Program-made: the position numbers and the translations under genes
The notes under the pieces: model-generated
Databases searched by the model: none
Told to the model about the DNA's origin: nothing
The model's input: the letters and a program-made list of their open reading frames with translations, nothing else
Shown here: piece by piece, positions 1-52,111 of the stretch
Layout: each line of letters starts with the position of its first letter
Numbering within the stretch: position 1 is the first letter of the stretch
Source of the DNA: an uncultured Muribaculaceae bacterium
Lineage (GTDB): Bacteria > Pseudomonadota > Alphaproteobacteria > Rs-D84
NCBI GenBank assembly: GCA_964576135.1
Contig: CAZNTZ010000003.1
Location: 1-52,111, forward strand
DNA: 52,111 bases
Direction: 5' to 3'

Positions 1-483
1 ACTTTCATCAAATACAAGTATTGAAATATCTTTCTTAATTGTTGGGTTTTGAAATCCGTCATCCATTACAATGGCGCGTGATCCAGGAATCATGGAATTT
101 ATACAGCTAATACTGGCTGCGCGATCACCGATCCAAACATCTAAACCATCAATAGAAAGCATTTTTGCTTCATCACCAATCATAACGGCAGTATCTGTTT
201 TCTGAACTTGATGCCCGACAAAATTATTCTTGGCACCGTATCCACGCATAACAACTGGTGCACCCAAATTCTTGGCAATAATTTTTACAATTGGCGTTTT
301 TCCAACTCCCCCAGCCAGAATTCCACCAACGCAAATTACCGGTGTTTTTGTATTTTTTTCATATTTTCTGGTCGCAAATCTAAATATATAAACACTGTAA
401 TGAAATAATACATAAATGATGGACACTGGCAATAACGCCAGCGCAAAAATATTTTTGCTTAAAAACCAAAATGGGGTTTTCAT
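1..483 (-). CDS. lpxK: Tetraacyldisaccharide 4'-kinase LpxK, N-terminal part (gene continues past the left edge)
   Basis: Manual minus-strand translation from the ATG at 483 gives MKTPFWFLSKNIF...PVICVGGILAGGVGKTPIV...MDDGFQNP. The P-loop GGxGKTP and the DDGFQ motif are typical of LpxK. The gene starts 6 nt after the stop of the DUF374 gene. Confidence 0.8.
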   Translation of the reverse strand, partial: MKTPFWFLSKNIFALALLPVSIIYVLFHYSVYIFRFATRKYEKNTKTPVICVGGILAGGVGKTPIVKIIAKNLGAPVVMRGYGAKNNFVGHQVQKTDTAVMIGDEAKMLSIDGLDVWIGDRAASISCINSMIPGSRAIVMDDGFQNPTIKKDISILVFDES

Positions 484-489
484 ATTACT

Positions 490-1191
490 TTATCCACCAT
501 GTCCCATAAACGCGTCTAAATCTTTTTGTTGTTTTATCATAATTTGTTCCAGCTTGACGCGTGATTCTTCCATGTTGTCAGATCTTGAAATATAAAAAGG
601 TTCGCCTGCTTCAATTGTAATTTTTGAAAAAGGTGTTGCGATTAAATATCTATCCCATCTGCCCTGGAACCAAGGTTTGCTTGTCGAAAAGCAAACAGGC
701 ACAATTGGTGCACCAGTCATCTGTGCAAAATATAAAACACCGTCATGAATACGCATACGCGGCCCCTTTGGACCATCGGGCGATAAACAAAGCAAGTTTC
801 CGTCATTTAAAATTCTTACGCCCTGGCGCAATACAGATACCGCACCCTTGCGCCCAGTCGAACCATAAATAGATCGTAAACCAAATAATCTTTGCAGTTT
901 GGCCATCAATCTGCCATCACGATGTTGACTTGAAATAGCATAACCTTTGAATCCGAATTTGAATGTAATCGGTGACAACATCATTGAACGTCCATGCCAG
1001 AAAGCAAATATTATAGGCTTTCCAACGAACTTTCGAAAAGTCGGCTCGTTTTTATATTTTACATGTGAAGTAAAATAAACCAACCAAATACCAAACCACA
1101 TCAGCGATGCAATAACCCATTGCACACCTGGCAAAGTAAATATCTTGCGAGTAGTTTTTTTCCATAACTCGCGAAATTTTTGTTTTGACAT
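490..1191 (-). CDS. DUF374-family lysophospholipid-acyltransferase-like protein (commonly found next to kdtA/lpxK)
   Basis: ORF 490..1233. Motifs FAFWHGR...SQHRDGRL...LSPDGPKGPR match the DUF374/LPLAT-like family. I prefer the internal ATG at 1191 (MSKQKF...) because a GGAGG Shine-Dalgarno lies 5 nt upstream (1197-1201 on the minus strand). Confidence 0.7.
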   Translation of the reverse strand: MSKQKFRELWKKTTRKIFTLPGVQWVIASLMWFGIWLVYFTSHVKYKNEPTFRKFVGKPIIFAFWHGRSMMLSPITFKFGFKGYAISSQHRDGRLMAKLQRLFGLRSIYGSTGRKGAVSVLRQGVRILNDGNLLCLSPDGPKGPRMRIHDGVLYFAQMTGAPIVPVCFSTSKPWFQGRWDRYLIATPFSKITIEAGEPFYISRSDNMEESRVKLEQIMIKQQKDLDAFMGHGG

Positions 1192-1296
1192 CAAAACCTC
1201 CGTTGGGTGCGAGCATAGCAATAAAAAAGACATATTTCAAGATATGGTTAAAATTCTTGACTTAAGTTTATTTTTGTGTAGAATTGGCGACATTGA

Positions 1297-1373
<77 letters not shown>

Positions 1374-1388
1374 AATAAAGAAAAAAAA

Positions 1389-1410
1389 CTGCCCGCATGG
1401 ACAGTTTTTT
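1389..1410 (+). terminator. Rho-independent terminator after tRNA-fMet
   Basis: Imperfect hairpin CTGCC-CGCAT-GGaCAG followed by a T6 run. Confidence 0.55.
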
Positions 1411-1558
1411 ATTTAAATCGTATTTAGAATTTTAATCAAAGAAAACTTTGGTTCAATTTCAGATGAGATTCGAGCGTAAGCCAATACGGTAAAGCGTATT
1501 AGTTATAATAAATTTAAATAGTCATAATTCAGGTATTCCTACCAAAAGTTCCAACCTT

Positions 1559-1591
1559 TTATCAATAAAACAAGATCTAGTTTATTGATAA
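1559..1591. promoter_or_regulatory. Perfect 11-bp inverted repeat, a candidate operator upstream of the MFS transporter gene
   Basis: TTATCAATAAA, then an 11-nt spacer containing AGATCT, then TTTATTGATAA. It ends 63 nt upstream of the ATG at 1654. Confidence 0.4.
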
Positions 1592-1653
1592 AATTTTATT
1601 TATGGTGTTTTTATGATAAAATACCCATAGGTTAATCAATTTCAGGATATTTA

Positions 1654-2862
1654 ATGTTCAATTTAACAGGTAAGCTTAAGTCATTTATATATAAAATATA
1701 TTTTATATCTTTTTTTAATTCATTCGTTTTGTTATATCCAATTTACACCGTTTTTATGAATGAAAGTGGTATTTCTGATTTTCAACTATCAACATTATTA
1801 ATTATTTGGTCATTGGGTGTGTTTGTATTTCAATTTCCTGCTGCATGGGTTGCAAGAATACTTGGTGATAAAAATGCAATGATATTTGGCCAAATTTGTA
1901 AAATATTATGTTTTATTACATGGTTTATGTTTCCAAATTATACTGGCTTTGCGATGGGGTTTATTTTATGGAGTATACAAAGTGCTATATACAATGTTGC
2001 ATATGAATCAATGTTATATAATGAATTAGCTTCGCACAAAAGGAAAGATTTATATACAAAAGTTTTGGGATATCGTGACGCAATATCAACAATTGGTGCA
2101 GCCTTGGCAGGAATTGGATCTTTCTTGTTATTTATGGGTTACGTATTCATAGAAATTGCATCTATATCTGCTGTTTTAATAACAGTTATATTGTTTATGA
2201 GATTAGAATTTCGTAGAGTTAAAAATATTGTTATAAAGGGCAAAAAAAACTTTTTGAAACAATTAAAACATGGATATAAATTCATAGTCAAAACACCATG
2301 TATTCTATATATAATTATTACTGCAACACTTGCATTAAACTTTTCATATATTGATGATTATACAAGTTTAATAGGTGTTGATGTTGGATTGGGTAAAGAA
2401 TATGTTGGATTGATATTATTTATTACGATGGTATTTAGAATAATCGGTCAATTAATTGCTAATAAATTTGAGCATATAAAAGACATAAACTTATACTTGT
2501 TAATATCTGCCCTGGGTGTTTTATATATTTTATTTTCAGTTTTTTATTCAGTTATTGGATTGTTCTTGTTAATAGGGTTATCTTATTCTCTGTTTTCAAT
2601 TATTCAAATACTTACATACTCAAAATTACAGAACTTTGTACCAACAAATCAGAGACATATTGCGCTGGCTTTCTATAATATTGCTGATCAGACCGTTTAT
2701 ACTGCTGCAATGTTGGTTATTGGGAGTGGCAGCAGTCTTTATGGGTGGAAATACAGTGTTATGATTTTAGGATTAATATGTATTTTAGTTGGTTTATGGG
2801 CAAGAATTTTTGTTCGTAATAAGTGCGAATTGCCAGAACAAAAATTAATATATAAAGAGTAA
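1654..2862 (+). CDS. MFS-type transporter (substrate unknown)
   Basis: 402-aa ORF with roughly 12 hydrophobic helices. A loop motif ARILGDKNAM resembles the MFS D-R-x-G-R-K motif. The gene is very AT-rich. Confidence 0.6.
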   Translation: MFNLTGKLKSFIYKIYFISFFNSFVLLYPIYTVFMNESGISDFQLSTLLIIWSLGVFVFQFPAAWVARILGDKNAMIFGQICKILCFITWFMFPNYTGFAMGFILWSIQSAIYNVAYESMLYNELASHKRKDLYTKVLGYRDAISTIGAALAGIGSFLLFMGYVFIEIASISAVLITVILFMRLEFRRVKNIVIKGKKNFLKQLKHGYKFIVKTPCILYIIITATLALNFSYIDDYTSLIGVDVGLGKEYVGLILFITMVFRIIGQLIANKFEHIKDINLYLLISALGVLYILFSVFYSVIGLFLLIGLSYSLFSIIQILTYSKLQNFVPTNQRHIALAFYNIADQTVYTAAMLVIGSGSSLYGWKYSVMILGLICILVGLWARIFVRNKCELPEQKLIYKE

Positions 2863-2886
2863 AATTATACCGCTTGTGATAATTAT

Positions 2887-3513
2887 TTATAAATTACATT
2901 TATCAAGGCGGTGGCTGTCTTCGTTTTGATCGACTTTCTTATTACGGATTTCTTCTTCGGCTTTTAATTTCTGTTTCAGTAATATAATTTCGGGGTTGTT
3001 TTGAATATCAGCATTAAATTCATCAAGCGCTGAATCTGCGTCATTTTGGGTTTTAAAAAATATTGGAACTATGGAATTTGCAGCACTGGAAACTGCACGT
3101 TTGATTTCTGATTCATTATTACTAATTACAGCCAGATGTGCCCGGATATGTTCGTCTTCGTGTTCCAATATTGCGTTATATGCACACGATTCTGGTATAT
3201 GTCTGGAATCAATTTGAACTGAAAAATCACTGTACCCAATTGTTGCTGTGACCCTGTCCAGGACAACGCATATTCCGTTATCAACATATTCTGGGTGTGC
3301 TGAAATACTATATTTTTCAGTCAATGTTGCGACAACGTTACCATGCAACAAATCCATTGATTTTAACGGTTGAACAACTTCTTTGCGCCAATTTGGTACC
3401 AAAACATCTATTTTTGGATAAACCTTGAACCCCAGACACTCTGTATCATCTGCAAACGCAGGAATTGTGACAAAGGTAAGACAAATATATAAAATTTTGA
3501 TTATTTTACGCAT
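2887..3513 (-). CDS. Secreted protein with an HExxH motif (HEDEH), a candidate Zn-metallopeptidase-like protein; reminiscent of DUF922 from memory only
   Basis: ORF 2887..3528. The likely ATG at 3513 gives MRKIIKILYICLTFVTIPAFA|DD, a classic signal peptide. It carries an ILEHEDEHIRAH motif and a charged helical C-terminal tail. It starts 21 nt downstream of the virB4 stop. Confidence 0.5.
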   Translation of the reverse strand: MRKIIKILYICLTFVTIPAFADDTECLGFKVYPKIDVLVPNWRKEVVQPLKSMDLLHGNVVATLTEKYSISAHPEYVDNGICVVLDRVTATIGYSDFSVQIDSRHIPESCAYNAILEHEDEHIRAHLAVISNNESEIKRAVSSAANSIVPIFFKTQNDADSALDEFNADIQNNPEIILLKQKLKAEEEIRNKKVDQNEDSHRLDKCNL

Positions 3514-3534
3514 GAAACAATCATACAACCTTGA

Positions 3535-5961
3535 TCATTCGTTATCAACCCTGATCTGTTGTTTCAAGTATTCTTCGACAAAATTATTTCCAAATTGTTT
3601 GTAAAGTTCTTCGGCCAAAAGCACAGATGACCGCCCAGACTCAAATAAATGCAGCAAATTGCCAAGTCCACCCAGTTCAGTATTCAAAATAACCGATTCA
3701 CCGTTTACTGGCCGTGACAAAAGCACAGCGCGTTTCAAGTGCGGATAAGCCTTACCCTGGATAAATGCCATTTCAAGTGGATTTAGTTTCCAATATTCAT
3801 AATCGCGTACGTCTGCAGCAGGATTACGAAAGAACATAACTGTCTGTGCCTGGCCACGTACAACATCACCAATTCCAAGTTTATCAATTATATTTGCTTG
3901 TTGAAATGCAGCCATATATGCTTGGCGGTTTTTTCGACCTTCTTGAAGCCCTACAATAAAATTATCGCGGAACATTTTGTTTTGCAGCATTGGCGCGGTT
4001 TCATCAATCATAATCAATGAAGGTGTCCCTTGGGCAACTGTGATACTATTTATACGATGAATTATATAGGAAACAACTGCTGGGGCCAAAACTTCGTCAG
4101 ACATTACATCTGTGAAATCAAATGTTGTCAGACGTGAATATAAATCAAGTGTATCTTTATCTTCGTTAAATATCTGCCCGTATTGCAAATCATCAACCCA
4201 CTTTTTCAATTCACCACGCATTGACCCATTTGATGAAAAACATGGTTGCCACAGATTTTTTAACTTTCTGTTTGAATTATCAACATAATCAAAATTCACC
4301 GATACAGCACGTGCAATCTCGTCTAAACTATCCGGATCTGCGGCACCAGAAATCATTTGTAACCAACGCCTTAAAAACGCACGGTTTTCATCTGAATCTT
4401 CCATTTTGAAAGGATTCATTTTTGTATCAAAATTTATTACACCTTCGCCGGCATTTTTTGATTTACCTGCAAATGTCATATATTTTCCAGATGTGGCAAG
4501 TGTAAATACTTCGGCCCCATGATTACGATCGAAAAAGAATGCTTTTAATTTAGGATGACGTAAAGATTGCGTTATCAAGAACGAGAATAAAGTTGTCTTA
4601 CCACCGCCAGTCGGGCCAATTGTCAAAGTATGTGCCACAGAAGTCGGCGCGTCAGATACATGAAATTGAAACTGATAAGGTGTCCCTTGCGCGGTTGGAA
4701 ATATCACAAGTGCGCCCGGACCCCAATCGCTGTTTGCAACACCAGTAGGTACAGATGACATTGGAATTGAAATTGCCGAAGCCTTGGATAATAATTTGAA
4801 CGATCTTGGGAATACATCAAACCCGGGGAGTTGCGCAAAAAACGAAACTTTTACCGCAAAATCTTCTATAACTGGTGCAATACCAAAACCCGCACATATT
4901 TTTTTGAAATTAGAAATATGGTTTTCGAGTTCTTCTTCGCTGTCACCAAAAATCTGGAACATTGGATAATAATTCATCATTGTTTGGGTGCCAGAAATAT
5001 TTTCATCCATAGCAAGCATTGCACCAGCAATCTGTTCTTCGGCAACATCTTGGTTTTCAGCATTTGCATCAATTGTTGATTGACGTTGTTTTATTGTCTG
5101 TTGAACCCCGGCCGCACCCATTGGTTTGAAAGCCGACATTGATATAACTTCTGTTTGAAGCGTTGCAATTTCATCAAAAAATTCTTCATCCAGAAAATCT
5201 GGTGATATTTTAAAACTCGCTATGACAGATAATTTTTTTGCCCCTGCCCCTGTATAAGAAACCCGACCATTACGTAAAAATTCAACATTATCAGTTGCTG
5301 CAATTTCAGCCATATTACCATCGGTTCTTAAAATTTGTGGTTTTGATACGGGTGATAAAATTCGACCAAATAACAAAGCAATATTATTCTTAGCATTATG
5401 TTTTAATAATGTTGGTTTATACGAAGAAAGTATTGATTCTAATAAATTTGAATAATTATTTAATTTTTCTAAATTTGAAGCTGATAAAACTATATAATAA
5501 GAATTATTAAAAATTCTTAAACCTTGACTGTTCCATTTGTCATAAATTTTTTGTAACACAGTTTGGTCAAATTCATAATCAGTGCGTTCTTCGGCAGAAT
5601 CACGAATTGTATAAAATCTGAAACTTACATTTGTGTCTTGGATTTGATTAAATAAACTTGCTCGCATTTCAAGGAATGCTTCACGTGTAACATTATCTTG
5701 CATACTTGTTTGTACACCAGAAAATTGATAAGCACAAATATATTCACCACTTTTTAAACGAACTGATTTATTATCATTTACAATTCCAGCAAATGGTAAA
5801 TATTCAGAATATTTTTTATAACCAAATTCTGGAAAAATATAACGTAACAACATTGGTGTGTAAATTAATAATAAAACAAATATTAACAAAACTGCAGCTG
5901 ACAAAGCGACCAATGTCATTGGAAAATCAGCGCTTACGAAAGATGAAAATATATTTTGCAT
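3535..5961 (-). CDS. virB4: Type IV secretion system ATPase VirB4
   Basis: 808 aa with an N-terminal TM segment, Walker A GPTGGGKTT, and IMIDETAP (Walker B-like). Size and organisation are typical of VirB4/TrbE. It directly abuts virB3. Confidence 0.9.
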   Translation of the reverse strand: MQNIFSSFVSADFPMTLVALSAAVLLIFVLLLIYTPMLLRYIFPEFGYKKYSEYLPFAGIVNDNKSVRLKSGEYICAYQFSGVQTSMQDNVTREAFLEMRASLFNQIQDTNVSFRFYTIRDSAEERTDYEFDQTVLQKIYDKWNSQGLRIFNNSYYIVLSASNLEKLNNYSNLLESILSSYKPTLLKHNAKNNIALLFGRILSPVSKPQILRTDGNMAEIAATDNVEFLRNGRVSYTGAGAKKLSVIASFKISPDFLDEEFFDEIATLQTEVISMSAFKPMGAAGVQQTIKQRQSTIDANAENQDVAEEQIAGAMLAMDENISGTQTMMNYYPMFQIFGDSEEELENHISNFKKICAGFGIAPVIEDFAVKVSFFAQLPGFDVFPRSFKLLSKASAISIPMSSVPTGVANSDWGPGALVIFPTAQGTPYQFQFHVSDAPTSVAHTLTIGPTGGGKTTLFSFLITQSLRHPKLKAFFFDRNHGAEVFTLATSGKYMTFAGKSKNAGEGVINFDTKMNPFKMEDSDENRAFLRRWLQMISGAADPDSLDEIARAVSVNFDYVDNSNRKLKNLWQPCFSSNGSMRGELKKWVDDLQYGQIFNEDKDTLDLYSRLTTFDFTDVMSDEVLAPAVVSYIIHRINSITVAQGTPSLIMIDETAPMLQNKMFRDNFIVGLQEGRKNRQAYMAAFQQANIIDKLGIGDVVRGQAQTVMFFRNPAADVRDYEYWKLNPLEMAFIQGKAYPHLKRAVLLSRPVNGESVILNTELGGLGNLLHLFESGRSSVLLAEELYKQFGNNFVEEYLKQQIRVDNE

Positions 5962-6258
5962 TTATCCCCGCAAATTTTTTGGAACACGTAATTTAAAAAG
6001 TTGTAGTTTAGCTGCAATAATATTTGCAATTTGTGGTTCGCGTTTTGAAATCCCAGCTAAAATAAAATGTGTAAAAATAAGTGATATTAAAAAATATAAT
6101 GGATCAATTCCGACACGACCACCTGTGATTGTTAATGTACCACCAAAAATCACTAAGAAAATAATAAATTGAGCAGCAAAATTCAAAACAGCAATTGAAT
6201 AAGGCACATAAAATATGCGCGCCGGATTAGCCAAAGCTTTTAATACATTTATTCTCAT
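5962..6258 (-). CDS. virB3: Type IV secretion system protein VirB3
   Basis: 98 aa with two hydrophobic helices. Its stop is immediately adjacent to the virB4 start, the canonical virB3-virB4 arrangement. Confidence 0.75.
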   Translation of the reverse strand: MRINVLKALANPARIFYVPYSIAVLNFAAQFIIFLVIFGGTLTITGGRVGIDPLYFLISLIFTHFILAGISKREPQIANIIAAKLQLFKLRVPKNLRG

Positions 6259-6296
6259 GAAAAACTATACTCTCTCAACTGTTTAAATTATATCAA

Positions 6297-6480
6297 TTTC
6301 AACAATTTTCAACAAGCCTAAAATATTATTAGTATTTATTGTTAAATATGTTCACAAAACCATTCTTTTTAACATGTTTATTATTTTTATAAATTATTAA
6401 CATTTTATATAAATACTTAAAAATCTAAGTTTTATTTGTTGAAAACTTGTTAATAAACCAATAAAAACTATTTTCAACAA
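6297..6480. promoter_or_regulatory. virB3 upstream region with four copies of the decamer TTTTCAACAA (two tandem, one inverted, one distal)
   Basis: Copies lie at 6297-6305 (9/10 match), 6306-6315, 6436-6445 (inverted, TTGTTGAAAA) and 6471-6480. All sit in the 320-bp AT-rich spacer upstream of virB3. Confidence 0.45.
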
Positions 6481-6536
6481 AACTAACAGGTATAACAACA
6501 ATAACAATTAAATATATATTATAATTTAATGATATT

Positions 6537-6556
6537 AAAAAACCCGCAAATGCGGA
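6537..6556 (-). terminator. Rho-independent terminator downstream of rpmJ
   Basis: The minus strand reads AUCCGC-AUUU-GCGGGU followed by U6. Confidence 0.6.
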
Positions 6557-6579
6557 TTTAATAATTTATAATGGTTTAA

Positions 6580-6711
6580 TTATCTTTTGAAACCTTGTTT
6601 CGCTTTGAACTTTGGTTTATCTGGATCGATTAAGATAATTTGTTTACCGCGGCGAATCTGTTTTATATTTCCGCGTTTTTTCCATGCTTTTAATGAACTT
6701 AAAAATTTCAT
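6580..6711 (-). CDS. rpmJ: 50S ribosomal protein L36 (long alphaproteobacterial form)
   Basis: Too short for the ORF track. Manual translation gives MKFLSSLKAWKKRGNIKQIRRGKQIILIDPDKPKFKAKQGFKR (43 aa). It matches the pattern MK..SLK....R......R+G+.......P+FKARQG. Confidence 0.85.
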   Translation of the reverse strand: MKFLSSLKAWKKRGNIKQIRRGKQIILIDPDKPKFKAKQGFKR

Positions 6712-6758
6712 ATCTTTACCTTTGTTGCTTGGTGATTATAAATAAAATAGACCAAAAA

Positions 6759-7454
6759 TCAAGAAAAATCAAAATTACTAAAACTTTCTTCAAGAATAGA
6801 TTTAATTTCAGATGTTCCAAGACCACCTTCGCGTAAGTATTCAATTTGTGGGGCAGATCCACGCCAAATATTTGCAGAGTGCCCAGCAGTTATAGGAATA
6901 GTCGAAATTCTTTGTGCTGGGGCAAATACTATTTTTTTGATATCTGGTGCACAAAGTGCTGAAAAACGAATGTCTGATTCACAATCTGGTGTCTTTGAAG
7001 GGATTTTAGCCGTAGCAATTAGCATAGTTTCAGATTTTGAATGTGCAATAACACGGTTTTCAATAAAAATACTGGTATTTGAGGAAATATGCTCTGCTAA
7101 AATATCTAATTTAAGATTTGATTTGTTTTGCACCAAGATTTGTCCACGAATCACAGAATTTTTTCCGGCATTTTTAATTAAAAGTTGTAAAAAGACCGGT
7201 GTTTCTGAATTGAATTTGGCACTAAGGTAAATCGAATTTTCAGATTTGTTTTCAATTGATAATTTTTTATCACCAGATATGTTACCGACGTATATTATAT
7301 GAACTGGTAAATCTGATTTTTTATCAATAATTATAGATTCATTGGTAATATTGAAAGAATTTTCTGACAAATCGGGTTTATAAACACCATCTGCGAAAAC
7401 AATAGTTTGCGCCGGAAAAGTTTTTATGTTAAATTCTTGCCACAGGTAAGACAT
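6759..7454 (-). CDS. Short SufB/SufD-family (Fe-S assembly beta-helix) protein
   Basis: The C-terminal region APAQRISTIPITAGHSANIWRGSAPQIEYLREGGLGTSEIKSILEESF parallels the SufB/D signature (P.L.I..D.V.c.H.atvg.+d.eqlfYL.sRG+...A..l+...F). The ORF track starts it at TTG 7481; the first ATG is at 7454. At about 231-240 aa it is far shorter than the ~420 aa of typical SufD. Confidence 0.55.
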   Translation of the reverse strand: MSYLWQEFNIKTFPAQTIVFADGVYKPDLSENSFNITNESIIIDKKSDLPVHIIYVGNISGDKKLSIENKSENSIYLSAKFNSETPVFLQLLIKNAGKNSVIRGQILVQNKSNLKLDILAEHISSNTSIFIENRVIAHSKSETMLIATAKIPSKTPDCESDIRFSALCAPDIKKIVFAPAQRISTIPITAGHSANIWRGSAPQIEYLREGGLGTSEIKSILEESFSNFDFS

Positions 7455-7499
7455 ACTTAAATGATAGATAATAAATAACAAATAATAAAGAGAAAACTT

Positions 7500-8582
7500 A
7501 TGGGTTTTAATTGCGGAATTGTTGGATTACCAAATGTTGGGAAATCAACATTATTTAATGCGCTTACTGCTACTTGTGCCGCATCTGCGCAAAATTACCC
7601 TTTTTGTACAATTGAACCGAATCTTGGTAAAGTCGTAGTGCCAGATGAAACGCTTTTGAAATTAGCAAAGGTTGCGAATTCGCAAAAAATTATTCCGACA
7701 CAATTAGAAATAGTTGATATAGCAGGTCTTGTCGCAGGAGCAAGCAGTGGCGAAGGACTGGGTAATAAATTTTTAGGTCATATTCAATCTGTTGACGCAA
7801 TAATTCATGTTGTCAGATGTTTTGAAAATGATGATATTGTACATGTAAGCGGTTCTATTGATCCACTTCGAGATATTGATATTATTGAAACAGAGCTTAT
7901 GTTGGCTGATTTAGAAAGTTTGGAAAAACAAATTATAAATCTTACAAAACGGGCACGTGGTGCGGATAAAGAAGCAATCAAAGATTTGGAATTAGCCGAA
8001 GAAATAAAAAAAGGTTTATCACAAGGGGTTTCTGCACGTAAAACGCTTGATGGAAAACCTTCGCCATTTGCACTTTTGTCCGCAAAGGCAGTTATTTATG
8101 TTTGTAATGTTGACGAAGCATCTGCTGCAAATGGTAATGAATTTTCAAGTAAAGTTGTTCAAAAATTTGGTGCAACAAACTCAGTCTTGGTTATTTCCAG
8201 TCAAATAGAAATGGAAATAGCACAAATTGTTGATATGGATGAACGTAAAATGTTTTTGACAGAAATGGGTCTTACTGAATCTGGACTTGATAAAATTATT
8301 CGCACCGGATATAAAACTCTTGGTCTTGAAACTTTTTACACTGTTGGTCCAAAAGAAGCACATGCGTGGACAATAAGTGTTGGTATGACTGCACCCCAAG
8401 CAGCTGGTAAAATCCACACAGATTTTGAAAAAGGTTTTATTCGTGCAGAAATCATAAAACCAAATGATTACATAGAACTTGGTGGTGAATTAGCTGTTAA
8501 AGATTCAGGAAAAATGCGTACAGTTGGTCGTGATTATGTAATGCAAGATGGGGATATTTGCCATTTCTTGTTTAATAATTAA
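7500..8582 (+). CDS. ychF: Ribosome-binding ATPase YchF
   Basis: GIVGLPNVGKSTLFNALT G1 motif, FCTIEPN, DIAGLV, and a TGS-type C-terminus (DGDICHFLFN). 360 aa. Confidence 0.92.
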   Translation: MGFNCGIVGLPNVGKSTLFNALTATCAASAQNYPFCTIEPNLGKVVVPDETLLKLAKVANSQKIIPTQLEIVDIAGLVAGASSGEGLGNKFLGHIQSVDAIIHVVRCFENDDIVHVSGSIDPLRDIDIIETELMLADLESLEKQIINLTKRARGADKEAIKDLELAEEIKKGLSQGVSARKTLDGKPSPFALLSAKAVIYVCNVDEASAANGNEFSSKVVQKFGATNSVLVISSQIEMEIAQIVDMDERKMFLTEMGLTESGLDKIIRTGYKTLGLETFYTVGPKEAHAWTISVGMTAPQAAGKIHTDFEKGFIRAEIIKPNDYIELGGELAVKDSGKMRTVGRDYVMQDGDICHFLFNN

Positions 8583-8593
8583 AAGGGTTAAAA

Positions 8594-9502
8594 ATGTCTA
8601 AGAAAATACCGGTATTTTTTTGCACAAACAGAGATTTAACCAGCTGGCTTGCGGTTGCATTGGTAAGTATGGCTATGAATACAAAGCATAAAATTGATTT
8701 GCATATTGTTGAATGTGGCATAACGGATGTGGATAAGAAAATTATAAATGATATTTGTAAAACTTATAAAAATCTGGGCAAACCAAAATTTTATTATGTA
8801 AATACTTTGAAAGAATTTGATGGTTGTGGTGCGGTTCGTAATTCTGATTTAGCGGCATGGGGTCGTTACATGTTTCCAAGTTTGGCGCCTAATTTAGATA
8901 AAGCACTTTATATGGATACAGACATTATGGTTTTGGGCGATGTTGCAAAACTTTATAATATGGATTTAGAAGGTTATACAATCGCTGCAGCACCGGAAAT
9001 TTATTATATGGTTCCACATAACACTGAAAGGTTGGCAAATTATCAACGTGGTGTTGGTGGTTCTGATAAACATGTTCCGTTTTGTTCTGGGATAATGGTA
9101 ATGGATCTCGAAAAATGGCGTAAAAAAGGCATGCTTGAAAAATTGAAAAAAATTGGTCGTGAAAACGCTGCACGGTTTATATGCCCAGATCAAGATTCAA
9201 TGAACACTTTGTTTGCAGATAATTATAAAATAATCAGTAATACTTTGGTTGCATCAACATTTGATGTAAACTGTTTACGTGCTGATTTCACAGAACAATT
9301 TCCAGAAATGCAAAGAAATATTATTGTCAGACATTTTAACGTCATCAAACCTTGGAAAGATTACTTAACCGAAGGTCGCCCAATTGCACACCGTGAATTG
9401 TTTTGGTATTACGCCGAAAAGACACCGTTTTTAGCTTATTTTCAAATGGAATTCAGTGCATCAATGACTGAAAGAATAATAAATTTTTCTAATAAACGAT
9501 AA
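8594..9502 (+). CDS. Glycosyltransferase family 8 (LPS core glycosyltransferase-like, RfaI/J/GspA type)
   Basis: 302 aa with a DxD motif in LYMDTDIMVLGDV and a GT8-like N-terminal IPVFFCTN...; the GT8 call rests mainly on the DxD motif. Confidence 0.7.
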   Translation: MSKKIPVFFCTNRDLTSWLAVALVSMAMNTKHKIDLHIVECGITDVDKKIINDICKTYKNLGKPKFYYVNTLKEFDGCGAVRNSDLAAWGRYMFPSLAPNLDKALYMDTDIMVLGDVAKLYNMDLEGYTIAAAPEIYYMVPHNTERLANYQRGVGGSDKHVPFCSGIMVMDLEKWRKKGMLEKLKKIGRENAARFICPDQDSMNTLFADNYKIISNTLVASTFDVNCLRADFTEQFPEMQRNIIVRHFNVIKPWKDYLTEGRPIAHRELFWYYAEKTPFLAYFQMEFSASMTERIINFSNKR

Positions 9503-11098
9503 TCAAAGTTCGCTCAGTTTATTTATATTTTCCTGGGTTTTGATAATTTCCAGGTTCAATTTTTTTATATCTTCGCTGTTGTTTGCTGTTTTTAATTTTG
9601 TTTTTAATTCATCCAAATAAAAATTCAGTTTAAGTGCAATTATGAATTTTTCAGCATCTGTTTTTGATATTGGATTGACATTTTTTTCGATCTTTGCGCC
9701 CAAATCAATATTTAATCTGTGCAAGAAATCGGAATGCTTTTCAATTAAATCTGGATATGAATCAGCAATAACAGAAAGAGTCTTTTGTGTAATAGCACTG
9801 ATTTTTGGAATTGGAATATTATTGCCTTTTTCTGACATTTTTTTCCATTGATGCCATTGTTGGAATTTACGTTGATCGTATTCTTGTTCAAATTCACGTC
9901 GTAGAGATGGATCTGTGATTTTCGCAGTTTCTGTTTTCAAAAATTTTTCTGCCTGTGTCCTTCCATTTGGTGTTGCAATAATGAATGAATTATTTGCTGT
10001 TTGCCATAAGAAGTCTACCAATGGTATCGCAGAATCAATAATTTGCTTCATCTTAGACTGTCCGCCTGGGGATTTTAAAATATCATCAGGGTCCTTACCG
10101 CCTGTGACAAAGGCAAAACGCACATCTGAATTATCGCGAATAAGCGGTAAAATAAGTCCAACTGCGCGCGCGGCTGCTTTTTGGCCGGCAGCATCACCGT
10201 CAAAACAAAAAACAATGTTTCTGTTGGATTTTGCCAAAATTTGTAAATGATCTTCGGTCAGTGCTGTGCCCAATGGGGCAACGGTTTCACCAAAACCATT
10301 TGTTTGCATTTGTATTGCGTCTATTTGACCTTCGACAACTATACTACGGTTTGCAAGATGAATTGCCTCTCTGGCAAAGTTAAAACCAAATAAAGTTTGT
10401 CGTTTGTGAAAGAAATCAGTGTCAGATGTATTTATATATTTTGGTTCTGAACCATCCAATGATCTTCCTGAAAATGCAATGACTTGACCATATGCGTTAA
10501 AAATTGGGAACATTAATCTATCGCGAAAGAAATCATAGGGACCATAATCTCCAACGCGCACCAATCCGGTCATTGGCGTATTTTTATTTCCACCAAATTT
10601 TTGGGACACAAGGTTTGTTTTTGGCGCATATCCAATTCTGTATTTTTTTATCTTGGCATCGTCAAATCCACGTTTACGCAGGTAATCAAGTGCATGCGCA
10701 CCAGCAGCATCAAATAAATTATCCTGATAAATTTTACAAACAGATTCATAAATATCGAAATAACCCTGCTCTCGCTCTATCTGTTCTTTGGTTTTGGGTT
10801 TATAGTCTGGTAATTTTAATCCGGCCTGCTGTGCGAGATCTTCAATTGCAGATTTGAAATCTATATTATTGGTTTTCATTGTAAACGATATAATGTCGCC
10901 ATGTTCTCCGCAACCAAAGCAATGGTAAAATCCTTTTTCTTCGTTTACTGAAAAACTTGGTGTCTTTTCATTATGAAACGGGCAACATCCCCAATAATTT
11001 TGCCCCTTTTTTTTCAAAGGAACACGCCGACCAACAATATCGACGATTGAAAGTCTCGCCCGCAATTCGTCTGTAAAATTGTTGTTAAAAGCCGGCAT
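9503..11098 (-). CDS. dnaG: DNA primase DnaG
   Basis: Zinc-binding CCPFHNEKTPSF...HCFGCGEHGD and a TOPRIM region VVEGQIDAI...FDGDAAG. 531 aa. Confidence 0.92.
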   Translation of the reverse strand: MPAFNNNFTDELRARLSIVDIVGRRVPLKKKGQNYWGCCPFHNEKTPSFSVNEEKGFYHCFGCGEHGDIISFTMKTNNIDFKSAIEDLAQQAGLKLPDYKPKTKEQIEREQGYFDIYESVCKIYQDNLFDAAGAHALDYLRKRGFDDAKIKKYRIGYAPKTNLVSQKFGGNKNTPMTGLVRVGDYGPYDFFRDRLMFPIFNAYGQVIAFSGRSLDGSEPKYINTSDTDFFHKRQTLFGFNFAREAIHLANRSIVVEGQIDAIQMQTNGFGETVAPLGTALTEDHLQILAKSNRNIVFCFDGDAAGQKAAARAVGLILPLIRDNSDVRFAFVTGGKDPDDILKSPGGQSKMKQIIDSAIPLVDFLWQTANNSFIIATPNGRTQAEKFLKTETAKITDPSLRREFEQEYDQRKFQQWHQWKKMSEKGNNIPIPKISAITQKTLSVIADSYPDLIEKHSDFLHRLNIDLGAKIEKNVNPISKTDAEKFIIALKLNFYLDELKTKLKTANNSEDIKKLNLEIIKTQENINKLSEL

Positions 11099-11103
11099 TT
11101 ATA

Positions 11104-13371
11104 TCACTTTTTCTTGCCCCATGTTTTTTTTGAACTGGGCTTTTTATTGTTTATCAAATCAATGGCTGATTCTAAATCTGGTTGCTCTTTGACACCAACA
11201 TTTACTTTGTTTGATGAAATATACGCGCCATAACGACCATCTGCGAAATATAAAATATCTTTACCTGTTGCTGGGTTTGTACCGAGTGATAAACCTTCGG
11301 CTTTTTTGGCGGCACCAGATAATAATTCTTGGGCAATTTCCAAAGTTATAGTTTCAGATGTATATTTTTTTGCAGATGTATTTTTCTTACCGTCTGTGAC
11401 ATAGGGTCCAAAACGACCAATTTTAAATGAAATACCTTCACCCAAATCTTTGTTTGACGATCCGGATTCTTGGGTGCTATTTTCACCATCTGAATTTGGT
11501 GATTGTGTTGCCATTCCAAGTTGTTTTGTGTATTTGCATTCTGGATATTTTGAACAACCTAAGAATGCACCATATTTAGAAACTTTGAGTTCTAACTTGC
11601 TGCCGCACTCTGGGCACTTGTTATCACTATTTGGGAATAAATGCCCGTAAAGTGCAGTGTTTATGGCATCCATAACCTCTGGGGTGGATATTTTTTTGCT
11701 GCCCGCTACCATTTTTTCGACCGGAGACCAGAAACTTGTAAGTGCGGCAATACGCGCCAGTTTTCCATTTGATACATCGTCAAGTGCGTCTTCGGTCTTG
11801 GCGGTGAAATCAACCGCTACAAGATCTGGAAAATACTTTGTTAAAAATGCCGCGACAAGCCATCCAGCAGGGGTAGGAAAAAATCTTTGTTTATCCAGTT
11901 TTACATATTCACGATCAACAATTGTTGACATTATGGTTGCGTATGTTGATGGACGACCAATACCAAGTTCTTCTAATTTTTTTACAAGTGATGCTTCGGT
12001 GTATCTTGGTGGTGGCATTGTAAAATGTTGTTCTGGGATAAGTTTTGAAATTTCTATTTCATTACCAATTTCAAGTTGAGGTAATTTTGTTTCTTTTTCA
12101 TCAGAATCGTCATCATCCATACCTTCTTGATAAACTTTCAAAAATCCCGCGAAAGTCTGGGTTGTTCCAACAGAATGTAAAATTGCATTTGGTGAATTTT
12201 TTGGTTTTATATCAACACCAACAGAATCGAATTCAGCATTTGTCATTTGGCATGCAATTGTTCTTTTCCAAATCAAATCATAAAGTTTCGCAGCATCTGC
12301 ATCCAAATCTGTATTTTTTGTTGCAATATTTGTTGGACGAATTGCTTCGTGAGCTTCTTGGGCGTTTTTCGACTTTGTAACATAAATATTAGGGGATTTT
12401 GGTAAAAATTCATTACCATATTCTTTGACAATGTAATCACGAATACCGTTAACCGCCTCTGCTGACAAATTTGTTGCGTCGGTTCGCATGTATGTGATTA
12501 AACCTTGTTCATATAATTTTTGCGCAACACCCATTGTTCTTTTAGATGAAAAATGCAATTTACGCGCCGATTCTTGTTGTAATGTCGAAGTTGTAAATGG
12601 TGCATAAGGTTTTCTGGATATATGTTTTTTATCGATATTTGATACAATTGCATTTGTTGGAATACTGAAAGCAGATACGATTTTATCCATATCGCCTTTT
12701 GTGCCAATTGTAAGTTTTTCAATCTTTTTGTTTTCGAATTGTGCAAGCGATGCTGAAAATTCAGATGTACCTTTTTCACAATTTGCGGTTAATGACCAAT
12801 ATTCAACAGGTTTAAATACTTCTATTTCAGATTCACGATCAACAACCAATTTCACTGCTACCGATTGCACGCGGCCCGCACTACGCCCCAGGTTTCTGCG
12901 CCACAAAAGTGGTGAAACATTAAATCCAATTAAATAATCCAAAGCACGACGAACAAGATATGCATCAACCAAATCATTATCGATTTTTCTTGGATTTTTG
13001 ATTGCTTCGTTGATTGCATTTTTTGTGATTTCATGAAATACAACGCGATAAACTGGTTTACCGGCAATTGCTTTCTTTGCAGTTAAAATATCCAGTAAAT
13101 GCCATGCGATTGCTTCCCCTTCGCGGTCAGGGTCACTTGCCAGATAAAGTGTATCTGCTTTTTTTAATTCATCTGTGATTAATTTAATTTGTTTTTCTTT
13201 ACCAGGCATAATTTGCCATTTCATAGAAAAATCATTTTCTGGGTCGACGCTCCCATTTTCAGGTACAAGGTCGCGTACGTGTCCAACAGACGCGACAACG
13301 TGCCAATCTTTGCCCAGATATTTTTCAATTGTTTTTGCTTTGGCTGGTGATTCAACGATAAGTAAATTCAT
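11104..13371 (-). CDS. topA: DNA topoisomerase I
   Basis: MNLLIVESPAKAKTIEKYLG TOPRIM start, active-site region GLITYMRTD, and a C-terminal zinc ribbon CPECGS...CSKYPEC. 755 aa. Confidence 0.93.
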   Translation of the reverse strand: MNLLIVESPAKAKTIEKYLGKDWHVVASVGHVRDLVPENGSVDPENDFSMKWQIMPGKEKQIKLITDELKKADTLYLASDPDREGEAIAWHLLDILTAKKAIAGKPVYRVVFHEITKNAINEAIKNPRKIDNDLVDAYLVRRALDYLIGFNVSPLLWRRNLGRSAGRVQSVAVKLVVDRESEIEVFKPVEYWSLTANCEKGTSEFSASLAQFENKKIEKLTIGTKGDMDKIVSAFSIPTNAIVSNIDKKHISRKPYAPFTTSTLQQESARKLHFSSKRTMGVAQKLYEQGLITYMRTDATNLSAEAVNGIRDYIVKEYGNEFLPKSPNIYVTKSKNAQEAHEAIRPTNIATKNTDLDADAAKLYDLIWKRTIACQMTNAEFDSVGVDIKPKNSPNAILHSVGTTQTFAGFLKVYQEGMDDDDSDEKETKLPQLEIGNEIEISKLIPEQHFTMPPPRYTEASLVKKLEELGIGRPSTYATIMSTIVDREYVKLDKQRFFPTPAGWLVAAFLTKYFPDLVAVDFTAKTEDALDDVSNGKLARIAALTSFWSPVEKMVAGSKKISTPEVMDAINTALYGHLFPNSDNKCPECGSKLELKVSKYGAFLGCSKYPECKYTKQLGMATQSPNSDGENSTQESGSSNKDLGEGISFKIGRFGPYVTDGKKNTSAKKYTSETITLEIAQELLSGAAKKAEGLSLGTNPATGKDILYFADGRYGAYISSNKVNVGVKEQPDLESAIDLINNKKPSSKKTWGKKK

Positions 13372-13374
13372 AAA

Positions 13375-14535
13375 TTATGCACCTTTTGCAGACAGTTGTT
13401 GATCTTTGAATATTCTTGCGTTTTGGCAAAGTCCGAATCCGAACATAAGCGATAAAATTGCGCTGCCCCCGAAACTGACCAGTGGTAATGGTACGCCCAC
13501 TGTTGGTAATAATCCCAAAACCATTGCTATATTTATAAAGTAATAAGTAAAGAAATTCAACATAAACCCAAAACATAATAATTGACCAAATCGGTTTCTG
13601 CATGTTTTTGCGAACCAAAACAGCAATATTGTAATTGTTAAATATGTAAATAAAAGTAGAAATCCACCCATAAAACCAAATTCTTCACCGAATGATATGA
13701 AAATAAAGTCGGTTTGTTTTTCAGGTAAAAATGCTAAATGTGATTGTGTTCCTTGTAAAAACCCCTTGCCAACAAGACCGCCACTGCCAAAAGCAATCTT
13801 GGCCTGATTGATTTGATAACCAATCCCAGAAGTATCGTGATCAGGATTCATAAAAGTAATAATTCGATTACGTTGATAATCATGTAATCCACCAAACCAT
13901 ATAATTGGTGCAGATAATGCGACCAAAATGCCCCCGATTAAAAACCATTGCTTTTTTGCACCGACAATCCATAAAATTGCAACCCCAACAATTATAAGTG
14001 AAAGCGCAGTTCCAAGGTCAGGCTGCATTGCAACAAATAAAAATGGAATAATAAGCAATAAAGCCGGTATTATATATGTTTTTAGTTGTGAAAGTTCAAT
14101 AGAATTTTTCCATGCAAAATATCGCGCAAGTGACAAAACAACCGCTATTTTTATCAGTTCCGAAGGTTGGATATGTATAAATCCAAGGTTTAACCATCTT
14201 TGTGCACCCATACCTGTGTGTCCAACAAAATCTGTCAAAATAATGAGAATAAGGGCAACAAAATAAATTATATATGCAGATTTAAGCCATGTTTTAATGT
14301 TTGAAAAAGCTGCTATGAAGAAAACAACAAAACCAAGAGCAATCTTTCCAAGTTGTGACAAAGCGTAAGGTTTCCAACCACCAAAAGATTCACTTGTTCC
14401 ACCAATTGAATATAAAACTATTACAGAAACAACCAACAAGAAAGTCATAAGCGCAAAAAGTGGCCATGAAAAACCACGTAATTTTTCAGATAATCCAATA
14501 CTTTCGGTATGTGAAAATCGTATCTGGCTAGGCAT
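13375..14535 (-). CDS. rodA: Peptidoglycan glycosyltransferase RodA (SEDS family)
   Basis: 386-aa polytopic FtsW/RodA/SpoVE-family protein (QPSELIK, LPEKQTDFIF motifs). It lies directly downstream of and overlaps mrdA. Confidence 0.88.
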   Translation of the reverse strand: MPSQIRFSHTESIGLSEKLRGFSWPLFALMTFLLVVSVIVLYSIGGTSESFGGWKPYALSQLGKIALGFVVFFIAAFSNIKTWLKSAYIIYFVALILIILTDFVGHTGMGAQRWLNLGFIHIQPSELIKIAVVLSLARYFAWKNSIELSQLKTYIIPALLLIIPFLFVAMQPDLGTALSLIIVGVAILWIVGAKKQWFLIGGILVALSAPIIWFGGLHDYQRNRIITFMNPDHDTSGIGYQINQAKIAFGSGGLVGKGFLQGTQSHLAFLPEKQTDFIFISFGEEFGFMGGFLLLFTYLTITILLFWFAKTCRNRFGQLLCFGFMLNFFTYYFINIAMVLGLLPTVGVPLPLVSFGGSAILSLMFGFGLCQNARIFKDQQLSAKGA

Positions 14536-16315
14536 TTTTCAAAGCCTCCCTCATTACTTGTGACGCGACAAATGCGGCTGGTCCGGAAGATCCCGCATGT
14601 TCTGTAATTACTGCGACGATATATTTTGGATTATCAGTTGGTGCATAACCAACAAATAAACCATGATTACGTTGTTGCCAGGCAAGTTGGTCATTTGTCA
14701 AAACACCAGATTCACGTTCTTTTTTACTGATAGTTCTGACTTGGGATGTTCCGGTTTTACCACCCATTCGCATTCCACGAACATTTATAGCTGCACCCGC
14801 TGCTGTACCGCCTTGTTTTGTTACGCGTTCTAACCCGCCAAGTACGAGGCGACTATTTTTAAGACCCAATCCATCAACTTTGTTTTTTTCAAGTTCATTA
14901 GCAATAATGTATGGAACGACTTTTTTATTTGTTGCGACACGAGCCATCATTGTTGCAAGTTGAACACAATTTGTCAGAATAAACCCCTGACCAATTCCAG
15001 AAATAATTGTATCTCCGTGGTACCAAGTTGATCCAATATTTCTTTCTTTCCATTTTTTATCTGGAATAATTCCGGCTGCTTCACGTGGTAAAGTATTCAA
15101 GAGCATTTGTCCCAATCCCAAACGTTCAGCCATAGATTTAATTACGTCAATTCCGATACGTAATGCAACCTGATAAAAATAAATATCGCAAGAATGTGCC
15201 AGTGCATCAGAAAGATTTTCCCAACCATGTCCTTTAGCTTCCCAACAGTGATATAAATGATTTCCATATTCCCATTTACCTGGACAGAATATTTTTTCAG
15301 TTGGGGTCAGTGCTCCGGATTCCAAAGCCGCCAAAGCAACAATAATTTTAAATACTGAACCTGGTGGATAAAGTCCTTCTAGGGCTTTGTTCATAAATGG
15401 TTTTAATGGATCTTTGTTTAATTTTTCAGAGTATTCTGAACCACCTTCTGTACGGAAAATATTTGGATCAAATCCAGGTGCCGATACCATTGCCAAAATA
15501 GCACCATTTGTTGCATCCATAACAATTCCAGCGCCAGATTTATATTCTTTGAGCAAGTCAGCCAAACGTTTTTGCAAATTATCAGAAATTGTTGTATTCA
15601 GATTTGTTCCAGCTTGTTCTGAAATTTGCAATGATTCATCTTCGCCAACAATTTGTCCCATTGCATCTGCAATCAAAGCATGTTGGCCAGCACGGCCAGC
15701 CAGCGATCTATCAAATGCACGTTCAAGACCAGAAATGCCAGTCATAAAGAATTGTGATTTAGATGCGAGTCTTTGATAATCCTGCATAGCGCGATCTGTC
15801 ATTCCAATATAACCAATAACCTGTGCAGCCGCATCACCAAGTGGATAACGTCTGGAATATCCTTGTTCAATATGCAATCCATTAAGACCGAGTGATTGTA
15901 ATTTTGCTAACTGTTCCCAACCAAGTGATTCACGAATCAGTGTCGGTTGAAACTTTCTTTGCTTTTCAATAGATTTTCTAATTTTTGAAATTTCGGCCGG
16001 TTTTAATTTTAGTTCACGTGTCGATTCTTTTATTAACTCTTCGATATTATCAGTTTCTTCTGGGATAATATATGCACGATATACAGGGGTGTCATAAGCA
16101 AGTGATGAACCGTCTTTTGCAAGTATTCGTCCACGTTCTGGTAAATTTACTTGTAACCGTATCGAATTATTCAATGCTTTGCGTTTATATGTACCATAAT
16201 TAAAAACTTGTAATTGCAGCATTCGCATAACAAGAACAGAAGTTAAAATGGCACCAGCACCAAGAAATAATGCAGAACGTCTGTCAAAGGTAAGAGATAC
16301 TTCTTTGTCGATCAT
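14528..16315 (-). CDS. mrdA: Penicillin-binding protein 2 (elongasome transpeptidase)
   Basis: 595 aa with SVFK (SxxK) and KTGT transpeptidase motifs. It sits between mreD and rodA. Confidence 0.9.
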   Translation of the reverse strand: MIDKEVSLTFDRRSALFLGAGAILTSVLVMRMLQLQVFNYGTYKRKALNNSIRLQVNLPERGRILAKDGSSLAYDTPVYRAYIIPEETDNIEELIKESTRELKLKPAEISKIRKSIEKQRKFQPTLIRESLGWEQLAKLQSLGLNGLHIEQGYSRRYPLGDAAAQVIGYIGMTDRAMQDYQRLASKSQFFMTGISGLERAFDRSLAGRAGQHALIADAMGQIVGEDESLQISEQAGTNLNTTISDNLQKRLADLLKEYKSGAGIVMDATNGAILAMVSAPGFDPNIFRTEGGSEYSEKLNKDPLKPFMNKALEGLYPPGSVFKIIVALAALESGALTPTEKIFCPGKWEYGNHLYHCWEAKGHGWENLSDALAHSCDIYFYQVALRIGIDVIKSMAERLGLGQMLLNTLPREAAGIIPDKKWKERNIGSTWYHGDTIISGIGQGFILTNCVQLATMMARVATNKKVVPYIIANELEKNKVDGLGLKNSRLVLGGLERVTKQGGTAAGAAINVRGMRMGGKTGTSQVRTISKKERESGVLTNDQLAWQQRNHGLFVGYAPTDNPKYIVAVITEHAGSSGPAAFVASQVMREALKNA

Positions 16316-16767
16316 TATTTATCAATCCTTTTTGCAATAGCAGCAAAAATAAAATAAAACACGCTTACCCATAACAACAGCCAAATGCTTTTTAATAATA
16401 CGCCCCAAGACCAAGCATTCACGCTTGACCAGAAAGTAAGAATCAAAAGACATAAACCAAAAAATGCCATAAATACAAACAAAGCATCCATTTTTTGTCT
16501 TGATGTATCAAAGAAAGATTGCAGTCCATTAGCAGCATAAGCAGCACTATACATAAAAGTCCAGAAAAGCAGAGTGTCGAAATTTCTGTCTATCAAAAGA
16601 CAAATTAGTAATGAGAATGGAAAAAAACACAGAACAGGTCTGACAAAAGAGTAATAAAACAAAGGAATTATTGCCAAAATACCGCATGGATTAAATACAA
16701 GCGAATCAAGCCGCCAAAGCAGTAAAGTTATCAAAAACGGAAATAATATTTTGATGTAATTTTTCAT
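16315..16767 (-). CDS. mreD: Rod shape-determining protein MreD
   Basis: 150-aa multi-TM protein located between mreC and mrdA. The call rests on position and hydrophobicity. Confidence 0.65.
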   Translation of the reverse strand: MKNYIKILFPFLITLLLWRLDSLVFNPCGILAIIPLFYYSFVRPVLCFFPFSLLICLLIDRNFDTLLFWTFMYSAAYAANGLQSFFDTSRQKMDALFVFMAFFGLCLLILTFWSSVNAWSWGVLLKSIWLLLWVSVFYFIFAAIAKRIDK

Positions 16768-16793
16768 TTTCGTTATTCAAACTTATGGCTTTT

Positions 16794-17630
16794 CTATTTA
16801 TATTTTTCTTTGCTGTTGAATATCAATACTATGGCTTCGCTCAGTTTTTTTGCGGGTGCAAATAATTTTACCTCTGCATATTTATTTTCTGCTCTTTCAA
16901 CAACACCTATTGGAATTCCTTCGGGAAGTGTCCCATTTATTCCACTTGATACCAGTTTGATTCCAACGGTTGGAACAAATTCTGGGTCGCTAAAGAATTT
17001 AAATGTCGCTTTGTTACCACCGGCTCCATTTAAAAATCCATAAACACTTGTACCTGCAACACGTACAGGAATATTTGATTTTGAATCTGATAAAGATCTG
17101 ACACTTGCAAAATCATCGGTTACATTATCTATTATTCCAGCCAAGCTGCCATCGTATGAAATAACAACCATTTTCTCGCCCAGTCCTTTGGACTTACCTT
17201 TGTTTATTAAAAATCCACTGTGATGAAATGCCGTGTTATTATGGATTATTTCTGCTGATACTGATTTTGTAGGTGTTTGTTTAATAATATCTAATTGTTG
17301 TTCAAGTTTTTGATTTTCGGCAATTAAAACATTACATTCATTCTGATGGGCAGAGATTTCGGCGAGTTTTGCACGCAAAATTTTATTTTCTTTGCGGGCA
17401 ATACTAATTTCATGAATATTTTCACCTAAACGTACAGTTGCACGCATTGGCCAAGACACAAAATCACCGATTGCGTGTGCGACAGGTAATACAAAATTTG
17501 AAACGCCGTTCATAATCTTGTAATCAGGCTTATCAAGAAAGATATATATCAAAAAAACCGGTAATAACGATGCAGCGATTCCCGAACGAATTGTTTTATA
17601 AGCTTGTGAAGACAATTTTTTAACATTCAT
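16794..17630 (-). CDS. mreC: Rod shape-determining protein MreC
   Basis: N-terminal TM segment, a coiled coil (ILRAKLAEISAHQNECNVLIAENQKLEQQL), and a beta-rich C-terminus (GIPIGVV). The ORF track starts it at TTG 17666; the first ATG is at 17630. Confidence 0.8.
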   Translation of the reverse strand: MNVKKLSSQAYKTIRSGIAASLLPVFLIYIFLDKPDYKIMNGVSNFVLPVAHAIGDFVSWPMRATVRLGENIHEISIARKENKILRAKLAEISAHQNECNVLIAENQKLEQQLDIIKQTPTKSVSAEIIHNNTAFHHSGFLINKGKSKGLGEKMVVISYDGSLAGIIDNVTDDFASVRSLSDSKSNIPVRVAGTSVYGFLNGAGGNKATFKFFSDPEFVPTVGIKLVSSGINGTLPEGIPIGVVERAENKYAEVKLFAPAKKLSEAIVLIFNSKEKYK

Positions 17631-17713
17631 GGGCTGATTTATACACCAGTGATTTATAATTTTCAATACAATTTAATATAAAAACTTGATTTTTGTAATT
17701 TTTAAGTCATAAT

Positions 17714-17746
17714 ACCGGGGCATCCAAAGCGGCGGGGCATGCCGCA
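17714..17746 (+). promoter_or_regulatory. GC-rich structured 5' leader of rpmI-rplT (candidate ribosomal-protein autoregulatory element)
   Basis: CCGGGGCATCCAAAGCGGCGGGGCATGCCGC contains a direct repeat GGGGCAT x2 and a hairpin GCGGC-GGGGCAT-GCCGC, alternatively the palindrome GGCATGCC. It is an island of about 70% GC in an AT-rich spacer, 24 nt before the rpmI ATG. Confidence 0.4.
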
Positions 17747-17769
17747 AGGATAAATCAAAAGGAATCAAA

Positions 17770-17973
17770 ATGCCAAAAATGAAGACAAAGTCTTACCTGA
17801 AAAAACGGGCAAGCATGACCGCGACCGGTAAAATCCGGGTTGCCAGAAACAGCCACAAAAAACTGCTGCGTAAAAAATCCAAACGTGCAAATAACCAAGG
17901 ATCTAAGGCGCAATACTTAAACGCAAACATGGTTGGTCAAGCAAAAATCTTGGCGCCATACGGTTTGAAATAA
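17770..17973 (+). CDS. rpmI: 50S ribosomal protein L35
   Basis: MPKMKTKS...KRA..T..GKI. 67 aa, basic, immediately upstream of rplT. Confidence 0.92.
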   Translation: MPKMKTKSYLKKRASMTATGKIRVARNSHKKLLRKKSKRANNQGSKAQYLNANMVGQAKILAPYGLK

Positions 17974-17990
17974 ATAAAAAGGCTTAAAAA

Positions 17991-18356
17991 ATGGCAAGAG
18001 TTAAACGCGGAACAACCGTAAAACAAAAACACAAGAAAATATTGGATCGGGCCAAAGGTTATTTGGGTCGCCACAGTTCAACATATCGCGCCGCGCGTGA
18101 AAAGACCGAAAAAGCAGGTCAGTATTCATATCGTGACCGCAAAGTCAAAAAACGTGAGTTCAGATCACTTTGGATTATCCGTATCAATGCTGCTGCACGT
18201 AATGCAGGTCTGACATACAGCCAATTCATGAATGGACTCAAAAAAGCCGGGATTGAACTTGATCGTAAAGTTTTGGCCGAAATGGCATATGCTAATGATG
18301 CTAATTTTTCAAAATTGGTTGAATCAGCAAAACGATTTATCAAAACTGAAAAATAA
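17991..18356 (+). CDS. rplT: 50S ribosomal protein L20
   Basis: [23 protein letters not shown]. 121 aa. Confidence 0.95.
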
Positions 18357-18394
18357 CTTTTCGGTGGCGATATTTTGTATGTTATTCTAAAATG

Positions 18395-18416
18395 TCCGCC
18401 GAAAGGCGGATTTTTT
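18395..18416 (+). terminator. Rho-independent terminator/attenuator between rplT and pheS
   Basis: TCCGCC-GAAA-GGCGGA followed by T6. The T-run ends 16 nt before the pheS GTG start. Confidence 0.75.
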
Positions 18417-18432
18417 ATCAAAAGGGAAAACA

Positions 18433-19389
18433 GTGTTAAATAAAATAAAAGAAATAAATAAATTGCCAGAGTTAAACGAGCTCTATTCGTCAGTGTTCGG
18501 TAAAAATGGCATATTAACAACCCGTTTAAAACAGATGGGGACTATGTCAAATGATGAACGAGCAACGTTAAATCGTGAAAAAGACGAACTTGCTGCCGCT
18601 TTTAAATCACGTCAGGCAGAGATTGAATATGAAACAATGATGACTGCATTGTCTGGGCAAAAAATGGATCCGAATGCAGATGTTGAAAGGTTTGATTCAA
18701 TTGGCATTGGCGGGGTTCATCCACTTACAAAATCCCTGGAAGAAATTTCAAAAATACTGAGCGATATGGGTTATGGATTACGCACAGGGCCAGAAATAGA
18801 AGATGATTGGCATAATTTTACAGCGCTTAATACTCCGCCACATCACCCTGCACGTGACATGCAAGATACCTTCTTTTTGCCAAATGGAAATGTTATGCGA
18901 ACGCAGACTTCTGCAATTCAAATTCGCAGTATGGAATCAGAGGGTGTTCCAATTTCAATTTTTGGCATCGGTGCGACATATCGTCGTGAAATGGATGCCA
19001 CACACAGTCCAATGTTTCATCAAATAGAAGGACTGCGTGTGGATAAAAATATAACATTGTCAGATCTTGTTTCCGATGTGAAAGTATTTTTAGGTCGCTT
19101 TTTTGAAATGGAAAATGTCGAATTGCGTATTCGCCCTTCGTACTTTCCATTTACAGAACCGTCTATTGAAATAGATATGAAATGGAAAAATGATAAATGG
19201 TTGGAAATTATGGGCGCCGGTATGGTTCACCCAAATGTTTTGAAAAATGTTGGTGTTGATCCAGAAATATTCCAAGGTTTTGCATTTGGTTTTGGTTGGG
19301 ACAGACTTGCCATGCTGAAATATGGTTTACCAGATTTGCGAAAATTCTTTGATATAGATATTCGTTGGTTACAAAAAAATGATTTTTAA
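18433..19389 (+). CDS. pheS: Phenylalanine--tRNA ligase alpha subunit
   Basis: HPLTK..., HPARDMQDTFF, RTQTSAIQIR and FGFGWDRLAML class II motifs. GTG start with an AAGGGA Shine-Dalgarno. Confidence 0.92.
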   Translation: MLNKIKEINKLPELNELYSSVFGKNGILTTRLKQMGTMSNDERATLNREKDELAAAFKSRQAEIEYETMMTALSGQKMDPNADVERFDSIGIGGVHPLTKSLEEISKILSDMGYGLRTGPEIEDDWHNFTALNTPPHHPARDMQDTFFLPNGNVMRTQTSAIQIRSMESEGVPISIFGIGATYRREMDATHSPMFHQIEGLRVDKNITLSDLVSDVKVFLGRFFEMENVELRIRPSYFPFTEPSIEIDMKWKNDKWLEIMGAGMVHPNVLKNVGVDPEIFQGFAFGFGWDRLAMLKYGLPDLRKFFDIDIRWLQKNDF

Positions 19390-19407
19390 TAAACAAAGGC
19401 TTTGATT

Positions 19408-21735
19408 ATGAAATTCACTCTGAATTGGTTGAAAGATTACCTGGATACAGATAAATCAGCAAACGAAATTGCTGATGTTCTTACGCGTATTGGTCTTGAA
19501 GTTGACGATGTCACAGAAACAATAGTTCCAGTTGCGGCAAAAATTGTAAGTTCCGAAGATATACCAGGAACACATTTACATAAACTGATGGTTGACGACG
19601 GATCTGGTAAATTACGCGATGTTGTTTGTGGTGCGCCAAATGCACTTGCTGGGCTAGTATCTGCGCTGGCAAAGCCGGGCTGCAAAGTTGGTGATATCGA
19701 AATCAAAGCTGGAAAGATTCGTGGTTGTTTATCAGATGGTATGATGTGCAGCGAAAAAGAACTCGGTCTTGGCGAAGATCACAGTGGAATTATAGAATTG
19801 GATGAAAAAATTGAAGAAATTGGTAAGCCAATTTCAAAGTTGGCAAATAAAATAAATACTGTATTCGAAGCAGGTATTACACCAAACCGTCCAGATTATT
19901 TAGCTGTTATCGGCATAGCCCGAGATTTATCTGCGGCTGGTATCGGTAAATTCAAGGGTTTACACGTAAAAAATCCGGCCGAATCGCAAAAAGATACAAA
20001 TGGACGCGGTGTAATTATTAAAAATGAATCTGCGTGCCCTGTTTACAGATTTTGTGAAATTCACGGTATTAAAATTGCATCATCAAATGATGTTATTGCC
20101 AACAGGTTGCTCGCAATAGGTATAAATCCTAAAAATGCACCGATAGATGTAACTAATTATTTATGTTACGATTTAGGTCAGCCAATGCATTGTTTTGATG
20201 CTGATGAAATCAAAGGCGATATTATTGTTAGAAACGCAAATCATGGTGAAAAATTCACAGATTTATTTGGCGAGACACATGAATTGTTAGAATCTGATTT
20301 GGTAATCGCGGATTCAGAAGGGATCTTAGCGCTTGCTGGAATTGTTGGTGGTGCGCGTGGTATGACCACAGAAAATACAAAAAATATAATTTTAGAAGCA
20401 GCGTATTTTGAACCAGTTGGTATTCGCAAAACTCGGACACGTTTGGGTTTAAATACTGATTCTTCGTATCGTTTTGAACGCGGAATTGATCCTGTTGTTT
20501 CAGATATGGCAATGGATTTTGCAGTAAATATGATAACAGAGCAATGCGGAGGAACAATTGTTTCGCATGGTAATAGTGCAATTGAATTAAAACCAGTTGT
20601 AATAAATTATGATTCAAATTTATTCAAAAATAAAACAGGAATAGATTTGGATTCAAAAATTCAATTAGAGATTTTGGAAAAGTTAGGTTTTTCTGTTAAA
20701 GAAACGTCTTTGATTATTGCACCATCTTGGAGACCAGATATTCAAATTCCTGAAAATTTAGTGTCAGAAGTAATCAGAATATATGGTTATGACAAAATAA
20801 AAATAATCAAAAGAGTTTATGAAACTGTAAAACTTTCTGACGAAGTTTTACCTGTTAAACATCTTTTGGCTATGCGTGGTTTCAGCGAAGGTGCTTCGTA
20901 TGGTTTTGCAGATTCGGCTGTAGAGCAAATGATTGGTTCAAAACCAAATGTTTTGATTTCAAATCCAATTGTTGAAAATATGAACACAGCCAGAAATTCT
21001 TTGATTCCAAATTTATTGATTGCAGTCGAAGAAAATTGTCGCCGTGGATTATCAAATCTTAGTTTGTTTGAACTTGGAACAGTTTTTGATGGTGATAAAC
21101 CGGGCGAACAACATGAACAACTGGCAATTGTTCGCAGCGGTCTCGCAATTGATAAAACATGGGCAAAACATGGCCGCGAAGTTGATATTTATGATATTCG
21201 GGCTGATTTGTTGGCGTTGTTTCCAGGTGCGTCCGTTCAATCTGGTGATGCACCAAAATGGGCACATCCATATCGTTACGGAAAAATTGTTTCCGGTGGA
21301 CAAGTTGTTGCTGAATTTGGCGAATTACACCCTATGGTTGCAAAAAAACTGAAAATCAAAACAACAGTAGTTATCGGGTTAATTGAAAGTGTCGAGAAAA
21401 TCAAAATTTCAGGCGGTGATTACATAAAAAGCAAACGTGGTGTGTTAATGACATCTGAATCCGATTTGTTGCCTATTACACGGGATTTTGCATTTATTGC
21501 AAATAAATCTGTCAAATCAGATGATATTGCATCAATTGCTTTGACTGCGGACCCACAAATCATAGATACAAACATATTTGACGTGTTTGATATGGGTGGT
21601 GATTCGCATTCAATTGCATTCGAAGTTTTGATACAACCAAATAAAAATTTGAATTCCGAAGAACTTATGGAAATTCAAACCAAAATTATCAATTCGGTCG
21701 AATCGAAATTTGATGCAAAAATAAGGGATAAGTAA
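19408..21735 (+). CDS. pheT: Phenylalanine--tRNA ligase beta subunit
   Basis: MKFTLNWLKDYL N-terminus, then tRNA-binding, B3/4, B5 and FDX-ACB-like regions. The ORF track starts it at TTG 19402; I prefer the ATG at 19408. Confidence 0.92.
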   Translation: MKFTLNWLKDYLDTDKSANEIADVLTRIGLEVDDVTETIVPVAAKIVSSEDIPGTHLHKLMVDDGSGKLRDVVCGAPNALAGLVSALAKPGCKVGDIEIKAGKIRGCLSDGMMCSEKELGLGEDHSGIIELDEKIEEIGKPISKLANKINTVFEAGITPNRPDYLAVIGIARDLSAAGIGKFKGLHVKNPAESQKDTNGRGVIIKNESACPVYRFCEIHGIKIASSNDVIANRLLAIGINPKNAPIDVTNYLCYDLGQPMHCFDADEIKGDIIVRNANHGEKFTDLFGETHELLESDLVIADSEGILALAGIVGGARGMTTENTKNIILEAAYFEPVGIRKTRTRLGLNTDSSYRFERGIDPVVSDMAMDFAVNMITEQCGGTIVSHGNSAIELKPVVINYDSNLFKNKTGIDLDSKIQLEILEKLGFSVKETSLIIAPSWRPDIQIPENLVSEVIRIYGYDKIKIIKRVYETVKLSDEVLPVKHLLAMRGFSEGASYGFADSAVEQMIGSKPNVLISNPIVENMNTARNSLIPNLLIAVEENCRRGLSNLSLFELGTVFDGDKPGEQHEQLAIVRSGLAIDKTWAKHGREVDIYDIRADLLALFPGASVQSGDAPKWAHPYRYGKIVSGGQVVAEFGELHPMVAKKLKIKTTVVIGLIESVEKIKISGGDYIKSKRGVLMTSESDLLPITRDFAFIANKSVKSDDIASIALTADPQIIDTNIFDVFDMGGDSHSIAFEVLIQPNKNLNSEELMEIQTKIINSVESKFDAKIRDK

Positions 21736-21742
21736 AAAACAT

Positions 21743-21769
21743 AAAACCGGTCGAAAAGACCGGTTTTTT
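21743..21769. terminator. Bidirectional hairpin terminator between the convergent genes pheT and nth
   Basis: AAAACCGGTC-GAAAA-GACCGGTTTTTT. A/T runs flank both sides. It overlaps the nth stop codon. Confidence 0.8.
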
Positions 21770-22397
21770 ATATAGTTTTATCTTTGGCGGTGCACCATTT
21801 TGCAACCGGGCATTGGTCACATTTGGGCTTTAACGCCTTGCAAATATATCGGCCATGCATGACCATTGTATGATTTGCGATTGGATAATATTTTTGCGGA
21901 ATAATTTTCATTAAAATCGCTTCGACTTTTTCGGGTGTGTTTGCAGATTCTGGAACCCAATCAAGTCGATGTGAAATTCTAAATACGTGTGTATCAACAC
22001 CAATATTTGGCGCACCCCATAAAACATTTGAAATAACATTTGCAGTCTTTTGACCGATGCCAGGTAATTTCATCAATTCATTACGATCATGTGGCAAAGA
22101 TTTTCCAACCAGCGCATTCGCCAGGCCAATAATATTTTTTGCCTTGTTATTAAAAAACGATATTACCTTGATATGTTGTTTTAATCCATCAATACCCAGG
22201 GTAATCATTTTTTCCGGTGTTCCAGCAATTTTGAATAATTCTGGGGTGACTTCGTTTACTTTTTTATCAGTTGCCTGGGCTGATAAAATAACTGCGACCG
22301 CGAAATTAAATTCGTTTGTGTAGTAAAGCTCGGATAACTTTGTCATATCCAAAGTTTTTGGAACTTCGCGAAAATAAATTTCAGGTGTCAGTGTCAT
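21768..22397 (-). CDS. nth: Endonuclease III
   Basis: HhH-GPD motif LPGIGQKTANV and a C-terminal 4Fe-4S cluster C..ALKPKCDQCPVAKWC. 209 aa. Confidence 0.92.
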   Translation of the reverse strand: MTLTPEIYFREVPKTLDMTKLSELYYTNEFNFAVAVILSAQATDKKVNEVTPELFKIAGTPEKMITLGIDGLKQHIKVISFFNNKAKNIIGLANALVGKSLPHDRNELMKLPGIGQKTANVISNVLWGAPNIGVDTHVFRISHRLDWVPESANTPEKVEAILMKIIPQKYYPIANHTMVMHGRYICKALKPKCDQCPVAKWCTAKDKTI

Positions 22398-22398
22398 T

Positions 22399-25300
22399 TT
22401 AAGCCTTGGTCATTTTAATACTGAATTTGTGCCCTTCGATTTCTGTTTGATGTTCTCCAGTACCAGGATTCATTTCAGTAATCAGCGCGTCAGATTGTAT
22501 ACGTTCAATATGATCTCTAAGCGCCTTGGCCAGTTCATCATCCGCAGCATATTCCAAAATAATACGGTCAGAAACATCCAATCCGACAGTTTTGCGGGTA
22601 TCTTGGATAAAACGCAATGCGTCATTGGCCAAACCTTCGGCAATCAATTCTGGCGTTAATTCTGTATCCAAAACAACAACCGCTGTATTATCAGTCAAAG
22701 CCGCCCCAGTAACACCCGGTTTCACGGTCAGACGGGTTTCGTATTCATCTGGCAACAACCCATATTTTTCAACAGCCGCCATTCCGTCTTTCTTGACCGC
22801 CGGGATTATTTCTTTTAACTGTCCACCCAAACGTGCCCCAATTTTCGGAGTAATTAAATAAACAAATGAATCCGCAACAGAGTTTATATCGTTAATAAAT
22901 TCAACAGACCTTACATTTAATTCGCTTTTTATAATATATGAATAATCTGTATTAAACCAACCTGCAATCTTAATTGATTGTAATGGTAATCTATTGCGTA
23001 ATTTTGATGTTTCTCTTAACTGTTTTCCGACAGACACTATGGATTGAACTTTACGCATGTCTGTGACCATATCCATTACAGATTCTGCATTAAGACCTTT
23101 AGTGTTTCTTACAAAAACTCTTTCTGGGAATTTTTCCAAGTGAACAGAATTTTTGTTGCCAGTTAAATTCATATAAATATAATCGCTTATGAATGGAGCA
23201 AAAGGTGCCAATAATTTACAAAATTCGGTCAGAACAAAATGCAATGTGTTAAAAGCATCTTGATCTTCGTTCCAGAATCTTTCGCGATTTAATCTGATGT
23301 ACCAGTTATTCAATATATCCAAAAATTGAATAAATGCAGAAACAGCGACGTCTGGTTTATAAGCATTTAAAGATTCTTCAACTCTACCTGTAAGAAAGGT
23401 AATTTCTTCCTGAATATATAAATCCAATAAATTATTGGTTTCTTTTGGATGTGTTTCAATTTTTTGTTCTTTTCTGGCGTTCGCATACAGTGTGAAAAAG
23501 TGATATGCGTTCCAAAGTGGGGTCAAGATTGTTTTAATTACTTCACCAAAAACTTTGCCTTCCTTGTCAACTGGGACTGGTTCGGCCTTCATAAAATTAG
23601 AGCCCAGGATAAACAAGCGAAATGCGTCCGCGCCGTATTTATCAAACATATCCATTGGGTCGAAATAATTTCCCAATGACTTGGACATTTTTTTCTTATG
23701 CTCGTCGACTGTCATTCCATTTGCAGATATATCTTTGAACGCTGCTTGGTCAAACAAAGCGGTTGATAAAACCATAAGTGTATAAAACCATCCACGGGTT
23801 TGATCTTGGCCTTCGATAATATAATGAGATACATAATTTGGATTTTTTTCGACAGGTTTATTATCAAATAAATGGTGATTGGTTGCATACGGCATTGATC
23901 CAGATTCGAACCATGCGTCCAATACATCAGGAATTCTTTTGTATCCATCGAATTCAATTTTATCAAGTGTTGGACGGTGCCAGTCGGTTAATTCCGCACC
24001 AAATTGCATCCGATATTTTTCACGGATTTCATCTGGGCCCAATACCATAAAATCACCGTCTTTTTCCCAAATTGGTAATGGCACACCCCAGAATCGATTA
24101 CGTGAAATTCCCCATGCGCGTGCATTTTCAATCCATTTGGCGAATCGTTCGCCGGCAGATTTCCAACTGACAGTGTTATTATTAGCAATCAGTTTTTCAC
24201 GAATCGCTGGAACATTTATGTACCAAGAATCTGTTGCACGATAAATCAGTTTTTCTTTGCTGCGCGGGCTGAATGGATAAGAGTGTTTATATTGCTCTTT
24301 TTTAACTAAAAAGCCGGCCTTTTTGATATGTTCTATGATTTTTGGATTTGCTTCGAAAATGTTTTGTCCGGCAAAGTCTGTAACCTCTGCCGTAAAGTTT
24401 CCATAATCATCAACATTTAAAATAACTGGGAATTTTGGATCCAATGCTTTGGCGGTTAAATAATCGTCTTCACCAAATGCCGGTGCGATATGAACAATTC
24501 CAGTTCCATCAGAATCTGAAACATAGTCTGCTGGGATTACGGAATACAGTTCTGGTAATTTGTAATAATCAAACAATGGTTTGTATTTTAAGCCAACCAG
24601 TTCTTTGCCAAGAATCGTTCCGATTTGTTCCGCATTTTCAAATTGTTTTGTATATGCCGACATACGGGATTCCGCAATAATATAAACATGACCGTCTGAA
24701 TCTTTCATTTCAGCGTATTTCATATCTGGATTAACAGCTAACGCGGAATTCGCCGGCAAAGTCCAAGGTGTTGTTGTCCATGCCAAAATGCGTCGACCAT
24801 CTGACAATTCAAACCAAACAGTCACGGCATCGTCTATGGCGTCTTGGTATTCGCTTGATGCTTCGGAATTAGACATGACTGTGCCTAATTTCCAATCGTA
24901 TGGATTTACTTTGAAATCTTTGTAAAGTAATCCGTCATTGTGTAGTTTTTTTAGCGCGGATATTACAGATTCCATATATTCTGGGTACATTGTGTTGTAA
25001 ACAATGTCGCCTTCGCCAATATCAACCCAACGTCCGACACGTGTTAAATAGCGATTCCATTCACCGACATATTTCATAACACCGGTTTTGCACATATCAC
25101 AGAATTTTTCCAAACCCAGTTCTGCAACCAAATCTTTGGCTTGTTTTCCAGTTGCTTTTTCAACCATGACTTCGGTTGGCAATCCATGAACATCCCAGCC
25201 CAGTTTTTGCTGAACATTTTCACCCTTCATCCAATGGTATCTGCAAACCATATCTTTGACAGCGGATACACCCATGTGACCGGCATGTGGAATTGACGAA

Positions 25301-25452
25301 GGTGTCGCTGGGCCATCAAAAAATCTGAAAACTTTGCCGTCAATGCGTGAATTACGCAAAGTATTAAAAGTTTTATTATCTTGCCATGATTTGGCAATTT
25401 GTTTTTCGATATCTAAAAAGTTCGCTTTCGGTTCGGTTTTTGGGTATGACAT
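22399..25452 (-). CDS. ileS: Isoleucine--tRNA ligase (looks like the long, eukaryote-like type 2 form)
   Basis: 1017 aa with GWDVHGLPTE, KKMSKSLGN (KMSKS), and a divergent HIGH region PHAGHMG. There is no Cys-rich zinc motif at the C-terminus. Confidence 0.9.
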   Translation of the reverse strand: MSYPKTEPKANFLDIEKQIAKSWQDNKTFNTLRNSRIDGKVFRFFDGPATPSSIPHAGHMGVSAVKDMVCRYHWMKGENVQQKLGWDVHGLPTEVMVEKATGKQAKDLVAELGLEKFCDMCKTGVMKYVGEWNRYLTRVGRWVDIGEGDIVYNTMYPEYMESVISALKKLHNDGLLYKDFKVNPYDWKLGTVMSNSEASSEYQDAIDDAVTVWFELSDGRRILAWTTTPWTLPANSALAVNPDMKYAEMKDSDGHVYIIAESRMSAYTKQFENAEQIGTILGKELVGLKYKPLFDYYKLPELYSVIPADYVSDSDGTGIVHIAPAFGEDDYLTAKALDPKFPVILNVDDYGNFTAEVTDFAGQNIFEANPKIIEHIKKAGFLVKKEQYKHSYPFSPRSKEKLIYRATDSWYINVPAIREKLIANNNTVSWKSAGERFAKWIENARAWGISRNRFWGVPLPIWEKDGDFMVLGPDEIREKYRMQFGAELTDWHRPTLDKIEFDGYKRIPDVLDAWFESGSMPYATNHHLFDNKPVEKNPNYVSHYIIEGQDQTRGWFYTLMVLSTALFDQAAFKDISANGMTVDEHKKKMSKSLGNYFDPMDMFDKYGADAFRLFILGSNFMKAEPVPVDKEGKVFGEVIKTILTPLWNAYHFFTLYANARKEQKIETHPKETNNLLDLYIQEEITFLTGRVEESLNAYKPDVAVSAFIQFLDILNNWYIRLNRERFWNEDQDAFNTLHFVLTEFCKLLAPFAPFISDYIYMNLTGNKNSVHLEKFPERVFVRNTKGLNAESVMDMVTDMRKVQSIVSVGKQLRETSKLRNRLPLQSIKIAGWFNTDYSYIIKSELNVRSVEFINDINSVADSFVYLITPKIGARLGGQLKEIIPAVKKDGMAAVEKYGLLPDEYETRLTVKPGVTGAALTDNTAVVVLDTELTPELIAEGLANDALRFIQDTRKTVGLDVSDRIILEYAADDELAKALRDHIERIQSDALITEMNPGTGEHQTEIEGHKFSIKMTKA

Positions 25453-25469
25453 TTTTTGCCTTTAATCAT

Positions 25470-25493
25470 AAAAAAACGGGCGCCTTGCGCCCG
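25470..25493 (-). terminator. Intrinsic-terminator-like hairpin plus U7 in the ileS 5' leader (candidate attenuator)
   Basis: The minus-strand RNA reads CGGGCGC-AAG-GCGCCCG followed by UUUUUUU, ending 17 nt before the ileS ATG (25452). No upstream minus-strand gene exists that it could terminate. Confidence 0.7.
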
Positions 25494-25521
25494 GCAATGT
25501 GCGTCTGGGCGTATTTGCCAA

Positions 25522-25551
25522 TTATCTTATAATAATTATTGTTTTGTTCAT
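25522..25551 (-). CDS. Candidate ileS leader peptide MNKTIIIIR
   Basis: The minus strand reads ATG AAC AAA ACA ATA ATT ATT ATA AGA TAA. Four consecutive Ile codons lie 28 nt upstream of the terminator hairpin. Confidence 0.55.
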   Translation of the reverse strand: MNKTIIIIR

Positions 25552-25595
25552 AGCACCAATTTTAATATAACTTTTTATGGAATTCCAGTTTTTTT

Positions 25596-25604
25596 ATTAT
25601 ACCA
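25596..25604 (-). promoter_or_regulatory. Extended -10 promoter element (TGGTATAAT) for the ileS leader transcript
   Basis: The minus strand reads TGgTATAAT about 45 nt upstream of the leader ATG. Confidence 0.35.
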
Positions 25605-25614
25605 TTGAAAAACT

Positions 25615-27255
25615 ATGCGAAAATTTGATGTAATCATTATTGGTGGCGGACACGCCGGGGTAGAAGCGGCAGCAGCAGCATCGCGCCGTGGCGCCCATGT
25701 GTTATTGATGACTAAATCCCAAAACGATTTAGGCGCTATGTCATGTAATCCGTCAATTGGTGGACCTGGTAAATCGCAAATGGTTGCAGAAATGGCGGCG
25801 CTGGGTGGTGTTATGCCGCGCGCAGCTGATATGGCGGGGATACAATTTAGAACACTTAATGCTGGTCATGGGCCGGCGACACGGGCCCTGCGTGCGCAGA
25901 TTGATAGAAATCTTTATCGCACCGCGATTCAAAAATTGCTGAGAAATGTTGAAATAGTTTTCGAATCCGTTGACGATTTAGATTTGGAAAATAAAATTGT
26001 AAATTCTAAATACCAAGCAGGGGCGATTGTTTTAACGACAGGAACTTTTTTACAAGGCTTGGTTACCCGTGGGGCCGAGCGAATCGAATCAGGTCGTTTG
26101 ATGGATGACGGTAAATATCAGGAAAATGATAAAAGTTTATCAAAAATACTCAAAAAAGCCGGTTTTTCACTTATGCGTTTGAAAACTGGGACACCTGCCA
26201 GACTTTATGCTGACAGTATCGACTGGTCTATTTGCGAAGAACAACAAGGTGATGATCCACATCCTTGGTTTTCATTAAATTCACAAGACGAAAAATGCAC
26301 ACAAAGGCGCAGTTGTTTTATCACACACACAACAGAAAAAACGCATCAAATAATTCGTGACAATATATCGGACGCACCAATGTATAACGGAACAATCGAA
26401 GGAATTGGTCCGCGTTATTGCCCAAGTCTCGAAGACAAAGTTATGCGTTTTCCAGAACATAAAACACACCATGTTTTTCTGGAACCAGAAACATTGGATG
26501 GCGATATAATTTATCCAAATGGTTTATCGACTTCTTTTGGCGCTGATGTTCAAGATAAATGGCTGCGCAGTGTTCCAGGACTTGAAAATGTGCGTATTGC
26601 GCGGTATGGGTATGCAATTGAATATGACGCAATTGATGCACGCGCGCTGAAAACAACATTAGAATCCAAAGATATTTCAGGAATATTTTTCGCAGGTCAA
26701 ATAAATGGAACCAGTGGTTATGAAGAAGCGGCCGCCCAGGGTTTGGTTGCAGGCGCAAATGCTGCTGCTTTTGCAATGGGAACCCAGCCAATGATATTGG
26801 ATAGAACGAATTCAATAATTGGTGTTTTGATTGACGATATAACAACAATGGGTATTGATGAACCATATCGTATGTTTATGTCGCGTGCAGAATACAGATT
26901 ACAATTGCGCAGTGATAATGCTGTATTTCGTTTGGGTAAAATCGGTGTCGAAATTGGATTGGTTTCAGTTTCTGATAATGAAAAATTAGAAAAAGAAAAT
27001 CAAAAAACATCAGCAGAAATTGATAAAATTTATGCCGGATATATTGCGCGTCAGAACCGCGAAATCGAACGATATAACGCTGATAAACATATTAAAATAC
27101 CGGCTGAATTAAACTTTTTTGAATTGTCCGGATTGACGAATGAATTAAAAGAAAAGCTTTCAAAAACGAGGCCAGAAAATATTGCAGCACTTTCCAGAAT
27201 ACCTGGAATTACCCCAGCAGGCGTTTTGGTTTTATTGCGCGCAGTTAAAAAATAA
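25615..27255 (+). CDS. mnmG: tRNA uridine 5-carboxymethylaminomethyl modification enzyme MnmG (GidA), short form
   Basis: [19 protein letters not shown] fold, [20 protein letters not shown], and a C-terminal [15 protein letters not shown]. At 546 aa it is shorter than the ~620 aa typical of MnmG. Confidence 0.9.
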
Positions 27256-27276
27256 AAAAAGCCGCGTTTGCGGCTT
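27254..27276. terminator. Hairpin terminator between the convergent genes mnmG and fabG
   Basis: AAGCCGC-GTTT-GCGGCTT. The strong U-run is on the minus-strand (fabG) side. Confidence 0.7.
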
Positions 27277-27278
27277 GG

Positions 27279-28004
27279 TTAAAATCTTCCCATTCCACCG
27301 TTTACATGTATTGTTTGACCGGTTATGTATGATGCTTCGTTTGATGCTAAGAATACGCATGCGTTTGCGATATCATCTGGTTCACCGAATCGTCCGGCTG
27401 GGATTTGAGCCATATAAGCTTTTTTCAAATCTTCGGATAAAACGTCAGTCATTGGGGTTTTGATAAAGCCCGGTGCAACCGCGTTTGCTGTGATTCCGCG
27501 TGATGCAACTTCTGCTGCGATTGATTTTGTCATTGCGACCAATCCGCCTTTACTTGCGGCATAGTTTACCTGACCTGCACTGCCGATTGCGCCAACAATC
27601 GAAGACATATTTATAATTCTGCCAAATCGATTTTTCATCATTGGTGTTATAACTGCGCGGCAAAGTTGGAAATTCGCACGCAAATTTGTATTTATAACGT
27701 CATCAAATTGTTCGTCTGTCATACGCATCATTAATGTATCTTTGGTAATACCAGCATTATTTACCAAAATATCGATTTTACCGGCCAAATCGATTGTTTT
27801 TTGAATAAGCACGGCTGCTTCACCGTCTTTGGATAAATCTGATACAATTTTAATAAAACCTTCGCCGAATTCGTTTAATTTCGATTCGTTACGACCAGTT
27901 ATAACAACTGTCGCACCAGCTTCTTTCATTTTTTTTGCGATTGCTTCGCCGATTCCACCGGTTGCACCTGTGATTAATGCTACTTTGTCTTTTAATGAAA
28001 ACAT
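27279..28004 (-). CDS. fabG: 3-oxoacyl-ACP reductase FabG
   Basis: SDR motifs: TGATGGIG, NNAG, and the YAASKGG catalytic motif. 241 aa, downstream of fabD. Confidence 0.9.
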   Translation of the reverse strand: MFSLKDKVALITGATGGIGEAIAKKMKEAGATVVITGRNESKLNEFGEGFIKIVSDLSKDGEAAVLIQKTIDLAGKIDILVNNAGITKDTLMMRMTDEQFDDVINTNLRANFQLCRAVITPMMKNRFGRIINMSSIVGAIGSAGQVNYAASKGGLVAMTKSIAAEVASRGITANAVAPGFIKTPMTDVLSEDLKKAYMAQIPAGRFGEPDDIANACVFLASNEASYITGQTIHVNGGMGRF

Positions 28005-28020
28005 TTTTTCTTCCTTTTAT

Positions 28021-28932
28021 TTAAATTTCTAATTTTATTGCTTCTAATTCTGGCACGGTACGTTTTACCAAACCAGTCAAAACATTTCCTGGGCCAACTT
28101 CTACAACCTGGGTTATACCAAGTGCTGGCATTGCGAGTACTGATTCGCGCCAACGAACACCATGTGTGATTTGATAAATTAATGCCTCTATTATTTCTGA
28201 TACATTGGTCATAGGTGCGCAAGTTTTGTTTGAAATCAGCGGAACACTTGGTTCTTTCAATTCTATTTTTGATAACGCATCCGCCATCTCGATCGCGACT
28301 GGTTCCATCAAACGTGAATGTGGTGGCACAGACATCGGCAATAATTTTGCAATCTTTGCACCTGCTTCTTTGGCAATTTCGATTGCACGTTCAATTGTTG
28401 CCTTGGATCCAGAAATAACAATTTGCCCAGGTGAATTATCATTTGCAATGTCGCATACACCGCCTACATCGGCTTCTGCTTTTTTGACAAGTTCTTCGTT
28501 TGTAATATTCATTGTGCCTACAATTGCAGCCATTGCACCCTGACCTACTGGAACGGCGCGTTGCATTGAATCGCCGCGCAAACGCAATAATTTTGCTGTG
28601 TCATAAACTGATAAAGATCCAGCGGCACACAAAGCAGTGTACTCGCCCAAACTGTGTCCGCCAACAAAACTGTAATCCGCAACATTTGAATCACCGATTG
28701 ATTCGGCAACGCGAAGCATAGCCATCGATGTTGCAAAAATTGCTGGCTGAACATTTGCGGTCAATGTTAAATCTTCCATTGGTCCATTAAAAATAATATC
28801 TGATAATTTTTGGTTTAATGCTGAATCAACTTCATCAAAAATTGATTTTGCGATTGCATGATTATCATATAAATTTTTGCCCATGCCGACAACTTGACTG
28901 CCTTGACCTGGGAAAACAATAACTTTTGACAT
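28021..28932 (-). CDS. fabD: Malonyl CoA-ACP transacylase FabD
   Basis: FPGQGSQ and GHSLGEY active-site motifs. 303 aa. Confidence 0.92.
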   Translation of the reverse strand: MSKVIVFPGQGSQVVGMGKNLYDNHAIAKSIFDEVDSALNQKLSDIIFNGPMEDLTLTANVQPAIFATSMAMLRVAESIGDSNVADYSFVGGHSLGEYTALCAAGSLSVYDTAKLLRLRGDSMQRAVPVGQGAMAAIVGTMNITNEELVKKAEADVGGVCDIANDNSPGQIVISGSKATIERAIEIAKEAGAKIAKLLPMSVPPHSRLMEPVAIEMADALSKIELKEPSVPLISNKTCAPMTNVSEIIEALIYQITHGVRWRESVLAMPALGITQVVEVGPGNVLTGLVKRTVPELEAIKLEI

Positions 28933-28956
28933 ATTTTCACCTTTTGTTTTGTGTAA

Positions 28957-29505
28957 TTATACTTTGCGGATTGAAAATTCGCAACCGCAATAATTTTGAC
29001 GATAAAAGCCGGTGTTTTTACCAATTTCACATCGCAAGTTTTCGTCCCAATTTATTGGCAAATAAACAATATTTAAACCCGATTTTTCAATTTCTGTTTT
29101 TGCGGCATCATCAACTTGGGATTGATCTTTGTGTTTAGACACACCAAAAACAGATGCGACAGTGTTGTATCCATTATCGACAGCCCATTTTATTCCAAAA
29201 GCGAATCTGTGACGAAAACATTCTGTGCAGCGACTGCCCCGCTCTGGTTCATTTTCTAATCCGCTTACACATTCCAACCATTTTTCATGTTCCCATTCAG
29301 ATACAAAATATTTTACCCCAATTGATTCGCAGAATTTTATCTGCTCGTTCAATCTTTTTTGATATTCTGCAAATGGAAATATATTTGGATTATAAAACAG
29401 AACGCAGAAATCAGCGCCTTGCCCCTTTAATTCTGTGATTGCCCCGGCGCTGCAAGGCGCACAGCAAGACATTAAAACAATTTTTGATTCATTATTTTTT
29501 AACAT
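28957..29505 (-). CDS. queH: Epoxyqueuosine reductase QueH (DUF208)
   Basis: N-terminal CCAPCS motif, C-terminal CxxC and YRQNYCGCEFS. 182 aa. Confidence 0.8.
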   Translation of the reverse strand: MLKNNESKIVLMSCCAPCSAGAITELKGQGADFCVLFYNPNIFPFAEYQKRLNEQIKFCESIGVKYFVSEWEHEKWLECVSGLENEPERGSRCTECFRHRFAFGIKWAVDNGYNTVASVFGVSKHKDQSQVDDAAKTEIEKSGLNIVYLPINWDENLRCEIGKNTGFYRQNYCGCEFSIRKV

Positions 29506-31189
29506 ATTTTGCTGTCATTTCGGCAATTTTATCATCATCAATTCGTGTGAACAGATTTTCTGGAACATAAAATTTTGTTTCTTCTGAAATTTTATGTTCG
29601 TATTGGTTTGGCCAACTAAAATCTTTACCATAAGATTCAATATTTAAATCATCTGTGGTTTTAGTATAATGGAAAATACGATTTATTCTAAGAGCAGTGT
29701 ATGGTATAAAAGGTTCCGAAATTCTTGAATAAAATGCTATTAATTGAAAACATTCATTCAATATCGCGCCTGCACCATCCAGGTCACTGTTTTTAATCAA
29801 TGTCCATGGTTCAGTCTTGGTCAGAAATTCATTTCCAATTGTCCAAAGTTCACGCAGAGCAGTTATTGATTTTCTGAATTCACATGCTTCTAATGCTTGT
29901 GTCAGTTCGTTTAATTTTGGATTTATTTGTTCTGCTAGATTAAATGAATTTGTCTTTGCAGCTTGTGGAATTGTATTACCAAAATTTTTATCGGTCAGTT
30001 TGGTCACACGTGAAACAAAATTTCCCAATATTCCGTTTAAATCTTTATTTACAATTTCTGCGAATCTTTGGATTGTGAAATCTGTGTCGTCCGTTTCTGG
30101 TGCAGACGCCAACAATGAATATCGCCAAGCATCACTGGGCGCATCATCTATTGCATCTTGCAAGAATATACCCCTGCCCTCTGACTTTGAAAATTTTCCA
30201 CCTTCGAAATTCAAAAAGCTTAACCCTTTGAGCATATCAACAGTTTTCCAATTGTCATTCAAAGCCAATTGTTGTTCCGGAAAAAATACTGAATGAAATT
30301 TTACATTATCTTTGCCCATAAATTGTGCATAGTGGCAATTATCTGGGTTTTTCCACCAATCTGCCCAATTTGGTGTTGCGGCTTGGGAAATTGAAACATA
30401 TCCCCATGGCGCATCAAACCATACATAAAATACTTTGTTTTCATATCCTGGTTTGTTTACTGGTATTCCCCATGGTAAGTCGCGTGTAATAGAAGTATCA
30501 CGCAATCCTTCGTTTGCCCAACCTTTTGCGATATCGCGTGCATATTTTGACCAGTGTGGTGCATGTTGTTCAAGCCAATCTTTCCATTGATTTTCAACCT
30601 TTGACGCCAGAAAGAATAAATTTTTTGTTGGGCGCATTTCAACTGGGCCACCAGTTACGGCACTTTTTGGATTCAAAAGTTCGTGCGCTTCGTACGAAGT
30701 GCTGCATTTATCGCATTGATCGCCGCGTGCTTTGTCATATCCGCATTTTGGACATGTTCCGATAAGTTGTCTGTCGGCAAGAAACATGTTGTCTGTTATT
30801 CCAAAAGGTTGAATTGTTTCACGTTCTTCGATCAGTCCCAGTGAATCCAAACGTGTGAATAAACCTTGGATCAGTTTTTCTTGTAATTCTGTATGTGTAC
30901 GTCCGTATAAATCAAAAGATAGATTGAAATCACTGACAGATTTCAAATGTTTTTTTAGATATTTATTATTGTATTCCAATACTGGCATATTTTCAGCAGC
31001 AGCACCAACTATCGCAGGGGTGCCGTGTTCATCAGCCCCGCATACAAATAATACATTTTCTGCGCTATATTTCGCACGGCAAAAACGCGCATAAACATCG
31101 GATGGTAAATAACATCCAACCAGATGTCCCAGATGAAGTTCGCCATTCACATACGGCAATGCGCTGGTTATCAAATACTTTTTCTGCAT
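29492..31189 (-). CDS. metG: Methionine--tRNA ligase
   Basis: ITSALPYVNGELHLGHL (HIGH), a zinc knuckle CPKCG...CDKC, and KFSKSEGRG (KMSKS). I prefer the ATG at 31189, preceded by AAAGGA, over the TTG at 31210. Confidence 0.92.
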   Translation of the reverse strand: MQKKYLITSALPYVNGELHLGHLVGCYLPSDVYARFCRAKYSAENVLFVCGADEHGTPAIVGAAAENMPVLEYNNKYLKKHLKSVSDFNLSFDLYGRTHTELQEKLIQGLFTRLDSLGLIEERETIQPFGITDNMFLADRQLIGTCPKCGYDKARGDQCDKCSTSYEAHELLNPKSAVTGGPVEMRPTKNLFFLASKVENQWKDWLEQHAPHWSKYARDIAKGWANEGLRDTSITRDLPWGIPVNKPGYENKVFYVWFDAPWGYVSISQAATPNWADWWKNPDNCHYAQFMGKDNVKFHSVFFPEQQLALNDNWKTVDMLKGLSFLNFEGGKFSKSEGRGIFLQDAIDDAPSDAWRYSLLASAPETDDTDFTIQRFAEIVNKDLNGILGNFVSRVTKLTDKNFGNTIPQAAKTNSFNLAEQINPKLNELTQALEACEFRKSITALRELWTIGNEFLTKTEPWTLIKNSDLDGAGAILNECFQLIAFYSRISEPFIPYTALRINRIFHYTKTTDDLNIESYGKDFSWPNQYEHKISEETKFYVPENLFTRIDDDKIAEMTAKYVKK

Positions 31190-31319
31190 TAAAAAATCCT
31201 TTTGAGTCAAAGTTTAAAGTGGAAAGTTCAAAGTGTAAAGGAAAAATAAAGAATTTATGCGCGGGTGCGCATCATGAATACAGAATAAAATGCAATGTCA
31301 TAAATCATAATTATTAAAA

Positions 31320-31396
31320 TGGTGGGCGGTAATGGACTCGAACCATCGACCTTTACGATGTCAACGTAACGCTCTAACCAACTGAGCTAACCGCCC
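31320..31396 (-). tRNA. tRNA-Val (anticodon GAC), CCA encoded
   Basis: The reverse complement GGGCGGTTAGCTCAGTTGGTTAGAGCGTTACGTTGACATCGTAAAGGTCGATGGTTCGAGTCCATTACCGCCCACCA folds as a canonical cloverleaf. Confidence 0.9.
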
Positions 31397-31411
31397 TGAA
31401 TTTTTTGTTTC

Positions 31412-31463
31412 ATACTTCTAGGATGACAACTTTGCTCACTCTAACCATCAAAGCTGACCGCCA
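31412..31463 (-). pseudogene. Decayed partial copy of tRNA-Val directly upstream of the intact gene
   Basis: The minus strand TGGCGGTCAGCTTTGATGGTTAGAGTGAGCAAAGTTGTCATCCTAGAAG aligns with the 5' acceptor, D-arm and anticodon-arm of the neighbouring tRNA-Val. There are many mismatches and no T-arm or 3' acceptor. Confidence 0.5.
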
Positions 31464-31533
31464 GGTTCCGCCGATTATAACAAGTTTTTTATTCCTTGCA
31501 ACAAAAAATAAATTAAATAGATTTTATTTCATG

Positions 31534-31557
31534 TAAAAAAACTGGCAATTATGCCAG
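31534..31557 (-). terminator. Rho-independent terminator downstream of infC
   Basis: The minus strand reads ACTGGCA-UAAU-UGCCAGU followed by a U-run. Confidence 0.75.
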
Positions 31558-31561
31558 TTTG

Positions 31562-32107
31562 TTATTTCGCTGGTGCAACGATGATCGATTTTGTTCTCTC
31601 ATCAGGTTTTGATTTAGAATCAAGTATACCTTTGTCACCGATAAGTTCAACGATTTTTGCAAACAGTTCTGGTACAGCGTCACGTCCACGTGCGAGCACT
31701 TTCTTACTACCACGAGTCATAACTGCAATTTTTACTTTGCTGCCCTCTCCTAGGAATTCGAAAACTTTCTTCATTTTAATATTTAAATCATTTTCTTCGA
31801 TAAATGGTTTTACCCATACCTCTTTCAATTCAGACGCTTTTTGATTTTTACGTTGTTCTGAGGCTTTCTTTTTCTGTTCGTATTTGAATTTTCCATAATC
31901 CATGATTTTTACAATCGGTGGAATATTTGTAGCATTGATTTCGACAAGATCAAACCCGGCATCAACCGCCATTTGGAGTGCTTGGGCTGTTGGCATTACA
32001 CCGCGATTTTGACCGCTTTCGTCAATTAACTGAACTGATTTTGCAAAAATGCGGCCGTTCATACGCGGGCCAAGTTCACGTGCTTTTGTGGTATTAAAGT
32101 TTGCGAT
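31562..32107 (-). CDS. infC: Translation initiation factor IF-3 with a non-AUG start (ATC at 32107 or ATT at 32113)
   Basis: The ORF-track ATG at 32062 falls inside the conserved N-terminal motif (..GPRMNGRI.. aligns with E. coli ..RPNRINGEI..). The frame stays open upstream through ATT-ACT-ATC. AGGAG directly abuts the ATT and lies 6 nt before the ATC. Confidence 0.85.
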   Translation of the reverse strand: MANFNTTKARELGPRMNGRIFAKSVQLIDESGQNRGVMPTAQALQMAVDAGFDLVEINATNIPPIVKIMDYGKFKYEQKKKASEQRKNQKASELKEVWVKPFIEENDLNIKMKKVFEFLGEGSKVKIAVMTRGSKKVLARGRDAVPELFAKIVELIGDKGILDSKSKPDERTKSIIVAPAK

Positions 32108-32153
32108 AGTAATCTCCTGTGTTTTGTTACTTCTGCGAGTATTCTAATAGTTT

Positions 32154-32879
32154 CTATAAAATTTTCAACAATTTTTGTAACTCTTCCCAGGCTGGTTTTT
32201 TAGCTTCTGGTTTCAAAAGAAGATAATTTGGGTGATTGATTGAAAATATTTCAATTTCTTCGTCACAATCAAAACTTTGAATTTCTTCTTTGGCAAGAGT
32301 TCCAAGTGTTAAAATGGCACGTGGTTTAAAAATTTCGATTATACGTAAAACAAAGGGTCTTGATATTTCGAGTTCTTCGCCCGTTGGGGTTCGCCCACCT
32401 GGTGTGCGCCAAAATAAAAGTGGGCAAATCAGAGTGTTTTCACGGGCTATGCCCATAGCAGTTAATATTTTGTCGAATAAATCCCCTGCTTCGCCAGATA
32501 AAATAATGCCAGAATCATCGTCATTTGTTGATGGAATATCAGTTATTATCAAAAGTTTAGAATTTTCATTTGTTGGTTTACTTGGTAAAACGGTTTGCTT
32601 TGCAAATTGTTTCAATGGATGTTCAAAATTTAATATTGCGTCGACAAGTGTGTCTATATCAGTTGAAATATTCGCCTTGGATTCTGCTTCTGCTAAGGCT
32701 TTATCTTTGTTTAATGGTTGTATTGGTGGAACAATAGAATGATTATTTGAAAAAGAAATTTTTGTATTTATTGTTTCGGACGATTTTGGTTCTTTTCTTT
32801 TTGTTTCTGATTTAGTTTTTACTTCTTCTAATTCCCATTTAACCCCGGCCAGGATTAAATCCACAATGTCAGTATTCAT
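32154..32879 (-). CDS. Uracil-DNA glycosylase family 4-like protein with an N-terminal extension
   Basis: The C-terminal domain LIITDIPSTNDDDSG...SGEAGDLFDKIL..MG...........WRTPGGRTP matches family-4 UDG / phage-type DNA polymerase-associated UDG. The longer ORF-track start (33044) would overlap pal, so I chose the ATG at 32879. Confidence 0.7.
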   Translation of the reverse strand: MNTDIVDLILAGVKWELEEVKTKSETKRKEPKSSETINTKISFSNNHSIVPPIQPLNKDKALAEAESKANISTDIDTLVDAILNFEHPLKQFAKQTVLPSKPTNENSKLLIITDIPSTNDDDSGIILSGEAGDLFDKILTAMGIARENTLICPLLFWRTPGGRTPTGEELEISRPFVLRIIEIFKPRAILTLGTLAKEEIQSFDCDEEIEIFSINHPNYLLLKPEAKKPAWEELQKLLKIL

Positions 32880-32955
32880 AAGATTTTTCCTTGATTTTAT
32901 CAATATATTTCTATAAAATACAACGTGAACAATGAAAATACAAGGGAGTATTTCA

Positions 32956-33372
32956 ATGAAACTGCAAAACTTAGCAATGTTACTGGCTGCCACGGGTCTC
33001 CTGGCTGCTTGCGGTTCTAACAAAATAGTTGAACCATCTGACATGAATGGCCAAAAGGTTTTCTTTGCTTATGATTCCTCGGAAATTTCCGAAGATGCAC
33101 GCAATAACCTGTTGGGACAATCATTGTATATGAAAAACCATGCAGACACAAAAATCCAGGTTGCTGGAAATTGTGACGAACGTGGAACAACAGAATACAA
33201 CTTGGCTTTGGGTCAACGTCGCGCAAGCGCCGCTAAATCCGTTATTGTCAAAGATGGTGTAGATGCAAAACGTATCTCTACCATTTCTTATGGCAAAGAA
33301 CGTCCAGCTGTCCAAGGTACTGGCGAAGAAGTATGGTCTCAGAACCGTAATGCAACAACATCTGTGAAATAA
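32956..33372 (+). CDS. pal: Peptidoglycan-associated lipoprotein Pal (OmpA-like domain)
   Basis: Lipobox LLAAC|GS, an OmpA-like domain (VFFAYDSSEI...GNCDERGTTEYNLALGQRRA), and a C-terminal NRNA motif. I chose the ATG at 32956 (MKLQNLAML). Confidence 0.88.
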   Translation: MKLQNLAMLLAATGLLAACGSNKIVEPSDMNGQKVFFAYDSSEISEDARNNLLGQSLYMKNHADTKIQVAGNCDERGTTEYNLALGQRRASAAKSVIVKDGVDAKRISTISYGKERPAVQGTGEEVWSQNRNATTSVK

Positions 33373-33390
33373 GTACTGTTGTTAGAAATT

Positions 33391-33415
33391 AAAACCCGCC
33401 AATCGGCGGGTTTTT
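33391..33415 (+). terminator. Rho-independent terminator after pal
   Basis: CCCGCC-AATC-GGCGGG followed by T5. Confidence 0.85.
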
Positions 33416-33478
33416 ATAATTGTTTAATTTCATATACTATTTAATATATCAATTCTTTTATACTTTAGTTATGTAATT

Positions 33479-33709
33479 TTATACGTAAAATAATTCAAGA
33501 ATAAAACCAATCAACGAAAGAAAAAGACCCAATGTTTCTATTGGTGTATCGTGAGTGGCTTTATAAATAGCTAGACGGAATTTGTTCATTTTTTCTCGTT
33601 TTGCGAATTCATCAAAAGTTCCTTCATTATCATATATAGATGCAGAGAATAAGGGGTATGCCATTAGAATTATCCCTAAAAATTGTAAGATTTTTGCAAT
33701 TATCATCAT
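33479..33709 (-). CDS. Hypothetical small membrane protein (two predicted TM helices)
   Basis: 76-aa ORF in an otherwise non-coding AT-rich stretch. I recognise no similarity, and coding status is uncertain. Confidence 0.3.
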   Translation of the reverse strand: MMIIAKILQFLGIILMAYPLFSASIYDNEGTFDEFAKREKMNKFRLAIYKATHDTPIETLGLFLSLIGFILELFYV

Positions 33710-34251
33710 AATAACACTTATTACATTTTAGTTTTTTGTAAAAAAACAAGAATAGATGTATTCTCCAATTCTTTAAATCTGATTAATTTATTATCAATCA
33801 TATTTGTGATGCCAAATAGAAATGGTGGCAACAAAAGTAGCAAATAAATCAGCATTTATGAAACCTTTGCGGAGATCTTAGCATAATATTATAAAATGTA
33901 AAGAATTCTGTGCAAAAATAGGGCGATTTTTGACCATGAAAATGCGGCAATAAACACCTGTTTAATAATTGATAAAATTATCAATATTTATTATATATCC
34001 CAGAAATCCGGGTTTTTTGGCGGGGTATTCTTTATGTGCAAATTCCTGAAATTAAAATCACTGATGCAAATTTTGGCGTTCGTGATTTTGTTTATAATTT
34101 ATATATCATTGCGCTTTGGATTGTTGCACAATTTTTCATACCTTGGCAAGCAAAAATTATATAAAAAACGATTCGTTTTATTGGATGATTTTATTCACAT
34201 AAAATTTAAAGTTAATAATAAAAATCGAATTAAAAATTATATGAATAAAAA

Positions 34252-35151
34252 TTAATTTATGAAACTTGCAACATATTCCAGTGTTGGCATTTTAATTTTG
34301 ACAGTTTCGCTACGTTTTAATACACCACGAATTGCGGTGATACCTTCTACGGTTACTTTATTATCAATTTTTTCAGTGTTTGCGATTGTTATGCCAGCAG
34401 AAAAGTTTCGACTGGTCGCACTGGTTGCAGACAGAAACAAATCTCCTAACCCAGCAAGTGACAAGAATGTTTTAGCGTCAGCGCCCATTTGTAAACCAAA
34501 TTTTACAATTTCACCCCAAGCAAGTGTCAGTTTTAATGCTTTTTCGTTCTCTCCACCGGCCTTTTTACTGTAAAATCCAGCCAATATAGCCACTGCATTC
34601 TTACCAACCCCGCAGATTTCTGTGCCAATTATATCATCCGATTCTTCGAGATAAAGATTTGATAGTGCAATTTTTCCGGTTTTTTTAACGATTTCTGGGC
34701 CAGCAATTGTGCTGCCTGTTGGAACGCCAAGTGCGACCTCTCTGGCAAATTGTGGGCCAGATAAAACACCAAAATGCCCAATTGCTGATGGGATTTCTTC
34801 GTTTAAAATTTCTGACATAAATTTATACGTATTTGGTTCCATACCTTTGGTGCATATTATTATCGGTTGCTCATTCCAAATTTCTTTAAAAGTTTTAATT
34901 GTTTCTCTGAAAAACGCTGCGGGAACAACGATAAGCCATGCTTCGGTATTAATCAAATCTTCGGCAGTTGATGTCGCAACAATGTTTTTTGGGAAAATAA
35001 CATCGGGTAGGGCTGTAATAGAGTGTTTTGTATTTATTTCGTCAGTATTTTTTTGATCGTATGACCATAAAACAATTGAATTACCGCAATTTGCAGAGCT
35101 TATAGACAGAGCGCTTCCCCATGCGCCAGCACCAATTATACCTAGTTTCAT
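34252..35151 (-). CDS. gpsA: NAD(P)H-dependent glycerol-3-phosphate dehydrogenase
   Basis: MKLGIIGAGAWGSAL Rossmann start and GLGDL...S..SRN motifs. 299 aa. Confidence 0.9.
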   Translation of the reverse strand: MKLGIIGAGAWGSALSISSANCGNSIVLWSYDQKNTDEINTKHSITALPDVIFPKNIVATSTAEDLINTEAWLIVVPAAFFRETIKTFKEIWNEQPIIICTKGMEPNTYKFMSEILNEEIPSAIGHFGVLSGPQFAREVALGVPTGSTIAGPEIVKKTGKIALSNLYLEESDDIIGTEICGVGKNAVAILAGFYSKKAGGENEKALKLTLAWGEIVKFGLQMGADAKTFLSLAGLGDLFLSATSATSRNFSAGITIANTEKIDNKVTVEGITAIRGVLKRSETVKIKMPTLEYVASFIN

Positions 35152-36788
35152 TTCAAATCCTGGAGTTTTTTATCAATCAGGGGTGCACTTACCAATCCAT
35201 CTTCGGAAAGATTCAATGCCATTTTATACGCTTCTTTTGCTTTTTCTTTTTTACCAAGGTCAGCGTATATGTCACCAATATGTTCAAATAATGATGAACA
35301 GGTAATTGCAATTTTTGCAACGCGTTCATAAACTTCAAGTGCGGCTTTGTCACCTTCGGAGGCTTGTACAGCAAGTCCCAGAGTGTCCCAATATTCCAGA
35401 TCACTAGGATATTTCTTTATCAGTGCGATTGCATATGTATATGCTTGGTTCAAATTATCACCACGTGCAATCCAAATGCGCGCCTGTACATTCATAAGCC
35501 CCGCATCATTAGGTGTAAGTTTTAATGCCTCAAAGATGTCTTTTTGTGCTTTATCAAGTTCATTTTGGCGCAAATAAACTCCTGCACGAGTTTTTAGTAT
35601 AAACGATCTGCCACCATCTATCAGTTTGTTGTTTTTTAATGTTCTGTCTATGACTTCGAGAGCTTTGTCATTTTGTCCGCCTTGTAAATTTTTTGAAACA
35701 AGTTTTGTGACAGCCGGCATAAATAGTGAATTATCACGGGTGATAGATTCAAGTTTTTTTATAATTTCGTTGTAATTTCCGGTGTTTTCTGCAAATTTCA
35801 TAAGAACGAACGGATAAAACGGACTTTGTTTTGGAATCATATCAAAGTAAGTTTTCCAATATTTGCCACCTGTGGCATAAAAATAATTTCCAATATAATA
35901 ATTGATGGCTATACCCATGTTGCCATCAAGTTTATTATCAAGCGCATACGAAGCAATACGAAGCATTATAATTGATATATCTCTGTCGCCCAATGCTTGG
36001 CTGTGTGATACTGATTGTAACAAACCAAAAGCAAGGTTTGCCCCATTTCCTTTGTATTCTGCGAAATCAGGATCAAGTTTGTATTCAAGAGTAAAAATTC
36101 CACCAGGACGAGATGTAAAATCATTTTGAAGATTTTTTAATTTTTCTAGCATATTTGCATGCTTATAAAAAGCCAACAAATACATATAATCATTAAGATT
36201 GATAAAATCTGGGGAAACTTTGGCAAATTGCTCTGCGGCTTTGTCGAATTGATCTTCATTTGCATAAATTTGACCTGTAACAAATGATTTCCATGATTCA
36301 TTCACAGTCAATTTTTTAACAAAAGCAAAAGTTTCTTGGGTTTTGCCGACTGCAACACCAGACCAAATTCGGATTGGTGCAAAAAATGGCGATTCGTCTT
36401 TCTTTGAAATTTCATAAAGTTTTTTCCAATCACCAATCTGGGCGAGCCTTGCCTGATAAATCATGCGATTAGAAAAATTCATATCATTTTTTACAGAATC
36501 CGCATCTGTTATACTTTTACCAGATAAAAAGTTAGCCAATAATCTGTCTGTTTTGTCATCGGTTTTACTCAGAAATTTGGCAGCTGAATCAAAATCATTC
36601 ACATATATTGCATGCTGGGCAGCCAGGTAATTACCAAATTTAGAATCCTGGAAGTTAACTAAACGTTCAGGTGGATTGTATAATCCAACAAAATTATAGA
36701 TAATTGCTGAGATACCAACAAAGGCCGCAAAAAATGCTGCGCTCAGGTATACACCAGATGTTTTTATAGATGGTTTTACATTATTCAT
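35148..36788 (-). CDS. Membrane-anchored tetratricopeptide-repeat protein
   Basis: 546 aa with an N-terminal TM helix and several TPR-like repeats toward the C-terminus (..A..Y..AL.L.P.D...). It overlaps the gpsA start by 4 nt. Confidence 0.65.
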   Translation of the reverse strand: MNNVKPSIKTSGVYLSAAFFAAFVGISAIIYNFVGLYNPPERLVNFQDSKFGNYLAAQHAIYVNDFDSAAKFLSKTDDKTDRLLANFLSGKSITDADSVKNDMNFSNRMIYQARLAQIGDWKKLYEISKKDESPFFAPIRIWSGVAVGKTQETFAFVKKLTVNESWKSFVTGQIYANEDQFDKAAEQFAKVSPDFINLNDYMYLLAFYKHANMLEKLKNLQNDFTSRPGGIFTLEYKLDPDFAEYKGNGANLAFGLLQSVSHSQALGDRDISIIMLRIASYALDNKLDGNMGIAINYYIGNYFYATGGKYWKTYFDMIPKQSPFYPFVLMKFAENTGNYNEIIKKLESITRDNSLFMPAVTKLVSKNLQGGQNDKALEVIDRTLKNNKLIDGGRSFILKTRAGVYLRQNELDKAQKDIFEALKLTPNDAGLMNVQARIWIARGDNLNQAYTYAIALIKKYPSDLEYWDTLGLAVQASEGDKAALEVYERVAKIAITCSSLFEHIGDIYADLGKKEKAKEAYKMALNLSEDGLVSAPLIDKKLQDLK

Positions 36789-36822
36789 AACAAATGGTAT
36801 ACTAGCCTAAAATGGTGTCAAA

Positions 36823-37380
36823 ATGCAAGAAAAATTAGAAAAATATGCAACCTTGTTACGCGAATGGAACGATAAAATGAACCTTGTCGCACCTGGTACT
36901 TTGAATGATATTGAAAACAGGCACTTTGCGGACTCTGCGCAATTAAAAGAATATTTACCAAACGATGTAAGTATAATTGATATGGGAAGTGGCGCAGGTT
37001 TCCCAGGTGTTATTTTAGCAATGAATGGTTTTGATGTAACTTGTATTGAATCAATTGGAAAGAAAGCATCGTTCCTTAATATTGTAAAATCTGAACTTGG
37101 TCTTGATAATTTGAAAATTTATAACGGTCGATTAGAAGATTTTATAAAATTAAACAAACAAAAATTAAAAAACGGTAATTTTGTTTTTACTGCTCGGGCA
37201 TTTGCACCACTGATAAAAATATTAGATTTTTTAAATCCGATTGGGAAAAGCCGGTTGTTTTTATTAAAAGGCCGAACTGCCAAAGATGAAATCGACGAAG
37301 CCAGAACAAAGTATGATTTTGAATATAAAAGTTATCCTTCGAAAACCGGTGACGGATTCATATTGGCTATAAATTTTTAA
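36823..37380 (+). CDS. rsmG: 16S rRNA (guanine527-N7)-methyltransferase RsmG (GidB)
   Basis: L..WN.K.NL, H..DS, and DMGSGAGFPG SAM motifs. 185 aa, upstream of parAB. Confidence 0.88.
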   Translation: MQEKLEKYATLLREWNDKMNLVAPGTLNDIENRHFADSAQLKEYLPNDVSIIDMGSGAGFPGVILAMNGFDVTCIESIGKKASFLNIVKSELGLDNLKIYNGRLEDFIKLNKQKLKNGNFVFTARAFAPLIKILDFLNPIGKSRLFLLKGRTAKDEIDEARTKYDFEYKSYPSKTGDGFILAINF

Positions 37381-37524
37381 TAAAACAGAATTATTTTACA
37401 TGAAATTTCGCTTAATATTCTGTTTTTACATAATAATCATAAAATATATTATATTTATTGGTAAAAAATTTTCTGTTGTCCGAATCGGGAATTTTTTATA
37501 ACCTTGCGGACAAAGGAAAGAATA

Positions 37525-38298
37525 ATGACAAAGATAATCGCTTTTGCTAATCAAAAAGGTGGGGTTGGTAAAACAACGACCGCTATTAATATTGGTGCAT
37601 CACTTGCCGCGATAGATAAACGTGTCTTGTTGATAGATTTGGATCCACAGGGAAATGCAGGTACAGGACTTGGGTTTGTTCGCGCTTCGCATAATCAATC
37701 CGTGTATCCAGTAATTATGGGTACTGGTGCAGCAGCAGATAATGTTCTTACAACTGCTGTGAAAAATATGCATATTTTACCATCAAGTCCCCAACTTTCT
37801 GGCGCCGAAGTTGAATTGTTAGATATGGAAAATCGCGAATATCGTTTGCGCGATGCTTTGTCGGAAATTGCATCGCATTATGATTATATTTTATTAGATT
37901 GTCCACCAGCTTTGGGATACTTAACATTGAATGCTTTGACAACTGCTGATTATGTTGTTGTGCCACTGCAATGTGAATTTTTTGCCCTGGAAGGTATTCA
38001 ACATCTTGTAAATAATATTGGTGAAATTCAAAAAAAGTGGAATGCAAATTTAGAAATTTTGGGTGTTTTGTTAACAATGTATGATCGTCGTAATAATTTA
38101 TCCAAAGCTATAGAAGAGGATGTTCGTGGTGCATTTGGGTCACGTGTTTTTAAAACAATTGTTCCAAGAAATGTCAGAATTTCCGAAGCACCAAGTCATG
38201 GAAAGCCAGCATTGTTTTATGATTTTAATTCTGGTGGTGCCCAAGCATATTTGCGTGTAGCAACAGAAATAGTAGAAGCCTTAGGAGAGAAAAAATGA
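37525..38298 (+). CDS. parA: Chromosome partitioning ATPase ParA (Soj)
   Basis: Deviant Walker A in IIAFANQKGGVGKTTT, and DLDPQGN. ATG at 37525 preceded by an AAAGGAAAG Shine-Dalgarno. Confidence 0.93.
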   Translation: MTKIIAFANQKGGVGKTTTAINIGASLAAIDKRVLLIDLDPQGNAGTGLGFVRASHNQSVYPVIMGTGAAADNVLTTAVKNMHILPSSPQLSGAEVELLDMENREYRLRDALSEIASHYDYILLDCPPALGYLTLNALTTADYVVVPLQCEFFALEGIQHLVNNIGEIQKKWNANLEILGVLLTMYDRRNNLSKAIEEDVRGAFGSRVFKTIVPRNVRISEAPSHGKPALFYDFNSGGAQAYLRVATEIVEALGEKK

Positions 38299-39170
38299 GT
38301 AAGTTCGGACTTGGCAAGGGTCTTGCCGATTTACAGGTCGAAATGGGTAAATCACCTGAAATTTCAGTGTTGGCCGGGGGGGAACGTGTAGTTGTTCGTC
38401 ATATTCCAATTGCACAAATTGTACCAAACCCGGATCAGCCACGTAAAACTTTTGATGCGACCGAATTAGATGATTTGGCTGCTTCTATTAAAGAAAAAGG
38501 CGTTTTGCAACCGATTTTAGTTCGCAGTGTAAATGCATCAGATCATCAATATGAAATTGTTGCTGGTGAACGCCGGTGGCGTGCAAGTAAACTTGCCGGA
38601 TTAACGGATATCCCAGCATTAGTAAAAAGTCTGAGTAATGAAAACGCTATGGAAATAGCACTTATCGAAAATGTTCAACGTGAAAATTTGAACCCAATCG
38701 AAGAAGGTGAAGCATATAAAAATTTGATGGATAAATGTGGTTATGAAATGGCTGACGTTTCACGTCTTATTGGAAAATCGGAAAGTTATATAAGAAACAT
38801 AATGAGACTTGAAGTATTGCCTGGTTCGGTTAAAAAAATGGTAGAGGAAGGCGCTCTGTCGGCTTCACATGCAAGAACACTTTCGGTCGCTGAAAATCCA
38901 GAAGAACTCGCAAATGAAATCATCGCACGTAAAATGAGCGTTGCTGATGCTTCGAAAATGGTTAAATCGGGTACAAGATCATCGAAAAGCCGGTCTTTTT
39001 CATCAAATTTGATGTCCGCTGAAACTGTTGCTGATTATGAATCAAAATTATCAAAGGCGATGGGAACCAAAGTAAAATTGCGTGAAAAAAAGGGGGGCGC
39101 AGGTGAAATTGCGATCGGTTTCTCGTCCAGGATTCAAATGGAAGAATTAATAGATAAACTTGTAAAATGA
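38295..39170 (+). CDS. parB: Chromosome partitioning protein ParB (Spo0J)
   Basis: NPDQPRK, GVLQPILVR, IVAGERRWRA and ENVQRENLNPIEE motifs. It overlaps the parA stop by 4 nt. Confidence 0.93.
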   Translation: MSKFGLGKGLADLQVEMGKSPEISVLAGGERVVVRHIPIAQIVPNPDQPRKTFDATELDDLAASIKEKGVLQPILVRSVNASDHQYEIVAGERRWRASKLAGLTDIPALVKSLSNENAMEIALIENVQRENLNPIEEGEAYKNLMDKCGYEMADVSRLIGKSESYIRNIMRLEVLPGSVKKMVEEGALSASHARTLSVAENPEELANEIIARKMSVADASKMVKSGTRSSKSRSFSSNLMSAETVADYESKLSKAMGTKVKLREKKGGAGEIAIGFSSRIQMEELIDKLVK

Positions 39171-39182
39171 TTGTTTAAGAAA

Positions 39183-39210
39183 AAACACCCAGAAATGGGT
39201 GTTTAATTTT
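39183..39210 (+). terminator. Terminator after parB
   Basis: ACACCC-AGAAAT-GGGTGT followed by a T-rich tract. Confidence 0.55.
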
Positions 39211-39284
39211 TGGAGGCCTGGGTCGGAATCGAACCGGCATACAAGGATTTGCAGTCCTCTGCATAACCACTCTGCCACCAGGCC
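39211..39284 (-). tRNA. tRNA-Cys (anticodon GCA), CCA encoded
   Basis: The reverse complement GGCCTGGTGGCAGAGTGGTTATGCAGAGGACTGCAAATCCTTGTATGCCGGTTCGATTCCGACCCAGGCCTCCA has a 7-bp acceptor stem and the anticodon loop CTGCAAA. Confidence 0.9.
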
Positions 39285-39337
39285 AAAAAGCAGTGAGCGG
39301 ATAATAATGAATAATTCTTAAATTATCAATAAAAAAG

Positions 39338-39346
39338 TGATATAAT
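39338..39346 (+). promoter_or_regulatory. Extended -10 promoter element (TGATATAAT) upstream of the TolC-like gene
   Basis: TGaTATAAT lies 24 nt upstream of the ATG at 39370. Confidence 0.35.
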
Positions 39347-39369
39347 CGATAAGTTTGGAAATATTTGTC

Positions 39370-40701
39370 ATGAAAAAAATAATTTTACTATTTTTAGTTA
39401 GTTGTTCAGTGTTTGTTACTGCGCCATCTTTTGCCCAAGATGATTGCGCATCTATTAAATCTGTACCGTCGGGAGAGTTGAATCTGCAACAAGTGATAGA
39501 ATTAGGACTTTGCCGTAACCCAACCACACGGAGCAGTTATCTGGCATCGGAATCTGCTCGTATGAACAAAAATGCTGGATATTCAAAGTATTTGCCATCG
39601 GTTGACGCATCGGCTAGTGCTGGGAAATCTTATCAAAATGAACAGTGGGGCGATTGGTCAAAAGGTGTTTCTGTTTCAGCATCTTATTTAATTTTTGATT
39701 TTGGCAAAAGATTCGAAGATTTGAATACTTTGGCCGCAACGTGGCGTGCGACTGGTTTTGATTACAGTGATTCAGTTCAAAATTATGTTTATAGTATCAT
39801 AGCTGGATATTATTCAATGCTGACCGCAAATGCAGAGGTTAAAACTGCAAATGATTTAGTCAAAGTTGCCGAAGAAGCGAAAAACACTGCGGATAAAAAA
39901 TTCAGGGCAGGTGCAGTTGCCAAGTCTGATGTATTGAAAGCGGACACAACTCTTGCTTCGAAAAGGCTTGATTTGGAACGTTCCAAAGGAAACAGAGAGA
40001 TCGCAAAGGCAAAACTTTTGTCATTATTATCATTTCCGCAAGATAATGAATTAAAAATACGTGATATGCCCGCAGAATTCGGCGGCGTTACAGAATCCGA
40101 AAATATACAAGAAATGCTTGATAAAGCAAAAAAGCAACGGCCAGATTTGCTTTCAGCTGCTGAAAATACAAATGCTGCTTGGCACAAGCGTAATTCAACA
40201 TTTTTACAACATTTACCAAGTATTTCAGCCAGTGGTAACATTTCTTATGATGCAACATCATTAAATGCATATAACACAGGTCAGGACCGGGTAAGCGGTC
40301 AAATTGGGATTCGTGCAACAATGCCTTTGTTTGCTGGTTTTGCCCAAGTTTATAGTGATCGAGCAGCAACAATAAATTATGAACGTGCGCAAGAGCAAGA
40401 AAGGGCTAGAACAGATTCTGCAGAGCTTGATGTTTGGACCGCTTTTCAAAATTATAAAACAGCCAGAGATGTTTTAAGCCAAACAGAAATTTTATTGAAA
40501 TCGGCCAAAGAATCAGAACGTGTTGTTGCTGGTATGTACAAAGTCGGGCGCAGTACTATGCTGGATTGGCAAACTGCCCAGGCAGATTTGGCAGATGCGC
40601 AAAAGCAAAATATTGCGGCAAAATATGATTTATTTGTAAAACGTGCGGCATTGGCACTTGCAATTGGTGATATCAAAGCCGGTTTAGAAAACAAAGGTTG
40701 A
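39370..40701 (+). CDS. TolC-family outer membrane efflux protein
   Basis: Signal peptide MKKIILLFLVSCSVFVTAPSFA|QD and a two-repeat OEP architecture with long coiled-coil segments. About 443 aa. Confidence 0.85.
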   Translation: MKKIILLFLVSCSVFVTAPSFAQDDCASIKSVPSGELNLQQVIELGLCRNPTTRSSYLASESARMNKNAGYSKYLPSVDASASAGKSYQNEQWGDWSKGVSVSASYLIFDFGKRFEDLNTLAATWRATGFDYSDSVQNYVYSIIAGYYSMLTANAEVKTANDLVKVAEEAKNTADKKFRAGAVAKSDVLKADTTLASKRLDLERSKGNREIAKAKLLSLLSFPQDNELKIRDMPAEFGGVTESENIQEMLDKAKKQRPDLLSAAENTNAAWHKRNSTFLQHLPSISASGNISYDATSLNAYNTGQDRVSGQIGIRATMPLFAGFAQVYSDRAATINYERAQEQERARTDSAELDVWTAFQNYKTARDVLSQTEILLKSAKESERVVAGMYKVGRSTMLDWQTAQADLADAQKQNIAAKYDLFVKRAALALAIGDIKAGLENKG

Positions 40702-40706
40702 TTAAA

Positions 40707-41885
40707 ATGTGGAATTATATAAAAAACAAGAAATGGGTTATTTTAATAATAATGGCAATTGTTGGCACAGTGATATACATGTCTGGTAATAATGTAAAAC
40801 AAGATTCGGCAAAATATGCAAGCATGCCAATTTCACGTGGTAATTTGCGACAGATTGTTACAGCGACCGGCGAAATTCGCCCAGTGAATACAATTTTAGT
40901 TGGGAGCCAAGTTTCGGGTAATATTGAAAAAATCTATGTTGATTATAATGATAAGGTAAAAAAAGGTCAAATTCTGTTAAAAATTGAACCTTCGGTATTA
41001 AAAGCATCAGTTAATGAAGCCAAAGCAACACTTGATTCCGCAATATCACAACTTGAATTTGATCGTGCAGAATATAAGCGTGATCAAGATTTGTTTGCAA
41101 ATGGTTTTATTGCCCGTGCTGAAATGGAAAAATCAAAAACCCAATTTAATACAAGTGAACAATCTGTTAAACGTGCGCGTTCACAATATGATCGTGCCGT
41201 GACAAACCTTGGCTATGCAACAATTACATCACCAGCTGATGGGACAATAATTTCACGCAAAGTTGACGAGGGTCAAACAGTTGCTGCAAACTTTCAGACA
41301 CCGGATTTATTCGAGTTAGCAGAAGATCTTTCAAAAATGCAGATTGAAACAGCAATAAGCGAAGCTGATATCGGTTTAATCAAAGTTGGTCAAACTGTTT
41401 CATTTACAGTTGATGCATATCCAACACAGACGTTCGAGGGTAGTGTAAAACAAATTCGACTTTCGCCAACTACGACCCAAAATGTTGTTGTTTATACAGT
41501 AATAATAAATGTTGATAACACTGATTTACGTCTGATGCCAGGCATGACAGCATTCGTAACGGTTCTTGTCGCAGAAAAAGAGAATGTTTGGAAGGCTGCT
41601 AATTCTGCATTTTTAGTTCGTTCATACAAAGCTGTACTGGATGATTTGAATATAAAAAATGACAAAATAACACCAAAGGAATATTTGATAATTGAACGCA
41701 GCGGTAAAAAGTCGGAAATTAAAATAATTCCTTATAAAAAGGGTTTAATTACTGCCACTGAGACAGAGATTATAGCAGACGGTTTGCAAGATGGTGATAA
41801 GATTATAATTGGTAAGTTGGGTGGTGTCTCGACTGGTTCATCTATGTCACATGGCGGCGGTCCAATGGGTGGTGGCCCAGATTAA
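40707..41885 (+). CDS. Periplasmic adaptor (HlyD/MacA-type membrane fusion protein)
   Basis: N-terminal TM anchor, a lipoyl-like half in TATGEIRPVNTILVGSQVSGNIEKIYVD, a coiled-coil hairpin, ITSPADGTII, and beta-barrel/MP domains. It has a Gly-rich tail. Confidence 0.85.
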   Translation: MWNYIKNKKWVILIIMAIVGTVIYMSGNNVKQDSAKYASMPISRGNLRQIVTATGEIRPVNTILVGSQVSGNIEKIYVDYNDKVKKGQILLKIEPSVLKASVNEAKATLDSAISQLEFDRAEYKRDQDLFANGFIARAEMEKSKTQFNTSEQSVKRARSQYDRAVTNLGYATITSPADGTIISRKVDEGQTVAANFQTPDLFELAEDLSKMQIETAISEADIGLIKVGQTVSFTVDAYPTQTFEGSVKQIRLSPTTTQNVVVYTVIINVDNTDLRLMPGMTAFVTVLVAEKENVWKAANSAFLVRSYKAVLDDLNIKNDKITPKEYLIIERSGKKSEIKIIPYKKGLITATETEIIADGLQDGDKIIIGKLGGVSTGSSMSHGGGPMGGGPD

Positions 41886-41915
41886 AACAAAGCGCACGTA
41901 AAGTGCGCTTTGTTT
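41885..41915. terminator. Perfect 13-bp-stem bidirectional terminator between the MFP gene and the convergent thyA
   Basis: AAACAAAGCGCAC-GTAAA-GTGCGCTTTGTTT. Confidence 0.8.
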
Positions 41916-42789
41916 ATATTGATATTTCGCCCTTGATATGTGGGTGAGAAAGATAACCATTTCTTTTTTCTTGGTATTTTTGCCAATTTGGGTCATCAGC
42001 AAATTTTTTTGCTAACTTTTTTTCGGTTTCTGGGTCGTATCCAATTCTGAAATCTTCGAACTTAAAATCATCAATATGTTTAACGTTCGGGTTTATAAAC
42101 ATTTTTGGCAAAGGATACGGTTTGCGTAAAATTTGTGATTTCATTTGATCTATATGATTTAAATAAATATGGTGGCTGCCAAATGTATGTATAAATTCAC
42201 CTGGTTTCAGGTTGCATACTTGTGCGACCATCATCGTCAGTAAAGCATAAGATGCTATGTTAAAAGGGACGCCCAAGAATATATCAGCACTGCGTTGATA
42301 CATTTGACACGAAAGTTTTCCATCAGTGATATAGAATTGAAACATCATGTGACATGGTGGTAACGCCATATTATCAAGTTCTCCGACATTCCATGCGCTT
42401 ACTATGTGGCGTCTTGAATTTGGGTTATTTTTTATTTGATTAATAACATCTGATAGTTGGTCAATTTTACGACTATCCGCCGCTGGCCAAGACCGCCATT
42501 GATTGCCATAAACTGGACCAAGTTCACCGTTTTTATCGGCCCATTCGTTCCAAATTGAAACATTATTATCTTGCAGATATTTGATATTGGTATCCCCACG
42601 TATAAACCACAAAAGTTCATAAATAACGCTTTTGAGACTCAGTTTTTTGGTAGTTGTAATAGGGAAACCCGTAGATAAATCATGTCTGTTTTGCCAACCA
42701 AAACAATCCAAGGTTCCCGTACCTGTACGATCCATCTTAGTAACGCCATGATCCAGAACATATTTAACTTGTGTTAAATATTGCTTCAT
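41914..42789 (-). CDS. thyA: Thymidylate synthase ThyA with a 28-aa insertion near the C-terminus
   Basis: MKQYL..V..+[14 protein letters not shown] and QRSAD+[14 protein letters not shown] motifs. I chose the ATG at 42789. See the finding on the insertion. Confidence 0.92.
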
Positions 42790-42873
42790 TTTATGACCTC
42801 TTATTGGACTCTCGGATCTCCCCTGTGGATAAGTCATATATAACAACTAAATTTATTATAAGTAAAGGATAAA

Positions 42874-43611
42874 TTGTGTGATATAATCAAAGACATGAAG
42901 CAAAATACAGTAGTAAGTCTTAAAAATATAAACAAAGATTTTACACTTGAAGTAGGTGGTGTTCAACGTGTGCTTTTTGACGTCTCTTTTGATATAAAAC
43001 CCGGTGAATTTGTATCAATAATGGGGCCATCTGGATCTGGAAAATCTACTTGTATGAATATAATCGGTGCGCTGGATACACCAACTTCTGGGATTTATAA
43101 GCTTTATGATAAAGATATAACAAATCTGTCAAATGATGAGCTGGCGGTTGCTCGGAATGAATATATTGGTTTCGTATTTCAAAATTTTAATTTATTGCCA
43201 AAACGAAGTGTTCTCGACAATGTTATGTTGCCCCTTATGTACAGGGGATTGCCGGACGAAGAGCGTGAGGTTAGAGCGCGAAAAATGCTTGCTTCGGTCG
43301 GGCTTAATAATTTTGAAACATATCTGCCAACCCAGCTTTCTGGGGGTATGAAGCAACGAGTTGCCATCGCACGTGCGCTGGCTGGGGATCCTAAATTAAT
43401 ACTTGCCGACGAGCCGACAGGTAATTTGGACTCTAAAATGGGATATGAAATTTTACAAATGTTTGAAAAATTAAATCGTGACTTTGGAATTACAGTTGTT
43501 ATGATTACTCATGAGTTTGATATTGCAAAGCACACAAACCGTTTGATTCATATTCGTGATGGTAAGATTACACATGACGGTCCTGTGCCCAAAGACGAAA
43601 GGACATTGTGA
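42874..43611 (+). CDS. ABC transporter ATP-binding protein (MacB/LolD-type)
   Basis: Walker A GPSGSGKST, Q-loop FVFQNFNLLP, signature LSGGMKQRVAIARAL, Walker B ILADEPTGNLD. The start is ambiguous: TTG 42874 with an AAAGGA Shine-Dalgarno, or ATG 42895. Confidence 0.9.
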   Translation: MCDIIKDMKQNTVVSLKNINKDFTLEVGGVQRVLFDVSFDIKPGEFVSIMGPSGSGKSTCMNIIGALDTPTSGIYKLYDKDITNLSNDELAVARNEYIGFVFQNFNLLPKRSVLDNVMLPLMYRGLPDEEREVRARKMLASVGLNNFETYLPTQLSGGMKQRVAIARALAGDPKLILADEPTGNLDSKMGYEILQMFEKLNRDFGITVVMITHEFDIAKHTNRLIHIRDGKITHDGPVPKDERTL

Positions 43612-44300
43612 TGATTATTAAAACTCCAGCGCAATTGTATAGTTTGTTTTATAAAAATATAATTGGCACTGAAAAATATTCATCTTCGGCCAAGCAATTG
43701 GACGACCAAATAAAGAATTCTGGATATTTATACCCAAAATTCTATCACTTATACCAATTACCTAATTCAAGGGCGCGTTTGGCAATTCGTTCAGCTTTGC
43801 TTTTGTTGTTTTCAAATCCAAAGGAGGGTATAAATCATTTGGAACAGTATTTGAAACAGAATATTGAAATATCCGATGATTTGTATTCGAAATTAGATGT
43901 TTTGCAGAAAAAAGCAGAATCAGAGATATTGCGTTTGACAAGATATATAAAAATTTACAATAAAGAACTGCGCAACATAGATACATCAAAATCCCAGATG
44001 AGAATTCATTTTATTCGTGGCGCAATTTATGGCTATCCCCCAGAAAATATAGATTTTTGGATGAAAAATTATCCAGATAACGAAAAATTTAACGAAGGTA
44101 GGGATTATACCACAACCTTGATTGATAAGTTCGGAATCAGACCAGAAGCAATGAGATTGACATTGGCACAGAAAAAATCGCTAGTAGAGTCTTTGGAAAG
44201 TCAGCGGATAAATATGTTTGAAAAAGTTGATACTTTTGGAAGAAAGGACACAAGCGGTTTTTTGTGTTTTCAAGAAGCCAAGGGATATTATGAGTATTAA
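43611..44300 (+). CDS. Hypothetical cytoplasmic protein, paralog A (unknown family) embedded in the ABC operon
   Basis: About 229 aa, with no signal peptide or TM segment. Its start overlaps the ATPase stop (TGATG, or GTGA if GTG 43608 is used). It shares FxxGAxxGYxPExI and Y.Y.LP motifs with the next ORF. Confidence 0.6.
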   Translation: MIIKTPAQLYSLFYKNIIGTEKYSSSAKQLDDQIKNSGYLYPKFYHLYQLPNSRARLAIRSALLLLFSNPKEGINHLEQYLKQNIEISDDLYSKLDVLQKKAESEILRLTRYIKIYNKELRNIDTSKSQMRIHFIRGAIYGYPPENIDFWMKNYPDNEKFNEGRDYTTTLIDKFGIRPEAMRLTLAQKKSLVESLESQRINMFEKVDTFGRKDTSGFLCFQEAKGYYEY

Positions 44301-44306
44301 AATACA

Positions 44307-44915
44307 ATGGCTTGTAAGAAACAAATATCTTTGATGTCAGAATTGATAAACGAAATGATGGCTCCGTATCGTCGCGTTTATAACTCTGCATCTAAAGAAT
44401 TAGAAGAACATTTAATGGCTGCAGGTATAGAATTACCTTTTGCAATTCATTATGAATATAAATTGCCTGATGGTTTAACCCCTGTGGAATTTGACGAACA
44501 TAATAAAAAAATATTCGTTCATACAACTTATAATGATGATTTTTATAAATATTTGACGATTTCTCCAGAATTATTAGAAGTTCTGGAAACTAATAAACAA
44601 AAATATATAAACTTGTCAAACAAGTATGCAGATTTTCTGAAAAACAATAATCCAGAATTATCAGAAATTGTTTTAGAAAATCATGACGATTTAATTGCTT
44701 TCTTAGATGGTGCAGCATTTGGTTACGGTCCAGAAGAAATTAGGTATTTTATATCGATAAAAAAGCAAATGATAGAAAGATTCAAAAACGGTATAAAGTT
44801 CAGACGTTTATTGGGATATGTTCCGAGATATGTTTTGTCACCAGAACATAACCAAGCAATCATTTGTGCATTGGAATTACGTAAATCTGAAATAAAATCG
44901 GATAAAAATAAATGA
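44307..44915 (+). CDS. Hypothetical cytoplasmic protein, paralog B (unknown family) embedded in the ABC operon
   Basis: 202 aa. It starts 6 nt after paralog A, and its stop overlaps the permease start (ATGA). It is homologous to paralog A along its whole length. Confidence 0.6.
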   Translation: MACKKQISLMSELINEMMAPYRRVYNSASKELEEHLMAAGIELPFAIHYEYKLPDGLTPVEFDEHNKKIFVHTTYNDDFYKYLTISPELLEVLETNKQKYINLSNKYADFLKNNNPELSEIVLENHDDLIAFLDGAAFGYGPEEIRYFISIKKQMIERFKNGIKFRRLLGYVPRYVLSPEHNQAIICALELRKSEIKSDKNK

Positions 44916-46129
44916 CATTCAAAGATATTTTGAAAGAATCGTGGTTATCTATATCGGGGAATAAAGTCCGATCAGTTCTAACTATACTTGGTATTATTAT
45001 CGGTGTTATGGCTGTTGTGATTATGGTAGCCGTGGGTGAAACAGTTCAAAAACAAATTGATGACCAATTTTCATCACTTGGGACAAATACAATAATGATT
45101 CGTGCAGGTGCTGCACAAAGTGCCGGTATTCGCCAAGGTAATCGACAGACACTTACATTTCAAGATTCTGATGCAATCGGAAAACTTGGTGATGTTATGG
45201 CGGTAAGCCCGGTTCAAAACAGTGCTGCGCAAATAATTTATGGTAATAAAAACTGGTCAACAAGTTTGGTTGGATCTTATCCAGATTATGCAATAATTCA
45301 AAGTATAGATCTGGAAAAGGGAATGTTTTTTGATCAATCAGCACTTCGAAATGGTGCAACCTATGCGGTGATTGGGCCAAAAGTTGCCAAAGAACTTGAA
45401 ATGCCAGAAGATCCTATAGGGCAAGTTATAAGAATTCAAAATATGCCATTTGTTATTATTGGTCTCACGCGTGAGCGTGGCGAGTCCATGGGTAATAACC
45501 AAGATGATATGGTAATAATACCGATAACTACGTTAAAGAAAAGAATGCATGGCGGACGTTTTCCAGATTCTGTACCCATGATTACGCTCAAACTTTATCC
45601 GGATGCAGATAATGCGATTGCGGTTGAAACAGTGACACAGTTGCTGCGACAAAATCACAAGTTAAAAGATGGTGCACTTGATGATTTTCAAATTATGAAT
45701 ATGAAGCAAATAATGGAAACAATGGATACAATTACTGGTTTTATGAAGATGTTGTTAATTTCAATTGCCAGTGTTTCACTTTTGGTGGGATCAATTGGTA
45801 TTATGAATATGATGTTGGTTAGTGTTGCAGAGAGAACACGTGAAATCGGTATCAGAAAGGCAATAGGCGCACGTGAAAAACAAATAATTATCCAGTTTTT
45901 ATCAGAATCTATATTGATATCATTCATTGGGTCAATGATTGGTTTGTTTATTGGTGTTGGTCTTGCCCAGGGGGTCGGGCGTTTTATAATGGGTTATGAT
46001 GTTCCAATTTCTTTGTGGTCAGTAATTTTATCAGTCATAGTTGCCATTGTTGTCGGTATATCTTCGGGTGTTTTTCCGGCAATCAAAGCTGCTAAATTAA
46101 ATCCGATTGATTCGTTGCGTCATGAATAA
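44912..46129 (+). CDS. ABC transporter permease, MacB/FtsX type (4 TM plus a periplasmic domain)
   Basis: 405 aa. N-terminal L+.....+..NK+RS.LT.LGI+IGV, a large periplasmic MacB_PCD-like domain, and a C-terminal FtsX domain with ERTREIGIRKA+GA and P...AA+L.P+..L. Confidence 0.9.
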   Translation: MTFKDILKESWLSISGNKVRSVLTILGIIIGVMAVVIMVAVGETVQKQIDDQFSSLGTNTIMIRAGAAQSAGIRQGNRQTLTFQDSDAIGKLGDVMAVSPVQNSAAQIIYGNKNWSTSLVGSYPDYAIIQSIDLEKGMFFDQSALRNGATYAVIGPKVAKELEMPEDPIGQVIRIQNMPFVIIGLTRERGESMGNNQDDMVIIPITTLKKRMHGGRFPDSVPMITLKLYPDADNAIAVETVTQLLRQNHKLKDGALDDFQIMNMKQIMETMDTITGFMKMLLISIASVSLLVGSIGIMNMMLVSVAERTREIGIRKAIGAREKQIIIQFLSESILISFIGSMIGLFIGVGLAQGVGRFIMGYDVPISLWSVILSVIVAIVVGISSGVFPAIKAAKLNPIDSLRHE

Positions 46130-46133
46130 ATCA

Positions 46134-46163
46134 TTGACCCAGTATTGAAAAATTTCCTAAACT
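46134..46163 (+). promoter_or_regulatory. Possible sigma70-like promoter for the autotransporter-like gene
   Basis: TTGACC, an 18-nt spacer, then TAAACT. It ends 10 nt before the ATG at 46173. Confidence 0.3.
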
Positions 46164-46172
46164 TCGCATGTT

Positions 46173-47693
46173 ATGAAAAAAATCCTTGGTATCTGTGTAG
46201 GAGCAGTACTTTCAGGACTTGCTACGGCCTCCGTCGCAGGTGATTTGGTCGTCTCTAAAGATAAAGTTATTGATACCCCTGAAACAATCTCTTTTGATAG
46301 CGGTGTTATTCAAAATTTTGGGGTAATAAACAGTGGTATTTTTATCAATCCTGGAAATATGGTTCAAATTCAAAATGCTGGGGAAATAAATGGTTCTGTT
46401 GATATATATAAGTCCACTACGTATTTAACCCAGGTCGTATATGGCCCAGCAGATATGAATTTTATCAATGTAAATAATTATGATTCTGACGGTTATGCGC
46501 ATTTTAATATTATGGCCCAAAGTGCATCAGGTGTCGATTTTGGTGGGCTAGAATTGCTTTCTGGTGGACGTGCGGAAAAAATAATTATCAAAGATTCTAT
46601 AATAACTTTTGATTTGTCCGCAGCGCCCAGCAATACTTTTACAGAATTTCAAGGCGAGAATGTTTTGTTTATTAAAAATGCTGAACCGGGAAATTTCTTA
46701 TTACTCAGTAATGCTAGTATAGATTCAGGTGGTTCTGTTATTGCGCGTACGGATCAGTTGGGTTTATACGTTCCAGAAACGACATTTGATAATGGAAAAT
46801 TGTACCTCAATATTGTTCGTGATTATGATTATCAAAAAATTATTGGGTCAGATTTTGGGACAAAAATAAATATAATTCGTGCAAGTGATCCAAGTAACAG
46901 AACTGTTAACGCTCTTGATTCTGCTAAAACTCAATCGGACATAGATAGAATTATCAAAAACTCTGCAATGTTTACACCGATAAATTTAACCAAAGATCTT
47001 GAAATAATAAACAAATTATACAATCTGGGAAACGGGGTCGGTGATATTTCTATGACTGGCAGAGCCAGCTATGTAACAGGACCCAATGTCAAAGCCGAGA
47101 TTGGAGAGTTTGGAACAAGTTTCATTTTCCAGGATATAGAGTTGTCTGTTTCAGGAATGTTAGGGAAAATTGAACATAATTCAGATTATGATGAATATTC
47201 TGCATTTGTTTATGGTGGTGCAATAGATACAAAATACAATTTCAAACCAATGTGGCTGGCTTTGGGTGGGGCATATACCATTGCCCAGTTTGAAACAGGT
47301 GTAATATTTGAAGGTGAAAATGAAACAAGAAATCCAAATGGATCGAGTCTGTTTAATTATATAGAAATTGGTTCTCGTTTTGGGTTTGATGAATTTTATA
47401 TTGAACCATCTGTTGGTGCAGGATTTATACATTCCGATGTTTTAAGTTATACAAAACAAGATTTATTTGAGAAATCTAAACTTGTAATTGGCACAAAATA
47501 TGATGATAACGATGGTTTCAGGTATAATCACGGGGTATTTATAGGTAATACAGGTGATGACATAGTTTTTGGTGCAAATTTCTATATGCAGAGCATAGAA
47601 GATGTTGCAAAGGTTGGTTTTGTTTATACCGGTTTGAACACAGATCACAGAATTTATCATAAACTTGGGATTGAATTTTCCGCAGAATTTTAG
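46173..47693 (+). CDS. Autotransporter-like outer membrane protein (about 230-aa passenger plus C-terminal beta-barrel)
   Basis: Signal peptide MKKILGICVGAVLSGLATASVAG. The C-terminal ~250 aa show an alternating amphipathic beta-strand pattern and end in an aromatic residue (...GIEFSAEF). A helical linker lies around DIDRIIKNSAMF. Confidence 0.6.
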   Translation: MKKILGICVGAVLSGLATASVAGDLVVSKDKVIDTPETISFDSGVIQNFGVINSGIFINPGNMVQIQNAGEINGSVDIYKSTTYLTQVVYGPADMNFINVNNYDSDGYAHFNIMAQSASGVDFGGLELLSGGRAEKIIIKDSIITFDLSAAPSNTFTEFQGENVLFIKNAEPGNFLLLSNASIDSGGSVIARTDQLGLYVPETTFDNGKLYLNIVRDYDYQKIIGSDFGTKINIIRASDPSNRTVNALDSAKTQSDIDRIIKNSAMFTPINLTKDLEIINKLYNLGNGVGDISMTGRASYVTGPNVKAEIGEFGTSFIFQDIELSVSGMLGKIEHNSDYDEYSAFVYGGAIDTKYNFKPMWLALGGAYTIAQFETGVIFEGENETRNPNGSSLFNYIEIGSRFGFDEFYIEPSVGAGFIHSDVLSYTKQDLFEKSKLVIGTKYDDNDGFRYNHGVFIGNTGDDIVFGANFYMQSIEDVAKVGFVYTGLNTDHRIYHKLGIEFSAEF

Positions 47694-47706
47694 TTTAATA
47701 AGATTC

Positions 47707-48792
47707 GTGATAACAAATATAAATCTTTCTAATTTTAGAAATCATAAACACGGACGCTTATCGGCCGGTGGTCACAGCAATATTATTATTACTGGTCCGA
47801 ATGGCAGCGGTAAAACTGCAGTTTTAGAATCAATTTCTGTATTCAGTTCTGGGGGCGGGTTACGTGGCGCAAATATGTCTGAAATAGCAAATTTTGGTAC
47901 GGATAGTTTTTCTGTAAAACTTGATTTATCTGATGGTACAGAACTGTCTGCAATATGGAACGGAGAAGCGCATCGCAAGATTCGAATTGATGGAGATGCC
48001 GCTGCATTATCTGATTTGCCGTCACATTTACCGCTTGTGTGGTTAACCCCAAAAGAAGATAGAATTTTTATTGATGCTGCATCGGATAGACGCATTTTTT
48101 TTGATCGTTTGGTTTCGGCATTTAACCCATCGCATGCCGGTCGTGTTGCACGGCTTAATAAACTATTATCCGAAAGAGCATTTGCGCTTAAAAACGGTTC
48201 AAATAATGCATGGTTAACCCCGATAGAATTAAATATAGCCCAGATTGCGGCAAGTATTGCCAGTGCACGTATCAAATATGCCAGTGAAATAAATTACATT
48301 CTTTCCAATGAATCCAGGATAAATAGTTTTGAATCACAACTTAGCCTGGCTGGTTGGTTTGAATCACGCATCACTGCTGGAATATCATCAAGTGACATTG
48401 AAAACGAGTATATTTCTTACCTTGCACAAAATCGGGACCTGGTTTCAGACAAAATGGTAATTGATGGTGCGCATAAATCAGATTTTGGTATGTTTTCGAA
48501 TAAACTTAGCCTGCCGATTACATTGGCCAGCACTGGGCAACAAAAAATGGCTCTGCTTGGACTTATTCTTGCCCATTCACGCTTAGTTTATTCGTCAATT
48601 GGTAAGACGCCCATAATTTTGCTTGATGAAGCAGTGGCCCATTTAGATGAATCTGCGCGACTCGCTTTGTTTTCATCTTTGTCAGAATCACATGCTCAGG
48701 TTTGGGCAACTGGTATAGATGAATCAGTTTTTGCATGTGTGCCAGATGCACAATTTGTGTCTTGCGATAACGGACAAATTATGCAAACATAG
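47707..48792 (+). CDS. recF: DNA replication and repair protein RecF
   Basis: L.NFRNH, Walker A GPNGSGKTAVLE, signature STGQQKMALLGL, and Walker B ILLDEAVAHLD. I prefer the GTG at 47707 (M-ITNINLSNFRN). The TTG at 47665 would overlap the upstream gene by 29 nt. Confidence 0.85.
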   Translation: MITNINLSNFRNHKHGRLSAGGHSNIIITGPNGSGKTAVLESISVFSSGGGLRGANMSEIANFGTDSFSVKLDLSDGTELSAIWNGEAHRKIRIDGDAAALSDLPSHLPLVWLTPKEDRIFIDAASDRRIFFDRLVSAFNPSHAGRVARLNKLLSERAFALKNGSNNAWLTPIELNIAQIAASIASARIKYASEINYILSNESRINSFESQLSLAGWFESRITAGISSSDIENEYISYLAQNRDLVSDKMVIDGAHKSDFGMFSNKLSLPITLASTGQQKMALLGLILAHSRLVYSSIGKTPIILLDEAVAHLDESARLALFSSLSESHAQVWATGIDESVFACVPDAQFVSCDNGQIMQT

Positions 48793-48810
48793 CAGAGGAC
48801 AAGGGTCGGG

Positions 48811-49272
48811 ATGAAAAATATAGATTATCAAAACTTACTTGAAAGAGCGCTTAAAAACGTCGTCAAAGAGGCTCTGCGTTATGCACAAGTTAATGGACTT
48901 GGTGATAATTCTCATTTTTATTTAACTTTTAAAACACGCGATCCGGGTGTTGTTATTCCAGAGTTTTTGAAATTACGTTATCCAGAAATGATGACGATAG
49001 TTTTACAATATACATTCACAAATTTAAACGTATCCGAAGAAGAATTTGGGGTTCAACTGACATTTGATGGTCGCCCGTTTTATATACGCGTGCCTTATGC
49101 TGCATTGGTTGAATTCAAAGATCCATCAAGTGACTTTATTTTACAATTTCACCCGCATGCGAACCGCGACGCCGGTAATGACTTGGAATTACCACTCGAA
49201 GAAAAAGGTGGCTCAGACGAGAATAGGGTTGTAGATTTAGAAGAATTTAGAAAAAAGAAAAAAACAGAATAA
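48811..49272 (+). CDS. sspB: ClpXP adaptor SspB (alphaproteobacterial type)
   Basis: HFYLTF.T...GV.+P..L+..YP.EMTIVLQ..F..L.V....F.V.L.F.G, plus a C-terminal tail ending VVDLEEFRKKKK, a ClpX-binding-like tail. 153 aa. Confidence 0.75.
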   Translation: MKNIDYQNLLERALKNVVKEALRYAQVNGLGDNSHFYLTFKTRDPGVVIPEFLKLRYPEMMTIVLQYTFTNLNVSEEEFGVQLTFDGRPFYIRVPYAALVEFKDPSSDFILQFHPHANRDAGNDLELPLEEKGGSDENRVVDLEEFRKKKKTE

Positions 49273-49300
49273 AAAAATGCCGCATTTCGCGGCATTTTTT
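49272..49300. terminator. Bidirectional terminator between the convergent genes sspB and accC
   Basis: AAAAAATGCCGC-ATTTC-GCGGCATTTTTT. Confidence 0.8.
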
Positions 49301-50651
49301 ATTTCTTTTCTTCGGCCAGAAAATGTTCAAGCCAGTGATTGTCAGTATTCAGTGTTCTAACATCTTTGTTTTGCAGCAATTTTTGTTGCAAAGGGATAGT
49401 TGTTTTTACACCTTCGATTGAAAATTCATCCAAAGCGCGAATAGCACGCATAATACAAGAAGGGCGGTTTGGTGCATAAACAATCAGTTTTGCAATCATA
49501 GAATCATAGGTCGGTGGAATTTTATATCCAGCATATGCCGCACTGTCCACGCGAACACCCAAACCACCAGCCGGTGAATATTGTGTGATTGTTCCAGCAT
49601 TTGGAATAAATGTTTCTGGATCTTCGGCGTTGATTCTGAATTCGATTGCATGACCGTTAGGATTCAAATTTGATTGATTGTAACCTAATTTTTCACCGTC
49701 GGCGATACGAATTTGTTCGCTGACCAAATCGATTCCGTAAACCATTTCGGTAACTGGATGTTCAACTTGCAGACGTGTATTCATTTCCAAGAAATAGAAT
49801 TTGCCGTCTTCAAACATGAATTCCAAAGTTCCAGCATTTGTATAGCCAAGTTTTTTCATTGCGCTTTTACATACTTCGATCATGTCATCGCGTTGTTTTT
49901 GCGTCAATGCAGCGGCTGGGCATTCTTCCATCAATTTTTGGTTTTTGCGTTGCAATGAACAATCGCGTTCGCCAACAATTACAACATTACCATGTTTATC
50001 GCCCAATACTTGGAATTCAATATGGCGTGGATGCAGCAATAATTTTTCCATATAAAGTGTGTCATCGCCGAATCCGGCCTTGGCTTCACGTTTGGTCATT
50101 TGAAATGCTTCGGCCATTTCGCCAGCATTCATAACTGGGCGCATACCTTTGCCACCACCACCAGCAGATGCTTTCAGCATAATTGGATATCCGATTTTAT
50201 CGGCCCAAGCAAGTGCATCTTCGAGTGTATCAACAGCCCCATCGGAACCAGGAACAACTGGCAAACCACATTCTATTGCAGTCTTTTTAGCGGCAACCTT
50301 GTCCCCCATACGGGAAATCATATCGGCGGTTGGTCCGACCCAAATCAATTTATGCTGTTCAACTTTGCTTACAAAATCGGCGCGTTCGGATAAAAATCCA
50401 TAACCTGGATGGATAGCATCAGCATTTGTAAGCAAAGCAGCAGTTAAAATAGCAGATTCGTTCAAATAAGAATCTTTGGCAGGTGCTGGTCCAATACATA
50501 CTGATTCATCAGCAATTTTTACATGCAGTGCATCACGATCAGCGGTTGAATAGACGGCAACTGTTCTGACCCCCATATCACGACATGCGCGAATAATACG
50601 CAGGGCAATTTCCCCGCGATTCGCAATAAGTATTTTCTTAATGTGTTGCAT
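49299..50651 (-). CDS. accC: Acetyl-CoA carboxylase biotin carboxylase subunit
   Basis: KILIANRGEIALRI, GYGFLSE, an ATP-grasp region, and EMNTRLQVEHPVTE. 450 aa. Confidence 0.95.
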   Translation of the reverse strand: MQHIKKILIANRGEIALRIIRACRDMGVRTVAVYSTADRDALHVKIADESVCIGPAPAKDSYLNESAILTAALLTNADAIHPGYGFLSERADFVSKVEQHKLIWVGPTADMISRMGDKVAAKKTAIECGLPVVPGSDGAVDTLEDALAWADKIGYPIMLKASAGGGGKGMRPVMNAGEMAEAFQMTKREAKAGFGDDTLYMEKLLLHPRHIEFQVLGDKHGNVVIVGERDCSLQRKNQKLMEECPAAALTQKQRDDMIEVCKSAMKKLGYTNAGTLEFMFEDGKFYFLEMNTRLQVEHPVTEMVYGIDLVSEQIRIADGEKLGYNQSNLNPNGHAIEFRINAEDPETFIPNAGTITQYSPAGGLGVRVDSAAYAGYKIPPTYDSMIAKLIVYAPNRPSCIMRAIRALDEFSIEGVKTTIPLQQKLLQNKDVRTLNTDNHWLEHFLAEEKK

Positions 50652-50653
50652 GG

Positions 50654-51130
50654 TTATTCGATTACGACCAATGGTGTGTCAAATTCTACGGCTTCGCCAT
50701 CTTTGATAAGAATTTCTTTGATAACGCCGTCTTTTTCGGATTTGACTGGGTTAAAAGTTTTCATAGCTTCTATCAAGCAGATTGTATCGCCTGCTTTCAC
50801 AGATTTGCCAACTTCGATAAATGGTTTTGCACCAGGTTCAGGTGACAAATATGCCACGCCGACCATCGGTGATTTAACTGCTGGTTTTGCCGCAGCTTTT
50901 GCCGCAGGTGCCGCAACTTCGGATTTAGGAGCCGATATTGCAACCGGTGCTTGCGCGATCGGTGCTGCAAATTGAACCTGTTGTGATTGGGCGGTCATAT
51001 GGGATACTTTGGATAAATGTATGTGACGGCGGAATAATCCAAATACAAGGCTGTTTTCAGCTTCTAATTCAGTTAACCCCATTTTATCCATAAGATTGGA
51101 CATATCTTTTACAGATCTTCTAAGTGACAT
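50654..51130 (-). CDS. accB: Biotin carboxyl carrier protein of acetyl-CoA carboxylase
   Basis: Ala/Pro-rich linker and a biotinyl domain with the EAMK motif (CLIEAMKTFN). Directly upstream of accC. Confidence 0.9.
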   Translation of the reverse strand: MSLRRSVKDMSNLMDKMGLTELEAENSLVFGLFRRHIHLSKVSHMTAQSQQVQFAAPIAQAPVAISAPKSEVAAPAAKAAAKPAVKSPMVGVAYLSPEPGAKPFIEVGKSVKAGDTICLIEAMKTFNPVKSEKDGVIKEILIKDGEAVEFDTPLVVIE

Positions 51131-51195
51131 TTTTTATAATCCTTTGTTATGCTTTTTGTGCACGGAATCGAATTTTACCATAAAGTGGACACTTG

Positions 51196-51411
51196 TCAAG
51201 GGACAGGATCGTAACCCATTCCCCCGCCAGGCCGACAACGCGAAATTCTTTTTATAGCAAGCCATGCACCTTTGAGGGCGCCATGCTTGGAAATTGCCTG
51301 ATGTGCGTATTCAGAACAGGTCGGTGTAAACCTGCAAACAGCGCGTCCACCGGTAATTGGTGAAATCATAGTTTGATATAATTTGATGAGAAATATAAAT
51401 ATATGCTTCAT
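51196..51411 (-). CDS. yidD: Membrane protein insertion efficiency factor YidD
   Basis: CRF.PTCSEYA..A...G...G..L...R+.RC.P. 71 aa. It overlaps the rnpA stop by 4 nt. Confidence 0.9.
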
Positions 51412-51725
51412 AATTTTTTAAGGCATTTTTCAACCGCATGTATGCCTTCTGGTAATTTTGCCTCTAATATTTTATCGCGGGCAATAAATACATAATCTGA
51501 TTCTGGGGACATAAATTTTTCATTCGCGCGAATCCAAACACGTAACAATCGTTTCGCACGGTTACGCTGAACAGCCAGTTTGAAAAACTTTTTTGCAGCA
51601 GTAATTCCGAATCTTGCGTCACCTGGCCACTTGGTTGGACGTGCCTTTACGATAAAAAAATCGCAAACGCAGCTGGGCGCGTCTTTGAAATTAAAACCTT
51701 GATGATTTTTAATAGTTTGTCTCAT
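51408..51725 (-). CDS. rnpA: Ribonuclease P protein component
   Basis: Basic RNR-like motif ([12 protein letters not shown]) and position upstream of yidD. The ORF track starts it at TTG 51761; I used the ATG at 51725. Confidence 0.8.
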
Positions 51726-51798
51726 AATGCAAATAATAAAGTATAAACATTGATTTTTCAAATTTAGTTATGTATTCTTTAATACAAAGGAAAAAAAG

Positions 51799-51999
51799 AT
51801 GGAAAAAACAGAAAAAATAGAACTCTCGTTCGAAGAGGCATACAAACAACTTAGTGAATTAGTCAAAAAAATGGAGTCTGGTACCATGCCGTTGGCCGAT
51901 TCGATTAAGGCGTATGATCAAGGAATGAAGTTAAAAGCATATTGCGAACAATTATTAAAAGAAGCCGAAATGCGAATTGAACAATTAAAAGTAAATTAA
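51799..51999 (+). CDS. xseB: Exodeoxyribonuclease VII small subunit
   Basis: [20 protein letters not shown]...L..S+..Y..G..L...C...L..AE.+I..L. 66 aa. Confidence 0.88.
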
Positions 52000-52001
52000 A
52001 A

Positions 52002-52111
52002 TTGGCTGATAAAAATACTCTTTCCCCAATAATGCAGCAATATCTGGAAATGAAGCGTGAAAATCCAGATGCACTTTTGCTGTTTCGTCTTGGTGATTTT
52101 TACGAAGCATT
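52002..52111 (+). CDS. mutS: DNA mismatch repair protein MutS, N-terminal fragment (runs off the right edge)
   Basis: Manual translation from TTG 52002 gives (M)[35 protein letters not shown]. It matches the MutS N-terminal signature TP.MQQY...K......+L.FR.GDFYE. Confidence 0.85.

Follow-up and report, generated by a model that had tools for sequence, protein, structure and literature searches.

A candidate isoleucine-sensing leader-peptide attenuator upstream of ileS in uncultured low-GC Alphaproteobacteria

In Gram-positive bacteria, T-boxes control ileS, the isoleucyl-tRNA synthetase (IleRS) gene; for most Gram-negative bacteria, little is understood of its control. The ileS locus of an uncultured alphaproteobacterium raises the question of whether a short ORF rich in isoleucine codons and a hairpin preceding the gene together couple its transcription to isoleucine supply. 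The window, i.e., the whole 52,111-nt stretch of DNA analyzed, contains a single ileS leader element, referred to as the window copy. The ileS gene (22399 to 25452, minus strand; 1017 aa) matched TIGR00392 at 722 bits and has the length of the type-2/MupA-like enzymes. It is divergent from mnmG (25615 to 27255, plus strand) and is followed after 1 nt by nth (21768 to 22397, minus strand) in the same orientation; the identities that an earlier note on this DNA had given to these three genes hold. A terminator hairpin (21767 to 21743) follows nth, and the two (21743 to 22397) probably form the end of an attenuated ileS-nth operon. The gene order ileS-(dTDP-sugar isomerase)-nth is kept in relatives. 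An AAAGG Shine-Dalgarno sequence (25463 to 25459) precedes the ileS ATG at 25452, such that the putatively regulated gene and its ribosome-binding site span 22399 to 25463. Only 17 nt separate the U-tract of the leader hairpin from this ATG, leaving no room for a separate ileS promoter. There is no minus-strand gene with its end ahead of the hairpin, which bears out at this locus the claim that it has no upstream gene on the ileS strand to terminate.

The leader ORF (25522 to 25551, minus strand, stop included) reads ATG AAC AAA ACA ATA ATT ATT ATA AGA TAA and encodes MNKTIIIIR, as previously listed. Isoleucine accounts for four of its nine codons upstream of ileS, and the run ATA ATT ATT ATA (25528 to 25539), which is kept in relatives, is the presumed sensor. 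No Shine-Dalgarno sequence was found before the ORF. It is the only short ORF with four consecutive Ile codons in the window. Second-order Markov resamples contained 0.23 such ORFs per 52 kb, and 20% of them carried at least one; the Ile-run ORF by itself is therefore weak evidence, and the earlier caution that Ile-rich runs are not rare was justified. By arithmetic from the same resamples, the chance of finding such an ORF on the right strand of an ∼160-nt ileS leader is ∼4e−4. Conservation and a covariance-model match (see below) lift the ORF above chance; its putative translation would depend on the leaderless start proposed below.

Between the ORF and ileS, three helices can be formed on the minus strand. 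The first in order of transcription, the anti-antiterminator hairpin P1 (25493 to 25519), starts 2 nt past the end of the leader ORF and pairs GGCAA (25519 to 25515) with UUGCC, the latter lying at 25497 to 25493 rather than at 25498 to 25494 as initially assigned. The antiterminator AT (25488 to 25511) pairs CGCCC (25511 to 25507) with GGGCG (25492 to 25488) and contains a small inner hairpin (GCA/UGC). The intrinsic terminator T (25470 to 25493) consists of CGGGCGC-AAG-GCGCCCG (25493 to 25477) followed by U7 (25476 to 25470); all seven stem pairs are G-C, and it is the strongest terminator-like site in positions 20000 to 32000. This hairpin and its U7, as well as the AAAGG and the ileS ATG, were all found on the minus strand as claimed. 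AT takes up the GGGCG of the T 5′ arm and is thus mutually exclusive with T. P1 and AT are interleaved in the order a-b-a′-b′ and cannot be accommodated in a single nested structure, which makes them competing helices. Both alternative pairings proposed in the earlier note therefore exist, but as rivals and not as parts of one structure. The minimum free energy (MFE) structure comprised P1 and T together, with a total of −18.8 kcal/mol. AT became the MFE structure (−9.3 kcal/mol) when the T 3′ arm was absent and P1 was masked; it is weaker than T (−13.1 kcal/mol) and, even in the ribosome-free case, more stable than P1. Against shuffled sequences, P1 and AT of the window copy gave z scores of −1.7 and −1.3, respectively, the weakest of the leader family. 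Refolding barriers were used to compare the helices, since the pairing probability of the T 5′ arm before its 3′ arm exists was uninformative as a kinetic measure.

Relatives were sampled by protein, yielding 11 IleRS sequences from 12 loci with 61 to 69% identity to the window IleRS, and the ORF, P1, AT, and T were present upstream of ileS in all 11. A metagenome scan was anchored on the terminator 3′ half, the T-run, and the ileS start only; the ORF formed no part of the pattern and was found in 26 of 26 usable loci, while conservation of T in this set is partly built in because half of T belonged to the search pattern. Some of the loci of the clade come from records titled human-gut metagenome. 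Altogether, 32 distinct leaders encoded 26 distinct peptides of 9 to 10 codons with the form M-x3-4-(I/V/T)-III-(x)-stop. The stop codon was TAA in every leader, and the frame remained intact while the N-terminal residues varied. Run positions 2 to 4 were Ile in 32/32 leaders, with ATT, ATC, and ATA interchanging synonymously. Position 1 was Ile in ∼26 of the 32 by reading (the tabulated value of 24 counts L041 and L042 one codon out of register) and Val or Thr in the remainder, replacements that were confined to this position, the farthest from P1. In three leaders (L009, L041, and L042) the stop lies 3 nt farther upstream, with the spacing from the Ile run to P1 and AT kept.

What lies upstream of the leader differs from one relative to another: mnmG in divergent orientation, a tRNA-Thr gene, a small ORF rich in Cys, or something else. 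L010 and L043 have gained a GNAT gene between the attenuator and ileS without losing the attenuator. The core reading of the earlier note, an attenuator in the ileS leader, is thus supported by conservation whatever gene lies upstream, and the comparison of ileS upstream regions that it had suggested revealed an Ile-run ORF, a terminator, and alternative helices in every clade member examined.

A covariance model built from the relatives, with the window excluded, matched positions 25551 to 25472 over the full model length at 54.5 bits (E value, ∼8e−9 by rough calibration). This was the sole significant match in the window; the next (E value, 0.058) was an unrelated terminator. In the alignment, 86% of cells were paired for P1 plus T and 93% for AT, compared with 28 to 58% in slid controls (28 to 53% for AT), and AT of the window copy fell on the same columns. 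AT forms a helix of 10 to 11 bp in the relatives. T was kept in all relatives with 94% of its cells paired, and in L008 a G-to-A change in the T 5′ arm is compensated in both the T 3′ arm and the AT strand. P1 of the relatives is homologous and longer, and its sequence changes while pairing stays, as in GGCAC/GUG-CC, GGUAAC/GUUGCU, GGCUAU/AUGGCC, ACAUGC/GCAUGU, and UAUUGCG/CGCGAUA; the P1 counts understate pairing, as MAFFT shifted the window P1 by one register. Median z scores against dinucleotide shuffles were −2.3 for P1 and −2.6 for AT (24 distinct sequences). The high conservation of the helices kept covariation modest, and RNAalifold run on the core alignment yielded just T and the apex of AT because the structures compete. 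Neither a regex nor the covariance model identified a second copy of the element in the rest of the window or in ∼350 kb of related loci, and nothing convincing was found when codon-run leaders were sought before pheS and metG of the window. When a genome collection was scanned with one IleRS protein, the single true relative recovered (57% identity) had no leader and was too distant to be informative.

The most likely start of the transcript was assessed from promoter motifs. A −35-like hexamer, CTGGAA (25583 to 25588, minus strand), is preceded by an A-rich tract and belongs to a proximal promoter typical of the lineage. Only 3 of its 6 positions agree with TTGACA. In most relatives its motif, (A)CTGGAA(A)T or CTTGAx, keeps the same distance to the leader ATG, and the same −35-like motif occurs upstream of the tRNA-Thr genes in L010, L012, and L041; it is inferred to act as the −35 element. 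An 18-nt spacer separates CTGGAA from the −10-like hexamer TAAAAT (25559 to 25564, minus strand), which in turn is 7 nt from the leader ATG. Nearly every locus with a promoter has a −10-like hexamer that agrees with TATAAT at four to five of six positions and ends 6 to 10 nt, mostly 7 nt, before the ATG, and L043 carries a consensus promoter, TTGACA-N17-TATAAT, at the same 7-nt spacing. This conserved spacing suggests that the transcript probably begins at or within a few nucleotides of the leader AUG and that the leader ORF is probably leaderless, which would explain the missing Shine-Dalgarno sequence. The earlier note had counted a poor Shine-Dalgarno sequence as a weak point; its absence is real, but it is no weakness if the ORF is leaderless. 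The extended −10 box named there, TGGTATAAT (25596 to 25604, minus strand), is likewise present and may be a second promoter or belong to an A/T-rich upstream element. A similar TTATAAAAAA occupies this position only in L015, L016, and L025, the other relatives being without it, and CTGGAA-N18-TAAAAT is the likelier promoter given its conserved spacing to the ATG. The fold of the 151-nt region starting from the distal promoter was unremarkable (z = −1.76) and was set aside once the proximal promoter had become the likelier start.

These parts are conserved and their helices mutually exclusive, and the element is very probably a ribosome-dependent, Ile-sensing transcription attenuator of ileS-nth. 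For the form of it with classical polarity, in which stalling leads to read-through, the chances are rated slightly better than even. Transcription would start at or next to the AUG of the nine-codon ORF, and the ribosome would translate M-N-K-T and then the four Ile codons. P1 would form first and block AT; with P1 and T folded, the transcript would end at the U-tract (25476 to 25470). If the front edge of the ribosome lay over the P1 5′ strand (25519 to 25515) and the AT strand (25511 to 25507) were free, AT could fold and sequester the T 5′ arm, and RNA polymerase would read into ileS. When Ile-tRNA is scarce, the ribosome would linger at the last Ile codon (25530 to 25528) with a footprint reaching ∼3 to 4 nt beyond the stop, melting the 5-bp P1 of the window copy and, through AT, giving more ileS mRNA. 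When Ile-tRNA is plentiful, it would finish and leave, or cover the base of AT, so that P1 and T would form and transcription would stop.

The three-helix scheme of classical attenuators (trp, ilv, and pheST) to which the earlier note compared this leader was recovered, but P1 lies wholly 3′ of the leader stop codon in all 32 leaders, in contrast to trp, his, and pheST. Classical polarity is for this reason expected but not implied by the geometry. P1 begins 7 to 9 nt after the last Ile codon, placing a ribosome on Ile codons 1 to 3 out of its reach, and the AT 5′ strand starts 8 to 9 nt after the stop (11 nt in the window). Masking of 3 and 4 nt after the stop weakened the window P1 from −7 to −2.9 and −0.7 kcal/mol and lowered its P1-to-AT barrier from 10 to 6.0 and 3.4 kcal/mol, respectively, with AT intact; according to this model, a ribosome at Ile codon 4 should melt P1 in the window. 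In most relatives, the modeled ribosome on Ile codon 4 opened just the outer 1 to 3 bp of P1, and median P1-to-AT barriers were 11 to 12 kcal/mol at +3/+4, 6 to 8 kcal/mol at +5 to +7, and 2.5 to 4 kcal/mol at +8/+9. Equilibrium modeling placed the AT-favoring ribosome edge at +5 to +8, a position at which the A site would hold either the stop codon or the codon that follows the run.

The same parts could also operate with the opposite polarity, a possible reading that is held to be clearly the less probable. Here, P1 would be opened only by a ribosome that is past the whole Ile run and stands on the last sense codon or the stop codon, where it would cover the full P1 5′ strand and leave the AT strand free, such that prompt translation would give read-through and delay at the Ile codons would leave P1 and T in place; a shortage of Ile-tRNA would then raise termination and shut ileS down. 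The element would then amount to an Ile-specific “delay-line” attenuator with stringent-like behavior on a synthetase gene, built on a leaderless ORF of 9 to 10 codons. The location of P1 entirely downstream of the ORF in all leaders agrees with this, as do the AT 5′ strand, which starts where the front of a terminating ribosome is expected, P1-to-AT barriers that drop below ∼8 kcal/mol only at masks of at least +5, and an equilibrium terminator probability that is lowest with the post-run codon or the stop in the A site. Every leader keeps three or more Ile codons in a row although only the last is within reach of P1, a pattern better matched by an additive delay line than by a stall-site sensor, and the moved-stop variants L009, L041, and L042 remain compatible. 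Such an arrangement would nevertheless impose positive feedback on an essential synthetase. To our knowledge, the known amino acid leader-peptide attenuators and T-boxes (pheST, trp, his, leu, thr, and ilv) have the opposite feedback. Moreover, the loss of Ile codons only at the position farthest from P1 is the gradient expected if proximity to P1 matters, and in the modeled window copy P1 is already lost when a ribosome occupies the last Ile codon. This reading also turns on ±2 nt in the assumed reach of the ribosome and on RNA polymerase pause sites.

Two further explanations dispense with sensing by translation. In one, the ORF would encode a small hydrophobic peptide or be untranslated, and the hairpin would be a constitutive leaky terminator that fixes the ileS level or, in a variant, closes an upstream tRNA-Thr or small-RNA unit. 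A tRNA-Thr gene does lie 11 to 20 nt upstream of the ORF in several relatives, the ORF lacks a Shine-Dalgarno sequence, and the whole-leader fold is ordinary, as described above; but the window and many relatives have no upstream tRNA and still keep all elements, which stay with ileS even after the GNAT insertion. A fixed terminator also leaves unexplained the conserved in-frame ATG, the synonymous Ile run, and the TAA at fixed spacing, as well as two extra helices competing with the terminator, and this account is considered very unlikely. The other explanation would have the leader bound by IleRS (thrS-like) or by uncharged tRNA-Ile (T-box-like), with the ORF incidental. Some synthetases autoregulate on their own leader. 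T-boxes regulate ileS in Firmicutes and Actinobacteria (PMC1262725). Against this, no T-box or other Rfam family matched the leader of the window or of eight relatives, the structured part of ∼45 nt falls far short of the length that Stem I and an antiterminator bulge would need, inspection revealed no loop with an Ile anticodon-like or specifier motif, and the coding signature of the ORF would be left unexplained; binding of this kind is the least probable of the accounts and is hardly to be expected here.

To place the attenuator reading among known systems, Rfam and the literature were searched. In the window and eight relatives, only tRNAs reached the gathering score, with no T-box or curated leader (His, Leu, Thr, Trp, and others), and a permissive search of positions 25350 to 25700 returned nothing T-box-like at E values up to 10. 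The best Rfam match in the leader, Atu_C8, was attributed to chance (21 bits versus a gathering score of 50). Searching the literature for an ileS leader with Ile codons yielded only a passing mention in Caulobacter; judging from that search, a leader-peptide attenuator has apparently not been described previously for ileS. The leader resembles that of Escherichia coli pheST (PheM) in that a short cognate-codon ORF, alternative hairpins, and an intrinsic terminator precede the cognate synthetase operon. The pheST leader uses Phe codons in a 14-codon ORF with a Shine-Dalgarno sequence, and its regulatory codons overlap the first hairpin strand. In the window, by contrast, the codons specify Ile, the ORF is complete 2 nt ahead of P1, and there is no sequence relationship. 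Leader-peptide attenuators of pheST, and predicted ones of trpS and leuS, have been reported (PMC1262725). The thr, ilvGMEDA, ilvBN, and trp/his/leu leaders share the protector (1:2), antiterminator (2:3), and terminator (3:4) organization and the codon-run sensor. These leaders have 14 to 32 codons, are multivalent or respond to other amino acids, and control biosynthesis, whereas the present leader has 9 to 10 codons, responds putatively to Ile only, precedes a synthetase gene, places P1 past the stop, and matches no Rfam family.

Among Alphaproteobacteria, Sinorhizobium meliloti rnTrpL, a small transcript starting with the AUG of a leaderless trpL, has been demonstrated experimentally (PMC10117765 and PMC6614838). 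Both systems belong to Alphaproteobacteria and would share the AUG start, which is predicted here from promoter spacing. The rnTrpL ORF has 14 codons, with three consecutive cognate codons close to its end; rnTrpL responds to Trp and acts on trpE(G). In Caulobacter crescentus, CCNA_03934, labeled “ileS leader CDS,” was found to be translated by ribosome profiling (PMC4117421). It is likewise a small CDS upstream of ileS in an alphaproteobacterium, a likeness that is by description only; it serves only as a negative control in that paper, whose text gives no sequence, Ile run, or mechanism for it. The Caulobacter IleRS is probably of a different type from that of the window, as its gene encodes 969 aa and lies in a ribF-...-ileS-lspA context. 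In mycobacteria, leaderless poly-Cys short ORFs are reported to attenuate downstream operons in response to the cognate amino acid (bioRxiv 10.1101/834739). Leaderless starts, single-codon runs, and a cognate amino acid response would be common to both; the poly-Cys ORFs differ in phylum, amino acid (Cys), and biosynthetic targets, and the conserved intrinsic terminator is a feature of the ileS leader. The ileS T-boxes of Firmicutes and Actinobacteria act on the same gene in response to a signal that is ultimately tRNA-Ile charging, those of Firmicutes also through a terminator/antiterminator choice. They bind tRNA directly and have ∼200 nt or more with Stem I and T-box motifs, which the leader of the window lacks.

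If the attenuator reading holds, a large clade of uncultured low-GC Alphaproteobacteria, whose IleRS has diverged to ∼61% identity, would use a minimal leader-peptide attenuator. At ∼80 nt, with a probably leaderless ORF of 9 to 10 codons, it would be among the smallest complete attenuators, a size that could make it a convenient model for asking how far a ribosome has to move before an RNA switch changes state. The first hairpin begins only after the last sensor codon, and this unusual geometry turns polarity into an experimentally sharp question. The element is absent from Rfam and can be misannotated by gene callers; in L041, the annotated start of ileS extends across the attenuator.

Reading of the minus strand of 25300-25800 recovered every element that the earlier note had named before ileS. 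These were TGGTATAAT, its proposed promoter element (25604-25596); a leader ORF, ATG AAC AAA ACA ATA ATT ATT ATA AGA TAA (25551-25522), encoding MNKTIIIIR; the hairpin CGGGCGC-AAG-GCGCCCG (25493-25477) followed by T7 (25476-25470); and AAAGG (25463-25459), the Shine-Dalgarno sequence of ileS, whose ATG lies at 25452. Gene calls upheld the neighborhood as described, with ileS (22399-25452, minus strand; 1017 aa; TIGR00392, 722 bits), mnmG divergent from it (25615-27255, plus strand), and nth (21768-22397, minus strand) 1 nt after ileS. The window IleRS aligned full-length with the MupA/MupB models and is thus of type 2. No minus-strand gene ends upstream of the hairpin, leaving none there for it to terminate, and it was the top terminator-like site within 12 kb. 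The caution that ATA/ATT-rich runs are not rare in AT-rich DNA (window G+C, ∼36%) was justified, as the window ORF alone is unimpressive: one short ORF with an IIII run was observed against 0.23 expected per 52 kb. By our own arithmetic, the chance of such an ORF falling in the ileS leader is ∼4e−4. A further ATG (25467-25469, minus strand) directly follows the terminator U-tract (TTTTTTTATGAT...) and reads ATG ATT AAA GGC... in the window. It also occurs in L023, L024, L028, L032, and L034 (loci of relatives), and in several relatives opens a small M-I-I-... ORF overlapping the ileS start out of frame; it could be due to chance or represent a second small ORF.

Among 5.8 billion proteins, the closest relative of the window IleRS shared ≤69% identity, and the named relatives were from uncultured "Alphaproteobacteria" or "Rickettsiales" MAGs. 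Genomic context was taken for 11 of them (12 loci), chosen by protein identity alone. All carried an ORF of 9 to 10 codons, M-x3-4-(I/V/T)-I-I-I-(x)-stop, with a G+C-rich hairpin and T-run ∼45 nt past it and then ileS. A metagenome scan, using a pattern of the terminator 3′ half, T-run, and first ileS codons that excluded the ORF, returned 27 loci, and the leader ORF was present in all 26 with enough upstream DNA. The conserved Ile-run ORF with exclusive hairpins that the earlier note had proposed seeking was therefore found in 11/11 protein-selected relatives and 26/26 usable metagenome loci. IleRS identity to the window ranged from 69% down to 61% across leader-bearing loci with a full-length ileS, and no leader was found in the 70-nt spacer of L001 (57% IleRS identity). 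All loci together gave 32 distinct leaders and 26 distinct leader peptides. The last three positions of the run were Ile in 32/32 leaders, through ATT, ATC, and ATA, and every stop codon was TAA (32/32). By our reading the first position was Ile in ∼26 of 32 and otherwise Val or Thr; the table count of 24 arose from a one-codon register shift in L041 and L042. With 26 relatives, but not the window, as its input, a covariance model matched 25551-25472 over its full length (54.5 bits; E value, ∼8e−9 by rough calibration), the sole significant match in the window. No Rfam family matched the ileS leader.

The gene upstream of the leader differed among relatives, being divergent mnmG, tRNA-Thr(CGU), or unrelated ORFs, which indicates that the leader element travels with ileS. 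A tRNA-Thr(CGU) gene adjoins the leader in L007, L008, L010, L012, L018, L029, L030, L039, and L041, where the window has divergent mnmG. The leader was retained in L010 and L043, in which a GNAT acetyltransferase gene (1946-2482 and 941-1486, respectively) sits between terminator and ileS; this arrangement would place a GNAT-ileS operon under the attenuator. In L041 (1501-1615), the public IleRS call (1041 aa) begins at an upstream TTG and spans the leader ORF with its promoter and terminator; ileS truly starts ∼38 codons downstream, an example of annotation hiding a leader.

Three mutually exclusive helices were considered: an anti-antiterminator (P1), an antiterminator (AT), and the intrinsic terminator (T). 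The minimum free energy fold was P1, 2 to 4 nt after the stop codon, then directly T in 21 of 24 distinct cores, and the long AT hairpin in the other three (L008, L011, and L012). In AT, a conserved UGCGCUUUGGC strand binds the 5′ arm of T (GCUGGGGCGCA); this hairpin had the lowest energy in nearly every sequence when the 3′ arm of T was omitted and the first nucleotides past the stop codon were masked. In relatives, energies were −10 to −12 kcal/mol for P1, −15 to −17 for AT, and −8 to −14 for T, while the window values were about −7 (GGCAA:UUGCC, 5 bp), −9.3 (CGCCC:GGGCG with a small hairpin inside), and −13.1. Both alternative pairings described previously are present, although UUGCC lies at 25497-25493 rather than 25498-25494, and, since the two are interleaved, they form competing helices. 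The window AT helix lies on the exact AT columns of the family alignment. Across the 24 aligned sequences, 86% of P1+T and 93% of AT cells were paired, against 28 to 58% for slid controls. P1 pairing was kept across dissimilar sequences (GGCAC/GUG-CC, GGUAAC/GUUGCU, GGCUAU/AUGGCC, ACAUGC/GCAUGU, and UAUUGCG/CGCGAUA), and in L008 the shared strand carries a G-to-A substitution that C-to-U changes offset in both the T 3′ arm and the AT 5′ strand. Compared with dinucleotide shuffles, z was below −1.5 in 88% of the 24 sequences for the P1 region (median, −2.3) and in 92% for the AT region (median, −2.6), with the window among the weakest (P1, −1.7; AT, −1.3). Covariation statistics were only moderate because the helices are highly conserved, and are limited by the T half having belonged to the metagenome search pattern.

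Alignment of 60-nt segments preceding the leader ATG identified a −35-like CTGGAA/CTTGAx, a 16- to 18-nt spacer, and a −10-like hexamer (TAAAAT, TAGAAT, TATAAA, TAAACT...) ending 6 to 10 nt, mostly 7, before the ATG. In the window these are CTGGAA (25588-25583) and TAAAAT (25564-25559) on the minus strand, with an 18-nt spacer and 7 nt to the ATG; L043 has TTGACA-N17-TATAAT, 7 nt, then ATG. The CTGGAAAT-type promoter also precedes the tRNA-Thr genes of L010, L012, and L041. TGGTATAAT, though present, has a counterpart at this place in only a few relatives. The likelier promoter lies nearer the ATG, and TGGTATAAT may be a second promoter or a piece of an A/T-rich upstream element. From this sequence arrangement the leader ORF is probably leaderless or near-leaderless, at or a few nucleotides from the transcript 5′ end. 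This would account for leader ORFs lacking a Shine-Dalgarno sequence while ileS has one, a feature correctly noticed before but counted as a weak point. The leaderless trpL of S. meliloti is an alphaproteobacterial precedent (PMC10117765). In several relatives the leader ORF begins 11 to 20 nt past the tRNA-Thr 3′ (CCA) end, and tRNA processing may give a comparably short 5′ end.

The ileS leader is very probably a ribosome-dependent, Ile-sensing attenuator. The conserved parts support this reading, first put forward in the earlier note, with its promoter, pairing roles, and certainty on polarity amended. The helices would act as a textbook attenuator of ileS, with the difference that the entire leader ORF ends before P1 starts. 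The ribosome was modelled as a mask reaching 10 to 14 nt past the first base of the A-site codon, and P1-to-AT refolding barriers were computed for masks ending 0 to 11 nt past the stop codon. The median barrier was 14.7 kcal/mol with no ribosome, 11 to 12 at +3/+4 (last Ile codon in the A site), 6 to 8 at +5 to +7 (next codon), and 2.5 to 4 at +8/+9 (stop codon); AT lost stability from +10 on. In most relatives, AT would thus be best favored by a ribosome at the ORF end and not on the Ile codons. This modelled geometry argues for an inverted polarity, with Ile-tRNA shortage leading to termination, as does the finding that at least three Ile codons in a row are strictly conserved though only the last can reach P1.

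We nevertheless regard inverted polarity as rather unlikely and lean toward the classical direction, in which shortage would lead to read-through. It would give an essential synthetase negative feedback and accords with all known precedents. It is also favored by the loss of Ile solely at the position of the run that is most distant from P1, and by L009, L041, and L042, where the stop codon lies 3 nt upstream and the Ile run, rather than the stop, keeps its spacing to P1/AT. The window P1 is short and begins at +3; in the model, masks of +3 or +4 already weaken it (to −2.9 or −0.7 kcal/mol, with barriers of 6.0 or 3.4) and leave AT, beginning at +11, unaffected.

In its proposed action the leader resembles the attenuator of pheST and the trp, his, leu, thr, and ilv leaders. 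It shows the features that define those leaders with one exception, on which the window and its relatives diverge: a ribosome stalled on the regulatory codons would cover enough of the 1:2 helix (P1) to melt it in the window, but in most relatives would open just the outer 1 to 3 bp. The leader is distinct from the T-box, which usually regulates ileS in Firmicutes and Actinobacteria (PMC1262725). In Streptomyces, leader peptides have been predicted before trpS and leuS (PMC1262725), and Caulobacter ribosome profiling identified them before trpS and ileS, the "ileS leader CDS" serving just as a negative control, without description (PMC4117421). The literature searched contained no account of an ileS attenuator with an Ile-codon leader, and its incomplete coverage makes this absence of evidence only. 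The leader is a further instance of a well-known switch type, conserved over a broad uncultured clade, with an unusually compact, probably leaderless design whose geometry permits either direction of regulation.

Other features were observed in the window. Between rplT (ends 18356) and pheS (GTG at 18433), the plus-strand region 18379-18416 holds a mini-ORF, ATG TTA TTC TAA (M-L-F), and after it the hairpin TCCGCCG-AA-AGGCGGA (18395-18410) with T6 (18411-18416). In E. coli the pheST attenuator occupies this position, but here there is one Phe codon only, and the hairpin may simply be the rplT terminator. Downstream of tRNA-Val and ∼45 nt upstream of metG (29492-31210, minus strand), a short ORF, ATG ATG CGC ACC CGC GCA TAA (MMRTRA; 31255-31275, minus strand), holds the hairpin ATGCGC-ACCC-GCGCAT, at which there is no clean T-run. 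The window MnmG is short (546 aa, matching positions 1-472 of a 616-position model); those of relatives are 543 to 568 aa, so the C-terminal truncation looks like a clade trait and not a pseudogene. A type IV secretion ATPase resembling VirB4/TrbE (808 aa; 3535-5961, minus strand) hints that a cluster of conjugation or secretion genes occupies the left end of the window. The convergent nth and pheT are separated by a palindromic hairpin, AAAACCGGTC-TTTTC-GACCGGTTTT (21743-21767), which looks like a shared bidirectional terminator marking the end of the ileS-nth unit.

What the first reader, a model, noticed from the sequence alone, without database searches (positions are those of the whole stretch)
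43608..44915. Tandem pair of paralogous cytoplasmic proteins of unrecognised family, packed tightly between MacB-type ATPase and permease genes
Two ORFs (about 229 aa and 202 aa) fill the space between the ABC ATPase and its permease with essentially no intergenic DNA. The ATPase stop overlaps the first start (TGATG, or GTGA). The second ORF starts 6 nt after the first. Its stop overlaps the permease start (ATGA at 44912-44915). That packing argues for co-translation with the pump subunits. The two proteins are clearly homologous to each other:
- SSSAKQLDDQIKNSGYLYP aligns with NSASKELEEHLMAAGIELP.
- FYHLYQLPNS aligns with IHYEYKLPDG.
- FIRGAIYGYPPENIDFW aligns with FLDGAAFGYGPEEIRYF.

Neither has a signal peptide or TM helix. 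Both are K/E/N-rich and look helical. I do not recognise the F-x-x-G-A-x-x-G-Y-x-P-E-x-I motif as belonging to a named family. The DNA looks somewhat more AT-rich than the flanking transporter genes. Possible roles, all inference, are cytoplasmic accessory or regulatory subunits of the pump, substrate-maturation or chaperone proteins for an exported product, or an immunity or addiction pair that has lodged in the operon. This is my best candidate in the window for an undescribed functional module.
Basis: partly seen in the sequence, partly recalled or inferred. Interest (0 to 1): 0.75.

Follow-up and report, generated by a model that had tools for sequence, protein, structure and literature searches.

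The report
Unknown proteins inside MacB/Lol transporter operons
Two real genes wedged between the ATPase and permease genes of a MacB-type efflux pump belong to a never-annotated protein family with no recognisable fold, and in gut Alphaproteobacteria with small genomes this family repeatedly sits in the same slot of two different transporters (MacB and the lipoprotein sorter LolCDE), so it may be a cytoplasmic partner of these machines, of which none is known.

Summary
ORF-A (43608/43611-44300) and ORF-B (44307-44915) fill the gap between a split MacB ATPase gene and its permease gene, with overlapping stop and start codons.

- **Homology:** the two are homologous (24% identity, E=3e-6). They are anciently diverged members of two subfamilies, A-type and B-type, and are not recent duplicates.
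- **Family:** an exhaustive HMMER search finds about 115 cluster representatives, all 190-270 aa and soluble. Where a source names them, the name is "hypothetical protein". None matches Pfam, NCBIfam, PADLOC or PHROGs.
- **Fold:** a high-confidence AlphaFold model (pLDDT 95) is all-alpha and has no Foldseek match in the PDB or in viral structures.
- **Context:** in 15 of 23 loci found through the protein itself, the gene lies exactly between the permease and ATPase genes of a type VII ABC transporter. The order is either MacA-NBD-X-permease or, in another lineage, lolCE-X-lolD. The family tree groups by context.
- **Against a core subunit:** about 74 of 80 related Candidatus Enterousia pumps lack it. 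It evolves several times faster than its neighbours, is sometimes swapped for a divergent allele, and has stand-alone paralogs.

Best reading (confidence about 0.4): a dispensable cytoplasmic modulator of type VII ABC ATPases that may act as a dimer. Function is unproven.

The parts
39355..40701 (+). TolC-like outer-membrane factor gene of the pump operon
   Evidence: Pfam OEP, E=1e-48. It is conserved upstream of macA in most related loci.
40698..41885 (+). MacA-like periplasmic adaptor (membrane-fusion protein) gene
   Evidence: Pfam HlyD_D23 and HlyD_3. It is 57-65% identical to the gene in the same position in related loci.
42874..43611 (+). MacB-type ABC ATPase (NBD) gene, encoded separately from the permease
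   Evidence: Pfam ABC_tran, E=2e-33. It matches NCBIfam MacB positions 4-229. Its TGA stop at 43609-43611 overlaps the ORF-A start.
43608..44300 (+). ORF-A: A-type member of the new family 'X' (229 aa from ATG 43611, or 230 aa from GTG 43608). Motifs: SSSAKQL...YQLP at 43680-43763, NKELRNI at 43959-43979, FIRGAIYGYPPENIDFW at 44010-44060.
   Evidence: The family was found by exhaustive HMMER search. The AlphaFold2 model has pLDDT 95.4 and pTM 0.87 and is all-alpha. The A-type signature IHFIRGA.YGYPPENI.FWIKNYP is present. ORF-A groups with other A-type genes found in the MacB slot.
44307..44915 (+). ORF-B: B-type member of family 'X' (202 aa). Motifs: NSASKEL...YKLP at 44382-44468, NPELSEI at 44649-44669, FLDGAAFGYGPEEIRYF at 44700-44750.
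   Evidence: 24% identical to ORF-A, E=3e-6. 30-34% identical to the single B-type genes in the same slot of L001, L011, L037 and L090. It groups with them in the family tree. Its stop overlaps the permease start as ATGA.
44912..46129 (+). MacB-type permease gene (four TM helices plus a periplasmic domain)
   Evidence: Pfam MacB_PCD (E=3e-44) and FtsX (E=1e-22). It matches NCBIfam MacB positions 253-648. 68-78% identical to 80 related loci.

Best explanation
ORF-A and ORF-B encode two anciently diverged paralogs (A-type and B-type) of a previously unannotated family of soluble, all-alpha cytoplasmic proteins, called X here. The family appears confined to gut Alphaproteobacteria related to Candidatus Enterousia (order Rs-D84).

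**Shown**
- The genes are real and under purifying selection.
- They are co-oriented with the ATPase and permease genes of type VII (MacB-superfamily) ABC transporters, and their stop and start codons overlap those genes.
- Separate, old paralog groups occupy that slot in the MacAB-TolC operon (NBD-X-permease) and in the lolCE-lolD operon (permease-X-NBD).

**Inferred**
- X is made together with the transporter subunits by coupled translation.
- It binds the cytoplasmic face of the transporter, most plausibly the LolD/MacB-class ATPase dimer, which is the part the two systems share.
- It acts as a homodimer, an A/B heterodimer (as in this window) or a fused pseudo-dimer.
- It tunes the ATPase cycle or links it to a cytoplasmic signal.
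- It is an optional modulator, not a core subunit.
For: 1. **Real proteins.** There are 117 cluster representatives at E<=1e-3, of which 62 are at E<=1e-10. Three motifs are conserved across the family. The AlphaFold2 model built with the family alignment has pLDDT 95.4 and pTM 0.87. dN/dS is 0.16-0.19 in the closest pairs.
2. **Position.** The MacB slot is occupied in the window, L001, L011, L037, L041, L082, L090, L104/105 and L108. The Lol slot is occupied in L081, L083-86, L094-99, L101 and L102. There the permease scores 409 bits on NCBIfam lolCE (cut-off 362) and the ATPase's best match is LolD. Among loci found through X itself, 15 of 23 are in such a slot. The two gene orders share no DNA target, so site-specific insertion cannot explain both.
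3. **Tight junctions in both contexts.** The NBD stop and X start read TGATG or TAATG in the window, L001, L011, L037, L041 and L104. The lolCE stop and X start read ATGAGTAA or ATGAATAA. The X stop and lolD start read TAATG in L081.
4. **The family tree groups by context.** There are MacB-A, MacB-B, Lol and stand-alone clades. All five A-type loci examined are in the MacB slot. The associations are therefore old and specific to each paralog group.
5. **Hints of a dimer.** The window has an adjacent A+B pair. P0044 and P0069 are fusions of two family domains. One MAG carries an A-type gene in the MacB slot and a B-type gene elsewhere.
6. **No sign of mobility or defence.** There are no plasmid, phage or IMG/VR hits and no consistent PADLOC hit.
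Against: 1. **Dispensable for the pump.** About 74 of 80 related loci have the NBD and permease genes 2-45 nt apart with nothing between them. Within the insert-bearing subclade, L002, L009 and L017 also lack X.
2. **The slot can hold other cargo.** In L027 it holds a 23S_rRNA_IVP four-helix-bundle gene. The operon also tolerates other inserted genes: thyA in the window and Ldh in L104.
3. **Fast evolution.** X is 23-44% identical where the flanking genes are 65-87% identical. In L081 versus L096 the flanks are 92-94% identical and X is 32%, with DNA identity collapsing exactly over X. That is unusual for a partner docking on a conserved ATPase.
4. **Stand-alone loci.** Six to eight loci have no ABC neighbour.
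5. **No fusions.** No fusion of X to an ABC ATPase or permease was found among the 117 representatives.
7. **Sampling limits.** The Lol-slot loci were ascertained through X, so how often lolCE-lolD lacks X in that lineage is unknown.
Confidence: 0.4

Rival explanations
1. Operon hitch-hiker. X is a lineage-specific paralog family whose function has nothing to do with the pumps. Its members sit in permissive slots of constitutively transcribed operons in very compact genomes, where they get expression for free, and each position has simply been inherited vertically.
For: - Most related pumps lack X.
- The same slot holds an unrelated 23S_rRNA_IVP gene in L027.
- The operon also carries unrelated inserts: thyA in the window and Ldh in L104/105.
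- Stand-alone paralogs lie next to unrelated housekeeping genes such as PFOR, ClpP/PGK, TsaE, LysRS and LppC.
- X has lower GC and GC3 than both neighbours in all 10 loci tested.
- L011 carries a duplicated permease start that looks like an insertion scar.
- Rs-D84 genomes are under 1 Mb and densely coded (PMC12306168).
Against: - Landing exactly between the permease and ATPase genes in two different type VII ABC operons with opposite gene orders is unlikely by chance. My rough estimate is about 1e-3, taking about 9 independent positions, about 4 such slots and about 900 intergenic sites (inference).
- The paralog groups are specific to their contexts and old.
- The stop/start overlaps are conserved.
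Confidence: 0.3
2. Conflict-related protein. X is an immunity-like or decoy protein under diversifying selection. For example, it might protect type VII ABC ATPases, or some other cytoplasmic target, from inhibitors delivered by competitors or phages. The conserved motifs would form the scaffold and the rest of the protein would vary.
For: - Divergence is extreme relative to the flanking genes, and an allele replacement has sharp boundaries (L081 versus L096: 32% against 92-94%).
- There are multiple paralogs per genome, tandem arrangements and fused tandems, as is typical of polymorphic immunity genes (own knowledge).
- GC is lower than in the neighbours.
- pI ranges widely across the family, from 4.6 to 9.7.
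Against: - No toxin or effector gene is adjacent in any locus.
- There is no consistent PADLOC match: 4 different single hits among 80 members.
- dN/dS is well below 1 where it can be measured.
- The family is not found on plasmids, phages or viral contigs.
Confidence: 0.15
3. Cargo or cargo-handling protein. X is a substrate of the pump, or a chaperone or maturation factor for a product the pump exports.
For: The only support is position inside a pump operon. MacAB-type pumps do export peptides and toxins (PMC5985334).
Against: - Type VII ABC transporters take substrates from the periplasm or the outer leaflet, not the cytoplasm (PMC5985334).
- X has no signal peptide or TM segment; 115 of 117 members have a hydropathy maximum no higher than 1.6.
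- The same family sits in the lolCE-lolD operon, whose substrates are lipoproteins.
- No biosynthetic or precursor genes are nearby.
Confidence: 0.05
4. Spurious or decaying ORFs. Under this rival the two ORFs are non-functional filler DNA.
For: GC is lower than in the neighbours, the sequence evolves fast, and the ORFs are absent from most relatives.
Against: - Reading frames are intact in every locus examined.
- Three motifs are conserved across 117 representatives.
- The AlphaFold model built from the family alignment is high-confidence.
- dN/dS is 0.16-0.19.
Confidence: 0.02

Closest known systems
Dedicated partners of type VII ABC transporters: MacA (MacAB-TolC), LolA (LolCDE), EnvC (FtsEX), TesA (YbbAP)
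   Same: They are non-transporter proteins tied to one particular MacB-superfamily transporter. MacA (and typically TesA) is encoded beside its transporter genes (PMC5985334, PMC12646458).
   Different: All known partners act in the periplasm or are membrane-anchored on the periplasmic side. X has no signal peptide or TM segment and no sequence or fold similarity to any solved structure. The reviews I read describe no cytoplasmic partner for this transporter class.
Cytoplasmic regulators of ABC ATPases: EIIA-Glc on MalK, and the C-terminal regulatory domains of MetN and ModC (own knowledge)
   Same: The proposed way of working is the same: a soluble cytoplasmic protein or domain that binds the NBD dimer and modulates the ATPase cycle.
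   Different: These act on importers, have unrelated folds, and are not encoded between the NBD and permease genes. No similarity was detected. For X the interaction itself is untested.
TetR-family local repressors of efflux pumps (for example AcrR)
   Same: They are all-alpha proteins of about 200-240 aa, dimeric, fast-evolving outside a conserved part, and encoded beside pump genes.
   Different: None of the 80 members matches TetR_N or any other HTH family in Pfam. Foldseek matches to AcrR and DarR are insignificant (E>1, TM about 0.2). X lies inside the operon, between subunit genes, with overlapping stop and start codons, rather than divergently upstream. Its conserved motifs are not at the N-terminus.
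23S rRNA intervening-sequence protein family (PF05635), four-helix-bundle ORFs
   Same: It is a small helical ORF of unknown role that occupies the identical NBD|permease slot in the close relative L027.
   Different: It is unrelated in sequence: the family HMM gives no hit in the L027 gap. It is half the size and widespread across bacteria.
Polymorphic immunity proteins and orphan immunity arrays (own knowledge)
   Same: Shared features are rapid divergence, allele replacement, tandem and fused paralogs, and lower GC.
   Different: There is no cognate toxin gene, no consistent match in the defence library (PADLOC), and the genes are embedded in housekeeping transporter operons.

Membership tests
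MacB-type (type VII) tripartite ABC efflux pump; applies to the flanking genes, not to ORF-A/B | ABC ATPase domain, plus a permease with four TM helices, the FtsX fold and a large periplasmic domain (MacB_PCD) | tested here: met
   ABC_tran E=2e-33; MacB_PCD E=3e-44; FtsX E=1e-22. NCBIfam MacB positions 4-229 match the ATPase and positions 253-648 match the permease.
MacB-type (type VII) tripartite ABC efflux pump; applies to the flanking genes | Cognate periplasmic adaptor (MacA/HlyD type) and TolC-like outer-membrane factor | tested here: met
   HlyD_D23 and HlyD_3 at 40698-41885, and OEP at 39355-40701. The same order is seen in related loci.
Known Pfam, NCBIfam, PHROG or PADLOC families (ORF-A, ORF-B and 78 relatives) | Significant match to any curated profile | tested here: not met
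   For ORF-A and ORF-B nothing reaches a significant score; the best matches are E>=0.0027 and far below the curated Pfam cut-offs. For the 80 members scanned, there were only scattered single hits in Pfam and PADLOC and no hit in NCBIfam.
Any solved protein fold (PDB) or predicted viral protein fold (BFVD) | Foldseek match with E<=1e-3, or TM>0.5, to a high-confidence model | tested here: not met
   The model has pLDDT 95.4. The best PDB match has E=0.66 and TM about 0.2. The best BFVD match has E=0.57. A sequence profile against the PDB gives a best E of 0.039, on a coiled-coil chimera. AlphaFold DB was not available.
TetR-family transcriptional regulators | N-terminal helix-turn-helix (TetR_N) | tested here: not met
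   No TetR_N or other HTH family was found in 80 members. Foldseek matches to AcrR and DarR have E>1.
Periplasmic partners of type VII ABC transporters (MacA, LolA, EnvC, TesA) | Export signal or membrane anchor, and homology to one of these families | tested here: not met
   The maximum 19-residue hydropathy is 0.75 for ORF-A and ORF-B, and no higher than 1.6 in 115 of 117 members. No Pfam match was found. SignalP-type predictors were not available.
Toxin-antitoxin, immunity or anti-phage defence modules | Adjacent toxin or effector gene, or a match to known defence or immunity profiles | tested here: not met
   The neighbours are transporter subunits or housekeeping genes. PADLOC gives no consistent hit.
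Mobile genes (homing endonucleases, IS elements, phage morons) | Nuclease or transposase domain, terminal repeats, or presence on phages or plasmids | tested here: not met
   No such Pfam domains were found. There are no tblastn hits in 72,556 plasmids or 50,697 phages, and no confirmed hit in IMG/VR. The family tree groups by genomic context. Terminal repeats were not searched for systematically.
Subunit of the transporter complex (the functional claim for X) | Physical association with the NBD or permease, and an effect on activity | not testable with these tools
   The only evidence is genomic: slot position, overlapping codons and context-specific paralog groups. Complex prediction and experiments were not available.

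The most novel reading that the evidence does not exclude
X is the first cytoplasmic partner protein of the mechanotransmission (type VII) ABC transporters. It would be a new-fold, dimeric modulator with dedicated paralogs for MacAB-TolC (A-type and B-type, possibly a heterodimer) and for LolCDE. It would couple the ATPase cycle of envelope machines, including the Lol pathway (essential in E. coli), to the state of the cytoplasm in genome-reduced gut Alphaproteobacteria.
Probability: 0.3. Interest if true: 0.8.

Novelty: categorically new. Interest (0 to 1): 0.62.

Why it matters
Type VII ABC transporters (MacB, LolCDE, FtsEX, YbbAP) drive efflux, lipoprotein sorting and cell division. All their known partners act on the periplasmic side. 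How their ATPases are controlled from the cytoplasm is largely unknown.

A protein family that has kept a seat between the ATPase and permease genes in two such systems would be a concrete candidate for that control. It has a confidently predicted fold with no match in the PDB. It can be tested by co-expression with the cognate MacB or LolCDE subunits.

If it turns out to be unrelated to the pumps, it still matters in two smaller ways. It is a clean example of a fast-evolving, allele-swapping orphan family retained in genomes under 1 Mb. It also flags the MacAB operon of Rs-D84 bacteria as a hotspot for gene insertion.

Its narrow distribution, in uncultured gut Alphaproteobacteria, limits its general reach.

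Tried and rejected
- **Word-indexed homology searches.** Each ORF alone found only itself, which wrongly suggested ORFans. The exhaustive profile search corrected this. The third word-indexed search, with the 80-member alignment, hit the candidate cap and returned only 4 proteins.
- **Single-sequence AlphaFold.** The ORF-A model was useless (pLDDT 41). The model built with the alignment was good.
- **False positive.** P0082 (926 aa) is an Ig_7/dockerin repeat protein and was discarded.
- **Failed scan.** The metagenome scan with the full alignment failed because no stretch was conserved enough. It worked with a B-type sub-alignment, which biases that sample towards B-type genes.
- **Idea rejected: split fused MacB.** I considered that the ORFs were an insertion that split a once-fused MacB. 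All 78 relatives in which both genes were found already have separate NBD and permease genes.
- **Idea rejected: recent tandem duplication.** The pair belongs to different old subfamilies.
- **Idea rejected: decayed X in L027.** I looked for a remnant of X in the 452-nt gap of L027. There is none; the gap holds a different intact gene.
- **Idea rejected: free-standing homing endonuclease or mobile cassette.** There are no nuclease domains and no plasmid, phage or virus hits. The two host slots have opposite gene order, so they share no target site.
- **Idea rejected: TetR-like regulator.**
- **Attempt that failed: placing the Lol-linked loci taxonomically.** They share no housekeeping gene with the fetched Enterousia loci. 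The stand-alone loci L092 and L093 do share PFOR (69-75% identity) and L092 also shares SSB (68%) with Enterousia-type loci.
- **dN/dS is only rough.** dS is about 1, which is near saturation.
Full report
**1. The observation**

The ATPase ORF is 42874-43611 and ends with TGA at 43609-43611. ORF-A starts either at GTG 43608 or at ATG 43611, overlapping that stop, and ends at 44300. ORF-B starts 6 nt later at ATG 44307 and ends with TGA at 44913-44915, overlapping the permease ATG at 44912.

The flanking genes are a split MacB. The ATPase matches positions 4-229 of the E. coli MacB model and the permease matches positions 253-648, with MacB_PCD and FtsX domains. A TolC-like OEP gene and a MacA-like adaptor gene lie upstream.

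Each also cross-hits the other's relatives in other genomes.

GC falls to 0.30-0.33 in the two ORFs, against about 0.38 in the flanking genes. Neither ORF has a hydrophobic segment. The window holds no third copy.

**2. A real but unannotated family**

Word-indexed searches found only the query proteins themselves. An exhaustive HMMER search with a profile of the two ORFs against 1.84 billion cluster representatives found 117 proteins at E<=1e-3, 62 of them at E<=1e-10. One, P0082, is a false positive. Nearly all are 190-270 aa.

Three motifs are conserved:
- SSA..L...L...GI..P.KLyy.YKLP
- K..NPEL..I
- F..GA.YGF.PE.I.YF

Two subfamilies stand out. A-type carries IHFIRGA.YGYPPENI.FWIKNYP and includes ORF-A. 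B-type includes ORF-B. The window therefore holds one of each and not a recent duplicate.

No member matches any curated family. Pfam and PADLOC give only scattered single hits among the 80 members scanned. NCBIfam gives none. PHROGs gives no match for the two ORFs. In the ten clusters looked up, the only source name is "hypothetical protein".

With the 80-member alignment, AlphaFold2 gives a confident all-alpha model of ORF-A with 11 helices (pLDDT 95.4, pTM 0.87). Foldseek finds nothing similar in the PDB (best E=0.66, TM about 0.2) or in BFVD. A sequence profile against the PDB also finds nothing.

**3. Who carries it, and where it sits**

The permease retrieves 80 related loci at 68-78% identity. 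They come from gut and rumen Alphaproteobacteria MAGs, several of them named Candidatus Enterousia. That genus belongs to order Rs-D84, whose genomes are mostly under 1 Mb (PMC12306168).

In about 74 of these loci the NBD gene ends 2-45 nt before the permease gene, with nothing between. Four loci carry one family member in the slot: L041 has an A-type gene, and L001, L011 and L037 each have a B-type gene.

In an NBD+permease tree, these four loci, the window and L027 fall in one subclade. That subclade also contains three loci with an empty slot: L002, L009 and L017.

In L027 the slot holds a different gene, a 23S_rRNA_IVP four-helix-bundle ORF (94.5 bits).

Further members found through the protein itself sit in the same MacA-NBD-X-permease arrangement in more distant genomes: L082, L090, L104/105 and L108. 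All five A-type loci examined are of this kind.

**4. A second transporter**

In another set of loci the family member lies between a permease gene and an ATPase gene in the reverse order, inside a conserved module U106-U436-permease-X-ATPase-D243-D210. These loci are L081, L083-86, L094-99, L101 and L102.

That permease scores 409 bits on NCBIfam lolCE, above the curated cut-off of 362. The ATPase's best match is LolD.

So X occupies the permease|ATPase junction in two different type VII ABC systems with opposite gene orders, which rules out a shared DNA target site.

The junctions are tight in both systems. The NBD-X junction reads TGATG or TAATG. The lolCE-X junction is an 8-nt overlap. The X-lolD junction reads TAATG in L081.

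Counting only loci found through X (11 look-ups and 12 metagenome hits):
- 4 are in the MacB slot.
- 11 are in the Lol slot.
- 6 have no ABC neighbour (L088, L091, L092, L093, L100, L106).
- 2 are too short to tell (L089, L103).

The neighbours of the stand-alone copies are unrelated housekeeping genes.

A distance tree of the family groups members by context: MacB-A, MacB-B, Lol, and two or three stand-alone clades. These are therefore old paralog groups and not a gene that hops around.

One MAG (locus-tag prefix FWE50) carries an A-type gene in its MacB slot and a B-type gene elsewhere.

**5. How it evolves**

X is under purifying selection but evolves fast. dN/dS is 0.16-0.19 in the closest pairs, against 0.04-0.11 for lolCE and lolD. 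dS is about 1, so these values are rough.

Protein identity is 23-44% among the MacB-slot X genes, where the pump proteins are 65-87% identical. It averages 40% among Lol-slot X genes, where the flanks average 78-81%.

L081 and L096 differ by only 6-8% in LolD and LolCE, yet their X proteins are 32% identical. DNA identity falls from about 0.85 to about 0.5 exactly across X and recovers in lolD. That indicates replacement by a divergent allele of the same (Lol) clade.

GC and GC3 of X are lower than in both neighbours in all ten loci tested, across genome GC values from 0.38 to 0.56.

P0044 and P0069 are fusions of two family domains.

L011 keeps a roughly 34-nt duplicate of the permease ribosome-binding site and first codons right after X. 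This looks like a recombination scar.

There are no hits on plasmids, phages or viral contigs.

**6. Interpretation**

- **Shown:** a real, soluble, all-alpha protein family; unannotated; no detectable known fold; old paralog-specific placement between the permease and ATPase genes of MacB-type and LolCDE-type transporters; overlapping stop and start codons; fast evolution with allele swapping; dispensable for most related pumps.
- **Inferred:** co-production with the transporter subunits, and action on what the two systems share, namely the LolD/MacB-class ATPase dimer or the cytoplasmic face of the permease. X would be an optional modulator, probably dimeric (the A/B pair here, fused tandems elsewhere).

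I put this reading at about 0.4. The main rival, at about 0.3, is that X has an unrelated function and merely rides in permissive operon slots. It is favoured by the empty slots, the unrelated cargo in L027, the other inserts in this operon (thyA here, Ldh in L104) and the stand-alone copies. It is disfavoured by the repeated, order-independent, paralog-specific placement in two type VII systems. I estimate chance placement at roughly 1e-3 (inference, not a computed statistic).

A conflict-related role (immunity-like or decoy) is suggested by the hypervariability but lacks any toxin partner or defence-library match (about 0.15). Cargo or chaperone roles, and spurious ORFs, are unlikely.

**7. 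Comparison with what is known**

The reviews and structures I read list only periplasmic partners for type VII ABC transporters: MacA, LolA, EnvC and TesA (PMC5985334, PMC12646458). X shares none of their defining features.

It resembles TetR-type pump regulators in size, helical content and location near pumps. It fails their defining test, since it has no HTH and no fold match.

The proposed way of working is closest to cytoplasmic regulators of importer ATPases such as EIIA-Glc on MalK (own knowledge), with no homology to them.

As a protein family and fold it lies outside every known kind I could test. As a system it would be a type VII ABC operon with an extra cytoplasmic component.

**8. 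Limits**

- No complex prediction, AlphaFold DB search or HHpred was available.
I therefore could not ask whether genomes with an empty MacB slot carry X elsewhere, nor how often lolCE-lolD lacks X.
- The taxonomic identity of the Lol-linked loci is unresolved.
- The trees are distance-based, built on very divergent sequences.

Noticed in passing
window 41914-42846 (- strand): A thymidylate synthase (thyA-like) gene sits on the opposite strand between the macA-like gene and the macB ATPase gene, interrupting the operon. None of the 80 related loci has it there. Its product carries an extra stretch of about 25 residues ([28 protein letters not shown]) just before the conserved C-terminus.
   Followed up: partly
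window 46173-47693 (+ strand): A 506-aa ORF directly downstream of the permease has an N-terminal signal-like sequence. It has no Pfam match and no homolog in any of the 80 related loci. It may be a lineage-specific outer-membrane or surface protein.
   Followed up: partly
L027 9593-9943: In this close relative the NBD|permease slot holds a 23S rRNA intervening-sequence protein gene (PF05635, 94.5 bits) instead of a family-X gene. The slot therefore accepts different small helical ORFs.
   Followed up: yes
L011 about 2890-3040: Right after the stop of the X gene there is a roughly 34-nt duplicate of the permease ribosome-binding site and first 8 codons (MTFNELLRKS, against the true MTFNDILKES). 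It lies 116 nt upstream of the real permease start and looks like a recombination or insertion scar.
   Followed up: partly
L104/L105 3140-4063: A lactate/malate dehydrogenase-type gene (Ldh_1_N/Ldh_1_C) is inserted between the OEP and adaptor genes of the same MacAB-TolC operon. Together with thyA in the window, this suggests the operon is a hotspot for gene insertion in this lineage.
   Followed up: no
L084 3076-8744 (also L081, L096, L099, L101): The lolCE-X-lolD unit sits in a conserved module with four further lineage-specific genes that have no Pfam or NCBIfam match. These are U106, U436 (with a lipoprotein-type signal), D243 (with an N-terminal TM segment) and D210 (with a signal peptide, Cys-rich). 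The D243/D210 region is also hypervariable between L081 and L096.
   Followed up: partly
window 47665-48792 versus L001-L080: recF lies downstream of the pump on the same strand in the window. In most relatives it lies upstream of the TolC-like gene on the opposite strand. The neighbourhood has been rearranged in the window's genome.
   Followed up: no
L084-L086 114-1886 (- strand): The gene called next to ftsQ carries FtsA domains together with a ribulose-phosphate 3-epimerase domain (PF00834) in one 590-aa product. This is either an unusual fusion or a gene-calling artefact.
   Followed up: no
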